A DNA stretch of 64,000 nucleotides from an uncultured Acidimicrobiia bacterium (GCA_963829165.1 CAWHIC010000003.1:22186-86185), one strand, 5' to 3'; shown: positions 1-64,000, counted from the first letter of the stretch. Numbers and translations are program-made. Notes: generated from the letters alone by a model not told the origin.

Positions 1-441
1 GAACTTCGTGCCATCAGACGCTGCGTGCTCGACGAAGACGGCTCCCCCATCCATACCAAAGTCCGTCGCCGTGCCGCGCACAACTCCATTCCCAATTGCC
101 TTAATTGGCGTCCCAAGACTCGCAGCCTGATCGCTGCCTAGGTGGAAAACGCTGTCGACATACCAGCCGTATCCGCCCAAGGCCTTTCGGTGGCCAGCCG
201 CGCCGTCGAAAGCGCCACAACCGTTGCCCAGGAACTCGCCGCCGGAGACGACGGTTGGTGCCATCCCCGTCGGCCAATGCCAGGCTGAAGTCGAGATCTC
301 GGTGCCAGCCGCAGCCGCGGCACCGGGAGACCAGGGAGTCCCAATGACCGCGACAACGATCATCAGAAGGGCGGCGCCGGTGTGCACCTGACGCCGAAGC
401 CGCCCCGACGGCCTTCGGACCTGCACCTCAAAGCCTTGCAT
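1..441 (-). CDS. M23 family metallopeptidase, N-terminal part (gene runs off the left edge of the window)
   Basis: Absent from the ORF track because it is open at the edge. My translation of the minus strand from ATG 441-439 (GGGGGAGGA just upstream) stays in frame to nt 1: MQGFEVQ..AALLMIVVAVIG (signal/TM)..HLGSDQAASLGTPIKAIGNGVVRG. This matches the M23 HxGxD / GTP[IV]xAxxxGxV signature. Confidence 0.6.
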   Translation of the reverse strand, partial: MQGFEVQVRRPSGRLRRQVHTGAALLMIVVAVIGTPWSPGAAAAAGTEISTSAWHWPTGMAPTVVSGGEFLGNGCGAFDGAAGHRKALGGYGWYVDSVFHLGSDQAASLGTPIKAIGNGVVRGTATDFGMDGGAVFVEHAASDGTKF

Positions 442-911
442 TCCTCCCCCTCTGCGCCGCCGCCCCGAGCGTGATACGACCTGTAGCTTCAAGGCTCGTC
501 GCCTGCAGCCATCGTGGTCGACGATCGCCCACCCGTGATTGGATTTGCCCACCAGTGACCGCGGGTCGGCATCGGCCGTCCCCTGGACACGGCCACGATC
601 TCGGCCATGTGTGGTCGGTTCGTCACCACGGGTGGGCTACTAGCTTTGCAGCCAAGTCGCTCACTTCGGACCGCGCGACGATCCCAACGGCCAACCGTCG
701 GGTTCACCGCGATCAGTCCATGCCTGCACCGTCTCGAGGTCCAACGCGACCGCCATGGCCGCAACCCACGGGCGGCGTCAGTCGCGCCCGAATGAGTCGC
801 CGTTGCTGACCCGTCGTTCGGTCGCGTGGGCGAATCCGACTGGCCGATCTCTGTCGCGAAGTCAGGCGCAACCACACCCCGGCCTATGCCCCCTGCTCTA
901 CCCGAGATGAC

Positions 912-2342
912 TTAAGCCCCGTTGAAGTCACCAACGAGCAAACCGGTGGTGGTCTCCGAGTTCGACAACGTCACCCACGTGCCGGTCCCACCCCACCTCA
1001 CCCGCCAGCCGACACCGGTGCCGGCGGCCTGCAGAACATCGTCCTTGCCGTCCCCGTTGAAGTCACCCACGAGCAAGCCGGTTGTGGTCTCCGAGTTCGA
1101 CAACGTCACCCACGAGCTCGTCGCACCCCACCTCACGCGCCAGCCGACACCTGCGCCGGCGGCCTGCAGAACATCGTCCTTGCCGTCCCCGTTGAAGTCA
1201 CCCACGAGCAAGCCGGTTGTCGTCTCCGAGTTCGACAACGTCACCCACGAGCTCGTCGCACCCCACCTCACGCGCCAGCCGATACCTGCGCCGGCGGCCT
1301 GCAGAACATCGCCCTTGCCGTCCCCGTTGAAGTCACCCACGAGCAAGCCGGTTGTCGTCTCCGAGTTCGACAACGTCGCCCATACGCCGGTCGCACCCCA
1401 CCTCACCTGCCAGCCGACACCTGCGCCGGCGGCCTGCAGAACATCGTCCTTGCCGTCCCCGTTGAAGTCACCCACGAGCAAGCCGGTTGTGGTCTCCGAG
1501 TTCGACAACGTCACCCACGAGCTCGTCGCACCCCACCTCACGCGCCAGCCGACACCTGCGCCGGCGGCCTGCAGAACATCGTCCTTGCCGTCCCCGTTGA
1601 AGTCACCCACGAGCAAGCCGGTTGTCGTCTCCGAGTTCGACAACGTCACCCACGAGCTCGTCGCACCCCACCTCACGCGCCAGCCGATACCTGCGCCGGC
1701 GGCCTGCAGAACATCGTCGTTGCCGTCAATGGCAGCTGGCGCGTCCTTAAGGTGCAGAAAGGCGTCCGGGTAAGCAGTGGTGCCGGTGGTCAAGACACGG
1801 CGGCGGCTGCCGTAATCCCAAACTGACTCGCTGATGTAGATGGTCGTTCCGCTGACCTTCTCGACGTACGCAACGTGCCCAGCAGCACCGGCCTTGGTGC
1901 CCCACCAGGCAATCGACCCGACGCGGGGAGTGCCGTTTACCGACGCTGCGCCGAACTGACTGACGACGCGGTCACGCCAGGAGATCGCGTTCCCGCTTCC
2001 CTGGAGTTGCGCTGCGCCGTTCCGTTGGAGACGGTACGCGGCGAAGTTGGTGCAGTTTCCCTTGGTGTTCGTGAACTGAGCCCAGTACGAGCTTGTCGGA
2101 TTGAATCCCGTGTGCGAGACGCACGCGTTGCTCGCCTGGTCACACGGAAAGGGATCAGGAACGCTCGACCAGAGTTCGGCGGCACTCGCCGGAGGGGCGA
2201 GGATGATTAACAGGCAGACTGCAGTAGCGATCACCGCCCCGAGCGATGTCGACTTCCGACCCCCGTTCACGCCCGCGCTCTCCTCCGCCGTCCGACCTCT
2301 GCATTGTAGCGGCTGCCATCCCCGAGCGCTTCCGACCGTCAT
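912..2342 (-). CDS. Secreted CHAP-domain amidase/peptidase fused to six FG-GAP/VCBS-like repeats
   Basis: 476-aa ORF with signal peptide (AVIATAVCLLIILAPPASA). The CHAP-like N-domain has NCTNFAAYRL (Cys) and GHVAYVEKV (His). Six 45-aa units follow (GDFNGDGKDDVLQAAGAGVGWRVRWGATSSWVTLSNSETTTGLLV). Confidence 0.75.
   Translation of the reverse strand: MTVGSARGWQPLQCRGRTAEESAGVNGGRKSTSLGAVIATAVCLLIILAPPASAAELWSSVPDPFPCDQASNACVSHTGFNPTSSYWAQFTNTKGNCTNFAAYRLQRNGAAQLQGSGNAISWRDRVVSQFGAASVNGTPRVGSIAWWGTKAGAAGHVAYVEKVSGTTIYISESVWDYGSRRRVLTTGTTAYPDAFLHLKDAPAAIDGNDDVLQAAGAGIGWRVRWGATSSWVTLSNSETTTGLLVGDFNGDGKDDVLQAAGAGVGWRVRWGATSSWVTLSNSETTTGLLVGDFNGDGKDDVLQAAGAGVGWQVRWGATGVWATLSNSETTTGLLVGDFNGDGKGDVLQAAGAGIGWRVRWGATSSWVTLSNSETTTGLLVGDFNGDGKDDVLQAAGAGVGWRVRWGATSSWVTLSNSETTTGLLVGDFNGDGKDDVLQAAGTGVGWRVRWGGTGTWVTLSNSETTTGLLVGDFNGA
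921..1730. repeat. Six tandem, near-identical 135-bp coding repeats
   Basis: gttgaagtcacc recurs at 921, 1056, 1191, 1326, 1461 and 1596 (exact 135-bp period). Only a few substitutions separate the copies. Confidence 0.9.
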
Positions 2343-2386
2343 GAACTCGGGTGTGCACGACGGCCCCGACGGTATCGTTCACGGAG

Positions 2387-3007
2387 TCATGACATGAGCG
2401 TCCAGTGTCCGCACCCCTCGTTGTTGAAGCCTGCGTCACCCGCTCCGATGGAAACCTCCACCCGTGGGGCAGCGGTCACAAAATCGTTGTCGATGGTGCG
2501 GCCGTTTCCGTCAACCCGTTCCCAATAGCAGTCCTCGACGTTGGAGACCTCGTAGGTTCCGGGCGGTACCTGTCCGGTGCCGATCCCCACGGTGAAGTCA
2601 CCAGTGGCAAAATCCGTCAGCACTTCACCGTCTGCGAAGAATCGATGGTTCACGCATGACACGGGGGTCCCGTCAGCAAGAACGACAACAGGGAACCGTG
2701 CGTCGTCGCCGCAACTGCCCTTCGGCTTGACAGCCCAAGCCCACACGCCAGCGGAGCACCGCAAACCGAGGTTTTCGTAGGGACCACCAGTCCCTAGCGC
2801 CGTGGCACCTTCGGGTGAGCAGTCTTCGGCATTTCTTGGTGCTGCCGTCGGTGGAGGTCCAGGTGCGGTCAAGGTCACGGTATTGGTGGGTAACCTCGGG
2901 GGTAACAGAGTCACCCTCGTTGCCGTGGGTTGGACAGTGGCCGTCGTATCACCGCAGCCGACGAGCAGCACCACAGAGAGCACGATCAGCGGTAGTCGGA
3001 GTCTCAT
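2387..3007 (-). CDS. Lipoprotein, function unknown
   Basis: Internal ATG at 3007 with a GAGGAG SD. MRLRLPLIVLSVVLLVGCGD is a lipobox-type signal. The mature part is Cys-rich with no family I recognise. Confidence 0.6.
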   Translation of the reverse strand: MRLRLPLIVLSVVLLVGCGDTTATVQPTATRVTLLPPRLPTNTVTLTAPGPPPTAAPRNAEDCSPEGATALGTGGPYENLGLRCSAGVWAWAVKPKGSCGDDARFPVVVLADGTPVSCVNHRFFADGEVLTDFATGDFTVGIGTGQVPPGTYEVSNVEDCYWERVDGNGRTIDNDFVTAAPRVEVSIGAGDAGFNNEGCGHWTLMS

Positions 3008-3413
3008 TTTGCCTGCTCCTCTGCCATCTCTCTGCCGTCGCCGTAGTAGACAGGCTACGCCGCTGGCCCGGTAGGACACCGCCTGTAGCATCCGGGGACC
3101 GGACCTTCGGAGTCCTCGACGACACGTCCGGCAGCCACCGCAAGCTCGACCCGGCCGAGGGCCTGCAGGACGCCCAGCACGACACCGGCGGCCTGAGCGA
3201 GGTGCAACGGCGACCGCCGCTTGGGCGACGACCCTGACGAGTCGTTTGAGGAATCATCAGACAACCGGTCTGCCTACAGCTGCGTCGCCCGCCGGAATCA
3301 GCCCTCAAGCCGACGGCATCGAAAACCGAGTACGCAGCGGCGGGCCACTGCGCTTCGACCCGATCCCAGCTAGCGCCGAGCCCCCTCACCGGACTCTCGT
3401 GAAGCGGGCGGGG

Positions 3414-5483
3414 CTAATGATCCGTCATCGCTGCCCAGCGCGGTTCCTGGACCGGCGTTGCCACTAGTGGTCCCTCCGGTGGAATCGTCCTAGCGCCCAA
3501 CACGATGAGGCCGGGCACGTCGGCGAGCGGATCGGCAACAATGGCGATGCGCCACGGCACGCTGCCGGTGAGAGCCTCGAGCTGGCCAGCAAGGTACGGT
3601 CCGACCGCAGGACCCGAATTCTTCGGAGCGAGGATGAAGTCGACCATCACCGTTTCGAGCCCAGAATTGGATGCCTGGGCCCAGCCACGCTCAGCGCGTA
3701 TCTCCGCGGCATGGGCCGTGACCCACGTCACATAGTCGAGGGCCTGGAGCACACCCTTGACGTCGGCGGTCCCCACCTTCGTCTCGATCACGTGGAGCAT
3801 GTTCGTTTGGTCAAGGGCCAGGAAGTCGATGAATCCCGGCCGCCACCCGCCGCGCCAGACGGGGTATTCCCTACAAATCTGTGAAGCCTGGAGGCCCAAC
3901 TCAGGTAGACCCGTCGATGCGAGAGCGGCCTGCATGCGGTGCTCGAGGTGGCCCTTGTCGTGTCCTGCGAGTCGCTTCCACACGGCGTCGGCCACCCGGC
4001 GCTCGACTTCCGCCAGCTGCACCGGGGACAGTTCTGCGTCGACCGTGAGCACCAAGGCGGACGTCTCGCCCGGTGGAGGGCTGCCGTAATCGACACCCGC
4101 GTGGATCGTTACGCCGTTTCGGGTCCGAGCGATCCGAACGACCTGTCGGCCGAGGCAGTGCCATGCCAGATACGCCTGGCGATGGGCACGGGCGAGCGCC
4201 CAGTGGCTGTCGAGATCACGCAACAGCCGCTCGACGAGCACGTCACCACACTTGAGGTCGTGGGTATAGGTCGATCTGAGCGGACGCGTTCTGGCGACGG
4301 CAAGGATCTTGGCTCGGGACGGGATGACCCTCGGTCGCGGTTCAAGGTCGTCCCAGTAGGTGAAGACGCGCACCGGAGTATCGATCCACGGCAACCGCTC
4401 GAGTGTCAGGGTGACGTGTGTCTCAGGCAGAACGAGCACCAGGTCGCGATCGCGTTGCCACGCGAGGGCGTACGCGAGCACCTCGTCGGTGACGTCGACC
4501 GGCTCATGTGCGTCGACGACGACAACGAGGAGCTGATCGGCACGATCGCAGAACCATCGGGCCTTGGAGGTGAGCGGCCGGCCTGGAGAGAAGGCGATGA
4601 GTCCTGGGGCGATCCGGGAGGCGAGGTGATGGGCGATCGGCTTGAAGGCCTCGAAGGTGACGAGGGCGCGTTGTGTCTGTGTGCCATAGAACGGCGCCGG
4701 CTCGCCGGCCACGGCTTCTCGCCAACGTGCTCCTGTGTCGGGATCTCCGACCTCGAAGGCCTTGTCGTCGATGTAGAGCCTTCCCGCTGCTGGCTCGACT
4801 GCGAGCAATGGCAGCCCATCCGCGAGCAGGAACCAGAAGCGGTACTCGGGCAGTCCGAACAAGTCCCCGGGCGCACGGATGCAGGCCTCGTTCGCGGCGG
4901 GAACGGCACGGAAGAGGTCGGCGCGGCGACCATCGGCGTCGGATGCGTCCGACATGCCGCTGCGCCACTCCCATGTCCGGCAATCCCGCAGACCGACGCC
5001 GGTGCTGATCGACCGGGCCATGAGGCCCAACCCCGCCGCCATCGTGGTGGTCGCCAACTGAAGGGTTCCCGTGTCGGCCACCCACTGGGCGGCATCTGCG
5101 ATCGGCATACCGTGCTCGAAGTCGTGTAACAGGTCACGCGGCTCACGAGGCCCCTGGCCGAAGACGTGCACACGGCCGGGCCGGTTGACATGGAGATATG
5201 CGGGTCCGCGTGTGTCGTCGGGCTGTTCGCCCAAGTGCAACTCGACAGTGTCGTACTGACCGCCGCCGGGATGTATCTCCACGACCCGGCCAACCCTTGT
5301 TCGGGAGGCGATCTCAGCGACAAGGCGCCATGTCAAGATCTCGGCCCGCTGTCTCATGCCGCGAAGGTTCCACTGCGAGGGGAGGCCCTCGTCCGCTAGC
5401 CCAGGAGTGTCGACGACGCCCGTGGGGTCCTCCTGTCCTCGGGCCGGGACACCGAGCCGGAACGACCCCGATGTCCGACTCAT
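3414..5483 (-). CDS. Large hypothetical protein with a C-terminal RecB/Cas4/NucS-type PD-(D/E)xK nuclease motif set
   Basis: 739-aa ORF; start placed at MSRTSG (ATG 5483), uncertain. The C-terminus reads FIDFLALDQTNMLHVIETKVGTADVKGVLQALDYV, which fits D..ExK..QxxxY. The N-terminal two thirds match nothing I recognise. Confidence 0.5.
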   Translation of the reverse strand: MSRTSGSFRLGVPARGQEDPTGVVDTPGLADEGLPSQWNLRGMRQRAEILTWRLVAEIASRTRVGRVVEIHPGGGQYDTVELHLGEQPDDTRGPAYLHVNRPGRVHVFGQGPREPRDLLHDFEHGMPIADAAQWVADTGTLQLATTTMAAGLGLMARSISTGVGLRDCRTWEWRSGMSDASDADGRRADLFRAVPAANEACIRAPGDLFGLPEYRFWFLLADGLPLLAVEPAAGRLYIDDKAFEVGDPDTGARWREAVAGEPAPFYGTQTQRALVTFEAFKPIAHHLASRIAPGLIAFSPGRPLTSKARWFCDRADQLLVVVVDAHEPVDVTDEVLAYALAWQRDRDLVLVLPETHVTLTLERLPWIDTPVRVFTYWDDLEPRPRVIPSRAKILAVARTRPLRSTYTHDLKCGDVLVERLLRDLDSHWALARAHRQAYLAWHCLGRQVVRIARTRNGVTIHAGVDYGSPPPGETSALVLTVDAELSPVQLAEVERRVADAVWKRLAGHDKGHLEHRMQAALASTGLPELGLQASQICREYPVWRGGWRPGFIDFLALDQTNMLHVIETKVGTADVKGVLQALDYVTWVTAHAAEIRAERGWAQASNSGLETVMVDFILAPKNSGPAVGPYLAGQLEALTGSVPWRIAIVADPLADVPGLIVLGARTIPPEGPLVATPVQEPRWAAMTDH

Positions 5484-5935
5484 CCTGCTTCGGCATGAAC
5501 GCGGGATCGCTTGAGGGGTCGTGTCTATAAGGCTGCTCGTGCCCCGGCTGGCCGAAATTCGACCCCCTTCCGGAGACACCACCCCGGTTGAGGCGGTGGC
5601 GCTGCTTGCTGGTGCGACCGGTAGGCGGAGCACCTGGGCGCCAGGGTCACTCGCGGCGCCGACGTCGCCGTTGACCGTGGCGGACTGAAGGCGTGCAAGC
5701 AGTCAACGGCTGAACCTCCGACATCGATCAAGCGGGCATTCGTCACGCTGCACACGAGCCCGAGGAACACGATCACTGAGGCAGCGATCAGGGTGGCGAT
5801 GGTGCGGGCGTGCACCTCCCGCCAGAACGATTCCTCGCCCTGCCGTTGAAGGTGTCGAGCCGCCGTCGCATCGGGCAGGGCCTACGAGCAGATGACCTTT
5901 CAGGGTCGATCCGGGAGTAGGAACGACCGCGACGT

Positions 5936-6157
5936 CTAGGTGCTTCGACCCATGGCGTCTCGGCCGCACTGGTCGCACCCGCTGTCGATGATCTGCTTAT
6001 CCCCCCGCATGTGGGTGGCGTGGGCGTGCATCAAGCCGGAGCAGACGGGGTTCTGCAGGTCGCAGGGCTCGGGGTAGGTGTCCCAGCAAGCCGGGCAACC
6101 CTTGTCCCCGGGCACGTGCGGCTGTCCGGTGAGGTCAGCCATGAAGGCCGTCGGCAT
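5936..6157 (-). CDS. Small Cys/His-rich (zinc-ribbon-like) hypothetical protein
   Basis: ORF 5936..6271; start uncertain (ATG 6157 or 6142). Contains GCPACW..C..C..HAHATH..CDQCG. No convincing SD seen. Confidence 0.3.
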   Translation of the reverse strand: MPTAFMADLTGQPHVPGDKGCPACWDTYPEPCDLQNPVCSGLMHAHATHMRGDKQIIDSGCDQCGRDAMGRST

Positions 6158-6565
6158 GTAGTCGACGGTAGTTTCGATATCAGGCGGTAGCTGCTGGCCG
6201 GTGGTCGAGCCACGAGGAGTGCCTTCTGCATGTCCGAGGGGTCTCTGCCATGACCAGGACCCGGCCGTCACCGGTTCTCTCGCCAGTGACCCGGGTCCAC
6301 CTCCAACGCTTCATGGATCTGCGATGCCAGATCAGCTTCCGAGCACCTCGAGGTGGTCGCCGACGCCGGTCCGTCGCCGGTTCGTGGGCGACGACTCCGA
6401 CGGTTCGTTCGGGGAATCATCAGAACAGACGAGGTCGTCGGAGGAAGGCTGGAACGATTACTTGCTCACCTCCGGCGCTTCAGCCGGCACTATCCACGAG
6501 CGGCTCCTGCACCCCAGTGGCGTGTGCGCCCCGGATGATGACCTCCGACAGCGCCGATCCAGGCT

Positions 6566-7030
6566 CTACTCGCTCGTCTCCTCAGTGCTGTGGTTGTCGT
6601 GATTGCCGGCAATTGCCTCGGGATCAGGACGCGTTGATAGAAGCGAGGCCGCAGTGAGACCCATCCCGTTGTCGACTCCGAGTTCCGCAACCTCCGCCTT
6701 CGGCCGCTTGAACGGGCGCGCCGCGGCCACGGAACCGCTTGTTCCCACGGACCCTCCCGGAGACGAACTCGGCGCCGAATGGCTCCGACGATGAGATCCG
6801 CTCGTCGGCCCGCGTGCGACACTTGAAGCGTCCTCTGACTTCCGGGCTGATCGGTCCGGTCGAACGTCCAGTGACATAGCAGCCAATACGAGAACGGAAG
6901 TTGGCGCTGCGCGGAGGTCGCCGAGAACCCAGGCATGCGCATCAGAGTTTTTTAGCGAATCCACGAGTGACTTTGGCCCGACACGTCGGCGCCGCAACTC
7001 TGCGGCCAGCTGTTCCGCACTAACCTGCAA
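6566..7030 (-). CDS. Hypothetical protein with one predicted TM segment
   Basis: TTG start at 7030 preceded by GGAGGAGGA. Sequence LVSAEQLAAELRRRRVGPKSL..APTSVLVLAAMSL, then a Ser/Gly-rich tail. Overlaps the upstream ORF by 79 nt. Confidence 0.4.
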   Translation of the reverse strand: MQVSAEQLAAELRRRRVGPKSLVDSLKNSDAHAWVLGDLRAAPTSVLVLAAMSLDVRPDRSARKSEDASSVARGPTSGSHRRSHSAPSSSPGGSVGTSGSVAAARPFKRPKAEVAELGVDNGMGLTAASLLSTRPDPEAIAGNHDNHSTEETSE

Positions 7031-7386
7031 CCATCCTCCTCCGGTACGAGATCAGGAGACTCTCCATCGATGAACGCTACGAGACTTTCTCGATCGCAAT
7101 CTAGGATGGTGCGAATCATCTTCTTAAGGGATAAACGCGTGGCTGTCGCAACTGCCTTAGTACTTCGCCGACTCTGATGCCCAAGAGGCTCGCGTTGTCG
7201 GGCCCCCTGGTTGATCTCCGTCGCTCGATTCACGATGATAAATCTCAAATGACGAATGGTGTCCAGCAACCGGATTCCCCTAGGTAGGTCTGTCCGGCGT
7301 ATGGGTCCGCAAGTAGAATTCTCCCCGGCCTCGCTGCACGTCCATGGCTCAGATGCATTCATGAACGCGGATTGGCCAATGATCAT
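6952..7386 (-). CDS. Hypothetical protein, possible HTH
   Basis: ATG 7386 directly follows the DnaA TAA (TAAATG). STKAVATATRLSLKKMIRTIL resembles an HTH. The last ~26 aa look out of frame relative to ORF 6566..7030. Confidence 0.4.
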   Translation of the reverse strand: MIIGQSAFMNASEPWTCSEAGENSTCGPIRRTDLPRGIRLLDTIRHLRFIIVNRATEINQGARQREPLGHQSRRSTKAVATATRLSLKKMIRTILDCDRESLVAFIDGESPDLVPEEDGCRLVRNSWPQSCGADVSGQSHSWIR

Positions 7387-8769
7387 TTAGCCTCCTCCGA
7401 TGCGACGCGTCAGCTCGGTAACCTGCTCGTAGAGGATTCCGCGCTCCCGCATTAGATCGCCTATTTTCGACACGCCATGTATGACAGTTGTATCCTCACG
7501 ATCACCAATAGCGCGCCCAATCCCAGCATAGCTGAAGTCGGTCATTTCCCTTAGGACATACATAGCGACCTGGCGGGCGGTAACCAGCGACCGACTGCGA
7601 CTCTTGCTGCACAGCTCCTCGACAGTGAAACCAAACATCTCAGCAGTGGCGTCCATCACATTTTTAGCTGTCACCTGGTGCGGAGCCTTGGTCGCGATGA
7701 GGTCGCCTAAGACGTTCTCCGCCATCTGAAGAGTTAAGGGAACGGAGTTGAGGCTGGAAAACGCGGTGACTCGGTTCAAGGCGCCTTCAAGCTCCCGAAT
7801 GTTGTCCGGGAGGTGCGTGGCTATGTACACAAGGACGTCGTCGGTGACGACGGCGTCCTGCAAAGCTGCTCTCCTGCGAAGGATAGCCAGCCGTGTCTCG
7901 AGGCGGGGAGGCTGGATGTCCGTGACGAGGCCCCACCCAAACCGGCTTCGCAACCGCCCCTCCAGGGTGGCCATCGCCTTAGGGGGGCGGTCTGAGGAAA
8001 TGACGATCTGGCGGCCGGAGGAATGCAAATAGTCGAAGATGTGAAAGAACTCCTCCTGAGTTTGCTCTCTGTTCTCGATTAGCTGGACGTCATCGATAAG
8101 CAGCAAATCGCAATGCCGGAAACTGAGCTTGAACGACGCTTGGCTGTTCGTTCGGACAGCCTCGATGAAGTCGTCCAGGAACATTTCCGTGGAGGTATAT
8201 CGCACGTACTTCTCGGGATAGATTCTCCGGACGTAATTGCCAATTGCGTGCAGGAGGTGGGTCTTTCCTAGTCCGGCCTCGCCGTAGATGAACAGTGGAT
8301 TGTAGGAGTTAGCTGGTTGCTCGGCGACGGCCACCGCAGCGGCAGCCGCAAACTGGTTGGACTCGCCAAGTACAAAGGTGTCGAAGACGTAGGTGGGGTT
8401 GAGGAGGGAGATCTCATCCCGTACTCTGTGTAAGGCGCGGTCGTCACACCGTGTGGTCCCATAAAGCGTGGTGCCCTGATCGACGTCGGAATCATCGGCA
8501 ATCACAATAGACAGGTCGGGCCGCACCTCCACGATAAGGTCGTGCGACTCGCCGGTAACCTCGGCGAGGATGTCCTCGACGAAGCGTCGATAGCGATTCT
8601 CGATATGCTGCTTCGCCGTCGCATGCGGTACTCCGAGGACGAGTTGATGACCCTGCATGCGGGGATGTGCTGCCTCCAGCCACGACTTGGCCACGCCGTC
8701 AGGCATCCGACTACTTAGCGCGTCGATACAGGCGCTCCATAGACCCTCGGCCTCCGCTGATTCAGTCAA
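7387..8769 (-). CDS. dnaA: DnaA-family replication initiator, full four-domain but divergent, in a low-GC island (probable paralogue)
   Basis: Walker A GEAGLGKTHLLHAIGNY; Walker B/box LLIDDVQLIENREQTQEEFFHIFDYL..GRQIVISSDRPP; SRFGWGLVTDIQPP..ETRLAIL; NIRELEGALNRV. Domain IV reads ARQVAMYVLREMT..IGRAIGDREDTTVIHG. TTG start overlaps the upstream stop (TTGA). Confidence 0.85.
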   Translation of the reverse strand: MTESAEAEGLWSACIDALSSRMPDGVAKSWLEAAHPRMQGHQLVLGVPHATAKQHIENRYRRFVEDILAEVTGESHDLIVEVRPDLSIVIADDSDVDQGTTLYGTTRCDDRALHRVRDEISLLNPTYVFDTFVLGESNQFAAAAAVAVAEQPANSYNPLFIYGEAGLGKTHLLHAIGNYVRRIYPEKYVRYTSTEMFLDDFIEAVRTNSQASFKLSFRHCDLLLIDDVQLIENREQTQEEFFHIFDYLHSSGRQIVISSDRPPKAMATLEGRLRSRFGWGLVTDIQPPRLETRLAILRRRAALQDAVVTDDVLVYIATHLPDNIRELEGALNRVTAFSSLNSVPLTLQMAENVLGDLIATKAPHQVTAKNVMDATAEMFGFTVEELCSKSRSRSLVTARQVAMYVLREMTDFSYAGIGRAIGDREDTTVIHGVSKIGDLMRERGILYEQVTELTRRIGGG

Positions 8770-9266
8770 TCCGGTCCCGACAAGTCGTCAGGCCGGAAAA
8801 TGTCGTGAGGCTCTTGCTCCAACTCAAGTTCGAATATATGCTGAGCTTCTTCTTCATTGTCGGGCTTTGGCAACTGCGTAATGGAACCATGAGATCTATG
8901 AGAGACAGCCTCGACCCTCGTCGGCTGATCTCCGACGACAGAGGACAAGTATCCCTTCGGCAGCTCCGTGGATTGAAACCCGACATCCAGGAGGAACTCG
9001 CCCCCAACACGCAACGATAAGACCAAGCCACGCTCGGCGAAAACAGTACGACAGTACTGATAAGCCATGAACCCAAGAAGCCCTAGTACTGCGCCGATCG
9101 TTCCAGCAGCCCAGGCCAGGCCGATATTCCACGCAAGACCCGTCGCCGCCGGGACCACAGCCCCAGATAGAAGGAGAAGGGCCGGATAGATGTGTCGCGG
9201 AGCCTTCCGATGACCGCAGTTGTCGTTGCCCAACCGCTCTTGACGGTGAGCGACTCGGCCGTCCAC
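8766..9266 (-). CDS. Small two-TM membrane protein
   Basis: Part of ORF 8766..9542. Start placed at GTG 9266, six nt after a -10-like hexamer. TM segments YPALLLLSGAVVPAATGLAW and AAGTIGAVLGLLGFMAY; acidic C-terminus. The high-GC 5' extension of the ORF looks non-coding. Confidence 0.45.
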   Translation of the reverse strand: MDGRVAHRQERLGNDNCGHRKAPRHIYPALLLLSGAVVPAATGLAWNIGLAWAAGTIGAVLGLLGFMAYQYCRTVFAERGLVLSLRVGGEFLLDVGFQSTELPKGYLSSVVGDQPTRVEAVSHRSHGSITQLPKPDNEEEAQHIFELELEQEPHDIFRPDDLSGPD

Positions 9267-9272
9267 AGCGTG

Positions 9273-9301
9273 ATCATTGTCCTGCTCCCGGACCTTGTCA
9301 A
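9273..9301 (-). promoter_or_regulatory. Sigma70-like promoter candidate for the DnaA-containing operon
   Basis: The minus strand reads TTGACA (9301-9296), a 17-nt spacer, then AATGAT (9278-9273). GTG 9266 lies 6 nt downstream, which would fit a leaderless transcript. Confidence 0.3.
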
Positions 9302-9399
9302 GCGGTTCTCTAGGACTTATCTCGTTCTTGTCCCACCCTGGCCTGCGCAGGGAACGCAGAGACCTACGGTGGGGTCTGCTGCGTTGAGCTGCCAGTCCC

Positions 9400-10956
9400 G
9401 GCGAGGTCCGGGGCCCGAGTGAAGAGCATGGCCCGTCGCCACCCTCGCCAGTCCCCGCCCTTTGCCCCGCCGCCGAGCGCGCCTCCACTGAGGTGTGAAT
9501 CAACCCGGAGGCTGCCGCGAGGACGCGCCGGAACAACCCCAAATCGGGGCGGAGCCCCGAGACGGCGTCCAGTCAGGCGGCGGAGGGTTCGAGGGTGACC
9601 TTGTGGCCCATGGCCTCGAGTTGGGCCACGAGGCGCCTCTGGTGGGCAGTGCTGGTGCGGCGCTTGTCGAAGTAGTCGCCGCCGAGCTCGTCGTAGGGCT
9701 CGCCGGTTGAGAGCAGGTGCCAGGCGATGACGAGGATGGAGTGTCCCACCGCCACCGCCGCCCGCCCCGGTCCTCGCCGGCCACGGATGCGGGCGTAGTG
9801 GGCGGACAGGTAGGTGTTCTTGGAACGTCCCGCCGCCTGCGCTGCCTCGACGAGGGCGATCCGCAGCCATTTGGACCCGTAGCGGCTGCGGCCCGAGCGG
9901 TGCTTGCCGGCGGACTCGTTGTTGCCGGGGCACATGCCCGCCCACGACGCCAGGTGACCTGCGGTCGGGAAGCGGGACATGTCGGTGCCGATCTCGGCCA
10001 GGATCACCTGGGCGCTGCGATAGCTCACCCCGGGGATGCCGACGAGGAGCGTCACCGCCGCTTCATGAGGGTCCTGCAGCTTCTCGATCTGCTTGGTGAG
10101 CTCGTCGATGGTGGCGTCGGCCTGGTCGATGCGGGCCAGCATCGCCCGGCACAGCAGGGCATGGTGGCGGTTGAACCGTCCCGCTAGGGCGTCTTTGAGG
10201 TCGGGGATCTTGGAGCGCATCCGGCCCTTGGCCATCTCCGCCAGCACGTCGGGATCGCGCTGGCCGGCCACGAGGGCGTCGATCATCTCCCGGCCCGACT
10301 TGGTCAGCACCGACGACGCCACCGACGACAGCTTCACCCCGGCGTCCTCCAGCACCTTGTGCAGGCGCTGCGTCTCCCGGCCTCGCTCCTCGATCACCGA
10401 CTTGCGGTAGCGGGTCAGGTCACGTTGCTCCCGGGTGGGGCGGGGCGGGATGAAGGAGGGCCGCACCAGACCGTGCTCGATCAGCTGCGCTCCCCAGCAG
10501 GCGTCGGCCACGTCGGTCTTGCGCCCGGGCACGTTGCGCATGTGGCGGGCGTTGATGACCCACACGTCGTCGATGGCCTCTTCCAGAATCCAGTGCACCG
10601 GCTTCCAGTAGACGCCGGTGGCCTCCATGCCGACGAGTGTCACCCCTCGCACGACCAGCCAGTCCGACAGGACAAGGAGCTGCGAAGTCGTGGTTCCGAA
10701 CTGGGCGACCTCCTCTCGGCGGCCACCATCAGCATCGGGTGTTCGGGCACAAGCCATCACCGTGTCCCGATGCACGTCCAAGAACGCGCAGCGCTCGACC
10801 ACCACCTGCATGTCATCCCCCTTCCGCTCGGTCACCAACGACGTGCTGGCCGGATTGGGGGCCTCGTCATGAAGAGTCTGAGGTGCGTGCTCGAGGCAAC
10901 AGGACGGAGCGCCCGAGACCCCCGCGTCAAGCTAACAACGGGCTCCGAGCGCCATA
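9400..10956 (-). mobile_element. IS110-family insertion sequence (ends approximate)
   Basis: Single DEDD-type transposase gene plus flanking non-coding DNA. No terminal IRs are expected for this family. The right limit is set by the IS21 target duplication at 10957; the left limit is a guess. Confidence 0.5.
9573..10811 (-). CDS. IS110 family transposase
   Basis: MQVVVERCAFLDVHRDTV.. is a typical IS110 N-terminus (ATG 10811 with AAGGGGGA SD). The C-terminal transposase domain has GIPGVSYRSAQVILAEIG. Confidence 0.9.
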   Translation of the reverse strand: MQVVVERCAFLDVHRDTVMACARTPDADGGRREEVAQFGTTTSQLLVLSDWLVVRGVTLVGMEATGVYWKPVHWILEEAIDDVWVINARHMRNVPGRKTDVADACWGAQLIEHGLVRPSFIPPRPTREQRDLTRYRKSVIEERGRETQRLHKVLEDAGVKLSSVASSVLTKSGREMIDALVAGQRDPDVLAEMAKGRMRSKIPDLKDALAGRFNRHHALLCRAMLARIDQADATIDELTKQIEKLQDPHEAAVTLLVGIPGVSYRSAQVILAEIGTDMSRFPTAGHLASWAGMCPGNNESAGKHRSGRSRYGSKWLRIALVEAAQAAGRSKNTYLSAHYARIRGRRGPGRAAVAVGHSILVIAWHLLSTGEPYDELGGDYFDKRRTSTAHQRRLVAQLEAMGHKVTLEPSAA

Positions 10957-11063
10957 GTCGAGTGTCAAGGGCCAACAGGACCTGAACGGTGGCGGCCACG
11001 AGAACCGCGCGGTGACGGTCACGAGAACTGCGCGGCCACGGCCACCAGATCTGAACGGGGTCA

Positions 11064-11837
11064 TCAGGCCAGGGGCGACACCCCCTTGCCCGAGAGGGCC
11101 TGGGCCAGGCGCACGCTGTCGCCCTGGGTGGCGCAGAGATGGGCGTGGTGCAGGAGGCGATCGACGGTAGCGCCGGCCAGGGTCTTGGGCATGATCTCGT
11201 CGAAGCCGGACGGGTGCAGGTTGGAGCTCACGGCCACGCTTCGCTTCTCGTAGGCGGCGTCGACGAGGCGGTAGAGGCCCTCGGCCGCGTCGTGGGCCAC
11301 CGGCAACAGCCCGATGTCGTCGACCACGATCAGATCCGCCCGCAGGATGCGGGCGATGGCCCGGGTGACGGAGTCGTCGGCCCGGTGGCGGCGGACCAGC
11401 ACCCCGAGCGACTCCAGGCTGAACCACGCCACCCGGCGCCCGGCTTCGACGGCGGCGTGGCCGAGAGCCTCGAGGAACATCGTCTTGCCCGTCCCCGACG
11501 GGCCGCACACGACCAGGTTCTCGTGGCGGTGGATCCACTCCAGGCTGCGCAGGGCGGACTGGGTGGGGGCGGGGATCGAACTCAACGACGGCTCCCAGGC
11601 GTCGAAGGTCTTGCCCGCGGGGAAGCCGGCCGCGGCCAGGCGGGTGGCGGCCGAGGAGCGGTCCCGGCCGGCCACCTCCTCCACCAGCAGCACCCGCAGC
11701 ACCTCGGCCGGCTCCCACCGCTGGGCCCGGGCCGTGGCCAGCACCTCCGGCGCCATCTTGCGGATGTAGGGCAGGCGCATCCGTCGCAGCAGGGCCTCCA
11801 GCTCGGGCTCCAGCGGCGGCGGCTCGGGCGCTCTCAC
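11064..11837 (-). CDS. istB: IS21 helper ATPase IstB
   Basis: Walker A VVCGPSGTGKT, Walker B LIVVDDIG, and the typical IstB N-terminal helix LEALLRRMRLPYI. GTG 11837 overlaps the stop of the upstream small ORF (GTGA). The longer 369-aa track ORF has an Arg/Pro-rich junk extension. Confidence 0.9.
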   Translation of the reverse strand: MRAPEPPPLEPELEALLRRMRLPYIRKMAPEVLATARAQRWEPAEVLRVLLVEEVAGRDRSSAATRLAAAGFPAGKTFDAWEPSLSSIPAPTQSALRSLEWIHRHENLVVCGPSGTGKTMFLEALGHAAVEAGRRVAWFSLESLGVLVRRHRADDSVTRAIARILRADLIVVDDIGLLPVAHDAAEGLYRLVDAAYEKRSVAVSSNLHPSGFDEIMPKTLAGATVDRLLHHAHLCATQGDSVRLAQALSGKGVSPLA

Positions 11838-12064
11838 CGGTGCCCGCCCTCGGCCCGGCGCCGGAGCTCGGACCCGTAGCGGCCCAGGGTGTCGACGACG
11901 GCCAGCACCGATCCCCGGTGGTTGTCCTCGACGAAGTCGACCAGCTCGGCCATCACCTCGTCGCCGGCGTGGCGCAGCCAGTCCTCGAGCTGGCCCAGCA
12001 GCCAGTGCAGCTCCTCGACCTCGTCGGGGGCGAGGGTCACGGGGTGGGACGCGTCGAGGTTCAT
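11834..12064 (-). CDS. 76-aa acidic ORF between istA and istB, translationally coupled to both
   Basis: ATGA overlap with the istA stop (12061-12064) and GTGA overlap with the istB start (11834-11837). The composition is protein-like and helical (DEVEELHWLLGQLEDWLRHAGDEVMAELVDFVED). Confidence 0.5.
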   Translation of the reverse strand: MNLDASHPVTLAPDEVEELHWLLGQLEDWLRHAGDEVMAELVDFVEDNHRGSVLAVVDTLGRYGSELRRRAEGGHR

Positions 12065-13542
12065 CGCCCGAACCCCTCCCAGGCGCCGGTGCCGGACTGG
12101 AGTGTGTGGTCCTCGCTGGCCTGGCGCGCCTCGCCTGAGCTGGCCCGATGAGCGAGGATCGACGCCACGTCACCCTCGGCGAAGCGGCCGTAGACGGCGG
12201 CGTGGCCGAGGGCCCAGTTGACGGCCTCGGCCCCCGACAGTCGGGCCAGGGCCACGGCGTCGGCCATCTTGGCCCGCACCCGGCTCGCGCCCGCGGCGGC
12301 CGCTTCCTTGAGCCACAACGCCGCCCCCTCGCCGATGGCCAGGAACTCGGCCTCGGCCGGGTTGGTCGGCACCGGGGTGCGGTTGAGCGGCCCCTCCGGC
12401 GCGGGCGGGAAGTGGGCCGGGTCGATGCGGGGGTTGCCCGGCGTCGTCCGCTGGTGGCGGGCGACCTCGGCTGGGCCGTCGGCGCCGATGTGGGTGATGA
12501 CTACCTCGTCGCCGTGGTAGCGGACCCACACGGTCTCACCGCCGAGGCGATGGGGCGCCGAGTACTGGCACCAGTCCAGCGCCACCATGGGCTGAGGGCA
12601 GCCGACGACCCGGGTCTCGCCGAAGGCGGCGGTGAAGGGCCGCTCGGGCAGGCGATGCAGTCGCCGCGTTTCCTCGACCAGCATCTCGGCCGGGGCTCGC
12701 CGGGTGACCCGGTGGCTCCGGGCGTTGATCTCGTTGCAGAACGCCGAACATGCCGCCTCCAGCGCGGCCCAGTCGGCGTCGTCGGCCAGCAGGTTGGCGT
12801 CGGTGGGAACGAGGTCGGCCTTGGCCACGCGCACCGTCGCCTCCGAGCCGCCCTTGGACGGGGCGTCCGCCGGCAGGCACGTCACCACCGTCAGCCCGTA
12901 GTGGCTGGCGGCGGCCACCATGTTCGGGTTGCGGATGGCGATGCGGGCGACGTGGTCGACGGTGACCGTCTTCTCGTTGTCCGTCAGGCCATAGGTGGGA
13001 CAACCACCGAACCGGCGCAGCGTGGTGTCGATGCAGGCCAGTACCGTGGGCAGGGTCTTGTCCTGGATCGGGATCACCACCCGGAACCGGCTCCATGACA
13101 GCCAGGCGCAGAACAGCCAGGTGGCGGCCCCGTCGATCACGGGCCCGGCGCCGAAGTCCCACTGGAACCAGAGGCCGGGCTCGGGCACCCACGGGCGGTG
13201 CACCCGGCGGTGACCGGCGGCCCACGCTGTGCGGGCCAGAGCCACCGCACGACGGGTGGTCCGCTCCGAGCCCTCGTAGCCCAGCGCCACGAGCTTGTCG
13301 TGGGCGACGTCGGCACGGATCTTGCCGTTGCTGGACTGCATCCACTCCTCCACCTTGGGGAGGAACTCGTCGATCAGCTGGGGCCGGCGGACGGACGTGG
13401 CCGTCAGCTCGCCGGCGTCGCGCCGGGCGACCCAGTGGGCCACGGTGTTGGGCGAGCAGCGGGCCAGCTCGCCGGCGTCTCGATAGGAGTTGGTCAGGTC
13501 GAAGGCTTCGAGTATCTGCATGATTTCCTCGCGATGCTTCAC
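12061..13542 (-). CDS. istA: IS21 transposase IstA
   Basis: 493 aa. N-terminal HTH (SYRDAGELARCSPNTVAHWV) and a DDE integrase core (WQWDFG..DNEKT). Confidence 0.9.
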   Translation of the reverse strand: MKHREEIMQILEAFDLTNSYRDAGELARCSPNTVAHWVARRDAGELTATSVRRPQLIDEFLPKVEEWMQSSNGKIRADVAHDKLVALGYEGSERTTRRAVALARTAWAAGHRRVHRPWVPEPGLWFQWDFGAGPVIDGAATWLFCAWLSWSRFRVVIPIQDKTLPTVLACIDTTLRRFGGCPTYGLTDNEKTVTVDHVARIAIRNPNMVAAASHYGLTVVTCLPADAPSKGGSEATVRVAKADLVPTDANLLADDADWAALEAACSAFCNEINARSHRVTRRAPAEMLVEETRRLHRLPERPFTAAFGETRVVGCPQPMVALDWCQYSAPHRLGGETVWVRYHGDEVVITHIGADGPAEVARHQRTTPGNPRIDPAHFPPAPEGPLNRTPVPTNPAEAEFLAIGEGAALWLKEAAAAGASRVRAKMADAVALARLSGAEAVNWALGHAAVYGRFAEGDVASILAHRASSGEARQASEDHTLQSGTGAWEGFGR

Positions 13543-14470
13543 GTGCTCCTCCTGGGTGCCGAGGGTGCTTGAGCACGCCCAAAGACACTCGGGAGGAGCG
13601 CCCGGAGGGTGGATACCTCCGGTGACGATCAGGGAGCGATGCAGATCTGGTGGCCGTCGCCGCGCGGTTCTCGTGTCCGCCAGCGATCAGCTTCGTGACC
13701 GTCTACGCGCAGGTTCTCATGGCCGCCGACAGTCGAGCGACGTCTGCCCGGGCCGACACGCACGATTCTCATCCGCCGAGGGCGGCTCCGCCAGGGGCCA
13801 TGGCAGCTAACACCCACTCCGTCGCCCACGCGTGCAGCACCGGCCTGGACATCACCGCCGTCGCCCCGTCGCTGTGGGGACCGCAGGCAATTGGCGGGTG
13901 TCGTCGGTGGCGGTGCGACCAGGGTCGACCGACAATCCCGACGCCACCCGCAGGTTGTGGTACCGCCACGCCACCCGCCAGCCGGATTACGACGCCGCCA
14001 AATCGACCACTGCTGGACCTGCGACGTCGGACGGGCTTCGGACTGCCGGCCTAGGCCACGCCCGACCGCGGACGTTGACTTGCAATGGGCCGGTGCCAGT
14101 CTCCCCCCGTTGCCCAGTAGTGATCGAGGGTCTGCACGGACCAAAGTTCATCTAGAAACCGTTGCTGGCGCGCCGCGCTCTCCGACACATGTGTGCACCG
14201 TGCACCGATTCGGCGATCTGCTCGACCAGCAAGGCACAGAAGAGTGCCCCAGAACGCGCGTCAACGCGATCTGGCGTGGGTAGCACCAAAGCCGGGTAGG
14301 TGGGACACGAGCTTCGCCCCCCCCCAGGGAGGACGATGTCTGGGCGACGGCCCCCAGGAGTCGTCTGACGAAACATGAGAACAAGCGACCGAGCCGGTCG
14401 GCTGGCCGGAACGGGATGCTGCTTTCGCTCGGCCTGTGTGGCCTGGGAAATCCAACCCGGATGATCTCCA

Positions 14471-14514
14471 TCAAAACGAGGCCGATTCACCAGGACGGCT
14501 CAGCCTCGTTTTGA
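14471..14514. repeat. Perfect 12-bp inverted repeat (hairpin) at the truncated end of the TIR-STAND gene
   Basis: TCAAAACGAGGC (14471-14482) and GCCTCGTTTTGA (14503-14514), separated by 20 nt. It overlaps the stop codon. Confidence 0.85.
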
Positions 14515-16898
14515 TGCTGTTTAGGTTGGCCCGAGCAGTCAGCGTGTCTGGGTGCTCGTCCCCAAGTAGCCGCTCGTGGTCAGCCACGACCTGCTCGCCA
14601 AGCGCGATTGCCTCTGCCGATCGTCCAGCAGACCCGTAGAAGCGGGTCAGGTTGGCCCGCGCAGCAAGCGTGTCCGGATGATCGCTCCCGAGGAGCCGCC
14701 AGTTGTCGGTTACGACACTGCTCACCCGCGGCAATGGCTTCCGTCGTGAGCCCGGCGAAATCGTAGGACAAGGCGAGGCTCGCTCTGCTGCTTAGGGTGT
14801 CATGGTGCTCTCGCCCAAGTACTCGCTCGCGGGCAGCAAGGACAGCCTCGTCGATCGGAATAGCTTCGACAGCTCGACCGCTTAATCGAAGCGATACGGC
14901 GACGTCAGCGCGAGCCCGCAGGGTATCCGGGTGCTCTGGGCCGAGGATGCGCTCGCGTTCAGCCAAGACCTCAGCGCCGATGGCAAGGGCCTCCGCCAGT
15001 CGTCCGGCGGACCAGTAGGAAACGGCCAAGTTGGCGCGCGCTGTCAGCGTGTCGGGGTGCTCGGGACCGAGGAGGTTCTCTCGGTCGGCCAGCACCTCCT
15101 CTTTCATTGCGATGGCCTCTGATGTCCGACGAGCCGACTGGAAGGATGCGGCCAGGTTGGCACGCGCTGTCAGCGTGTCGGGGTGCTCGGGACCGAGATG
15201 GATGGTGGCGAGGTCCAGCGCCAAGGTCCCGACGTCGATTGCTTGCGCGAAAGCGCCCCGACTTCGGCTGAAGCTGGTGAGGTCGTTGAGGACCCACCAC
15301 ATGTCACGAGCGTGTTCGGGGAAAGCGGCATTGGCAGTTGCGAGCGCCGCAAGAACGTGCGGGATCAGCGCACTGAGGACCGGCCAATGAGGGACGTTCC
15401 TTGGTTCGCCGTCGGCCTGTGCCCGAAGCAGGGAGATGGCGCAGCCGGCCGCCCCCGAGGCAGCCTCCCGGCGGGCGGCAGCCTGAACCACACGATGGAC
15501 GCTGATGGTGTCGGCGCCAGTGAGCTCTACCAGCGAGTAGCCGTGCAGAGCTACCAGGGCATCGTCAAGTTCGACAGGGGTGGCGTGTAAGTACGGATCG
15601 CCCGCCTCGGCCCTGGCGCGCAGCCAAGCGCAGGGCAGCCCGTCAGAACCTAGGAACCCGAGCACAGCCAGCAAGCGCCGCGCGCAAGGGGCCTCGGAGG
15701 TGGCCGCGTCAACCGATACCCGCCACGCCGTCGCGGCCGTGTGCTCGTAGCCGAGCGGCCGAGTTCCCTCTGGAAACGGCTCGGCAGCTGCATCGTCGAA
15801 GAGCCGTGTGTATTGGCCGAATCGCCGGTTGGGTGCCCGTTCGACCCACGCGGCGGCCTGTTCGAGCGCCAGTGGCAACCCACCGAGGCGATCGAGAACC
15901 GCTCGGAGATCCTCGTCAGCGGCGAGCGGATTGAGCGGGCGTACACGATCCCGCAGGAACGCATCGGCAACATCGTTGGGGAAGGCATCGACAGCGAGGA
16001 CGCTCCCGATATGGTTCATGTTGCGGTTCCGGGACGTGATTAGGGTGATACCACCGCCGCGGCGAGGATGCCACGGCTCGACAGAAGCCTCGTCGGAAGC
16101 GTTATCGAACACCAGCAGCCACGTCCGGTCCGTCGCCTCTAGCCATTCCCGTACGGCATTCGCCGTCACCGACGGGTCGTCATCGGTGATCAGGCCGACT
16201 CGCGGTGCCAGCTCCGCAAGGTCCGCCACAAGCACTCCCGGCCGCTCCGCCCGTACCCACCACACCACGTCGAGTCGGTGGCGATGAGCATTAGCCAGCG
16301 CGACGGCGGCGGTCGTCTTTCCGACGCCGCCCATACCTTGGATCGTTTGCGTCAGGACAGCCCGACGATCGCCCAGGATGGCCGCTCCCAAGCGCTCGAG
16401 GAGCATCTCGCGGCCTCTGAAAACCAGGGGTAGAGCGGGGACTCGACTACACCAGACTTGGGTCCCCTTTACCGCTGCGATGGCTACTGGGTTGCGAACG
16501 ACCTCGGCTATAGCCTCGGCTACAAGCGCGGTCTCGCTCTCATCGATGTAGTCGATCGCGTGCAATGAGTGTGTTCCGTAAGGCAGGTCGACGCCGGCCT
16601 GCAATCGAACCGGAACGAGGCGAGCACCCTCACGCCGGACCTGGCGGAGAGCGATGATCAACTCGTCATTCTCGTATCCAGCATCAAGGGTGCTCGAAGA
16701 CACCAGGACAACGACAACCGCTGCGGATCGGAGATGTACGGGAAGCAGGCGGTGCCAGTTGTCTCCTGGCCGCAGCACCGCGTGGTCGAAGAAGACCGAT
16801 AACTCCCGACCGACGAGCGCCTGGTACAGGGCACGCGCCCTTTGGCGGTCCGGGGACGCGTACGCGAGAAACACGTCCCACCGCCCAGGTTGGCTCAC
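14471..16898 (-). pseudogene. TIR - NB-ARC (STAND NTPase) - TPR protein, frameshifted near 14717 and apparently truncated at the 3' end
   Basis: TIR: WDVFLAYASPDRQRA..VFFDHAVLRPGDNW..VVVLVSSSTLDAGYENDEL. P-loop GMGGVGKTTAAVALA and LLVFDNA. At least 6 TPR units (LGPEHPDTLTARANLA..). The repeat series continues in ORF 14471..14734 after a 1-nt shift (GEQ|VVTDNWRLLGSDHPDTL). The last unit breaks off at ARANLNSIKT. Confidence 0.8.
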
Positions 16899-17166
16899 GC
16901 GCGAACGCTACGCGAACCGACAGGGCTGCAGCTGTGCCCATGACGCGGAGTGCTTCGTCCGCAGACGGATCCCCTCTCTCTCGGAACAGGCACACCTGGT
17001 AACCGGTGGACTGATGTGTGGGCGACGATCCCGAGGTTTCATTCGTCAAGCGTCATGCCCGCGCTCGGTATCGGCGCCTGCCACCGTGCGGCAAGGGGCG
17101 TATCACCGGGGATCGCACCTGAAGGAGCGGCTCGCTAGCGCCGAATTCCTTCGACCGGCATCTTTC

Positions 17167-17913
17167 CTACGTGTCGAACTGGGCCCAGTCTTCGGGGTTG
17201 TCCTCCACGAAGTGGTCGAGAACGGTGCCGTCGACGCCGTCGACGAGGACCAGGCCCCGCTGCTTGGGCGGCTCCTCGTTGGAGTAGAGGAGGATCCGCC
17301 ACGTCGGGCGACTGCGGAGGCCGCGCCAGCCGAGCTGGGCCGACGCGTGGCCGACGGGGAAACCGACCTGGCCGGCGGCCGCCACCAGGGCGTCGCCGTC
17401 GCGCACCGACAGGGGCCAGGCCGCTGCCAGGTGGTAGGCGCCGATGGCCAGGAGGACGACGGCTGCGCCCAGCATGCCTTCGTTGACCAGGACGGCGTCG
17501 CCGCCACGGACGGCCCACAGGACGAAGCAGGCGGTGGCCACCAGCAGGTAGACGAAGGCCGGCCACCGGCGACGACGGATGTCGGGGAACGTGTATTGGC
17601 CGACGTATGCGGTGACGTCGAGCTCGGCGGGAAGGGAGTCGCCTGCCTCACTGGCGTGGTCACCCGTCGGGGCCGGGACCGGCACGGCGTCGGGAGGCGG
17701 AATCGCGGCCGCGGCAGGGGTGGGGGCCGCGGCGGGGGGCGGTGCGGAGGCGGGGGGCGGAGCGGGGGTCATCGCTGGGGTGTGGGACGGCCCTGGGGTC
17801 GGAGTCGGAGTCGGGGTCGCGGCCGGGGTCGGGGTCGGGGGCGGAGTTGGAGGCTGGCCCGGCGCTGACGTCGGAGTCGGGGTCGGGGTGGGGGCCGGTT
17901 GATCGTCTGCCAT
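17167..17913 (-). CDS. Membrane protein with a Pro/Thr/Ala-rich N-terminus
   Basis: ATG 17913 (MADDQPAPTPTPTPT..). Two TM segments (WPAFVYLLVATACFVLWAV, GMLGAAVVLLAIGAYHLAAAW) precede a globular tail. Confidence 0.55.
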   Translation of the reverse strand: MADDQPAPTPTPTPTSAPGQPPTPPPTPTPAATPTPTPTPGPSHTPAMTPAPPPASAPPPAAAPTPAAAAIPPPDAVPVPAPTGDHASEAGDSLPAELDVTAYVGQYTFPDIRRRRWPAFVYLLVATACFVLWAVRGGDAVLVNEGMLGAAVVLLAIGAYHLAAAWPLSVRDGDALVAAAGQVGFPVGHASAQLGWRGLRSRPTWRILLYSNEEPPKQRGLVLVDGVDGTVLDHFVEDNPEDWAQFDT

Positions 17914-18157
17914 CTCGGGGGCCAGCGTACGCTCGTCCCGTGAGCGATCTGCCGCCCCCGCCGCCGGAGCCGCCGCCCCGCCCGCCACTCGAGCCGCCCG
18001 GCACGCCGCCGTCGTCCCCTTCGCCGGGACCCTCGTCCGGCCCGCCCCTCGAGCCGCCTGGCACACCGCCGTCGCCCCCATCGCCGGAACCGCCGTCCGG
18101 TCCGCAACTCGCGCCGGCCGGACCGCCGCGCCGCCAGTCGAACCGCCCCGCCCGCCA

Positions 18158-18893
18158 GTGGAGCCGCTCGGCCCGCCGTCGTCCCCGACGCCCCCTCCTC
18201 CCCCGCCTCAGCTCCCGCCGCCCCTGCCCAGCCTCCCGGCGGCGGAACGGGTGCGCATCGCCTACCAGCGTCGAATCGAGACCGACTACTTCTTCGAGTA
18301 TTGGACCGCGCTCGGCTGGACGGTGCTCACCTGCGGCATCTTCGGCTACTACGTCGTCTACCAGCTCGTTCGGCGCATGCGCGACCACAACCGGCGGCGC
18401 CTCGACCTGCTGGAGGCGGGCATCGCCTTCGCCTGGGAGCAGGCCCAGAGCCGGCCGGCGGTGGCCGACGAGCTGCGCCCGACGTTCGCGGCGATGGCCG
18501 CCAATCTGGCCGTCCTCCGCCAGATGACGTCCGAGTTCCGGGACCCGGCCATCTGGACCCTGCTCGCCGTCATCAGCAGCAGCATCTCCACCGCGGTGGC
18601 CTTCGTCCTCCTCGACAGCGACCTGGTGCGCCACACGGCCGCCGAGCGGGCGGTGCAGGCCGATCTGGGCCGGGTCTACCTCCGCCTGGGTCACGACCTC
18701 GGGACCGGTCGAGCCGCCGGCCAAGGGCCGCCACAACTACTGGGGCCGGTTCGCGGCCACCCTCTTCAGCTGCGGCCTCTACCTCTTCTGGTGGTACCAC
18801 GACCTCATGGTGGAGCCCAACCGCCACTTCGCCGAGGACTGGGCCTGGGAGGACCGGTTGGGGGCGGCCGTCTACTCCCTCTCCGCCGCCTGA
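18158..18893 (+). pseudogene. Pro-rich membrane protein with two DUF4234-like TCG[IL][FY] segments, frame broken near 18704
   Basis: The first frame gives YWTALGWTVLTCGIFGYYVVYQLVRRMRDHN. After ..LGHDLG the sensible continuation VEPPAKGRHNYWGRFAATLFSCGLYLFWWYHDLMVEPNRHF..SLSAA* lies in another frame (TGA 18891-18893). The DUF4234 assignment is from memory. Confidence 0.5.
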
Positions 18894-19037
18894 CGCCTGC
18901 CCCGGGGGGGTGCCGAGGGGGTGGTAGCCCCCCCTTACAAAATGCATGGCTGCACGGTTCCGAAACCGTCAAAATGATGACTGAATGGTGTTCACTGAAC
19001 AGTGGGTGAACGACCGGGGACCGTAGGGGGTTGGGCG

Positions 19038-21218
19038 ATGACCATGATGGAAACGGTGGACCGGCGGATTCCGGGGACCGACCCCCTGGTGGTGGCCCTC
19101 GACGACCCGGCGGCGGCGGAGTGGGAGCTCACCGGCGCCAAGGCGGCCGCCCTGGCCCGGGCCGCGGCCCGGGGACTGCCCGTGTTGGCCGGCATGGTGG
19201 TGACCACCGACGCCTTCGTCCGTCCCGAGCGCAACGTGGAGCCGGAGCTCGAGCGGGCCTGGTCGACCATGTCCGACGGCGGCCGGCGGCCGGTGGTGGT
19301 GCGGTCGTCGTCGACCATCGAGGACAACGCCGCCAGCTCGATGGCGGGGATGTTCACGTCGGTGCTCGACGTCACCTCGTGGGACGGCTTCCGGATGGCG
19401 CTCGACACCGTCCTCGCCTCCAGCAACGTCGTCGCCCTCACCGGCCCCGAAGCCCGCAGCCGGGTGCGGGCGCCCATGGCCGTGCTCGTCCAGCCCCAGC
19501 TGGCAGCCGTCGTCGGAGGCGTCCTCTTCGGCCTCGACCCTGTCTCCGGCCGCCGCGACCGGCTGGTGGTGTCGGCCAGCGAGGCCGGACCGTCGGCCGT
19601 CGTGAGCGGCGAGGTCGACGGCACCCGCTACGTCCTCTCCCGCCGGGGCCGCCGCATCGAGGCAGCCGGCGCCGGACCGCTCACCGCCGCCCAGCTCCGG
19701 CAGCTGGCCGACCTCGCCCGCCGGGCGGAGGAGGTCTTCGGCGCACCCCAGGACGTCGAGTGGGCCTTCGGGCCCGACGGCCGGCTGTGGCTGCTCCAGA
19801 GCCGGCCCATCACCGCCGCCGCCTCCGACGCGGTCGACGCCCGCGGGCCCATCCTCGGCCCGGGTCCGGTGGCGGAGACGTTCCCCGACCCCCTGTCGGC
19901 CCTGGAGGAGGACCTGTGGGTCGCCCCGCTCCGCGACGGCCTGCGCTCGGCCCTCACCCTGGCCGGCACCGCCCCCAAGCGGCGCCTGGCCACGTCGCCC
20001 GTGGTCACCACCGCCGGTGGACGGGTGGCGGCCGACCTCGAGCTGCTGGGCGCGGCCGACGGCCCCACCTCGCTGCTCCGCCGCCTCGACCCCCGGCCTC
20101 CCGCCCGCCGGCTGGTCGCCGCCTGGCGGGTCGGTCGCCTGCGGGCCGCCCTCCCCGCCCTGGCCGACGACCTGCTGGCCACCGCCGACCGCGACCTCCT
20201 CGACGTCCCCGCCCTCGACACGCTCTCCGACCGGGAGCTCCTGAGCCTGCTCGGCCGGACGGCGCCGGCGCTGGCGTCGCTCCACGGGCACGAAGTCCTC
20301 ATGGGGTGGCTCGTCACCTCCAGCGCCAACGCCACCGCCACCACCGCCGCCTCGGTCGGCCTCCGAGCGCTGGCCGCGGCCCGGACCGACGGCCTGTCCG
20401 ACGACGACATCGTGGCCGCCTACCCGGGCGTGCTGGCCCTGGTCCCGCCCCGAATCGGCTCCGCCACGGTCCTTCCCCCGACGGTTCCCGGGCTCGGCGT
20501 CGTCAACGGCGACGACCTCGGACCCGATGGGCCAGGATCCGACGGGCCGGAGCCGGACCGGGCGGCCATCCTGCGGGAGGCCCTGCGCCTGCGGGCCCGG
20601 TGGGTGCAGGAGCTGACGGCGAAGACGGCCGAGGAGCTCGGGCGGCGGCTCCAGGACAAGGGCGTCCTGGTGGCCGCCGAGCAGGTCCGCCACCTCCGCC
20701 TCGACCAGCTGACGACCGCCGTCCAGCGGGGTCGCCTGCCCGAGGGGATCGACCTCGAACACCCGGCCGGCGACGTCGTGGCGCCCCTGCCCACCCGCTT
20801 CCGCCTCACCGAGTCCGCCACGGTGGTGCCCGTCACCGCCCGGGCCCACCATTCGCGACGCCACCGCGGTCGTGCAGGGGTCGGTGCCGGGGCTGGGGCC
20901 GGCACCGGCGCCGGCGGCGGCCGGGGCATGGGTCCCGTCCACATCGGCGACGATCCCCCCGCCCGCGGCTCGGTGCTGGTCGTGCGCACCCTCGACCCGG
21001 GCCTGGCCTCCGTCCTGCCCGGCCTGGGCGGGCTGGTGGCGGAGACGGGGAGCTTCCTCTCCCACCTGGCCATCCTCGCCCGCGAGCTGGGCGTCCCCAC
21101 CGTGGTCGGCGTGGAGGACGCCCTCACCCGCTTCCCGGCGGGGACGGTCGTGGTCGTCGACGGCACCACCGGCGAGGTCAGCCGGCAGGCCAACGAGAGC
21201 GAAAGGGGTGCCGCATGA
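19038..21218 (+). CDS. PEP-utilising enzyme: PPDK_N ATP-grasp plus C-terminal swivel His domain (rifampicin-phosphotransferase-like architecture)
   Basis: VVVRSSSTIEDNAASSMAGMFTSVLDV and EWAFGPDGRLWLLQSRPIT match the PEP/pyruvate-binding domain. The C-terminus VLVVRTLDPGLASVLPGLGGLVAETGSFLSHLAILARELGVPTVVG matches the mobile domain. Start is ATG 19038 (GTG 19002 possible). Confidence 0.8.
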   Translation: MTMMETVDRRIPGTDPLVVALDDPAAAEWELTGAKAAALARAAARGLPVLAGMVVTTDAFVRPERNVEPELERAWSTMSDGGRRPVVVRSSSTIEDNAASSMAGMFTSVLDVTSWDGFRMALDTVLASSNVVALTGPEARSRVRAPMAVLVQPQLAAVVGGVLFGLDPVSGRRDRLVVSASEAGPSAVVSGEVDGTRYVLSRRGRRIEAAGAGPLTAAQLRQLADLARRAEEVFGAPQDVEWAFGPDGRLWLLQSRPITAAASDAVDARGPILGPGPVAETFPDPLSALEEDLWVAPLRDGLRSALTLAGTAPKRRLATSPVVTTAGGRVAADLELLGAADGPTSLLRRLDPRPPARRLVAAWRVGRLRAALPALADDLLATADRDLLDVPALDTLSDRELLSLLGRTAPALASLHGHEVLMGWLVTSSANATATTAASVGLRALAAARTDGLSDDDIVAAYPGVLALVPPRIGSATVLPPTVPGLGVVNGDDLGPDGPGSDGPEPDRAAILREALRLRARWVQELTAKTAEELGRRLQDKGVLVAAEQVRHLRLDQLTTAVQRGRLPEGIDLEHPAGDVVAPLPTRFRLTESATVVPVTARAHHSRRHRGRAGVGAGAGAGTGAGGGRGMGPVHIGDDPPARGSVLVVRTLDPGLASVLPGLGGLVAETGSFLSHLAILARELGVPTVVGVEDALTRFPAGTVVVVDGTTGEVSRQANESERGAA

Positions 21219-21754
21219 AAGCGGGACGCATCGCCTCCCTGTTCGGCGTGGTGGTCATGGGCGCCACCGCCCTCTACTTCTTCGTCTACCTGTGGCGGTG
21301 GGAGTGGAACCGGGCCCTGATCGCGGGCGTGCTCTTCGTGGCGGCCGAGGTGGCCATGCTCACGGTGGCGGTCCTCGACCGGATGCGCCGGCTGAGCGAC
21401 CACGTCGACGATCAGTTGGCCCGGCACGCCGACCGGCGGGGCGACCCCTGGGTCCTGGCCCGCATCCAGGAGACGGCCCCCGCCGCCCGCGACCACTTCG
21501 CCTGGCTCTCCCCCGCCCGGGGCCACACCAACGTGTTCGTCCCCGTGCTCATGGGGATGGGCGTGGTCATGTCGGCCCTGGCCTGGCTGGTGGAGAGGCT
21601 GGCCCGGGCCACCGCCGCCCCGGTGATGGAGCGGGGCCTGGCCGCCCGCATGAGCCCGTTGGCGTGGCCCGCCGACGGCTTGCTCGTCCCCATCGCCCTC
21701 GACGAGCCGTCGGATCTGCTGGCCCGTCCCGTCCGCCGCGATCCCCGGCCGTGA
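21215..21754 (+). CDS. Membrane protein (3-4 TM), unknown function
   Basis: ATG 21215 overlaps the upstream stop (ATGA). MKAGRIASLFGVVVMGATALYFFVYLW..; sits in the frame of track ORF 19031..21754. Confidence 0.6.
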   Translation: MKAGRIASLFGVVVMGATALYFFVYLWRWEWNRALIAGVLFVAAEVAMLTVAVLDRMRRLSDHVDDQLARHADRRGDPWVLARIQETAPAARDHFAWLSPARGHTNVFVPVLMGMGVVMSALAWLVERLARATAAPVMERGLAARMSPLAWPADGLLVPIALDEPSDLLARPVRRDPRP

Positions 21755-22143
21755 AGCGGGCGGCCATCATCCTCCTGGGCATGGCCGCCCTGGCCGTGTT
21801 CGTCGATGTCCTCGGCGACCTCACCCAGGACCGGCCCGACACCGTCGTCCCCGGGGCCCGGAGCGAGATCGTGCTCGACCTGCGCACCCAGGACTACCTG
21901 GGCTCGCCCCTGAGCGCGGCCCAGGGCCTGTGGGGGGCCTGCTCGGGCACCGTCACCCAGCAGCTGCTCGACCCCGGCGTGGTCGACCTGGGCGAGGGCC
22001 GCTACCGGCTGGTCACCGACCGGGCGGTGGGCGAGCACTCGTGGCGTCGCCTCCAGGGCTGCCTGGAGGACGCCACCATCGACCGGGTCACGGCCGAGGT
22101 GGTGTCGAAGCGGGACCTGCTGCCTACCGCCGCCGTCGGATAA
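21751..22143 (+). CDS. Membrane-anchored small protein, unknown function
   Basis: GTG 21751 overlaps the upstream stop (GTGA). VKRAAIILLGMAALAVFVDVL is followed by a soluble domain with two Cys. Confidence 0.55.
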   Translation: MKRAAIILLGMAALAVFVDVLGDLTQDRPDTVVPGARSEIVLDLRTQDYLGSPLSAAQGLWGACSGTVTQQLLDPGVVDLGEGRYRLVTDRAVGEHSWRRLQGCLEDATIDRVTAEVVSKRDLLPTAAVG

Positions 22144-22149
22144 CGCCAG

Positions 22150-22782
22150 CTAGCCGACACGGCTCCAGAGCCGGCGGGGGGCGTCGAGCACCCGGCTGAC
22201 GGCGGTGAGCACGGAGTTGGGGCGGTCGATGTCGCCCGCCTTGAGGCCCACCACGAAGGCCAGCTGCTCCAGGCTGGGGGGGCCGATGGCCAGGTTGCGG
22301 CGGAGGGCGGTGCCCCGGCCGACGTCGGACTGCTCGACCAGGTAGGCGCCGACCATGGCCCCGGTGCGCCCCACCCCGGCCCCGCAGTGGACGAACACGG
22401 TGCCCCCCGACTCCGCGGTGGCGGCGAGGAACTGTCGGACCTTGTCCATCGACGGCGCCTGGCCGTCACGGATGGGGATGCTCACCAGGCGCATGCCCAG
22501 GTCGGACACCAGCTTGCCGTCGGCCTCGATCCCGTCCTCGGCCCGGAGGTCGACCACCGTCGTCACCCCGGCCGCGGCCAGGCTGCGGTACCCCTCCGCC
22601 GACGGCGCCCCGCCCCGCCACACGTGGCTGTCGACGGCCTTGAGGTTGGAAATGCCGGCGACGTCGTCGACGGGCACCGAGGAGATGTTGCCCTGGGCCC
22701 AGAGGGAGGCGGCCAGGATGGCGAGGTTGCCCAGCACCAGGAACACGGCCGTGCCGGCGACCAGCTTGATCCCCACCGACAT
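22150..22782 (-). CDS. Membrane-anchored Cys-based protein tyrosine / dual-specificity phosphatase
   Basis: CX5R P-loop VHCGAGVGRTG. N-terminal TM (LVAGTAVFLVLGNLAILAASLW). Start at ATG 22782. Confidence 0.75.
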   Translation of the reverse strand: MSVGIKLVAGTAVFLVLGNLAILAASLWAQGNISSVPVDDVAGISNLKAVDSHVWRGGAPSAEGYRSLAAAGVTTVVDLRAEDGIEADGKLVSDLGMRLVSIPIRDGQAPSMDKVRQFLAATAESGGTVFVHCGAGVGRTGAMVGAYLVEQSDVGRGTALRRNLAIGPPSLEQLAFVVGLKAGDIDRPNSVLTAVSRVLDAPRRLWSRVG

Positions 22783-22890
22783 GCATTTTCTGGGAATTGG
22801 GCTTCTGGGCATTGGCGGCACCGTGGGAGAACGCTGGCAGCCGGGGCCGGCTGCCGTCAAAGTGAGTCTCGGCAGGCGACGGTGCCGGCC

Positions 22891-23415
22891 TTAGCCGGTT
22901 TCTATCCCCGGCCAGCTCTGGCGAACCCGCGCCAGCGTCTCGGGCAGCGACTCGGGCAGCACCCGGGTCTCGGCCACCGTGGTCATGAAATTGGTGTCGC
23001 CGTCCCACCGGGGGACGCAGTGGAAGTGGAAGTGGGCGGGGATCCCTGCCCCCGCGGGCCGGCCCAGGTTGGCCCCCAGGTTGAGGCCGTGGGGCCGGTA
23101 GGCGGCCTTGAGGGCGGTCACGCCGGCCACCACCGCTGACCACAGCGCCGCCCCCTCGGCCGGGTCGAGGTCCTCCACCTCGGCCACGTGGCGGACGGGC
23201 ATCACCAGCAGGTGGCCCGACGTATAGGGGTAGGCGTTGAGGATGGCGGCCACCTTGTCGTCCCGCCAGACGACGTTGGTCTCCTCGGGGGGGCCGTCGC
23301 TGGCCAGGATGCGGCAGAAGACGCACGACCCCTCGGTCCGGTCGTCGGGATCCTCCGCCGCGGCCCGGGTGACGTACTCCTGGCGCCAACCGGCCCACAG
23401 CCGCTCGAGGGTCAC
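22891..23415 (-). CDS. HIT-superfamily protein (Ap4A phosphorylase / GalT-like branch)
   Basis: HFHFHCVPRW histidine triad, HLLVMPVRHV. It lies immediately downstream of thrS, as M. tuberculosis Rv2613c does relative to Rv2614c (from memory). Confidence 0.8.
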   Translation of the reverse strand: MTLERLWAGWRQEYVTRAAAEDPDDRTEGSCVFCRILASDGPPEETNVVWRDDKVAAILNAYPYTSGHLLVMPVRHVAEVEDLDPAEGAALWSAVVAGVTALKAAYRPHGLNLGANLGRPAGAGIPAHFHFHCVPRWDGDTNFMTTVAETRVLPESLPETLARVRQSWPGIETG

Positions 23416-23425
23416 ACGTCGGGGA

Positions 23426-25375
23426 TCACGACTTGGTGGCTACCTCGTCGACCAGGCGGGCCAGGAAGTCGTCGACGGCCACGCCCCGCTCCACCTCGCC
23501 GCCCCGGGGGTTGACCCCGACGGTGCCGGCGGCCACGTCGGCGTCTCCCACCACCAGGATGTAGGGCAGCTTCTCCAGCTTGGCCTTGCGGATGCGGCCG
23601 CCCAGGGGCTCGTCGGCCGCCACCGTGTCGGCCCGCAGGCCGGCCGCCTTCAGCTTCTCGACCACCGAGTCGGCGTAGTCCTGGTGGTCGTCGCGCACAC
23701 CGAGCACCCGGGCCTGCACCGGCGACAGCCAGGCCGGCAGGGCGCCCGCGTAGTGCTCGAGGAGGATCCCGAAGAAGCGCTCGACCGAGCCGAAGAGGGC
23801 CCGGTGGATCATGAACGGTCGGTGGCGCTGGTTGTCGGCGCCCACGAACTCCATGTCGAAGCGCTGCGGCATCTGCAGGTCGACCTGGAGGGTGGAGATC
23901 TGCCACCGGCGGCCGATGGCGTCCTTCACGTGCACGTCGATCTTGGGGGCGTAGAAGGCCCCCTCGCCCTCGGCCAGCTTGTAGGGGATCCCCACGCCCT
24001 CGAGCGCCTCCCGCAGGGCGGCGGTGGCTACCTCCCACTCCTCGGGCTCGCCCACGTACTTCTCGGGCCGGGTGGCCAGCTCGGCCTCGAAGTCGGTCAG
24101 GCCGAAGGTGGCCAGGATGCGCAGGACGAAGGCCAGCAGCGAGGTCAGCTCGCCGGCCAGCTGGTCGGGGGCGACGAAGATGTGGGAGTCGTCCTGGGTG
24201 ATGCCCCGCACCCGGGTGAGGCCGTGGAGCACGCCCGAGCGCTCGAAGCGGTACACCGTGCCCAGCTCGAACAGCCGCAGCGGCAGCTCCCGGTAGGACC
24301 GGGCCTGCGACTTGTAGATGAGGATGTGCATGGGGCAGTTCATGGGCTTCGGGTAGTAGGTGGCGCCCTCCATCTCCATGGGGGGGTACATGCCGTCGGC
24401 GTACCAACCGAGGTGGCCCGAGATCTCGAAGAGGGTCGACTTCGACAGGTGGGGCGTGAAGACGAAGTCGTAGCCGGCCTTCTCGTGCTCGTCCCGGGAG
24501 TAGTCCTCCATCAGCTTGCGGATGAGGCCGCCCTTGGGGTGGAAGACGGGCAGGCCGCCGCCGATCTCGGGCGGGAAGTGGAACAGGTCGAGCTCGACGC
24601 CCAGCTTGCGGTGGTCGCGGCGCTCGGCCTCCTCCAGCCGGTGGAGGTGCTCGCCCAGGGCCTTGTCGGACTCCCAGGCGGTGCCGTAGATGCGCTGGAG
24701 CTGGTCGCGGTGCTCGTCGCCCCGCCAGTAGGCGCCCGAGACCCGCATGAGCTTGAACGAGCCCAGGCGCTTGGTGGTCGGGACGTGGGGGCCGCGGCAC
24801 AGGTCGGCCCAAGCCCCAGAATCAACACCGTTTTTGTACACGCTGACCTCGCCGCCCTCGGCGCCCTCGGCGGGGTCGACGCCCTCGATGATCTCGACCT
24901 TGAACGGCTGGTCGGCGAAGCGGGCCAGGCCCTCCTCCCGGGACAGCTCCTCCCGGACGAAGGGCTGGTCCTCGGCCACGATCTCCCGCATGCGGGCCTC
25001 GATGCGGACGAGGTCGTCGTCGGTGAAGTGGGCCTCGCCGGGGAGGGCGAAGTCGTAGTAGAAGCCGTCCTCGATGGCGGGGCCGATGGCGTACTTGGCC
25101 CCCGGGAAGAGGTCGGTGACGGCCTGGGCCATCACGTGGGCGGTGGAGTGGCGCAGGACGTAACGGCCCTCGTCGGTGTTCGACGTGATGATGGCGACGG
25201 TCGCGCCGTCGGGGAGGGGCGTGGTGAGGTCGGCCTGTCGCCCGTCGACGGTGGCCGCCACCGCCGCCTTGGCCAGTCCCCGGCCGATGCTGGCGGCCAG
25301 ATCGGCGGCGGTGGCGCCTTCACGGAGGGTGCGGGCGGAACCATCGGGCAGCTTTACTGAAATCTCTTCCGGCAT
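23426..25375 (-). CDS. thrS: Threonine--tRNA ligase
   Basis: 649 aa. TGS domain, editing-domain HSTAHVMAQAV, class II core (FYAPKIDVHVKD, HRALFGSVERFFGILLEHYAG) and an anticodon-binding C-terminus. Confidence 0.95.
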   Translation of the reverse strand: MPEEISVKLPDGSARTLREGATAADLAASIGRGLAKAAVAATVDGRQADLTTPLPDGATVAIITSNTDEGRYVLRHSTAHVMAQAVTDLFPGAKYAIGPAIEDGFYYDFALPGEAHFTDDDLVRIEARMREIVAEDQPFVREELSREEGLARFADQPFKVEIIEGVDPAEGAEGGEVSVYKNGVDSGAWADLCRGPHVPTTKRLGSFKLMRVSGAYWRGDEHRDQLQRIYGTAWESDKALGEHLHRLEEAERRDHRKLGVELDLFHFPPEIGGGLPVFHPKGGLIRKLMEDYSRDEHEKAGYDFVFTPHLSKSTLFEISGHLGWYADGMYPPMEMEGATYYPKPMNCPMHILIYKSQARSYRELPLRLFELGTVYRFERSGVLHGLTRVRGITQDDSHIFVAPDQLAGELTSLLAFVLRILATFGLTDFEAELATRPEKYVGEPEEWEVATAALREALEGVGIPYKLAEGEGAFYAPKIDVHVKDAIGRRWQISTLQVDLQMPQRFDMEFVGADNQRHRPFMIHRALFGSVERFFGILLEHYAGALPAWLSPVQARVLGVRDDHQDYADSVVEKLKAAGLRADTVAADEPLGGRIRKAKLEKLPYILVVGDADVAAGTVGVNPRGGEVERGVAVDDFLARLVDEVATKS

Positions 25376-25465
25376 GATGCGTCGAGGTTACCGGCGGGGC
25401 GGGGCAGCCCCGGATGAGAATCGTTCGTCCGCCTCAGGGGACGAGTTCCCGTCCGCTGGCACCGC

Positions 25466-27087
25466 TCAGGGGCCGTGGCCGGAGGCTCGGAGTGGGTTCG
25501 GCTGGGCCACGTAGGCGCTGGCGGCACCGTTCGCACGTGTCCAGCGCAGGAGCATGTTCGTCTTGGCGGGCATGTCCTGGCTGTCGACCAGGGCACGGAC
25601 CTCGCGGGCCGCGCCGTGGTCGTGGCCGTAGGTGAGGAAGGCATCTCGGGCCACGGCCCAGATGTCCGCCGCGAGGGTGGGGTGGCGTTCGACCACCGCC
25701 CCCGCCATCTCGTGCAGGTGGTTGGTGACGAGGCAGTACTGGAGCCGCTGCAGTGCCCGCTCCGCGTCGAGGCCCCGGCCGAGCGCGCGGTGACCGTCGA
25801 TCTGCCGCAGCAGGGCGGCGTGACGGGAGGCGATCAGGCGCACCCCCTCGTGGTCGCGGAAGATCGCCTGGACGGGCATACCGTCGGAGTCGACGCCCAC
25901 CAGGACGTTCTGGAGGTGGCATTCGAGCACCACGCCGTGGTGGACGTACGCGTGCAGGGCGGGCGGCACGACGACGGCGAGGTAGCGCCCCCACCAGGTC
26001 GCGCGGCGTCGGCGTCCAGCCCGTCGAGCGGGTTGCCGGCGAAGCCTTCGCTGATCCCCGCGGCGAGGACCGGGGTGACACCCGGCGCCACGTGCGCTCG
26101 GACTCCGTCACGGACGATCACCGCCAGGCCCTCGTACATGTCCACGTCGCCCACGTCGACCGTCCGGTAGCCGCGGTCGATCAGGAAGGCCGAACCGGGA
26201 GAGACGGTGGCGACGTCGGCAAAGACCGTTCGCAGGAGCCGGGCGAGGGGCGTGACCCAGCTCAGGTCGTACCGCCACAGGCGGCGGACGTCGTTCGTGA
26301 TCCGCACGTCGAGGCTGAACTTGAGGAACACGGCGGCGGCGGGATCGAACACCGTCCGCACCGACGACGTCGGCCACACCGAGTGGTCGGCCGTCCCGAG
26401 CCGGACGAACAGACGGCCGTCGCCCGGCGCGGACAGCGCGGGCAGGAGGGTCAGCTGCCACGGGTGGGCGGGCAGCAGCCGGTATCCGTCGGGGATGCCG
26501 ACGCCCAGCCCGTCCAGGGGCGCGGTGTCGCCTTCGTCGGCCACGGCGTCAGCCCGAACCCCCAAGTAGTGCAGTGGGAAGCTGGCGTGGGCTTCCGGCG
26601 CGCAGGGCAGCCAGTGCTCGGCCGGAATTCCACCCCGTGCCTTCGGAGCCGGGTGGTACCGGTGCCCGGCGACGAGGGCCTGCTCCGAGCGCCGGTACAG
26701 CTCGGACGGCACCGCGGCGTCGGCCCGGGCCCGCAGCATCGCCGTGATCGCGTTGCGGCTGTCCGCGATCTCGGCGAGGAACTCGTCCGCGGCCACGCCC
26801 GAGTGCCGGGTCAGCTCCTCGGCCACCGCGTGGGCAAGCTCGGACCAGGTCAGCGGCTGCCAGATCCCGCCCCCGAACCGTTCGGGGTCCGATGTCCATC
26901 GTCCGTGGCGGGCCCGCAGCAGGGTCCCTGTACGCGGCAACTCGATCGTCGTGTGGGTGCCGTCGCTCACCAGCCGTCCACCCACGGCCGTGACCTCCCG
27001 CCGGAGGCAGTTCAGGACCGCGGTGCCCGTGATCGTGTCCGCTCGTCGTTCCCAGCCGTCATGCGCTCCGTTGCCGTTCCGGTCCAC
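25466..27087 (-). pseudogene. IucA/IucC-family (NIS) siderophore synthetase, frame broken at a C5 run near 25988-25992
   Basis: N-part (ORF 25834..27168): HRYHPAPKARG, FLKFSLDVRITNDVRRL. C-part (ORF 25466..25969): HHGVVLECHLQNVLVGV..FRDHEGVRL. The two frames join at ..LDADAA / WWGRYLAVVV. Start is uncertain (GTG 27087 chosen). Confidence 0.7.
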
Positions 27088-27152
27088 GAGCGGTGTGCCA
27101 GCCTGGGGCCCAGTCGTGGTCAATCTCGTGCAACCGGCATAGGTGCGGGGAC

Positions 27153-28721
27153 GTGGTCTCGTCCCCACCGTTCTGCTCGCCCGTCGAGGCCGAGTTCGCT
27201 GCCGAGCTGCTCCACCTCCGTCCCGAGCTGGGCGCGTCCTACGCGGCGGCGCTGCCCGAGGCTCGCGCCGCGGTGCTCGCCCGCCTGTGGCGTGGCCTGT
27301 CCATCGACCCGCTGCCCCAGGTCGTCGACCACCGCGGAGACGTGATCACGTTGGCGTGCGGGCGTCGCCTTCACTCCGCCGGTCCGGCCGTCGTGTTGGA
27401 CGGCCGCCCCTACGAGCATCCCGCCGAGCTCCTCCGCGACCTCCGCTGGCCCGGCACCGCGGTCCTGGAGGCGGAACTGGCCCACAGCGTCGCGGGACTG
27501 GCGCTGGCCCGTGTCGGGGCCCCGCGACCGGTCGACGCGTTCGCCGATCGGACCCCGGAGGAACACGAGCAGAGCGTGGTGGACGGCCACCCGCTGCACC
27601 CGTGCTGCCGCAACCGAACCGGGTTCCGCGCCGCTGACCACCTCGCCTTCGGACCCGAACACCGCCAGGTGGTCGCCCTCGACCTGCTCGCGCTCGACGC
27701 CGACCGCTGCGTGATCCGCGGTGCCTGGCCCGCGGCGTTGCGCGCCGGCGACAAGCTGCTGCTGCCGGTGCACCCGTGGCAGTCGAAGTGGGTGCTGCCG
27801 CGCCACGGTCTGGAGCCGCAGCACCCCGGCGTTCTCCCCTCCCGGCCGCTGATCGCGCTCCGCACGCTCGCCCCCATCGACCGGCCGTGGCACGTGAAGA
27901 CCTCGCTGAGCACGCAGCTCACCTCGGCCGTGCGCGACATCTCCGGCGCCTCGATCCGGACCGGCACCGCCGTGTCCGCCTTTCTCCAGGCGGCGGTCGG
28001 CCGCGTCGGCGGCGGTCTGCGTCTCCAACCCACCGTGGCCGCGGCCGCGCTGCTGGTCGACGGCGAACCACACCCGGATCTGGCCGCGGTGCTTCGAGAT
28101 CGCCCGGAAGCGGACCTGCGGCCGGGCGAGATCGTGGTGCCCATCGCCGCGCTCACCGCTCGTCCTCCGGAGGGAGGCTGCCCACCGTTGTGCACACTGG
28201 CGGCCGCCGCTCCCGTCGCCTGGTTGGCCGAGTTCGCGGCGCTCGCCCTCCCGCCCCTCTTGACCCTTTTGGCCTGGGGCATCGCGCTGGAGGCACACGA
28301 ACAGAACCTTCTGCTCGTTCTCGCCGGCGGCAGACCGCAGCGACTGGTCTATCGCGACCTGGCGGACATCCGGCTCAGCCCGGCCCGCCTGGAGTCCGCC
28401 GGCCTGCCCTGGCCGGCCGTACCGGACCGCATGCGCGCCGACGACTCCGAGTTGCGGGCCAAACTCTTCTCCGCGCTCGTCGCCACGACCATCACCGGCA
28501 TGGTCATCGCCCTGGCCGAACACGTGCCCGGTCCGCGATTGTGGGCCATTGTCGGTCACCACGTCCGCCGCGCCTACGCCGGCATGGCCGACACTCCCGC
28601 CACCGTCGCCGACCGCCGGGCGTTGCTGTCGGAGCCGATCCCCGCCAAACCCCTCACGCTGATGCGCCTGGACCCGGGTACCTCCCTGTGGGCGTCCCAC
28701 CCCAACCCCTTCACTGCCTGA
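27153..28721 (+). CDS. IucA/IucC-family (NIS) siderophore synthetase
   Basis: GHPLHPCCRNRTGF, HVKTSLSTQLTSAVRDIS, IALEAHEQNLLLVL..YRDLADIRLS. Start is uncertain (GTG 27153; the track ORF begins at 27093). Confidence 0.75.
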   Translation: MVSSPPFCSPVEAEFAAELLHLRPELGASYAAALPEARAAVLARLWRGLSIDPLPQVVDHRGDVITLACGRRLHSAGPAVVLDGRPYEHPAELLRDLRWPGTAVLEAELAHSVAGLALARVGAPRPVDAFADRTPEEHEQSVVDGHPLHPCCRNRTGFRAADHLAFGPEHRQVVALDLLALDADRCVIRGAWPAALRAGDKLLLPVHPWQSKWVLPRHGLEPQHPGVLPSRPLIALRTLAPIDRPWHVKTSLSTQLTSAVRDISGASIRTGTAVSAFLQAAVGRVGGGLRLQPTVAAAALLVDGEPHPDLAAVLRDRPEADLRPGEIVVPIAALTARPPEGGCPPLCTLAAAAPVAWLAEFAALALPPLLTLLAWGIALEAHEQNLLLVLAGGRPQRLVYRDLADIRLSPARLESAGLPWPAVPDRMRADDSELRAKLFSALVATTITGMVIALAEHVPGPRLWAIVGHHVRRAYAGMADTPATVADRRALLSEPIPAKPLTLMRLDPGTSLWASHPNPFTA

Positions 28722-28782
28722 TCCGGCGGGTCAGGCACGCGGGATGGTAGCTGCGAGAGCGCACCGTCCGCCGACGAGCCGG

Positions 28783-29331
28783 TCAGCCGAGGAGGCCGCG
28801 GGTGCCCTTCAGCGTGACTTCGACCTGCCGGGGCACGTTGGACGCGGCCACCGCCAGCTTGGCCGAGTAGTCCCCCGGTTGGGTGGCGGCGAAGGCGACC
28901 TTGATCTCGCAGCTGCGGCCGGGCGCGAGCGTGGATTTGGTGCAGGTCTCGTCGGCGACGGTGAAGTTGGCCGCCTCCGTGCCGGAGACGGTGGGCGTCC
29001 GGATGGTGAGGGGCACGTCGCCCGTGTTCTCCACCGTCACGGTCGCTTCCTTGGCCTTGAGGGGCTCGAAGGTGACCGTCTCCGGGTCGACCGCGTACTC
29101 CCCCGCCTTGGCCGTCGCCACCGTCGGGGTGGTGGTCGCCCCTCGCACCGTCGCCACGGTGGTGGTGGCCACCGCGTCACCCGACGAGGAGGACACCGTC
29201 GCCTTGTCGTCGCCCCCGAGCCACCCGAGCTGCACCGAGATGCCCAGCAGCCCGACGATGGCGGAGATCACACCGGCGGCACCGGTGACGACGCCGGGGA
29301 CGGTGGACCAGAAGGATTTCCCGTCACTCAC
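28783..29331 (-). CDS. Membrane-anchored protein with a choice-of-anchor-D / HYDIN-like Ig domain
   Basis: GTG 29331. TM segment VVTGAAGVISAIVGLLGISV, Thr-rich linker, then VTVENTGDVPLTIRTPTVSGTEAANFTV..C..L.PGRSCEIKVAFAATQPGDY. Confidence 0.55.
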   Translation of the reverse strand: MSDGKSFWSTVPGVVTGAAGVISAIVGLLGISVQLGWLGGDDKATVSSSSGDAVATTTVATVRGATTTPTVATAKAGEYAVDPETVTFEPLKAKEATVTVENTGDVPLTIRTPTVSGTEAANFTVADETCTKSTLAPGRSCEIKVAFAATQPGDYSAKLAVAASNVPRQVEVTLKGTRGLLG

Positions 29332-29409
29332 GTACTTCGACCCTATCGGGCGAGGCGGGGGGTCTCGGCGCGGGGTGTCGTGTCGCAGGGGCTCGGTAGG
29401 CTTTCGGGC

Positions 29410-29967
29410 ATGGCCGTCGCCGTCGGGCGCATGAGCGCCCCCGAGTACCTCGCGACTCCCGAGAGCCGCCCTCGTCACACGGAGTTGATCGAGGGGACGG
29501 TTGTGGTGAACGAACCAAAGTTGCCCCACTCCCAGGTCCAGTTCAGGCTGATGCACAGACTCGGCACCTGGATCGACGCGGGCGCGAACCGGGGCTACAT
29601 CAGTCCTCCCGCAGACATCGTCGTGGACGAAACCAACGTGTTCGCCCCCGACGTCTGGTGGGTAGCCGAGTCGCGCCGCCCGCTCCCCGACCAGCTCGAC
29701 TTCGAGGGCTTGCCCGACCTCGTCATCGAGATCCGGTCACCGTCCACGTGGATCCGCGACCTCCGGGTGAAGCTCCCCCGCTACGAGGCGGCGGGTGTCC
29801 CCGAGGCCTGGTACGTCGACACCGAGGCCCGGACGGTGCTCGTGTTCCGCCGGTCGCAGCCCGACGCCGTCGAGTTCGACATCGCCCTCGAGCTCACCGC
29901 CGACCAGGAGCTCACGTCACCGCTCCTACCCGGCTTCGCCCTGCCGGTGGGCCAGATCTTCGCTTAG
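29410..29967 (+). CDS. Uma2 family (DUF820) restriction-endonuclease-fold protein
   Basis: ATG 29410. ELIEGTVVVNEPK..HSQVQFRL..PDVWWV..PDLVIEIRSPST..KLPRYEAAGVPEAWYVD is the typical Uma2 pattern. Confidence 0.8.
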   Translation: MAVAVGRMSAPEYLATPESRPRHTELIEGTVVVNEPKLPHSQVQFRLMHRLGTWIDAGANRGYISPPADIVVDETNVFAPDVWWVAESRRPLPDQLDFEGLPDLVIEIRSPSTWIRDLRVKLPRYEAAGVPEAWYVDTEARTVLVFRRSQPDAVEFDIALELTADQELTSPLLPGFALPVGQIFA

Positions 29968-29997
29968 ACGGCCGGCGGGGCGCCGTGGCCCGGTCGG

Positions 29998-31137
29998 TCA
30001 GTCTCCGCCGACGGTGACGTCGACGCCCAGGAGCAGGGCCGCCTGGCGCACGCCGTGGCCGGCAGCGGCGGCCCGGTCGATGGCCTCGATGGCCCGGGGG
30101 AAGTCGAGGTCGTCGTCGATGGCATCGCGCACCGCGTCGAGGGCGGCATCGCCCGTACCGGTGCCGGTGCCGGCGGCCCGCCAACGGGCCAGCCGGTCGG
30201 TGGCCACCGGGAGCAGTCCCTCGTGCCACGACCACGGGCCACGGTAGGAGTGGTCGAGGATGGCCAGGCGCACCGCCATCGGGTCCCAGGTCTTCACCAG
30301 CTCGCTCACGAACACCAGGTTGCCCAGCGACTTCGACATCTTGGTGCCGTCGAGCTCCACCATCGGGGCGTGCAGCCAGCGGCGGACGAAGCGCTCGCCG
30401 ATGGCCGCCTCCGACTGGGCCGCCTCGCACTCGTGATGGGGGTAGATGAGGTCGCTGCCCCCGCCGTGGAGGTCGATGCTCGTCCCCAACTCCCGTAAGG
30501 CCAGGGCGGAGCACTCGATGTGCCAGCCGGGGCGGCCCGGTCCCCACGTCGACGGCCACGACGGCTCGTCCGGCGCCGACGGCTGCCACAGGACGAAGTC
30601 GAGGGGGTCGCGCTTGACCGGGTCGTCGACGTTGCCGCCCCGCTCGGCCGACAGCTCGAGCATCTCGTCCCGGTCGAGGTGGCTGACCTGGCCGAAGTTG
30701 TCGAAAGAGGCCACGTCGAAATAGACGCCGCCGCCCGCCTGGTAGGCGTGGCCCCGGTCGAGGACCATGCCGATGAAGCCGAGGATGTCGTGGATGGCGG
30801 AGGTGGCCCGGGGCTCGCTGAAGGCGGGGAGCATGCCCAGGGCCTTCATGTCGGCGTCGAACTTGGCCACCTCCCGGGCGGCCAGCTCGAGGTAGGGCAT
30901 CCCCACCTCCCGGGCCTTGCGCAGCAGGTCGTCGTCGACGTCGGTGACGTTGCGGACGCACAGGGTGCGGTGGCCGATGTCGCGCAGCCGGCGCTGGAGG
31001 ACGTCGTAGAGGAGGTAGGTGGCGGCGTGGCCGACGTGGGTGGCGTCGTAGGGCGTGATGCCGCACGTGTACATGGTGACGACCGGCCCCGGCGAGAAAT
31101 CCACCAGCTCCCGGCGGGCGGTGTCGTAAAACCGCAA
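29998..31137 (-). CDS. mshC: Cysteine:GlcN-Ins ligase (mycothiol ligase) MshC
   Basis: CysRS-like catalytic core (CGITPYDATHVGHA, WHIECSA, KMSKSLGN) with no anticodon-binding domain. MshC-type tail AVRLAILDHSYRGPWSW. TTG start at 31137. Confidence 0.8.
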   Translation of the reverse strand: MRFYDTARRELVDFSPGPVVTMYTCGITPYDATHVGHAATYLLYDVLQRRLRDIGHRTLCVRNVTDVDDDLLRKAREVGMPYLELAAREVAKFDADMKALGMLPAFSEPRATSAIHDILGFIGMVLDRGHAYQAGGGVYFDVASFDNFGQVSHLDRDEMLELSAERGGNVDDPVKRDPLDFVLWQPSAPDEPSWPSTWGPGRPGWHIECSALALRELGTSIDLHGGGSDLIYPHHECEAAQSEAAIGERFVRRWLHAPMVELDGTKMSKSLGNLVFVSELVKTWDPMAVRLAILDHSYRGPWSWHEGLLPVATDRLARWRAAGTGTGTGDAALDAVRDAIDDDLDFPRAIEAIDRAAAAGHGVRQAALLLGVDVTVGGD

Positions 31138-31147
31138 GCCAGACGCC

Positions 31148-31789
31148 TTAGGTGTCGATGCCGGTGAGGCGGAGGCTGGCCTTGCGGAAGCGCACCAGGA
31201 CGGCGGTGAAGGCCTCCACCGTCCCCGCCATGGCTAGGGAGCCGCCCGACAGCGGCCGTAGCCCGGGTATGGCCCGCACCAGCGCCGACGTGGCCTCCAG
31301 GGCCTCGGGGTGGTCGGTGCAGATGAGGACGTCGCAGTCCATGGTGTGGTCGAGCTGGCCCAGCTCCCGGGCGGGGACGTGCTGGAAGGCGGCCGCCACC
31401 AGGGCGTCGGGGGCGGCCGCCTGCACCGCCGCCGCCACCGACCCCTGGGGGAGGTGGACCGCCAGAAGCTCCTTGCCCACCTTGGCCAGGGCGTTGCCCA
31501 TGGAGATGACGACCTTGCCCCCCAGGGCGTCGGCCACCGACGCCGCGGTGGGCTCGGCCGCCGCCCACTGGGTGCCCACCACCACGAGGGTCGACTTGGC
31601 CGCCCCCTCGTTGGTCGACGGCTCCAGGCTCAGGCGGTGATCCGGCCACCGGGCCCGGAGCTCGTCGCAGACGGCCGACGCCTTCTCCTCCGACCGGGAT
31701 CCGACCACCACGTCGTAGCCGACCGCGGCCAGACGGGCGGCCAGCGCCCGCCCGGCGGGGCCCGTGCCCCCGAGGATGCCGACGTCCAT
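31148..31789 (-). CDS. npdG: NADPH-dependent F420 reductase
   Basis: ATG 31789. MDVGILGGTGPAGRALAARLAAVGYDVVVGSRS Rossmann start; 213 aa. The longer track ORF is a spurious extension. Confidence 0.75.
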   Translation of the reverse strand: MDVGILGGTGPAGRALAARLAAVGYDVVVGSRSEEKASAVCDELRARWPDHRLSLEPSTNEGAAKSTLVVVGTQWAAAEPTAASVADALGGKVVISMGNALAKVGKELLAVHLPQGSVAAAVQAAAPDALVAAAFQHVPARELGQLDHTMDCDVLICTDHPEALEATSALVRAIPGLRPLSGGSLAMAGTVEAFTAVLVRFRKASLRLTGIDT

Positions 31790-31870
31790 CCCGCCAGACT
31801 GGCACGAACCGGCGGCCGTGTCGCAACCGGGACGCCCCGGCGGGGCCGCCAGTGCGCGAAGGGTTGGACG

Positions 31871-32990
31871 GTGGGTACACCAGCGAGCGTGGAACCCACC
31901 TTCGGGCTGACGCGCCTCCGGGGCATCCCCGTCGGCGCCCACTGGACGTGGCCGGTCGCCTTCGCCCTCGTCGCCTGGACGCTGGGCGCCTCCGTCTTCC
32001 CCTCCGCCTACCCCGACGTGAGCGGGCCTGGTCACCTGCTCATGGCCGTGGCCACCACCGCCCTGCTGTTCGTGTCGGTCGGGTCTGCACGAGCTGGCCC
32101 ACGCCACCGCCGCCCGCCGGGAGGGCCTGCCCGTGCGGGGGATCACCCTGTGGCTGCTGGGCGGCGTCTCCGACGTCGGCGGCACGGCCCGTTCCCCGGG
32201 CCAGGAGCTCCGGGTCGCGGCCGCGGGGCCGGGGCTGTCGCTGGTGCTGGCCGGCGTCTCTGCCGCCGTCGCGGCCTGGGGCGAGGGCCACGGCTGGCCC
32301 GAGGGCGTCCACGGCGTGCTGGAGTACGTCGCCCGCCTCAACGTGGTGGTGGCCGCCTTCAACCTCATCCCCGCCCTCCCCCTCGACGGGGGCCGCATCC
32401 TGCGGGCCTGGCTGTGGCACCGCCAGCGCGACCGCCTGGCCGCCACCCGTTCCGGAGCCCGGGCCGGACAGGCCTTCGGCGTGACCCTGATGGTCGTGGG
32501 CCTCCTCGACCTGTGGGCGGGAGCGGGCCTTCTCGGGTTGTGGCTGCTCCTGCTGGGCGGCTTCCTCCTGCGGGCGGCGTCGGCCGAGCTGGCCGACGCC
32601 CGCACCCGCCACCACCTCGACGGCCTGACCGCGGCCGACGTGATGGCGTCCGACCCGGGCGTCGTCCTCAACGACACGCCCGTCTCCCGCCTCGTCGAGC
32701 ACCCGCCGGCGCCGGAGCGTACGGGCTACCCGGTGCTGGGCGGGGGCCGCCTGCTGGGCGTGGTCGTGCTGGCCCACGCCCGCCAGGTGCCGCCGGAGGA
32801 AGCGCCACCAGCTGCGGGTGGAGGAGGTGATGACCCCCCTCGACGACGTGCCCATGGTCGACGCCGCCGACCCCGTGGTCGACGTGGTCGGCCGCCTGAA
32901 CGGCACCAACCCCACCGGGCAGGTGGTGGTGGTCGCCGACGGCATGGTGGTCGGCATCCTCGACGAAGGCGACGTGGCCGACGCCCTCGA
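31871..32990 (+). pseudogene. M50 (site-2 protease family) metalloprotease with a C-terminal CBS pair; two frame breaks (about 32075 and 32805), 3' end undefined
   Basis: Frame 1: FGLTRLRGIPVGAHWTW..LLFVSV. Frame 2: LHELAHA (HExxH)..NLIPALPLDGGRIL..GLTAADVMASDP. Frame 3: RVEEVMTPLDDVP..VVGILDEGDVADAL. No stop separates it from the next gene in the assembled frame. Confidence 0.7.
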
Positions 32991-33042
32991 CCGGGCGCCC
33001 CACGGCGGTGGCGGCCGCGCCCCCGGAGGGCGGGCGTGGGCG

Positions 33043-33953
33043 ATGGTGGCGGGGCTGTGCCTGGTGTTGGGGGCGGCCCTCTACCGGCCCCCCTTCGTCA
33101 TCGTCTCCACCGGCGCCACCGTCGACGTGACCCGGGACGTGTCGGTCGTCGGCTTCCCGGTCACCGCCGTCAACGGCCGCTACGTCGTCCCCGAGGTGGC
33201 CTACCAGCGCACCAACGGGCTGGCCACCCTCGTGGCCGCCGTCCGCGACCGCCGCCGGGTGGTGGCGGTCTCCCGGGTCCGGGACGAGGCGACGGTGCCC
33301 GGCGTCACCCGGGAAGTGCGGATCCTGGCCGCGGCCGCCGCCGCCCAGTCCCAGGGGCTGCCGGCGACGGTGACGGGCACCGGGGCCCGGGTGGTGGCGG
33401 TGCGGTCGGGGTCGCCGGCGGCGGGCGTCCTGGGCGTCGGCGACGTGATCCTGGCCGTCGACGGCCAGCCCGTCCGCCAGGCCGCCTTCCTGGGCGACCT
33501 GGTCCGGGCGGGGGACGTCGGCGCCGCCTTCACCCTGTCGGTCGAGCGCGACGGCGAGACGCACCAGATCCCCGTCACCGTCGCCGCCGGCGGGCCTGGG
33601 GATCACGGTGGAGACCCGCGACCTGGCGGTGGAGCTCCCCTTCGAGGTGCGCTTCGAGGGTCGGGCTGCCGGCGGACCCGACGCGGGGCTCGCCTACGCT
33701 CTGGTGATCGCCGACATCCTCTCCTCCACCGACGTGGCCCGGGGCCGCACCATCGCCGCCGCCGGCACCGTCGACGCCGACGGACACCTCGCTCCCGCCC
33801 ACGAGCTGGCGGCCACGGCATCGGCCGAGGCCGGCGCCGACGTGGTGGTCCTGCCCCCGGGGCAGGCCGACGGCGCCCGGCGCGACGGCCTGCAGGTGGT
33901 AGGGGGCCGAGAGCCTGGCCCGGGCCCTGGAGGCGTTGTCGACGACGGTGTGA
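33043..33953 (+). pseudogene. PDZ + Lon-protease-C-terminal (YlbL/S16-like) protein; two frame breaks (about 33590 and 33903), catalytic dyad apparently missing
   Basis: TM segment AMVAGLCLVLGAALY; PDZ region VVAVRSGSPAAGVLGVGDVILAVDGQPV; Lon-like GGPDAGLAYALVIADIL..AAAGTVDADG..AEAGADVVVLP. After a shift at a G5 run it ends ..AESLARALEALSTTV* (TGA 33951-33953). The start is uncertain. Confidence 0.55.
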
Positions 33954-35387
33954 CATTCCGCCACGGCGTGGCCAGTGGCGATCCCCTCCCGGACTCGGTG
34001 GTGTTGTGGACCCGCTCCCCGGGCGCGACCGAGGTGGAGTGGGTCGTCGCCCGCGACCCCGAGCTCCGCCAGGTCGTCGCCCGCGGCACCGCCGCCACCA
34101 GCGCCGACGTCGACCACACGGTCAAAGTCGACCCGGGCGGGCTGGAGCCGGCCACGACCTACTGGTACCGGTTCTCGGTCGGCGACGACCATTCGCCCAC
34201 CGGGCGCACCCGCACCGCGCCCGCCCCCGGCGCCTCCGTCGACCACCTCCGCCTCGGCCTCGTCTCGTGCGCCTCCTACGCCGCCGGCTGGTTCCACGCC
34301 TACCGCAACCTGGCCCGGCGCGACGTCGACCTCGTCGTCCACGTGGGCGACTACCTCTACGAGAACGGGCGCCACCTGAAGAAGGGCCCCCGCAACCACC
34401 CGCCGAGGCGGGCCGTCACCCTCGACGGCTACCGCGCCCGGCACGCCCTCTACAAGACCGACCACGACCTCCAGGCCCTCCACGCCCGCCACCCGATGGT
34501 CGCCGTCTGGGACGACCACGAGCTGGTGGGCGGGGCATGGTCGGGCGGGGCCCACGAGCACGTTCCCCGCCTCCACGGGTCGTGGGCCGACCGCAAGGCG
34601 GCCGCCGTCCGGGCCTACTGGGAGTGGATGCCGCTGCGCCAGCCCGACCCGGCCGTCCCCGAGCGGATCTACCGGATGCTGCGCTGGGGCGACCTGGCCG
34701 ACCTGGCCCTGCTCGACACCCGCCTGATCGGACGGGACGAGCCCGTGGGCCGGGGCAACGGCGTGGTGGTGAAGGTGTCCGACACCGGCCGCTCCATGCT
34801 GGGCGAGGACCAACGAACGTGGCTGGCGACGGAGATGGCGGCCTCCACCGCCCGCTGGCGGGTCCTGGCCAGCCAGGTGGTGCTGGCCCCGATCCCGCTG
34901 CTGGCCGGCCGCCTGCTCAACCCGGGCCAGTGGGACGGCTACCCCGAGGAGCGGGACTGGCTGTTCCGGGTGCTGGGCGCGGCCCGGGGGGCGCGTCCCG
35001 GCGACCAACATCCCCGGCGGCAACTGCGCCGTCCTCAGCGGCGACATCCACTCGTCGTGGGCCAGCGAGCTGCCGGTGGGGGCCGAGTTCGTGGGGCCGT
35101 CGGTGTCGTCCCCCGCCTTCGCCGACATCCTCGTCCCCGGTGGCCGGCTGGGCCGGGCCGCCGCCGAGCGCACGTTCCGGTGGCAGAACCGCCACGTGCG
35201 GATGGTCGAGCTCCGCCACCACGGCTACGTCGTCGCCGACGTCACCCCCGAGCGGATCCAGGCCGACTGGTGGCACCTCGACACGGTGACGGGCCCGTCG
35301 CCGGCGGAGACGTTCGCCGGCGGCTGGCAGCTCCATTGGGGCCGCCCGGGCCTGACACCCGTTGACACGCCGGCAGACCGCCGGTAG
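33950..35387 (+). pseudogene. phoD: PhoD-family alkaline phosphatase/phosphodiesterase, frame broken at a G6 run (34986-34991)
   Basis: GTG 33950 overlaps the upstream stop (GTGA). FRHGVASGDPLPDSVVLWTR, VVHVGDYLYE, VAVWDDHE. After the shift: GNCAVLSGDIHSSWASELPVGAEFVGPSVSS. No Tat/Sec signal is visible. Confidence 0.75.
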
Positions 35388-35396
35388 GAAAACGCG

Positions 35397-35960
35397 ATGA
35401 CGTACGACGAAAACGACGACACCACCCTCACCGCCGTGATCGACGAGTCGGGCGAGGCCCGGGGCGTGCTCCTCGAGGAAGCGATCCGCCTCCGGCAGCA
35501 GGTCAAGGACCTCCAGCAGCTGCTGACCGACAACGGCATCGAGTTCGGCTTCGAAATCGAGGGCGACGTCCAGCTCACGGGCAACTTCCTGGCCTCGGAG
35601 TTCGCCTGCCACGACGACATCGGCACCTTCGTCCCGTCGGAGGCCATCCCCGGCCTGCAGGCGCTGTGCGAGCGGGTCCTGCAGCCCTTGCGGGACGAGT
35701 TCGGCGTCTGCACGGTGTCGTCCGGCTTCCGCACCGAGGAGTACAACGCCTCCATCGGGGGGGCGTCGAACTCGTTCCACATCTACACCCTTCACGTGCG
35801 GGCGGCGGCGGCGGCGGCCGACGTCGTCTTCGACTCCGGCACCGTCCAGGAATGGGCCGACCGGGCCGACGCCCTCCTCGACGGCGGCGGCGGGGTCGGC
35901 CGCTACTTCGACGAGGGCTTCCTCCACGTCGACAACGGCGACCGGGTCTGGCGCCAGTAG
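35397..35960 (+). CDS. Peptidase M15A (YcbK/DUF882-like) domain protein with an acidic coiled N-terminus and no signal peptide
   Basis: SGFRTEEYNASIGGASNSFHIY..AADVVF..GFLHVD fits the M15A metal-ligand pattern (H, D, H). Confidence 0.6.
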   Translation: MTYDENDDTTLTAVIDESGEARGVLLEEAIRLRQQVKDLQQLLTDNGIEFGFEIEGDVQLTGNFLASEFACHDDIGTFVPSEAIPGLQALCERVLQPLRDEFGVCTVSSGFRTEEYNASIGGASNSFHIYTLHVRAAAAAADVVFDSGTVQEWADRADALLDGGGGVGRYFDEGFLHVDNGDRVWRQ

Positions 35961-35993
35961 CTCGGTTGGCGCCAGTAGCTCGGTTGGCGCCAG
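35950..35993. repeat. 18-bp tandem duplication (2.4 copies) spanning the stop codon of the M15A gene
   Basis: GGCGCCAGTAGCTCGGTT at 35950 and 35968; a partial third copy starts at 35986. Confidence 0.9.
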
Positions 35994-35997
35994 CGGG

Positions 35998-37197
35998 CTA
36001 CCCCGCTTCGGCGAGCAGCTTCCCGAGGCGGGTGAGGCCCTCCTCCAGGGCGTCGTCGCCCAGGGCGTAGGACAGGCGGGCGTAACCGGGGGCGCCGAAG
36101 GCCTCGCCGGGCACGATCGCCACCTTGGCCACGTCGAGCACCACGCCGGCCAGGTCGAGGGTGGAGTCCACCCGGCGGCCGCCGATCTCCTTGCCCATCA
36201 CCCCGGCGAAGGACGGGAAGGCGTAGAACGCGCCCTCCGGCTCGAGGACCGTCACGCCGGACATGGCCGAGAGCATCTCGAACATCTTCTTCCGGCGCCG
36301 GTCGAAGGCCTCCCGCATGGCCGCCATCGGGGCCATGTCGCCGGTGAGGGCGGCCACCGCCGCCATCTGCGACACGTTGGCCACGTTCGACGTGGCGTGG
36401 GACTGGAGGTTGACCGCGGCCGAGATCACGTCCTTGGGCCCGATCATCCACCCCACCCGCCAGCCGGTCATGGCGAAGGTCTTGGCCACGCCGTTGATCA
36501 CCACGCTGCGGTCGGCCAGCTCCGGCACCGCCGCCGGCATCGACGAGAACGTGTGGTCGCCGTAGACGAGGTGCTCGTAGATCTCGTCGGTGACGATCCA
36601 CAGGCCCTTCTCCGCCGCCCACCGGCCCACCTCGGCCGTCTGCTCGGGGGTGTAGACGGCGCCCGTGGGGTTCGACGGGGAGACGAACAGCAGCACCTTG
36701 GTGCGGTCGGTGGTGGCCGCCTCCAGGGCCTCGACGGTGGCCCGGAAGCCGGTGGTCTCGTCGGTGGGCACCACCACGGGCACGCCCCCGGCCAGGCGGA
36801 TCGCCTCCGGGTAGGTCACCCAGTAGGGCGCGGGCATGAGCACCTCGTCGCCCGGGTCGAGGAGGGCGGCGAAGGTGTTGTAGACCGCCTGCTTGGCCCC
36901 GTTGGTGATGAGCACCTGGGCCGCGGTGGTCGGGTAGCCGGAGTCGCGCACCGTCTTGGCCGCCACCGCCTCCCGCAGCTCGGGCAGGCCCGCGGCGGGC
37001 GTGTAGCGGTGGTTTCGGGGCACCTTGCAGGCGGCCATGGCCGCCTCCACGATGTGGTCGGGCGTGGGGAAGTCGGGCTCACCCGCCCCGAAGCCGATGA
37101 CGTCCTCGCCGGCCGCCTTGAGGGCCTTGGCCTTGGCGTCGACGGCCAGGGTGGCGGATTCTTCGATGGATGCAATGCGGGCGGATACTCGGGCCAT
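35998..37197 (-). CDS. Aspartate aminotransferase (class I PLP aminotransferase)
   Basis: ATG 37197. [63 protein letters not shown] and the [10 protein letters not shown]-like [14 protein letters not shown]. Confidence 0.9.
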
Positions 37198-37215
37198 GCA
37201 TGACAGAGTTGCACA

Positions 37216-38362
37216 GGTGAGCGCACCTCTCGTTCCGGATATCCGGCTGCCGCCCGACCTGCTCCCCTCCGACGGCCGTTTCGGCAGCGGCCCGTCCAAG
37301 GTCCGGCAGGCGGCCGTCGACGCCCTGGCCGCCGCCGCCCCCACCTACCTGGGCACCAGCCACCGGGCCGACACGGTGAAGTCGATGGTCGGCCGGCTGC
37401 GGGCCGGGCTGGCCGAGCTGTTCCAACTCCCCGACGGTTACGAGGTCGCCCTGGGCAACGGCGGGGCGGCCCTGTTCTGGGACATGGCCACCTTCGGCCT
37501 CATCGAGCGCCGGAGCCAGCACCTCGCCTTCGGCCAGTTCTCCGCCTCGTTCGCGGCCGCGGCCAAGGCCGCGCCCCACCTCGACGACCCCGAGGTGATC
37601 ACGTCCGAGGCCGGCACCCACCCCGCCCTCCGCCCCGACCCCGCCATCGACGCCTACGCCCTCACCCACAACGAGACGTCGACGGGCGTGGCCATGCCCG
37701 TCGCCCGCCCCGGTGGCGCCGACGGGGCGCTGGTACTGGTCGACGCCACGTCGGCCGCGGGCGGGATGCGGGTCGTCCCCGACCAGTTCGACGCCTACTA
37801 CTTCGCCCCCCAGAAGTGCTTCGCCGCCGACGGCGGGCTGTGGCTCGCCCTCCTGTCCCCCGCAGCGGTGGAACGGGTGGAGCGGATCAAGGCTTCCGGC
37901 CGGTGGACGCCCGCCCTCCTCGACCTCGGCCTGGCCCTGGAGAACTCCCGCCTCGACCAGACCTACAACACCCCCGGCCTGGCCACCGTCTTCCTCATGG
38001 TCGAGCAGGTCGAGTGGATGCTGGCCGGGGGCGGACTGGAGTGGGCGGCCGGCCGGTCGGAGGCGTCGGCCGCCCAGCTCTACCCGTGGGCGGAGAAGTC
38101 GGACTACGCCACCCCCTTCGTGGCCGACCCCGGCCAGCGCAGCCCGGTGGTGGGCACGATCGACCTCGACGCCACCGTCGACGCGGGAGTGGTGTCGAAG
38201 GTGCTGCGGGCCAACGGCATCGTCGACACCGAGTCCTACCGCCGCCTGGGCCGCAATCAGCTCCGCATCGCCATGTACCCGGCGGTGGAGGCGTCCGACG
38301 TGGCCATCCTCACCCGGGCCATCGACTACGTGGCCGGGGAGCTCCTCACACAACCCTCATAG
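37216..38362 (+). CDS. serC: Phosphoserine aminotransferase (actinobacterial type)
   Basis: [49 protein letters not shown]. The start is ambiguous (GTG 37216 or ATG 37196). Confidence 0.85.
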
Positions 38363-38404
38363 GACCGTGGTCGGGCGATCACCCCGCCGGCCGACAGTGG
38401 AGGC

Positions 38405-38890
38405 ATGCGAATGAGACGAATCCTGGGAGTGGCACTCGGAGCGACGGTGGTCGTGGTCGTCGGGGCGGGCGCGGTGGCGTGGGCCGGACCCGGCCGCGGT
38501 GAGAAGCGGGCCGCGGTCAAGCAGTGCCTGGCCGACGCCCGGGCGGCCAACCCCGACGCCGACCAGGCCGCCGTCCGGGCCGCGGCCCAACCGTGCCTCG
38601 ACGCGGCCGGCATCGCCCTGCCCGAGCTCACCGCCCAGCAGAAGGGCCGGCGGGACGCGGCCAAGGCGTGCCTGCACGCGGCCCGGGACGCCAACCCCGA
38701 CGCCGACAAGAAGACGGTGGCGGCCGCGGCCAAGCCCTGCCTGGAGCAGGCAGGCATCACCGCCCGGGCCGGCCTCGAACGCCTCCGGGACTGCGCCGAC
38801 CAGGTCCTGGCGGCCAACCCCGAGGGTTCCGGCGAGAGCGGCCGCAAGGCCCTCCGCACGGCCGTCCGGCAGTGCATGGCCACCTCGTAG
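38405..38890 (+). CDS. Small secreted protein with internal Cys-containing repeats
   Basis: Signal peptide MRMRRILGVALGATVVVVVGAGAVAWA. Three units of K.CL..AR.ANPDAD...V.AAA.PCL..AGI. Confidence 0.6.
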   Translation: MRMRRILGVALGATVVVVVGAGAVAWAGPGRGEKRAAVKQCLADARAANPDADQAAVRAAAQPCLDAAGIALPELTAQQKGRRDAAKACLHAARDANPDADKKTVAAAAKPCLEQAGITARAGLERLRDCADQVLAANPEGSGESGRKALRTAVRQCMATS

Positions 38891-38907
38891 GCAGCCGCCG
38901 GAGGCCG

Positions 38908-39105
38908 GAACCGTCCCCAGTTCGGAGCGTTGGGCCAACCGGTGACGGTTACAGCCCCCAGAGGGCGGTAAGCGTCCCCAGTTCGGAACGATCCGCCAAC
39001 CGGTGACGGTTACAGCCCCCAGAGGGCGGTAAGCGTCCCCAGTTCGGAACGATCGGGCCAACCGGTGACGGTTACAGCCCCCAGAGGGCGGTAAGCGTCC
39101 CCGGT
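38908..39105. repeat. Tandem array (about 3.3 copies, 61-62-bp period) of a hairpin-containing intergenic repeat
   Basis: GGTGACGGTTACAG starts at 38941, 39002 and 39064. The unit is GGTGACGGTTACAGCCCCCAGAGGGCGGTAAGCGTCCCC plus linker AGTTCGGAACGATCCGCCAACC. The internal stem is TTAC-A-GCCC / GGGC-G-GTAA. Confidence 0.9.
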
Positions 39106-39176
39106 TGGCGGGGACGAAGGGCGATCCGGGTCGGGCCGCCCTTCAGTTTCGGGTCCGTTCCGCCGATGACAGCTAG

Positions 39177-39695
39177 GTGGTCCTTCATCCCGCGACCGAC
39201 CTGGCCGCTCTCTATCGGGAGCTGCAGCCGGGACTGTTGCGGTACCTGCGGGCGGTGGCACCGGCATCGGCGGAGGACGTGGCCGCCGACGTGTGGGTGG
39301 AGGTGGCCGCATCCGCCCACCGCTTCCAGGGCGACGAGAGCGCCTTCCGGGGCTGGATCTACACCATCGCCCGGCGCCGGGTGATCGACGGCCACCGCCG
39401 GGCCGGGCGTCGCCGCACCGATCCCGTCACCGGCGATCGGATGGTCGACATCTCCGGCACCGACCAGCCCGAGCAGGTCGTCGTCGACCGGGCCAACACC
39501 GAAGCCGCCGTCGCCCACGTGGTGGCCCTCCTCTCGCCCGACCAGGCCGAGGTGGTGTTGCTCCGGGTCATCGGCGGCATGCGGGTGAACCAGGTGGCCG
39601 AGCTGCTGGGCAAGCGCCCGGGCACGGTCCGCGTCCTCCAGCACCGGGGCCTGCGCCGGCTGGCCGACCACAGCCAGGGACTGCTGTCGGCCTGA
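39177..39695 (+). CDS. ECF-type RNA polymerase sigma-70 family factor
   Basis: Region 2: AEDVAADVWVEV..FRGWIYTIARRRVIDGHRR. Region 4: LSPDQAEVVLLRVIGGMRVNQVAELLGKRPGTVRVLQHRGLRRL. Confidence 0.9.
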   Translation: MVLHPATDLAALYRELQPGLLRYLRAVAPASAEDVAADVWVEVAASAHRFQGDESAFRGWIYTIARRRVIDGHRRAGRRRTDPVTGDRMVDISGTDQPEQVVVDRANTEAAVAHVVALLSPDQAEVVLLRVIGGMRVNQVAELLGKRPGTVRVLQHRGLRRLADHSQGLLSA

Positions 39696-39806
39696 AAGCA
39701 GTAGGTCATTCGGCCTATTCGACGTAACGCACGCCCGCCTCCGGACGATTGAACCCGCACACCCAGGCTCCTTGCGGGTCTCGCTACGCGGAGGTTCTCC
39801 CCACTC

Positions 39807-40259
39807 TTGTCACGACTCGGTCGGATCACGGCGGCGACCATCGCCGGCTGCACCCTTCTCCTCACCACGGCCGGCTCGTCCCTGGCCGCCGACACCACCG
39901 CGGTGGGTGTCGGCGCCGCCGCCTACGTCGACGACTACGAGGTCGACGTGTTCGTCGAGCAGGCGATCGAGAGCGCCCTCCTCGGCGGCGGCTTCCAGGA
40001 AGTGGGCGTCTTCGTCAACGTCAGCCACGGCAACGTCATCCTGTCCGGCTTCATGTCGCCCCAGCTGCACTTCGCGGTGCAGGAGCTGGTGGCCAACACC
40101 CTGGGCGGGCTCCCGCTCCCGCTGCCCTTCGCGGTGGCGGTGCTGATCCCCACCGGGCTGGCCCTGCCCGACCTGGGCCTGGCCCTCGACGTGATCCTTC
40201 CCGACCTCACCGCCCCCCTCACCACGCTCGGAGTCACCGACCGGATCGTCAGCTACTAA
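39807..40259 (+). CDS. Secreted hypothetical protein (weak BON-like segment)
   Basis: TTG 39807 with GGAGG 12 nt upstream. Signal peptide ..AGCTLLLTTAGSSLAAD. VNVSHGNVILSGFMSPQLHFAVQELV is BON-like; the tail is Leu/Pro-rich. Confidence 0.5.
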   Translation: MSRLGRITAATIAGCTLLLTTAGSSLAADTTAVGVGAAAYVDDYEVDVFVEQAIESALLGGGFQEVGVFVNVSHGNVILSGFMSPQLHFAVQELVANTLGGLPLPLPFAVAVLIPTGLALPDLGLALDVILPDLTAPLTTLGVTDRIVSY

Positions 40260-40343
40260 CGCAGCCGACGGACCGGTCCACCGGCCGGGGGGGCCGCAGG
40301 CCCGTCCCCCGGGACCCTGCCCGAGGGTTGATCGCTCCCACGA

Positions 40344-41369
40344 TCAGCCTCCGGACACGTCCTGGGGACGGGCCTTGCCGGCGGAGATCCACGGCATCAT
40401 GCTGCGCAGCTCGGCCCCGACCTTCTCGATGGGGTGCTCGGCGCCCTTGGCCCGCAGCTCGTTGAACTTGGGCCGGCCGGCCTTGTTCTCCGCGATCCAC
40501 TCGGCTGCGAACCGTCCGTCCTGGATCTCGTCCAGGATGCGGCGCATCTCGGCCCGGGTCTCCTGGTTGATGATCCGGGGGCCCCGGGTGAGGTCGCCGT
40601 ACTCGGCGGTGTCGGAGATGGAGAAGCGCATGCCGGCGATGCCCTGCTCGTACATGAGGTCGACGATGAGCTTGACCTCGTGCAGGCACTCGAAATAGGC
40701 CGACTCGGGCTGGTAGCCGGCGTCGACCAGGGTCTCGAAGCCGGCCATGACCAGCTCGGTGAGCCCGCCGCAGAGCACGACCTGCTCGCCGAAGAGGTCG
40801 GTCTCCGTCTCCTCCTCGAAGGTGGTCTCGAGCACGCCCGCCCGGGTCGCGCCCAGGGCGTGGGCGTAGGAGAGGGCGAGGGCCTTGGCCTTGCCCGAGG
40901 CGTCCTGGGACACGGCGATGAGCGAGGGCGTGCCGCCGCCCGACTCGAACGTGCGTCGCACCAGGTGGCCGGGGCCCTTGGGCGCCACCATGGCCACGTC
41001 GATGCCCGGGCCGGGGTTGATCAGGCCGAAGCGGATGTTGAGGCCGTGGGCGAAGAAGAGGGCGTCGCCATCGGTGAGGTTGGGCTCGATCTCGGCCTCG
41101 TAGACGGCCCCCTGCTCGGTGTCGGGGAGCAGGATCATCACCAGGTCGGCCTCGGATGTCGCCTGGGCGATGGTGGTGACCTTGAGCCCGGCCGCCTCCG
41201 CCTTGGCCCACGAGCCCGACCCCTCCCGCAGGCCGACGCGCACGTCGACCCCGGAGTCCATGAGGTTGAGGGCGTGGGCGTGGCCCTGGGACCCGTAGCC
41301 GATCACGGCCACCTTGCGACTGCCGATGAGGCCGGCGTCGGCATCCTTCTCGTAATAGACGTTGGCCAT
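40344..41369 (-). CDS. ilvC: Ketol-acid reductoisomerase
   Basis: 341 aa. [36 protein letters not shown]. Confidence 0.95.
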
Positions 41370-41424
41370 CGGAAGTCCTCCAAATGGTGTGGCTAGTGTA
41401 GAAAAACGGTACCCGCAGCCCGGC

Positions 41425-41949
41425 TCAGCCGGCGCGGCGGAGGCGGGTGGGGTGGGGCTGGCGCTCGAGCCGGGGCAGCGCCACCCGCCCCGTGCGCTGG
41501 AGCTGGGTGATGCCGAAGCCCCGCATGAGGTCCTCGAAGTCGTCGAGCTTCGCCGGCGGGCCGGCGAGCACGACGGTGATGGCCTCCAGCCCGACGTCGA
41601 TGATGCGGCCCTCGAACACCTGCACCAGCTCGATGACCTGGCCCCGCCCGGACCCCTCGGCCTTGACCGTCACCATCATCAGCTCCCGCTCGACGGCGTC
41701 GGCCGGGTCGAGCTCGCTGATCTTGACCACGTTGATGAGCTTGAACAGCTGCTTGGTGATCTGCTCGAGGGGGGTGGACGCCACGTCGACCACGATGGTG
41801 ATGCGACTGAAGCGCTCGTCGTCGGTGGGGGCGACGGCCAGGGAGTAGATGTTGAACCCCCGCCTGGCGAACAAGCCGGCCACCCGGGCCAAAACGCCCG
41901 CCTTGTTCTCCACCAAGACGGTGAGGATGTGGTGCTTGGATGCGCTCAC
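41425..41949 (-). CDS. ilvN: Acetolactate synthase small (regulatory) subunit
   Basis: 174 aa. ACT domain [28 protein letters not shown], located between ilvB and ilvC. Confidence 0.9.
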
Positions 41950-42049
41950 GTTCGGGATCCCTTCGTTCCATGCATCCGTAGCGTGGTGAAATCGGCCGAA
42001 ACGAGCGAGATCACCACGCTACGAGTGCGGCAAACCGTCGTCGTCTCCA

Positions 42050-43792
42050 TCAGTGACCTCCGGGTCCGAATTCCGGGCCCAGGATGATGTCGTCGTTCGA
42101 CGTGCCCGCGGCGACCATCGGGTAGACCTTTTCGTCGGAGTCGCACCGGAAGTCGATCACCACCGGCCGGTCGTCGATGGAGTTGGCCTTCTCGATGGTG
42201 GGCACGACGTCGTCGGGATGCTCCACCCGGAAGGCGATGCAGCCCATGGCCTCGGCCCACATCTTGTAGTCGGGCAGGTCGGGCGACAGGTAGACCTCGC
42301 TGTAGCGCTCCTCGTAGAACAGCTCCTGCCACTGGCGGACCATGCCCAGGTAGGCGTTGTTGAGGATGGCCACCTTCACCGGGATGCGCTCGGCCGACGC
42401 CGTGACCAGCTCCTGGGCCGTCATCTGGAAGCAGCCGTCGCCGTCGATGGCCCACACCGTCTTGCCCGGCATGCCCACCTTGGCCCCCACCGCGGCGGGG
42501 ACGGCGAAGCCCATGGTGCCGAGCCCGCCCGAGTTGACCCACGTGTAGGGGTGGTCGAACTTCCACAGCTGGCTCGACCACATCTGGTGCTGGCCCACGC
42601 CGGAAACCACGATGGTGTCGTCGGGGGAGTTGGCGCACAGCTGCTCGATGCAGAACTGGGGCTTGAGCTTGTCGCCCTCCTCCCAGCCCTGCTCGTAGCG
42701 CAGGGGGTACGTCTCCCGCCAGGAGCGGAGGGTGTTGTTCCACTCGGTGCGGTCGGGCTGGGCCTCGGCCCCGCCCAGGTCGCGCACGGCCCGGATCAGC
42801 TCCTCGATCACCAGCCGGCAGTCGCCCACGATGGGGACGTCGGGCCGGCGGACCTTGCCCAGCTCGGCGGGGTCGATGTCGACGTGGATGATCTTGGCGT
42901 CGGGGGCGAAGGCGGACACCTTGCCCGTGACCCGGTCGTCGAACCTCGAACCGAGGGCGATGAGCAGGTCGGCCTTCTGCATCGACGTGACGGCGGTGTA
43001 GTTGCCGTGCATGCCGGGCATGCCCAGGCACAGGGGGTGGGAGTCGGGGAAGGCGCCCCGGGCCATGAGCGTGGTGACCACGTGGATCCCGGTGAGCTCG
43101 GCCAGCTCCCGCAGGGCCTCGGCCGCCCGGGCCTTGAGGATGCCGCCGCCGGCGTAGATGACGGGCCGGCGGGACTCGCCGATGAGGCGGGCCGCCTCCC
43201 GGATCATCTTGGGGTGGCCCTTGGTGGTGGGCTTGTAGCCGGGGAGGTCGATCGAGTCGGGCCAATACCACTCCATGGCCGAGTTGGGGTGCCGGGGATC
43301 GACGATGTCCTTGGGGATGTCGACGAGGACGGGGCCGGGGCGGCCGGTGGTGGCGATGTGGAAGGCCTCGTGGATCACCCGGGGGATGTCCTGGGCCGAC
43401 GTGATGAGCTCGTTGTGCTTGGTGACCGACCGGGTGATCCCGATGGTGTCGCACTCCTGGAAGGCGTCGGTGCCGATTGCCATCGAGGGCACCTGGCCGG
43501 TGATGACGACGATCGGGATCGAGTCCATCAGGGCGTCGGCCAGGGGGGTGACGATGTTGGTGGCCCCCGGCCCGCTGGTGACCATGGCCACACCCGGGCG
43601 CCCGGTGGCGTGGGCGTAGCCCTCGGCCATGTGCCCCGCGCCCTGCTCGTGGCGGACGAGGATGTGACGGATGGGCGAGTCGATGATGGGGTCGTAGACG
43701 GGCAGGATGGCGCCGCCGGGGAGGCCGAACATGACCTCCACCCCTTCCATCTCCAGGCTCTTGATGAGGGCTTGCCCCCCGTTCAGCTTCAT
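42050..43792 (-). CDS. ilvB: Acetolactate synthase large subunit
   Basis: ATG 43792 ([20 protein letters not shown]) with a GGAG SD. ThDP motif [25 protein letters not shown]. Confidence 0.95.
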
Positions 43793-43830
43793 GCTCGCTC
43801 CAGATTCGGGATCAATTGAGTTGGGTCTGA

Positions 43831-43927
43831 CAAAGAAAACGACCCCCCGGCTGGGAGGTCGTAGGCGCACGCGCGAGGTGACGGCGTGCGCTCAGGTGAT
43901 AAGTACGAGTCCGTCGTAGAGGTTCAT
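43831..43927 (-). promoter_or_regulatory. ilvBNC leader: 11-codon peptide ORF plus hairpin plus intrinsic terminator (attenuator candidate)
   Basis: The minus strand reads ATG AAC CTC TAC GAC GGA CTC GTA CTT ATC ACC TGA (43927-43892, MNLYDGLVLIT). Next is the GCGCACGC/GCGTGCGC hairpin (43891-43865). Then GACCTCCC-AGCC-GGGGGGTC followed by GTTTTCTTTG (43860-43831), 40 nt before the ilvB ATG. Confidence 0.55.
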
Positions 43928-43974
43928 CCGGCCTGGAGTGTAGGCGGGAAGCGATCGCGCCCGCAAGCACGAAA

Positions 43975-44003
43975 GAAGCCGACCGGGCGAGCCGGTCGGC
44001 TTC
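43975..44003 (-). terminator. Intrinsic terminator after the Gly/Asn-rich surface protein gene
   Basis: GAAGCCGACCGG-gcgag-CCGGTCGGCTTC, a perfect 12-bp stem. TTTCGTGCTT follows on the minus strand. Confidence 0.7.
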
Positions 44004-44028
44004 TGTCAGAACGGTAAGGGCGGGACTG

Positions 44029-45438
44029 CTACCAGCGGACGACGGTGTCCCACTCGGTGGAGGAGACGCCGCCCACGATGCGCAGCGGCGACAGGCGCCG
44101 GCGAGCGGTGATCAGCAGGGCCATGCCGGCCAGGACCAGGGCGGTGGCGATCAGGGCCAGGCCCGACTCGAAGCCGGTGCGGGCCAGGGTGCCGGTCTGC
44201 ACCGCGGGGGTGACCACGACCGGGGTGGGGATGGCCGAGACGACGATCGGGTTGCCGGTGATCGGGTTGCGGATCATGGGCTGGACGCCGCTGCCGCCGC
44301 CGCCACCGGTGCCGCCGGCCGGAACCTGGCCGCAGAACTGGTTGACCGTGGTGGTCGACTCGTTGCCCGAGGCGTTGGCCGCACCGGTGTTGATGGTGGC
44401 GGTGCCGGTGGAGTTGTTGGTGGGGCTGCCCAGGTTGACGTTGAGCCCGATGAGGCCGCCGGAGGCCGTCTGGTTGATCGTCTGGGTGTTGGTGGAGTTG
44501 TTGCCGATGGCGGTGTTGTTGCCGGTGGAGGCCACCGCGTTGCCGTCGTTGTTCACCGTGGCCGACTGGCCGCTGGGGCTGTTGAAGAACGGGTTGAAGG
44601 GGAAGAACCGGCCGCTGCAGGGGTCGAACGAGCTGCCGAAGTTGTTCACCGTGCCCGGGAAGGTGCCGGGGAAGAACGGGGTGGCGCTGAAGAAGCCGGC
44701 CGGAGCGCCGCCCGCCCCCAAGCCGCCGCCGCCGCCGGCCCCACTGCCCAATCCGCCGGCCGTGCCCACATTGGCGACCTTGGCCTGGTTGACGCTGTTG
44801 CTGGCGATGTTGCCGGCGGCGTTGGCCGGACCGGTGGTGATGGCGGCCGTGCCGGTGGAGTTGTTGACCGGGGCGCCCAGGCCGACCACCGCGTCGACCG
44901 CTCCGTCGCCCTCGGGACCGCCGATGGTGTTCACCGAGTTGTTGCCGGTGGCGGTGTTGCCGCCGCTGGTGGCGGCGGCGATGCCGTCGTTGGAGACGTT
45001 GACCGTCTGGTTGCTGCTCGTGCCGCCGCCGCCGAAGGGGCTGAACGGCGTGAAGGTGGGCGTGCCCGTGCCCGTGGACGTGGTCTGGTTGACGCCCGTC
45101 TGGGACTGGTTGCCGGCCGCGTTGGCCTCGCCCGTGTTGATGGTGGCGGTGCCGGTGGACGTGTTGGTGGGCGAGCCGAGGCCGACGTCGGCGTCGACCA
45201 GGCCGCCGGTGGTGGCGTTGGGGCTCCCGATGGCGTTGGTGGAGTTGTTGCCGGTGGCCGTGTTGCCCCCCGTGCTCGCCACCCCCGCCCCGCTGTTGCC
45301 CACGGTGACGCTGGCCAGCTGGCCGATGGCCAACGGCGCCCGCGCCACGCTGAAAAGGGCCAAACCCGAGACGAGTGCGAGCGAGCCCGCGACCGTGCGC
45401 CTACGCCCCTGGCTCCCCAACCGCTGGACGTGCCTCAT
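44029..45438 (-). CDS. Secreted Gly/Asn/Thr-rich repeat protein with an LAxTG-type cell-wall sorting signal
   Basis: Signal peptide. At least 3 long repeats (GGNTATGNNS.N.IG..VGLG.P.N.STGTA.I.TG.ANAAGN). C-terminus LARTG plus hydrophobic LALIATALVLAGMALLI plus ARRR. Confidence 0.7.
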   Translation of the reverse strand: MRHVQRLGSQGRRRTVAGSLALVSGLALFSVARAPLAIGQLASVTVGNSGAGVASTGGNTATGNNSTNAIGSPNATTGGLVDADVGLGSPTNTSTGTATINTGEANAAGNQSQTGVNQTTSTGTGTPTFTPFSPFGGGGTSSNQTVNVSNDGIAAATSGGNTATGNNSVNTIGGPEGDGAVDAVVGLGAPVNNSTGTAAITTGPANAAGNIASNSVNQAKVANVGTAGGLGSGAGGGGGLGAGGAPAGFFSATPFFPGTFPGTVNNFGSSFDPCSGRFFPFNPFFNSPSGQSATVNNDGNAVASTGNNTAIGNNSTNTQTINQTASGGLIGLNVNLGSPTNNSTGTATINTGAANASGNESTTTVNQFCGQVPAGGTGGGGGSGVQPMIRNPITGNPIVVSAIPTPVVVTPAVQTGTLARTGFESGLALIATALVLAGMALLITARRRLSPLRIVGGVSSTEWDTVVRW

Positions 45439-45572
45439 AACGCAATCTCCCCGCTCTACCGGTGGTCGCAGTCTGTCCTACGGGAGTCTACAGAGCAAGC
45501 CTCTCCCCCAGCGGACAATGGTAACCCGAGTCCCCTCCCGGCCCCCGGTCCATGCCTGGGGGACCGCCGGAA

Positions 45573-47243
45573 TCACGGTTCGGTGATGGCGCCCCGCTCG
45601 GCGCCGGTGACCAGGCGGGCGTATTTGGCCAGCACTCCCGTGGTGTAGCGGGGCGGGGGCAGCTTCCAGTCCGCCTTGCGGGCGGCCAGGGTGGCATCGT
45701 CGACCAGCAGGTCGATGGTGCGGGCGTCGGCGTCGATGACGATCCGGTCGCCGTCGGCCACCACGCAGATGGGCCCCCCGTCGACCGCCTCGGGGGCGAC
45801 GTGGCCCACGCAGAACCCCCGGGTGCCGCCCGAGAACCTTCCGTCGGTGACCAGGGCCGTGTCGGCGCCCCGGCCCGCCCCCTTGAGGGCGCCGGTGACC
45901 GCCAGCATCTCCCGCATCCCCGGTCCTCCCTTGGGCCCCTCGTAGCGGATGACGAGCACGTCGCCGGGACGGATGCGTCCGGCCAGGATCTCCTCCATGG
46001 CGGCCGTCTCGCCGTCGAAGACGCGGGCGGTGCCGTCGAAGCGCATGGTGTCGATGCCGGCCACCTTGACCACCGCCCCGTTGGGCGCCAGGGAGCCCCG
46101 CAGCACGGCGATGCCGCCCTCGGCGTGGATGGGATCGTCGAGGCGGTGGATGACCCGGCCGTCGGGGGCGGGGGGGTCGAGGGCGGTCAGGTTCTCGGCC
46201 ATGGTGCGGCCGGTGACGGTGAGGCAGTCGCCGTCGAGCACGCCCGCCTCCAGCAGGTGGCGCAGCACCATGGGGACGCCGCCGACCGCGTCGAGGTCGG
46301 CCATGTGGAACTTGCCCCCCGGCCGCATGTCGGCGATGTGGGCCACCCGCCGTCCGATGCGGTTGAAGTCGTCGAGCTCGAGCTCGACCCGGGCCTCGTT
46401 GGCGATGGCGAGCAGGTGGAGGACGGCGTTGGTCGACCCGCCCAGGGCGTTCACCACCGCGATGGCGTTCTCGAAGGCGGCCTTGGTGAGGATCTGGCGG
46501 GGACGGATACCGGCCTCGACCAGGGCCATCACCGCCTCGCCGCTGGCGTAGGCGTTGTCGTCGCGGCGGCGGTCGACGGCCGGGGCCGACGCCGACCCGG
46601 GCAGGCACATGCCCAGCCCCTCGGCCGCGGCGGCCATGGTGTTGGCGGTGAACATGCCCGCGCACGAGCCGATGGTGGGGCAGGCGTTGCGCTCGATGAG
46701 GGCCAGCTCGTCGGCGGTGAGGCCTCCGGCGGAGTAGGCCCCGACCGCTTCGAACACGCTCACGATGTCGAGGGCTTCACCCTTGGCACCCCGTCCGGGA
46801 AGGATCGTGCCTCCGTAGACGAAGACGGACGGGACGTTCAGCCGGGCGGCCGCCATGAGCATGCCGGGGAGAGACTTGTCGCAGCCGGCGAAGGTGACCA
46901 GGGCGTCGAAGCGCTCGGCGTGGACCATGACCTCGACCGAGTCGGCGATCACCTCCCGGCTGACGAGGGAGGCGTGCATGCCCTCGTGGCCCATGGAGAT
47001 GCCGTCGGACACGGCGATGGTGACGAACTCGATCGGGAAGCCCCCCGCCGCCCGCACCCCGGCCTTGGCCCGCTGGGCCAGCCGGGAGAGCGACATGTTG
47101 CAGGGGGTGACCTCGTTCCAGCTGGTGGCCACGCCCACCTGGGGCTTGTCCCAGTCGCCGTCGGTCATCCCGATCGCTCGCAGCATGGCCCGGGCGGGCG
47201 CCCGCTCGTACCCGGCGGTGACCTCGTGGCTTCGCAGATCCAT
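45573..47243 (-). CDS. ilvD: Dihydroxy-acid dehydratase
   Basis: ATG 47243 ([23 protein letters not shown]..). Also CDKSLPGM and TDGRFSGGT. The upstream part of the 1019-aa track ORF is a shadow of egtB. Confidence 0.95.
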
Positions 47244-47288
47244 GCCGATGATCGTGGCACAGGTAGCCGGGCCCGGCCCCGTAGAATC

Positions 47289-48614
47289 GTGACCGGCGTG
47301 GACCTCGCGAACCGGGACATCCGACAGCGGCTGGCCGACGAGCTCGAGGCGGTGCGGCGGCGGTCGCTCGACCTGTTGGCGCCCCTCGACGACGACGCCC
47401 TCGTCCGCCAGCACTCGCCGTTGATGTCGCCCCTGGTCTGGGACCTGGCCCACGTCGGCAACTTCGAGGAGCTGTGGCTGCTGCGGGAGGTGGCCGGGGC
47501 CGAACCCATCGACGCCGCCCTCGACGACGTCTACGACGCCTTCCGCCACCCCCGGCCCAACCGTCCGTCGCTGCCGCTGCTGAGTCCGGTCGAGTCCCGC
47601 CGCTACCTGCTCGACGTGCGGGGCCGGGCCCTCGACGTCCTCGAGCGGGCTGAGTTGGACGGCGATTCGGCGCGGCCGCTGCTGGCGGGGGGGTTCGTCT
47701 ACGGGATGATCGTCCAGCACGAGCACCAGCACGACGAGACCATGCTCGCCACCCTCCAGCTCATGGCCGGCGACGGCTACCGGCCCCTGGCGCCTCCCCC
47801 GCCGCCGGCGGTCGACCCGGTGCCGTCGGGCGAGGTGTGGATCCCGCCGGGCCCGTTCGTGATGGGCACCGACTCCGAGCCCTTCGCCTACGACAACGAG
47901 CGTCCGGCCCACGAGGTCGACCTGCCCGGGTACCGGATCGACGCCGGCCCCGTCACCAACGGGCGCTACCTCGAGTTCGTCCTCGACGGCGGCTACGACC
48001 GGCCCGAGTGGTGGGAGGCCGAGGGGTGGGAGTGGCGCACCGAGAACAACGTCGGGCACCCCCAGTTCTGGGTGCCGGAAGGTCGGGACTGTTCCCGGGT
48101 GCGGTTCGGTTTCCGGGAGGAGCTGCCCCTCGACGAGCCCGTCCAGCACGTGTGCTGGTACGAGGCCGACGCCTTCGCCCGGTGGGCGGGCAAGCGCCTG
48201 CCGACCGAGGCCGAGTGGGAGAAGGCGGCGTCGTGGGGGCCGGACGGGGTCAAGCGCCGCTACCCGTGGGGCGACGAGGCGCCCACCGCCGGGGGGCGGC
48301 GGGCGAACCTGGGCGGCGGCCTGTACCGGCCGGCACCCGTAGGGGCCTACCCCGAGGGGGCCAGCGCCTACGGCTGCCACCAGATGATCGGCGACGTCTG
48401 GGAGTGGACGGCGAGCGACTTCGACCCCTACCCCGGGTTCTCCTCGTTCCCTTACCGGGAGTACTCCGAGGTCTTCTTCGGCTCGTCCTACAAGGTGTTG
48501 CGGGGCGGGTCGTGGGCCACCTCCCCGGCCGCGGTGCGGAACACGTTCCGCAACTGGGACTACCCCATCCGCCGCCAGATCTTCTCCGGGTTCCGCTGCG
48601 CCCGCAGCGCGTAA
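47289..48614 (+). CDS. egtB: Ergothioneine biosynthesis sulfoxide synthase EgtB (DinB_2 + FGE-sulfatase domains)
   Basis: [34 protein letters not shown]-like [18 protein letters not shown]. Followed by egtC and egtD. Start GTG 47289 is uncertain by a few codons. Confidence 0.85.
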
Positions 48615-48618
48615 CCCC

Positions 48619-49365
48619 ATGTGCCGCTTCATCTCCTATCTCGGTCCGCCGGTGTCGCTGGCGTCGGTGGTGCTCGACCCGCCGCACGGCCTGAAACGCC
48701 AGGCCTGGGCGCCGAGACACCAGCGGATGGGAGCGATCAACGTCGACGGGTTCGGGGTGGGGTGGTACGACTTCGGCCGGCGGCCGGAGCCCGCCCGCTA
48801 CCGCACCGCCCGCCCCATCTGGGCCGACCGGTCTTTCGAGAGCCTGGCCGGGCTGGTGGTGGCGCCCGCCCTGGTGGCGGCGGTGCGCGACGCCACACCC
48901 CCGTCGCCGGTGGAGGAGACGGGCAGCCAACCGTTCACGTCGGGGCCGTGGCTGTTCGTCCACAACGGCAAGGTCGAGGGATGGGGGGTCGACCCGTCGG
49001 TGAAAGCGGCCTTGCGACGGCCGCTGTCCGACCGGCGGGCGGCGGGGGTGGAGGGCGGCGCCGACTCCGAGATCCTCTTCGCCCTCGTCCTCGACGCCCT
49101 CGACGGGGGGGCGGGGCCGGCCGAGGCCTTGGCCGCGGTGGTCGAATCCGCCCAGGCCGTGGCCCCGTCGATCCTCAACCTCCTGCTCACCGACGGCCAC
49201 CAAGTGGCGGCCACCACTGGCGGCGACTCGCTGTTCGTCCTCCGGGGCGAAGCGTCGGTCGTGGTCGCGTCCGAGCCCTACGACGACGACCCCGCCTGGG
49301 AGCGGGTGCCGGACGGGTCGATGGTGGAAGCCCGTCCCGGATGGGTAACGACGGTGGCGCGGTGA
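48619..49365 (+). CDS. egtC: Ergothioneine biosynthesis amidohydrolase EgtC (class II GATase fold)
   Basis: [14 protein letters not shown].. has the N-terminal nucleophile Cys2. 248 aa, located between egtB and egtD. Confidence 0.85.
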
Positions 49366-50358
49366 CTCCTCGGATCGACGTCCACCTCGCCCCGGGGGCC
49401 ATGCGGGCCGCCCTGCGGGCCGACGTGGCCGACGGGCTGACCTCCACGCCCAAGGAACTGCCGCCCAAGTGGTTCTACGACGACGTCGGGTCGCGGCTGT
49501 TCGACGAGATCACCCGCCTGCCCGAGTACTACCCGACCCGCCGGGAGCGGTGCATCCTCGAGCACCACGCGGCCGACGTCGCCCGCCTGAGCGGGGCCGA
49601 CACGCTGGTCGAGCTGGGCTCGGGAACGTCGGAGAAGACCAGGCTCCTCCTCGACGCCTTCCTGGCCCGGGAGGCCGGCGGCGGCGAGGGCGGCGGCGGC
49701 GCCTTCCGGCGCTTCGTGCCCTTCGACGTGAGCGAGACCACCCTGCGGGAGGCGGCGGCGGCGGTGGCCGTCGAGTACCCCACGGTGCAGGTCCACGCGG
49801 TGGTGGGCGACTTCGAGCACCACCTGGGCACCCTGCCCGCCGGCGGGCGGCGGCTGGTGGCCTTCCTCGGCGGCACCATCGGCAACCTCGACCCCAAGCC
49901 CCGGGCCCAGTTCCTGGCCGACCTGGCCGCGGGGACTGGTCCCCGGCGACAGCCTCCTGCTCGGCACCGACCTGGTGAAGGACGTCGACCGCCTGGTGGC
50001 CGCCTACGACGACGACGCCGGCGTCACCGCCGCCTTCAACCGCAACGTCCTCGCCGTCGTCAACCGCGAGCTCGACGCCGACTTCGTCCCCGACCGCTTC
50101 ACCCACGTCGCCCTCTTCGACGAGGAGCAGGAGTGGATCGAGATGCGGCTGCGGTCGGACGTGAGGCAGGCGGTGCGGATCGACGACCTCGACCTGGTCG
50201 TCGACTTCGAGGCGGGCGAGGAGATGCGCACCGAGATCAGCGCCAAGTTCCGGCGCCAGGGCGTGGAGTCGGAGCTGGCGGCCGCCGGCCTCGCCCTCAC
50301 CCGGTGGTGGACCGATCCCGCCGGCGATTTCGCCCTGTCACTCTCCTTCAAGGAGTAG
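49362..50358 (+). pseudogene. egtD: Histidine N-alpha-methyltransferase EgtD, frame broken near 49931-49935
   Basis: [53 protein letters not shown]. The sequence continues in ORF 49975..50358 ([24 protein letters not shown]..). GTG 49362 overlaps the egtC stop. Confidence 0.8.
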
Positions 50359-50380
50359 CCCGGGGCCAACAACAAAAGAA

Positions 50381-50408
50381 GAAGCCCGGTCCCTGGGGAC
50401 CGGGCTTC
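50381..50408. terminator. Bidirectional intrinsic terminator between the convergent egtD and surface-protein genes
   Basis: GAAGCCCGGTCCC / GGGACCGGGCTTC hairpin, with an A-run (aacaaaagaa) on one side and a T-rich stretch (tctcgtgttctgt) on the other. Confidence 0.7.
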
Positions 50409-50436
50409 TCGTGTTCTGTCGGATGGCGCGGGACGG

Positions 50437-51857
50437 CTAGCCGCCGCCTCCCGGATCGGGCGGCTCATCCTGGCCGTCGGTGGCCCCCGCCTCGAAGGCG
50501 GTGAGGGCCTCGGACGTGGCCGGGTCGAGCGCACTCAGGACGCTGCGGTTGTGGGTGACCGCGGGCGGGGTCTCGAGCGGGCGGAACTCGGGGTTGACCG
50601 GCGGGCCCGCCGCCTCGGGTGCGGCGTAGACCACCGGGGTGAAGCTCTGCTCGCTCCGGCGGACCAGGGCCCCCAGGGCGATGGCCAGCATGCCCAGGCC
50701 GACCAGCGGCAGCAGGTTGCTACCGGTGCGGGCCAGCGGCGGGGCAGCCACGGTGGGCGGCCGGGTGGTGCTGGTGGTCGTGGAGGGCAGGGTGCTGCCG
50801 GCCGGCGGCACGGTGACCACCGGGGCCAGCGTGGTGCTGGTGGTGGTGGTGGCGGCCGGGGCCACGGTGGTGGTCGTGGCCCGGGTGGTGGTGGTGGTGG
50901 CCGGGACCGTGGTGGTGGTGGTGGTTGTGGTGGCCGGGATCGTGGTGGTTGTGGTCGTGTGGTCGCCGGGATGGTCGAGGTGGTCGTGGTGGTGGTGGCG
51001 CCCGGGATCGTGGTGGTGGTGGTGGTCGACGTCGACGTGGTGGAGGTGGACGAGGTGGTGCTGGTCGACGTGGAGGTGCTGGTGGACGTCGAGGTGGAGG
51101 TGCTGGTGGACGTGGACGTCGAGGTGGAGGTGGACGTCGAGGTGGTGGTCACCAGGTTGACGTCGGGGCCGTTGGCGGAGCAGTTGACCTCGGCCAGGAC
51201 GATCTCGACGACGCCGAGCAGGCTGCCCAGGCCGGGCAGCACGGTGATGTGCGCGCCCCGGACCTGGATGGCGGTAGCGCCGACCGAATTGGAGATCGTC
51301 TGCTCGTTGAGCGTGACCTCGAGGATGCCGGGGAGCGTGAGGTTGGTGTTGGCTGCGGGAGAGCCGAGGATCGGGGTGCCGCCCAGGACACCGCCCACGA
51401 TCTCGGTGAAGCCGGAGGAACCGTCGCCGTTCGACGTGCACTGCGCCTCGACGGCGTCGATGGCGAGTGAGCCGAGGCCGATGAGGACGTCGGCCACGGT
51501 GGCCCGGGCGTGGGAGAAGGCGTTGTGACCGGTGGGGTCGCCGGCGGCGACGCCGCTGCCGTCGACCGAGCCGGTGAGCACGCCCAGGCTCAACAGGCCG
51601 GGAATGGAGAGGGGGATGGCGGACTGGGCGGTGGGCCCGTAGCCGTCGGTGGGCTCGGTGGCCGTGCCCGACACGGCCGGCGTCGGCGCCAGGAGCTGGC
51701 CCAGGAGGCCCGACTGGATGGTGGCGCCGTAGGCGTCGCTCGACACCGAGTCGACGTCGGCGATGGCCGATGGGGTGACCGCCGCCAGGATGATGGCCAT
51801 GACCGGTATGCCGGCGATAGCGACCGCTCGTATCCTCGACCTACGACCTGCGATCAT
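50437..51857 (-). pseudogene. LAxTG-anchored surface protein, paralogue A (1-nt frame break in the Thr-linker near 50959)
   Basis: ATG 51857, signal MIAGRRSRIRAVAIAGIPVMAIILAAVTPSAIA. The ~230-aa conserved domain matches the neighbour gene. Then (ST)n/(T)n linker; after the shift ..PPLARTGSNLLPLVGLGMLAIALGALVRRSE. Confidence 0.7.
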
Positions 51858-51977
51858 CTCAGCACTCCTTCGAAAGGTCTGGCGCTCCCCACCCCGCACC
51901 CCGCCCGAGTTCAAGACGACGACGGGCGAACCTTAGTCGACCGGCTCCCGCGATACGAGTTTGCTGACAAGAAACCC

Positions 51978-52013
51978 GAAAGGCCCGGCTCCCAAACAGG
52001 AGCCGGGCCTTTC
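51978..52013 (-). terminator. Intrinsic terminator after surface-protein paralogue B
   Basis: GAAAGGCCCGGCTCC-caaaca-GGAGCCGGGCCTTTC, a perfect 15-bp stem. GGGTTTCTTGTC follows on the minus strand. Confidence 0.8.
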
Positions 52014-52027
52014 GTCACTCACGAGGC

Positions 52028-53299
52028 TTAGGGGCGTGGGCCGGGATCGTCGTCGCCGAACGCCGACAGGGCGTCTCGGGCGGCGGCGTCGAGCGGGTTG
52101 CGGCGCACCCGGCGGCGGGCGGCGGAGGGCCGGGAGTCGACCGGGTGGAACTGGATCGGGGCGGGCGGGGCGATCGGGGCGGCGGGCGCCTCGGTGGCGA
52201 CCAGGAGGAAGCCCTCACTGCGGCGGACCAGCACACCGAGGGCGATGGCCAGCAAGCCGATGGCAACCATGGGCATGGCGCTGGAACCGGTGCGGGCCAG
52301 CGGCGGCGGCACCGTCACCACCGGAGCCCGGGTGGTGGTGGTGGTCGGCGGAAGGGTGCTCCCGGCCGGCGGCACGGTGACGACCGGGGCGATGGTGGTG
52401 CTGGTGGTGGTGGTCGCCGCCGGGGCGACGGTGGTGCTGGTCGTGCTGGTCGTGCTGGTGGAGGTGGTGGTGGTCGTGGTGGCCCCGACGACCGTGGTGG
52501 TGGTCGTGGTGGTGGTGGCGGGGATGGTGGTGGTGGTCGTGGTGGTGGTGGGGGCCGTCGTGGTGGTCGTGGTGGTCGTGGTGGTGGTGGGGACCACGTT
52601 GACGTCGGGCCCGTTGGCCGAGCAGTTGGACTCGGCCAGGACGATCTCGACGACGCCCAGCAGGCTGCCCAGGCCCGGCAGGACGGTGACGTGGGCGCCC
52701 CGGACCTGGATGGCGGTGGCGCCGATCGAGTTGGAGATCGTCTGCTCGTTCAGCGTGACCTCGAGGATGCCGGGGAGCGTGAGGGCGGTGTTGGCCGCAG
52801 GGGAGCCGAGGAGCGGGGCGCCGCCCAGCACCCCGCCGATGATCTCGGTGAAGCCGCTGGAGCCGCTGCCGTTCGACGTGCACTGGGTCTCGATGGCGTC
52901 GATGGCGAGCGATCCGAGACCGATGAGGACGTCGGCGACGCTGGCCCGGGCGTGGGAGAAGGCGTTGTGACCGGCCGGTTCGCCGGCGGCGACCCCACTG
53001 CCGTCGACGGAGCCGGTGAGCACGCCGAGGCTGAGCAGGCCGGGGATGGAGAGGGGGATGGCGGACTGGGTGATCGGGCCGTAGCCGTCGACGGGCTCGG
53101 TGGCGGTGCCCGACACGGCCGGCGTCGGCGCCAGCAGCGCGCCCAGGAGGCCCGACTGGATGGTGGCCCCGTAGGCGCTGCTCGTCACCGAGTCGACGTC
53201 GGCCTGGGCCGACGGGGCCAGGGTGGCCAGGATGATGGCCGCGATCGGGATGCCCGCAAGCGCGGCGGCCCGGATCCTCGACGTTCGAGAAGCGATCAT
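52028..53299 (-). CDS. LAxTG-anchored surface protein, paralogue B
   Basis: 423 aa with an AGGAGGAG SD. Signal MIASRTSRIRAAALAGIPIAAIILATLAPSAQA, a conserved N-domain, poly-Thr linker, then PPLARTGSSAMPMVAIGLLAIALGVLVRRSE. Confidence 0.75.
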   Translation of the reverse strand: MIASRTSRIRAAALAGIPIAAIILATLAPSAQADVDSVTSSAYGATIQSGLLGALLAPTPAVSGTATEPVDGYGPITQSAIPLSIPGLLSLGVLTGSVDGSGVAAGEPAGHNAFSHARASVADVLIGLGSLAIDAIETQCTSNGSGSSGFTEIIGGVLGGAPLLGSPAANTALTLPGILEVTLNEQTISNSIGATAIQVRGAHVTVLPGLGSLLGVVEIVLAESNCSANGPDVNVVPTTTTTTTTTTTAPTTTTTTTTIPATTTTTTTTVVGATTTTTTSTSTTSTTSTTVAPAATTTTSTTIAPVVTVPPAGSTLPPTTTTTRAPVVTVPPPLARTGSSAMPMVAIGLLAIALGVLVRRSEGFLLVATEAPAAPIAPPAPIQFHPVDSRPSAARRRVRRNPLDAAARDALSAFGDDDPGPRP

Positions 53300-53505
53300 C
53301 CCCCGGACTCCTCCTGTTGGTTCCTGCCCTACCGCCGTCCCACCCGCACCTGCTCCCGCTCGAGCAGACGGCGTAACCTATCCGAGCGGGCAACCCTCAC
53401 GCCAGTATTGAGGGAGAACCTTTTGTAAACGCTCAGCGTGCTTCCCGCTGCTCTACGTGGTAACTCCAAAGCTCAGTGCCCGTGGCCACCGGCCCCCCAC
53501 GATCT

Positions 53506-53605
53506 GGTGACGGTTACCGCCCTGTGAGGGCTGTAAGTGTCACCGGTTCGGCACTCCCCTGCGACTTGTGACTGTTACCGCCCTGTGAGGGCTGTAAGTG
53601 TCACC
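53506..53605. repeat. Second locus (2 copies, 61-bp period) of the same hairpin repeat family as 38908-39105
   Basis: GGTGACGGTTACCGCCCTGTGAGGGCTGTAAGTGTCACC (53506-53544) plus linker GGTTCGGCACTCCCCTGCGACTT, then GTGACTGTTACCGCCCTGTGAGGGCTGTAAGTGTCACC (53568-53605). The second copy covers the gatB stop codon. Confidence 0.85.
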
Positions 53606-55010
53606 GGTTGCCGGCAGCGAGGTCGCGAAGGCGGGCGTTGACGGCCTTTCCGTCGGCCTGGCCCTGGGTGGCGGCCATGACCTTGCCCACGAAGAAGCCG
53701 GCCAGCCTGGCCTCGCCGTCCTTGAAGCGGGCCCACTCGCCGGGGTTGTCGGCCACCACCTGGTCGACCACCCCGGCCAGGGCGTCGACGCCGAGGGCCT
53801 CGAAGCCGCGGGCCGTGGCGATCGCCACCGGGTCGCCGCCGCCGGCCAGCACCTCGGCCAGGACCTGCTTGGCCTGGGTGGAGGTGAGGCGCCCGTCGCC
53901 CTCCATCACCAGGACGGTCGTGAACGCGGCCCCGTCGACGTCGGCCGGCGCCACGTGGCCCGCGGCCACCTCGTTGGCGGCCCGGTTCAACGCCAGCCGG
54001 GGGTCGGCGCCGCCGGCGATGGCCGCCGTCACCAGGTCGTCGAGGCCGAGGGCGACCACCGTCACCACTGCCTTGTCGTCGGCGCCCACGCCCGCGGCCG
54101 CGGCCAGCGAGCGGCGGCGGTCGGCGGGCAGGGCGGGCAGGGCGGCGGCCACCGCGTCCCGCCACTCGTCCGACGGGGCCAGCGGCACCAGGTCGGGCTC
54201 GGGGAAGTAGCGGTAGTCGTAGGCCTCCTCCTTGGAACGCATCGACGACGTGCGGCCCGCGTCCTCGTTCCAGTGCCGGGTCTCCTGGACGACCTTCTCC
54301 CCCGCCTCCAGCAGCCCGATCTGGCGCCTGACCTCGTAGTCGACAGCCCGTCCGAGGGACCGCACCGAGTTGAGGTTCTTGATCTCGGCCCGGGTCCCGA
54401 GGGTGGCCGAGCCCGCCGGCCGGACCGACACGTTGGCGTCGATCCGCAGCGACCCCTCCTCCATGCGGGCGTCGGAGGCCCCGATCGCCACCAGGATGGC
54501 CCGCAGCTCGTTCACGTAGGCCCGGGCCTCGTCTGCCGAGCGGATGTCGGGCTCGCTGACGATCTCCACCAGGGGCACCCCGGCCCGGTTGTAGTCGACC
54601 AGGGCGTAGTCGGCCCCGTGGATGCGCCCGCTCTCGCCCACGTGGGTGGTCTTGCCCGTGTCCTCCTCCATGTGGGCCCGGGTGACGCCGATGCGGGTGC
54701 CGTCGGGGAGGTCGAGGTGGCCGCCGACGTTGATGGGCTGGTCGTACTGGCTGACCTGGTAGTCCTTCGGCATGTCCGGATAGAAGTAGTTCTTCCGGTG
54801 GAAGACCGAGGGCAGCACCTCGCAGTGCAGGGCCGTACCGACGGCCATGGCCAGCTCCACCGACCGCCGGTTGAGCACGGGCAGCGATCCCGGCAGGCCG
54901 AGGCAGACGGGGCACACGTTGGTGTTGGGCTCGTCGCCGAAGACGTTGGGGCAGCCGCAGAACAGCTTGGTGGCGGTGGCCAGCTCGCAGTGGACCTCCA
55001 GCCCGATCAC
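53601..55010 (-). CDS. gatB: Asp/Glu-tRNA amidotransferase subunit B
   Basis: IGLEVHCELATATKLFCGCPN..NTNVCPVCLGLPGSLPVLN. GTG 55010 is the only in-frame start, but conserved-looking residues (..SLASWETV) lie upstream of it. Confidence 0.9.
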   Translation of the reverse strand: MIGLEVHCELATATKLFCGCPNVFGDEPNTNVCPVCLGLPGSLPVLNRRSVELAMAVGTALHCEVLPSVFHRKNYFYPDMPKDYQVSQYDQPINVGGHLDLPDGTRIGVTRAHMEEDTGKTTHVGESGRIHGADYALVDYNRAGVPLVEIVSEPDIRSADEARAYVNELRAILVAIGASDARMEEGSLRIDANVSVRPAGSATLGTRAEIKNLNSVRSLGRAVDYEVRRQIGLLEAGEKVVQETRHWNEDAGRTSSMRSKEEAYDYRYFPEPDLVPLAPSDEWRDAVAAALPALPADRRRSLAAAAGVGADDKAVVTVVALGLDDLVTAAIAGGADPRLALNRAANEVAAGHVAPADVDGAAFTTVLVMEGDGRLTSTQAKQVLAEVLAGGGDPVAIATARGFEALGVDALAGVVDQVVADNPGEWARFKDGEARLAGFFVGKVMAATQGQADGKAVNARLRDLAAGNR

Positions 55011-55038
55011 CGTCTCCCAACTGGCGAGTGACGGCCGA

Positions 55039-56481
55039 TCAAGGCCTTCGCCGAACGGCCCTCCGTTCCAGGGCGGCCGCGGCCCGGAAGAGCACCGGCT
55101 CGCCGAGGGCGGGGGCGTAGAGCTGGATGCCGACGGGCATCCCGTCGTCGCCCGTGCCGAAGGGGACCGACACCGCCGGGTGGCCGGCCAGGTTGGACGG
55201 GATGGTGCACACGTCCGACAGGTACATGGCCAGGGGATCGTCGCTCTTGGCCCCCAGGGGGAAGGCGGTGGTGGGCGAGGTGGCCGACAGCAGCAGGTCG
55301 AACTGGGCGTAGGCCGCCTCGAGGTCGCGGATGAGGAGGGTGCGGACCCGCTGCGCCTGCCCGTAGTAGGCGTCGTAGTAGCCGGCGGACAGGGCGTAGG
55401 TGCCGAGCATGATGCGGCGCTTGACCTCGGGCCCGAAGCCGGCGGCGCGGGTGGCCCCGTACATGGCGGTGACGTCGCCAGTGCTGTCGGGACCAGGGTC
55501 GACCCGCAGCCCGTACCGCACCCCGTCGTACCGGGCCAGGTTGCTCGACGCCTCGGCGGTGGCGATGAGGTAGTAGGCGGACAGGCCGAGGGTGACCGAC
55601 GGCACCGACACCTCGTCGACCTTGGCCCCCTCCGCCGCCAGGGCGGCCGCGGCCTCGGTGAGGCGGGCCCCGACGTCGGGGTCGAGTCCGTCGACCAGTT
55701 CCCGCACGACGCCCACCCGCAGACCCTCGACGCCCTCGCCCAGCACGCCGCTCACCCGGGGCGCGGGCCCGGCGATCGACGTGGAGTCGAGCGGATCGTG
55801 GCCGCCGATGACCTCGAGGAGGGCGGCCGCGTCGGCCACCGTGGCCGCGAACGGGCCGATCTGGTCGAGGGACGAGGCGAAGGCCACCAGCCCGTACCGG
55901 GACACCACGCCGTAGGTGGGCTTCATGCCCACCACCCCGCACAGGGCCGCCGGCTGGCGGATGGACCCGCCGGTGTCGGAGCCCAGGGCCAGTGGGGCGA
56001 AGCCGGCCGCCACCGCCGCCGCGCTCCCCCCGCTCGATCCCCCCGGCACCCGGGACGGGTCGTGGGGGTTGCGGGTGGGCCCGAACGCCGAGTTCTCGGT
56101 GGACGATCCCATGGCGAACTCGTCCATGTTCGTCTTGCCCACGATGATCGCCCCCGCCTCCCGCAGCCGGGAGACCACGGTGGCGTCGTACGGCGGCCGC
56201 CACCCCTGGAGGATGCGCGAGCCGCACGTGGTGGGAATGCCCCGGGTGGCGAGGTTGTCCTTGAGCGCCACCGGCACGCCGGCCAGGGGCCCGGGGTCGT
56301 CCCCCGCCGCGATCCTCCGGTCGATCACGTCGGCCGCGCCCAGGGCGTCGGCGTGGAGCACCAGGTTGAAGGCGTGCAGCTCCGGCTCGCGGGCGGCGAT
56401 GGCCTCCAGGTGCGCTTCCACCACCTCCCGAGCCGACCGTCGGCGGGCACGGACGTCGGCCACGATCTCGACCGCGGTCAC
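55039..56481 (-). CDS. gatA: Glu-tRNA(Gln) amidotransferase subunit A
   Basis: Amidase signature [14 protein letters not shown] and [18 protein letters not shown] 56481 lies 10 nt after the gatC stop. Confidence 0.95.
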
Positions 56482-56491
56482 GTTTCGGCGC

Positions 56492-56767
56492 TCACGGGGC
56501 CTCACCGAGGATGCGGGGGACCTTGAACCGGCCCGACTCGGCCGCCGGCGCCGCCGCCAGCACCTCGTCGCGGTCGAGGCTCGGGCGCACCACATCGTCC
56601 CGGAGGACGTTGACCAGGGGCAGGGGATGGGCCGTCGGAGGTACGCCGGTCGTGTCGAGGGCGGCCACGTCGGCCGCGTGGTCGAGCACCGCCGCCAGCT
56701 GGCCGGTGAACTCGTCGATCTCCTCGTCGGTCAGCGCCAGCCGGGCCAGCACGGCCACGTGCACCAC
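56492..56767 (-). CDS. gatC: Asp/Glu-tRNA amidotransferase subunit C
   Basis: [36 protein letters not shown]. The N-terminus is uncertain (LSRDDV lies upstream of the first GTG). Confidence 0.9.
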
Positions 56768-56830
56768 GTCGTCCCGGCTCAGCGCACAAGTTTCTCCACC
56801 GGCCCATCGTAGGACCGGGTCCGTCCCGGC

Positions 56831-57541
56831 TCAGCCCGCTTTCGTGACCCGGCGGGCGAAGGCGACCACCGCCGCTTCCAGCACGTCCCGCTCCACGTCG
56901 AGGGTGGCCAGGTGGAAGCTCTGCTCGAGGATCACCCGCTCCACCGGGCCGGCCACGCCCTCGGCCAGCATGTCGCTCGACACCGCCGGCACCACGTGGT
57001 CGTGGCCGCTGGTGACGATCAGCGTCGGGCACGTCACCCGGCCCAGCCGTCCCACCAGCTCGTCCTGGGCCTCGAACAGGGAGAGCATGGGCTCGATGGG
57101 CCACTCGGGATAGGCCACCTCCCGGGCGCCGGGTTCGGAGACGTCGTTGGCCGGGCCCGGCACGTACGGGTGACCGGCGGCCACGAACGCCCGCAGCAGC
57201 TCCCGGAACGACTCCGCCGGCGGGTCGATCATGGGGTTGAGGCACGCCAGGCCGGCGACACCGTCGACACGGGACGTCGCCAGCCACGTGGCCAGCGTCC
57301 CGCCCATCGACAGCCCGGCCACGACGGCCCGCTCATGGCGGGCGGCCAGCTTGTCCCACGCCTCCTCGGCCGCCCCCACCCAGTCCTCCCACCGCCGGGC
57401 GTCGAGGTCTTCGACGGTGGTGCCGTGGCCGGGCAGGAGGGGGACGTCGACGTCGAAACCGGCTCCGGTGAGGGCCGCGGTCAGACCCTCCACGCTCTGG
57501 GGCGTGGATGTGTAGCCGTGGAGGAGGAGGACGCCGGCCAT
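56831..57541 (-). CDS. Alpha/beta hydrolase (carboxylesterase/lipase-like)
   Basis: VLLLHGYTSTP, nucleophile elbow GLSMGG, ..SGHDHVVP. Confidence 0.8.
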   Translation of the reverse strand: MAGVLLLHGYTSTPQSVEGLTAALTGAGFDVDVPLLPGHGTTVEDLDARRWEDWVGAAEEAWDKLAARHERAVVAGLSMGGTLATWLATSRVDGVAGLACLNPMIDPPAESFRELLRAFVAAGHPYVPGPANDVSEPGAREVAYPEWPIEPMLSLFEAQDELVGRLGRVTCPTLIVTSGHDHVVPAVSSDMLAEGVAGPVERVILEQSFHLATLDVERDVLEAAVVAFARRVTKAG

Positions 57542-57580
57542 GTTCCGGTCAGGCTATTGGGCACGGCTACGGTGCATCCG

Positions 57581-57997
57581 ATGGACCGGTACCCCTTTCT
57601 CTCCGACGACTGGGTCGCGGCCGCCCGCAAGATCCGGGCGGAGTTCGGCGCCGTCGAGGAGGGCGTGCCGGACAACATCCGCATGAACCAGGTCATCACC
57701 GAGGTGCCGTTCGGCGAGGGCACCATCAACGCCCACGTCGACACCACGTCCGGCGCCCTGGAGATGGACATCGGCCACCTCGACCGGGCCGACGTCACCG
57801 TCACCCTCGACTACGACACGGCCAAGTCGGTCTTCGTCGACGGCACCGTGTCCGCAGCCATGACCGCCTTCATGGCGGGCAAGGTCCGGGTCCAGGGGGA
57901 GATGGCCAAGCTCCTGGCCGCCCTCCAGCAGCTGACCCCGCCCGACGGGTCGGCCGCCACCGACATCCAGCAGCGCATCCGCGACATCACCGAATAG
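57581..57997 (+). CDS. SCP2 sterol-binding domain protein
   Basis: ATG 57581. 138 aa. ..TVTLDYDTAKSVFVDGTVSAAMTAFMAGKVRVQGEMAKLLAL-type SCP2 C-terminus. Confidence 0.8.
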   Translation: MDRYPFLSDDWVAAARKIRAEFGAVEEGVPDNIRMNQVITEVPFGEGTINAHVDTTSGALEMDIGHLDRADVTVTLDYDTAKSVFVDGTVSAAMTAFMAGKVRVQGEMAKLLAALQQLTPPDGSAATDIQQRIRDITE

Positions 57998-58012
57998 CAC
58001 CGCCGGCGGCCT

Positions 58013-58921
58013 CTAGCGGCGGACGCCCCGCATGGCGGCGTCGAGCGCGGCGACGGTCCAGCGGGAGTCCCGGACCACCTTGGCCGCTTCGTCGAGGGTC
58101 CACGGGCGGAAGCGCTGCACCAGGCCGCCGTGGACGAGGAAGACCTCGCCGGTGAGGGTGCACGCCTCGGACGCCAGCCACGCCACCACGGGGGACACGT
58201 TGCCCGGGTGCCAGGCGTCGAAGGTCTCGGGCGCGGTCGGGGCGGCCACCACGCCCGCCAGCCACGGGCTCGACTCCGTCATCCGGGAGCGGGCCAGGGG
58301 GGCCACGGCGTTGACCCGCACCCCGTAGCGCTCGAGCTCGGCCGCGGTGATGACGGTGAGGGCGGCGATGCCCGCCTTGGCCGACCCGTAGTTGGACTGG
58401 CCGACGTTGCCGATGAGGCCCGAGGTCGAGGTGGTGTTGACGATCGCCGCCTTCACCGGCCGTCCGGCCTCGGCCTGCGCCTTCCAGCGGGCGGCCGCCC
58501 AGCGGGTGGTGACGAAATGGCCCCGGAGGTGCACCCGCACCACGTCGTCCCACTCGTCGGCGGTCATGTCGACGAGGTAGCGGTCGCGGAGGTTGCCGGC
58601 GTTGTTGACGAGGATGTGGAGGTCGCCGAAGGTGGACACCGCCGACTCGATCAGGCGCCGGCCGCCGTCCCAGTCGCTGACATCGTCGTGGTTGGCCACC
58701 GCCTCGCCCCCCGCGGCCCGGATCTCCTCCACCACGGCGACGGCCGCGCCGCCCCTGTCGGACCCGGTGCCGTCGAGCGCGGCCCCGACGTCGTTGACCA
58801 CCACCCGGGCCCCCTCCCGGGCGAAGAGGAGGGCGTGCTCCCGGCCGATGCCGCCACCGGCGCCGGTGATCACCGCCACCCGGCCGGCGAGGGCGCCGCC
58901 GGCCCCGGCGGCGTCGGTCAC
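58013..58921 (-). CDS. SDR family oxidoreductase
   Basis: GTG 58921 overlaps the pknB stop (GTGA). VAVITGAGGGIGRE (TGxxxGxG), NNAG, and SNYGSAKAG (YxxxK). Confidence 0.85.
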   Translation of the reverse strand: MTDAAGAGGALAGRVAVITGAGGGIGREHALLFAREGARVVVNDVGAALDGTGSDRGGAAVAVVEEIRAAGGEAVANHDDVSDWDGGRRLIESAVSTFGDLHILVNNAGNLRDRYLVDMTADEWDDVVRVHLRGHFVTTRWAAARWKAQAEAGRPVKAAIVNTTSTSGLIGNVGQSNYGSAKAGIAALTVITAAELERYGVRVNAVAPLARSRMTESSPWLAGVVAAPTAPETFDAWHPGNVSPVVAWLASEACTLTGEVFLVHGGLVQRFRPWTLDEAAKVVRDSRWTVAALDAAMRGVRR

Positions 58922-61005
58922 AGCAGGTAGATCGTGACCGACGCGCCCGGCTTGACCTTGGTGCCCTCCGAGGGGATGGCGACGAACACGTCGCCGCCGG
59001 ACGGCCCGAACTTGCCGCCCACCTCCAGCCCCACCGCCTGGAGGGCGGCGGCGGCCTCGTCGACGGACAGCCCGATGAGCTTGGGCACCGCCGGCTGGCC
59101 CTTGGAGACGGTGATGGTGATGGTGGTGCCCCGGGTGACTTTCACGCCGGCCGCGGGGTCGGTGGCGGTGACCCTGCCCGCCGAGTCGTCGTCGTCGGTG
59201 TAGACGTCGATCCGCTCCGCCTCCAGGTCGAGGGCGTCGAGGGCGGACACGGCCTCGTCGTAGCTCTTCCCGGCCAGGTTGGGCAGCTCCCGGGGCGCGG
59301 GGCCGTCGGAGACGGTGAGATCGACGGTGGCGCCCTTGGGCGGGGTCTCGCCCTTCCGGGTCCAGTCGAGGACTCCGCCCGCAGGCACGGCCTCGTCGTT
59401 GCGGGTGGTGACGGTGCCGACGACGTGGCCCACGGCCTCGATGGCCTGGCGGGCACCGGCCTCGTCGAGGGCGGCGAGATCGGGGACGGGGGTGGGTGCA
59501 GGGCCCTTGGAGACGACGAGGGTGACCCGCTGGCCCTCCTTGAGCGCGGCCTCGCCCCCGCCCGGCGGGCTCTGCACCTTCACCTCGCCCGGCGTCGACC
59601 CGTCGAAGAACTCCTGACGGATCTGGACGTCGAACTTGAGGGCGCGCAGGGCGGTGGCCGCCTCCAGCTCGGTCTGGCCGACGACGTTGGGCAGGGGGTG
59701 GCTGGGCGCCCGGTTGTTGACGAGCAGGTACGACCCGGCGCCGACGCCTCCGGCGAGGATCAGGAAGAGGAGGACGAGGTAAGGCCACTTGCGCCGGCGG
59801 CGGCGTCCGGCCCGGGAGAGCTCGGGCGGGACGTAGGGGGCGGCGGGCGGCGGCGGGGGCGGCACCTGGCGGGTGACGGCGGTGGGCGCGGCCTGGCGCA
59901 CGGTGGCGTCGCCCGGGGCCGAGGTGGGCACGAACGGCGTGGCGCCGGTGGGCTCGGGCCCGGGCCCGCGGGCGGCCACCAGCCCGGTGGCGTCGGGATC
60001 GGCGGCGGGGCGGACGATCGGCGGCGCCGCCGCCGCCGCGGCCGCGTTGCCGGCGGTGGCGGCAGCGGTGGCGCCCGCCGCCGCCGAGGCGGCCGCGGCG
60101 CCGGAGCGGGGGCCGACGTCGGTGGGGTCGGCGACCACGTCCATCTCGTCGACGGTGGCGGCGCCGGCGAGGGGCAGGGGCTCGGGCGTGGGCAGGGTGA
60201 GGGCGACCGACTGGAGGGCGCTGGCCATCCCGGCCGCGTCGAGGCGTTCGGCCGGGTCGGGACGTCCTGCTCGCGCCACCACCGCCGCCAGCGGCCCCAT
60301 CTCGGCCGGGGGCTCGATGGGCCGGTCGAGGCGGCCCATGAGGGTGGCGACGGTGGTGTCGGCGGCGAAGGGCACCTTCCCGGTGACGGCTTCCACCAGC
60401 ACCAGGGCCAGCGAGTACACGTCGGCCCGTCCGTCGATGGGCGCGCCGCTCACCTGCTCGGGCGACGCGTAGCGGGCGGTGCCGAGGACGGCGCCGATGG
60501 GCTCGGTCCACGCCGCCTCGGCCAGGGCCCGGGCCAGCCCGAAGTCGCCGATGCGCAGGCGGCCGTCGTCGTCGAAGAGGAGGTTGGCCGGCTTGATGTC
60601 GCGGTGGACGAGCCCCCGCCGGTGGGCGTAGTCGAGCCCCCGGGCCGCTTCCAGCCCGACGAGGAGGGCCTGGGACGGGCTCAGCCGCCGGCCCCGGTCG
60701 AGAACCGAGCGCAGGCTGCCGCCGCCCAGGTACTCGCAGACGAGGTAGGGACCCTCCGCCTCCTCGCCCCAGTCGTAGACGGCCATGACGTTGGGATGGT
60801 TGAGGGCGGCCGCGGCCCGGGCCTCGGCGCGGAAGCGCTTGAGGAAGGCCTCGTCGTCGGCCAGGGCGGGGTGGAGCATCTTGACCGCGACCCGTCGGCG
60901 CAGCCGGACGTCGTCGGCCACGAACACGTGCCCGGAGCTGCCGCTGCCGACCGGCGCCAGCAGCCGGTAACGGTCGCCGAGGACGCGACCGATGTGGTCG
61001 GCCAT
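58918..61005 (-). CDS. pknB: Ser/Thr protein kinase with four extracellular PASTA domains (PknB-type)
   Basis: ATG 61005. GSGSSGHVFVA..VAVKML, HRDIKPANLL, DFGLA. A Pro/Ala-rich linker, a TM segment (WPYLVLLFLILAGGVGAGSYLLV), then 4 PASTA units. Confidence 0.9.
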   Translation of the reverse strand: MADHIGRVLGDRYRLLAPVGSGSSGHVFVADDVRLRRRVAVKMLHPALADDEAFLKRFRAEARAAAALNHPNVMAVYDWGEEAEGPYLVCEYLGGGSLRSVLDRGRRLSPSQALLVGLEAARGLDYAHRRGLVHRDIKPANLLFDDDGRLRIGDFGLARALAEAAWTEPIGAVLGTARYASPEQVSGAPIDGRADVYSLALVLVEAVTGKVPFAADTTVATLMGRLDRPIEPPAEMGPLAAVVARAGRPDPAERLDAAGMASALQSVALTLPTPEPLPLAGAATVDEMDVVADPTDVGPRSGAAAASAAAGATAAATAGNAAAAAAAPPIVRPAADPDATGLVAARGPGPEPTGATPFVPTSAPGDATVRQAAPTAVTRQVPPPPPPAAPYVPPELSRAGRRRRRKWPYLVLLFLILAGGVGAGSYLLVNNRAPSHPLPNVVGQTELEAATALRALKFDVQIRQEFFDGSTPGEVKVQSPPGGGEAALKEGQRVTLVVSKGPAPTPVPDLAALDEAGARQAIEAVGHVVGTVTTRNDEAVPAGGVLDWTRKGETPPKGATVDLTVSDGPAPRELPNLAGKSYDEAVSALDALDLEAERIDVYTDDDDSAGRVTATDPAAGVKVTRGTTITITVSKGQPAVPKLIGLSVDEAAAALQAVGLEVGGKFGPSGGDVFVAIPSEGTKVKPGASVTIYLL

Positions 61006-61128
61006 CCGCGTCGAACCCACGTAGGCGAGGTTACCGTGCCCGACCCCGCCCACCGAGGCATGCTCCCCCTGTGAGAATGACGCCACCGTGCATCCCGTGA
61101 CCAGCAACGACGACCGGACGACCTCCCG

Positions 61129-61521
61129 GTGAAGCGGCGCATCATCATGACCTTGATCGCGGCGGTGGCCGTGGCCGGGTTCGTCTGGGCCTTCTCCGAG
61201 CCCAAGCAGGACCCGCTGGGGCCGCTCCCCCCGGCCGTCGAGCGGGTCTCCCCGCCCGGTGGCGACCTCGACCTGCGCCAGACCACCATCGCCGCCGACC
61301 TCGCCCCCGGCTTCACCGGCTACCTCCTCTTCGACGGCGTAGAGGTGGCCCGCGACGACCTCGTCATCGTCCCCGCCCTCAACAGCATCACCCTCATGCC
61401 CCAGCCCGGCAGCGACTACGAGGAGATCCAGCCCGGTTCCCACTGCGCCACCGTCGTCTACAACCAGATCGGCCAGACGGAGGAGGCGGGCCGGTTCCAG
61501 TGGTGCTTCAAGCTCCACTGA
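61129..61521 (+). CDS. Membrane-anchored hypothetical protein
   Basis: 130-aa ORF (GTG 61129 or ATG 61147). TM segment LIAAVAVAGFVWAF. Two Cys near the C-terminus. Confidence 0.5.
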   Translation: MKRRIIMTLIAAVAVAGFVWAFSEPKQDPLGPLPPAVERVSPPGGDLDLRQTTIAADLAPGFTGYLLFDGVEVARDDLVIVPALNSITLMPQPGSDYEEIQPGSHCATVVYNQIGQTEEAGRFQWCFKLH

Positions 61522-61527
61522 GCTCCG

Positions 61528-61962
61528 GTGCCCGTGGCTGACATCGAGCCCGACGGCGACTGCCGGTTCTGCGAGATCGTCGCCGGCCGCTCACCGGCGG
61601 CCGTCGTCCTCGACGAGGAGCACGCGGTCGGGTTCCTCGACGTGCGCCCGGTCTTCCCCGGCCACGTCCTGCTCGTCCCCCGGGGCCACCACGAGGCCCT
61701 CGCCGACCTGCCCGCCGACGCAGTCGGGCCGCTCTTCCTCACCGTCCGCCGGCTGACGGTGGCGGTGGAGGCGGCGATGGAGGCGGAGGGGACGTTCGTG
61801 GCCGTCAACAACAAGGTCAGCCAGAGCGTTCCCCACCTGCACGTGCACGTGGTGCCCCGCCGGCGCAAGGACGGCCTGCGGGGCTTCTTCTGGCCCCGCA
61901 CCCGCTACGCCGACGACGCCGCCATGGAGGAGGTGGCGGCCCGCATCCGCTCCGCCCTCTAG
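61528..61962 (+). CDS. HIT family protein (HinT-like)
   Basis: CRFCEIVAG..GHVLLVPRGH..VPHLHVHVVPR histidine triad. Confidence 0.85.
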   Translation: MPVADIEPDGDCRFCEIVAGRSPAAVVLDEEHAVGFLDVRPVFPGHVLLVPRGHHEALADLPADAVGPLFLTVRRLTVAVEAAMEAEGTFVAVNNKVSQSVPHLHVHVVPRRRKDGLRGFFWPRTRYADDAAMEEVAARIRSAL

Positions 61963-61967
61963 CTGGG

Positions 61968-64000
<2,033 letters not shown>

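Follow-up and report, generated by a model that had tools for sequence, protein, structure and literature searches.

A divergent full-length dnaA gene in a low-GC block of an uncultured Acidimicrobiia genome

Genes and features at the locus

The 64-kb stretch of DNA analysed here (the window) carries a complete dnaA gene on its minus strand, set within a block of low G+C content (Table 1). This block had originally been singled out from the sequence as foreign in composition, and our measurements agree: its G+C content of 57.2% compares with a mean of 43.6 per 60 nt, or 72.7%, in the chromosome at 17-64 kb, while dnaA has a third-position G+C (GC3) of 0.70, the mean for 32 host ORFs being 0.93 and the dnaA genes of its relatives ranging from 0.85 to 0.95. 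The hand counts behind the original prediction (27, 28, 26 and 49 G+C per 60-nt line) were reproduced exactly, and the three low lines are the minima of the block. Enclosing the block is an island of 65.8% G+C, which runs from position 1 to ~17 kb and extends past the left end of the window; our island searches cover the part within the window. Beyond 17 kb lies ordinary chromosome, with thrS, ilvBNC, gatAB and ligA.

Table 1. Coordinates of the features in and around the low-GC block, counted from the first nucleotide of the window.
Feature	Coordinates	Strand	Remarks
739-aa ORF	3414..5633	-	weak NucS-like PD-(D/E)xK-type C-terminal region (Pfam, PADLOC)
154-aa ORF	6566..7030	-	TTG start 7030; mostly outside the low-GC block; unsupported as a gene
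Low-GC block	6950..9300		57.2% G+C, mean 34.3/60
144-aa candidate ORF	6952..7386	-	ATG directly after the dnaA stop; GGAGGAGG 5 nt upstream
dnaA	7387..8769	-	460 aa, TTG start; domains I-IV, short domain II
2-TM candidate ORF	8766..9266	-	166 aa, GTG start; hydrophobic hairpin ~26-78; gene status unproven
Promoter-like TTGACA-N17-AATGAT	9273..9301	-	10/12 positions match
IS110-family transposase gene	9573..10838	-	Pfam DEDD_Tnp_IS110 and Transposase_20; directly upstream of the block
IS21-family element	10982..13690	-	Pfam IstB_IS21, Mu-transpos_C_2
istB	11064-12173		in the IS21-family element
istA	12061-13542		in the IS21-family element
TIR-NB-ARC-TPR (STAND) gene	14580..16898	-	Pfam TIR_2, NB-ARC, TPR_10/12; weak PADLOC TIR hits

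The flanks are as they had been described, with Pfam and PADLOC matches to an IS110 and an IS21 element, a TIR-STAND gene and a nuclease-like gene. Similarity of the last to nucleases is slight (Pfam NucS_C E=0.007, below cutoff; PADLOC PDC-S11 E=2e-6 over 40 residues). The IS21 element is bounded by inverted repeats at 10982-11053 and 13641-13690, which are 86-89% complementary; 23-nt terminal repeats are also present, and its right end is abutted by IS110. The 3' end of the IS110 element falls somewhere between 9572 and ~9300; other copies match the transposase coding region only, and its ends are not definable. No integrase, relaxase, partition or conjugation genes, nor other hallmarks of mobile replicons, were detected within the portion of the island that the window covers, and no tRNA gene was found in the window.

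As IS110 and IS21 adjoin the block and the source resembles a metagenome contig, the block might have come from another organism and been joined to this one at IS repeats during assembly or binning. We assign such a chimera very little probability. An independent Logan assembly matches positions 4454-11009 at 99.97% identity and spans both block junctions; the same intermediate G+C is found on either side of the IS pair, as is a 40-nt repeat family (at 3222, 6385, 14341 and 17018); and the shift to host G+C at ~17 kb does not coincide with an IS element.

The dnaA gene and its relatives

The original prediction had read the gene as a full four-domain DnaA, and profile searches bear this out. 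The protein scores 464.1 bits against TIGR00362, relative to an equivalog cutoff of 343.9, over profile positions 1-437, and matches PF00308 (Bac_DnaA, E=7e-67) and PF08299 (Bac_DnaA_C, E=7e-23). Domain I falls short of the Pfam DnaA_N cutoff (16.5 bits, cutoff 24.6) while keeping the clade-invariant residues E8, L10, W11, C14, L18 and P23. The TTG at 8769, which has a weak Shine-Dalgarno (SD) sequence, is the only start that retains the conserved N-terminal E8, L10, W11, C14 and L18, and an in-frame TGA lies upstream of it at 8790-8788; in the public NCBI/ENA record for the source contig, the DnaA annotated here has 439 aa. The AAA+ motifs are intact, comprising Walker A (G166-T170), Walker B (D226-D227), sensor I (S258-R261), the box VII arginine finger (R272/R274/R276) and sensor II (R325), and the motif residues are identical to those of intact canonical relatives (alignment A1). 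Because these motifs are preserved, the protein is predicted to be still able to bind and hydrolyse ATP and to oligomerise.

Description of the gene as a second type of DnaA proved overstated. In the DnaA tree the copy clusters within the chromosomal DnaA lineage of the host clade, an assemblage of uncultured Actinomycetota, on a long branch. It shares 61-67% identity with the DnaAs of this clade, the closest (66-67%) being canonical chromosomal DnaAs, and 69-73% over gap-free columns. The four nearest relatives with examined contexts occupy canonical origin loci on contigs of 66-71% G+C, and nucleotide similarity to the relatives (blastn) is confined to the dnaA coding region. Searches of plasmid, phage and IMG/VR sequences returned no close relative: identity stays below 60% even for the top plasmid and phage hits, most of which look like chromosomal dnaA genes in very large or mislabelled records, and IMG/VR gave 0 matches. 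A scan of genome contigs with the DnaA protein as query recovered only generic DnaAs of at most 47% identity, the peptide patterns being universal motifs. The variant is thus far a single instance, its DNA being also present in the Logan assembly, and literature searches turned up no survey of additional dnaA genes among Actinobacteria.

The long branch reflects a substitution rate approximately four times that of the relatives (Tajima relative-rate tests, 66 vs 16 unique substitutions, p=3e-8). Of 204 columns invariant among 20 canonical relatives, 29 are changed in this protein, as opposed to at most eight in any other sequence. Invariant columns were nonetheless altered less often than variable ones (14% vs ~38%, relative to the canonical DnaA P0003). 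Estimates of dN/dS are 0.12-0.16, with dS saturated at 1.3-1.9 as compared to 0.3-0.8 among canonical genes, and a very recent loss of function would escape this measure. From the persistence of an intact 460-codon frame despite such divergence, we infer that selection acted over most of the branch.

Base-contact residues and origin context

In Escherichia coli numbering, the domain IV residues that contact bases of the DnaA box are R399, P423, D433, H434, T435 and H439 (PMC7561715). Aligned without gaps to domain IV of E. coli (1J1V), the window protein has R, A, E, D, T and H at these six positions, such that three of the six are substituted (P423 to A, D433 to E and H434 to D). At the position of H434, histidine is retained by all 84 diverse DnaA loci and all 118 readable top homologues, and the replacement of DH by ED in the RDHTTV signature is unique to the window protein among the 120 best homologues. 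When metagenomes were scanned for the GDREDTTV variant, the long pattern gave 0 hits and the short pattern 48, of which 0 encoded a DnaA. With A, E and D in place of P423, D433 and H434, recognition of canonical DnaA boxes has probably been lost, as far as this can be judged from residue identities.

The surroundings of the gene are likewise unlike those of a chromosomal origin. Relatives' loci keep dnaA flanked by rpmH/rnpA and dnaN-recF-gyrB; the window gene lacks all of these neighbours, as had been predicted for dnaN, recF, rpmH and gyrB, and tblastn with the neighbours from two canonical loci (L002 and L003) as queries found no remnants of dnaN, recF, rnpA, yidC, dciA or gyrB in the window or flanks. 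Between 5.5 and 10 kb there is no match to TTGTCCACA or TTATCCACA with at most one mismatch, and the TCCACA core occurs once, which is about the chance expectation. Neither iterons nor boxes were detected in 5.6-9.7 kb, nor in the rest of the island. Clustered 9-mers, which had been suggested as something to look for by the gene, were scanned for, and none was over-represented there relative to shuffled sequences. GC skew shows no sustained switch at 6.5-9.3 kb within the window, whose 64 kb are too short to place the chromosomal switch. Rfam returned sub-threshold noise only, including an AsdA-like hit inside dnaA (E=0.39).

That this is nevertheless the host's own chromosomal dnaA, sitting at an unusual, rearranged origin, is suggested by the completeness of a DnaA scoring above the equivalog threshold and by the fact that the 64 kb of the window show no second dnaA. 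We regard this explanation as scarcely credible. Besides the missing neighbours, box cluster and local skew switch, the clade DnaAs examined retain standard origin synteny, GC3 is well below the host value, and the base-contact histidine found in all other DnaAs checked is lost. The degree of divergence is also at odds with that of the host's other proteins, as IlvN (93%), ThrRS (90-95%), GatB (93%) and IlvC (97-98%) are far closer to their relatives than the 61-67% recorded for DnaA. The comparison is most direct for the canonical DnaA P0020, whose locus (rnpA/yidC, then dnaA-dnaN-recF-gyrB) apparently lies on the same 1,269,674-bp contig as the IlvN relative, and to which the window DnaA is only 64% identical. 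With housekeeping proteins at 90-98% identity and DnaA at 64% with P0020, these comparisons make it very improbable that the protein is the orthologous initiator of the host.

Open reading frames beside dnaA

The original prediction had placed dnaA in a four-gene operon with dedicated membrane and helix-turn-helix (HTH) partners. The ORFs are present on the minus strand at the positions given in Table 1, and the details of their packing are all visible: the stop of the 2-TM ORF overlaps the dnaA start (TTGA, 8769-8766), dnaA and the 144-aa ORF meet at TAAATG (7389-7384), and GTG 9266 lies six nt past AATGAT. The putative promoter exists as a sequence; two such sites occur in 3.8 kb, vs 0.9 +/- 0.9 in shuffles, so it is not beyond chance.

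The coding status of these frames is doubtful. For the 2-TM ORF, hydropathy windows of at least 1.6 begin at residues 26-50; it has no homologue besides itself and no match in Pfam, NCBIfam or PADLOC, and gene callers split the region otherwise, into a 64-aa ORF in another frame and a 100-aa ORF. For the 144-aa ORF, 5.8 billion clustered proteins yielded no homologue, nor did an exhaustive phmmer search of 1.84 billion representatives at E<=0.001, and neither the HTH proposed for it nor any other domain was detected (Pfam, NCBIfam, six-frame Pfam). The public annotation contains the 64-aa ORF in another frame and leaves both the 2-TM and the 144-aa ORFs uncalled. Single-sequence AF2 models (a helix at 26-78 with a mean pLDDT of only 59 for the former, pLDDT 47 for the latter) were too poor to justify fold searches. 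As for the 154-aa ORF, described as a transmembrane protein with its own SD, the GGAGGAGG string is indeed found upstream of TTG 7030, while the transmembrane assignment fails, with a maximum hydropathy of 1.29 in 19-residue windows that never reaches the threshold of 1.6. It contains no detectable domain, shows little frame preference in G+C by codon position (0.68/0.58/0.63), and Prodigal applied to the Logan contig calls its last 60 codons only.

Pfam searches of 5600-7400 in six frames and of 8760-9580 in four frames gave no match, and querying all fetched loci with the partner ORFs by tblastn likewise gave none. The nearest DnaAs with examined contexts all occupy canonical origin loci that lack such partners, and no recurrence of the four-gene block was seen. 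The original prediction had itself named a failure of the partner ORFs to be conserved next to DnaA homologues as evidence against it, and that failure is what these comparisons returned. With the 2-TM and 144-aa ORFs lacking homologues, the supposed partners are, to judge by database comparison, orphans and not a conserved module. Codon-usage scoring trained on dnaA slightly favours the orphan frames; we discounted it, the test being biased to open frames.

These results lend some weight to the idea of an inert passenger, on which view a segment bearing dnaA was acquired recently from a relative or element of lower G+C and is now undergoing neutral decay, with the ORFs on either side being chance frames. 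The flanks are orphan and domain-free in every frame searched, origin features are wanting, IS elements have inserted beside dnaA, many otherwise invariant positions carry substitutions, and translation requires a TTG start with a weak SD. Neutral decay is harder to reconcile with an intact 460-codon frame that preserves all catalytic motifs, with the sparing of invariant relative to variable columns, with a dN/dS well below 1, and with a change at H434 never encountered in the canonical initiators checked. These points suggest that the divergence probably arose under a different constraint before arrival, and not by decay thereafter. We therefore consider an inert passenger unlikely, if worth keeping in mind.

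Interpretation

The locus is best described as holding a mildly unusual stray gene and not a new four-gene system. Our tentative preference is that it represents a long-kept, extra and non-orthologous dnaA, probably derived from a lower-GC mobile replicon and now stranded in the island. Mobile replicons typically have a G+C content below that of their host. The gene would descend from the chromosomal DnaAs of the uncultured Actinomycetota clade to which the host belongs. It would then have resided for a long time in a replicon of lower G+C, away from its duty as chromosomal initiator and most probably initiating replication of a plasmid or integrative element. There, purifying selection would have continued while the protein evolved about four times faster and the residues that read the DnaA box were altered. 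It would since have come to rest in an IS110/IS21-disrupted island beside core chromosomal genes, at a site with no recognisable origin; its cognate origin may have been lost or separated, and an IS insertion is found directly upstream. The protein itself is predicted to have kept its nucleotide-dependent activities and probably no longer recognises canonical DnaA boxes. The original prediction had offered two guesses, a decayed mobile replication module and a DnaA-derived interference system. Both are viable as proposals; the former is the best explanation and the latter its main rival.

In its general form, this rival holds that the protein is a neofunctionalised DnaA mimic, which forms joint assemblies with, or titrates, the DnaA or helicase of the host, or else works as a transcription factor at new sites, and so modulates or blocks initiation on behalf of a mobile element or an abortive-infection-type defence. 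The combination of intact ATPase, arginine-finger and domain I residues with changes at three of six base-contact positions would suit such a role, a dN/dS of about 0.15 points to a maintained function, and the gap-free identity of 69-73% to the host clade's DnaA makes mixed oligomers conceivable. The island also holds the TIR-NB-ARC-TPR gene and the nuclease-like gene, although any horizontally acquired DNA is often co-located with defence genes. Against PADLOC-DB 2.0, moreover, DnaA gives only weak, generic AAA+ hits (E>=2.7e-4) that amount to noise, and the partner ORFs give none; there is neither a second instance nor a conserved partner. On balance a mimic seems improbable, though it deserves consideration.

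A more elaborate version would have the derivative, with a re-engineered head (A/E/D) and its ATPase and oligomerisation kept, form, together with one or both of the translationally coupled orphan ORFs, a device of a defence island that interferes with replication or brings about abortive infection, either by poisoning DnaA-dependent initiation in the host or phage or by means of a new DNA target. We would attach only a small probability to this proposal.

Should the gene prove functional, it would constitute a natural experiment in which ATPase activity and oligomerisation were selected while the residues that read DnaA boxes were replaced. Such a gene could reveal how the specificity of an initiator changes once dnaA has been captured by a mobile replicon, or in what way a look-alike of DnaA could disturb initiation in its host. 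As a single instance without conserved partners or an origin, the locus for now serves mainly as a caution that orphan ORFs tightly packed around a familiar gene should not be read as a dedicated module.

Comparison with known systems

The closest points of reference are the canonical DnaAs of uncultured Actinomycetota/Acidimicrobiia-like metagenome-assembled genomes (P0002-P0020, P0025; L002, L003, L084, L085), which have the same four-domain architecture and identical AAA+ motifs. The window copy differs from them in its location away from dnaN, recF, gyrB and rnpA and from any DnaA boxes, in its much shorter domain II and lower GC3, and in its roughly fourfold faster evolution, the 29 changed clade-invariant residues including the P423, D433 and H434 equivalents.

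A parallel may be drawn with the DnaA-like proteins of Rickettsia plasmids and the dnaA-like genes at the ends of Rickettsiales RAGE integrative conjugative elements, which are likewise DnaA-derived, located off the chromosomal origin and associated with horizontally moving DNA. These genes are proteobacterial, often truncated or domain-limited (e.g. DnaA_N only), and reside in recognisable conjugation or plasmid modules. By contrast, the window DnaA is full-length and actinobacterial; no mobility or partition genes are linked to it within the window, and no plasmid or phage record holds a sequence relative.

Hda/HdaA provides a precedent for a paralogue of DnaA with a regulatory instead of an initiating role, and its AAA+ domain is homologous to that of the window DnaA (NCBIfam TIGR03420 E=2.6e-31, below cutoff). 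Hda is a protein of ~230 aa without domains I and IV, whereas the window protein has retained the full set of four domains and its profile scores place it with DnaA and not with Hda, at 109 bits against an Hda cutoff of 195.

The low-G+C block at ~6950-9300 encodes, judging from its sequence, a divergent extra member of the DnaA family which carries an altered DNA-reading signature and is probably still under selection. It does not represent a new kind of system and merits a note as a divergent DnaA.

Identity and start of the DnaA

The window DnaA scores 464 bits against TIGR00362 (cutoff 344), with the whole profile covered, and carries the Pfam families Bac_DnaA and Bac_DnaA_C. In alignment, its Walker A and B motifs, sensor I, box VII arginines and sensor II arginine are the same as in its relatives, and the protein is a genuine, complete DnaA. 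At window 8706-8769, public annotation of the source contig begins DnaA at Met22 and gives 439 aa. TTG 8769 is the sole start after the in-frame TGA at 8790-8788 which retains the N-terminal residues conserved in the clade (E8, L10, W11, C14, L18), and the annotated form is for this reason probably 21 residues too short.

Ancestry of the gene

The closest homologues, self excluded, are 66-67% identical, and a neighbour-joining tree places the window DnaA on a long branch within their clade, beside the canonical chromosomal DnaA P0025. All four relatives with fetched context occupy textbook origin loci, on contigs of 66-71% G+C from uncultured Actinomycetota. Upstream and divergent lie rnpA/yidD-yidC, with jag-gidB-parAB on the three long contigs, while dnaN-recF-dciA-gyrB lie downstream, with gyrA too in loci L003 and L084. 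The 3.6-kb contig of the remaining locus, L085, holds only rnpA, yidD and a 3' ORF cut by the contig end; this truncated ORF downstream of dnaA is taken to be dnaN.

The remaining window sequence is of ordinary chromosomal character (thrS, siderophore genes, ilvBNC, gatAB, ligA), in a gene order which presumably resembles that of Mycobacterium and Streptomyces. Protein identities to relatives, 90-95% for ThrRS, 93% for GatB and 97-98% for IlvC, place the host in the same clade. Host IlvN shares 93% identity with a protein on a contig of 1,269,674 bp; the contig of the canonical DnaA P0020 is also 1,269,674 bp long, and we take the two genes to share one contig. Between the window DnaA and P0020 identity is 64%, whereas P0020 and P0013, another canonical relative, are 84% identical. 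Against the 90-98% seen for host proteins, the 64% makes it very unlikely that the window dnaA is the host's orthologous initiator, and suggests an extra copy of related but non-recent ancestry.

Absence of an origin

As the original prediction held, the usual origin neighbours are missing: no remnant of dnaN, recF or gyrB, nor of rnpA or yidC, was found in the window. Neither TTGTCCACA nor TTATCCACA is matched with up to one mismatch in 5.5-10 kb, where the TCCACA core occurs once, approximately the chance expectation. A proposed scan for clustered 9-mers around dnaA came back empty, with no over-represented 9-mers, iterons or tandem repeats in either flank, and within the window no sustained GC-skew switch coincides with the dnaA locus. 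That the locus is simply an odd chromosomal origin is, in our estimation, scarcely credible. In the origin loci L002 and L003, boxes occur as pairs upstream of dnaA, and the 218-bp spacer between dnaA and dnaN holds several box-like sites.

Two further observations concern origins and skew. In L002 and L003 (9930-10000), an inverted DnaA-box pair, GTTATCCACCACCTGTGGATAG, is conserved ~40 nt upstream of dnaA, and the dnaA-dnaN spacer (11456-11682) contains an AT-richer segment as well as its box-like sites, probably the oriC of this uncultured clade. Cumulative GC skew in the window, a measure on a local scale only, has its minimum at ~40 kb and climbs steeply between 43 and 53 kb, distant from the dnaA block; the pattern at ~40000-53000 probably reflects gene orientation.

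DNA-reading residues and selection

The residues of E. coli DnaA named as base-specific contacts in PMC7561715, where it cites Fujikawa 2003, are R399, P423, D433, H434, T435 and H439. In an ungapped alignment to E. coli domain IV (1J1V), the window DnaA has R, A, E, D, T and H at those positions. Of the 120 best matches, 118 other proteins were readable, and none of them shows the change of DH to ED in the RDHTTV signature; in a phylogenetically diverse set of DnaA loci, all 84 retain the His. Degenerate DNA patterns recovered no further DnaA with GDREDTTV from JGI metagenome contigs. An essential chromosomal initiator would keep the H434 contact, which makes the gene less likely to be a recent fragment from the origin of another chromosome.

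Twenty canonical relatives share 204 invariant columns, of which 29 (eight of these in domain IV) are changed in the window DnaA and at most eight in any other sequence. Tajima relative-rate tests assign the window lineage ~4x more unique substitutions (e.g. 66 vs 16, p=3e-8). Its dS to the relatives is saturated at 1.3-1.9, compared with 0.3-0.8 among the canonical genes, and its GC3 is 0.70, against a mean of 0.93 in 32 host ORFs and 0.85-0.95 in the relatives' dnaA. Changes are nevertheless rarer at invariant than at variable columns, and the frame of 460 codons is unbroken, which indicates that selection has been relaxed or redirected, not lost. We consider it doubtful that the gene is an inert passenger, as the intact frame and low dN/dS (0.12-0.16) speak against plain decay.

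Composition, layout and proposed partners

The window has 72.7% G+C over 17-64 kb; its leftmost ~17 kb form an island of 65.8% G+C, within which the block is nested at 57.2% (on average 34.3/60). The counts per 60 nt offered as evidence of foreign composition (27, 28, 26 and 49) were reproduced exactly by recounting, the three low values being minima of the block, below its average. The described minus-strand arrangement, with its gene junctions, is found in the sequence, as are the IS110, IS21, TIR-STAND and nuclease-like flanks; the observation as a whole is largely real. The promoter candidate TTGACA-N17-AATGAT also exists, but 3.8 kb contain two such sites and shuffled sequence 0.9 +/- 0.9, a number that does not exceed chance.

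Features of the block and its surrounding island
Feature	Position	Strand	Remarks
Partial gene	1-440	minus	runs off left window end
CHAP/FG-GAP gene	912-2342		six 135-nt tandem repeats at 917-1727
40-nt repeat, four copies	3222-3261, 6385-6424, 14341-14380, 17018-17045		TGGGCGACGACCCTGACGAGTCGTTTGAGGAATCATCAGA
739-aa ORF	3414-5633		weak NucS/PD-(D/E)xK-like C-terminus; weak PADLOC match PDC-S11
154-aa ORF	6566-7030	minus	TTG start at 7030, preceded by GGAGGAGG
144-aa ORF	6952-7386	minus	ATG immediately after dnaA TAA stop (TAAATG)
dnaA, 460-aa ORF	7387-8769	minus	TTG start
Upstream ORF (2-TM candidate)	8766-9266	minus	stop overlaps dnaA TTG start (TTGA)
IS110 transposase gene	9573-10838		within IS110-family element, 9573-10981
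IS21 element	10982-13690		terminal inverted repeats, 10982-11053 and 13641-13690
TIR-NB-ARC-TPR (STAND) gene	14580-16898		weak PADLOC match, candidate family PDC-S66
Tandem-repeat region	17700-18240		right island edge

The original prediction further claimed a four-gene module in which dnaA has dedicated partners. Besides its TAAATG junction, the 144-aa ORF is preceded by a good SD; no homologue was found among 5.8 billion clustered proteins or by exhaustive phmmer against 1.84 billion representatives. A hydrophobic hairpin is present in the 2-TM ORF, but the TM segment foreseen in the 154-aa ORF is not; the latter also shows no frame signal or domain and lies mostly beyond the low-G+C block. 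No homologues of the 2-TM ORF were found, and gene callers divide its region differently. No searched frame of either dnaA flank matches Pfam, nor do the flanking ORFs match the anti-phage defence models of PADLOC. Partner-like neighbours are absent from all DnaA relatives examined (four contexts). A lack of conserved partners beside DnaA homologues elsewhere is what the original prediction itself had named as refuting the module, which is therefore not supported; either or both ORFs with translational coupling to dnaA could nonetheless be real orphan genes.

Island context and interpretation

Owing to the weak PADLOC matches of the TIR-NB-ARC-TPR gene and the 739-aa ORF, the island looks like a defence island. 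The main rival reading, a DnaA mimic or regulator which interferes with initiation, fits this setting and the ATPase and domain I surfaces that the protein has kept; we judge it unlikely. An assembly chimera is very improbable: an independent Logan assembly covers both block junctions at 99.97% identity, and the 40-nt repeat family occurs on either side of the IS pair.

Our preferred, tentative account is that a dnaA was long ago taken up by a lower-G+C replicon of the host's clade and would have been kept there with new or relaxed DNA specificity. It would afterwards have been left stranded in the island, which IS110 and IS21 may since have disrupted. DnaA-derived genes on mobile elements are known in Rickettsiales. 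Our reserve stems from two results: similar genes are absent from known plasmids and phages and from IMG/VR contigs, and no mobility genes linked to dnaA occur within the window.

The IS21 element spans ~2.7 kb, with 23-nt repeats inside its inverted repeats. The IS110-family element begins right at the IS21 right end, meaning that one IS inserted at the other's terminus. Two copies of the 40-nt repeat are near-exact, one is weaker and one partial, against a chance expectation of 0. Every copy falls between supported island genes, just downstream of minus-strand gene units except for one copy that lies upstream. The repeat assigns the sequence to the left and right of the IS pair to a single island, and may represent a REP/MITE-like element or the boundary of a cassette. 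The right island edge is very GC-rich, with tandem repeats of 6, 18, 21 and 60 nt overlapped by ORFs without a Pfam domain. At the left edge, the partial gene has a sub-threshold peptidase M23 match of 22 bits (cutoff 28.7); if this match is real, the edge carries, with the CHAP/FG-GAP gene, two secreted cell-wall hydrolase-type genes.
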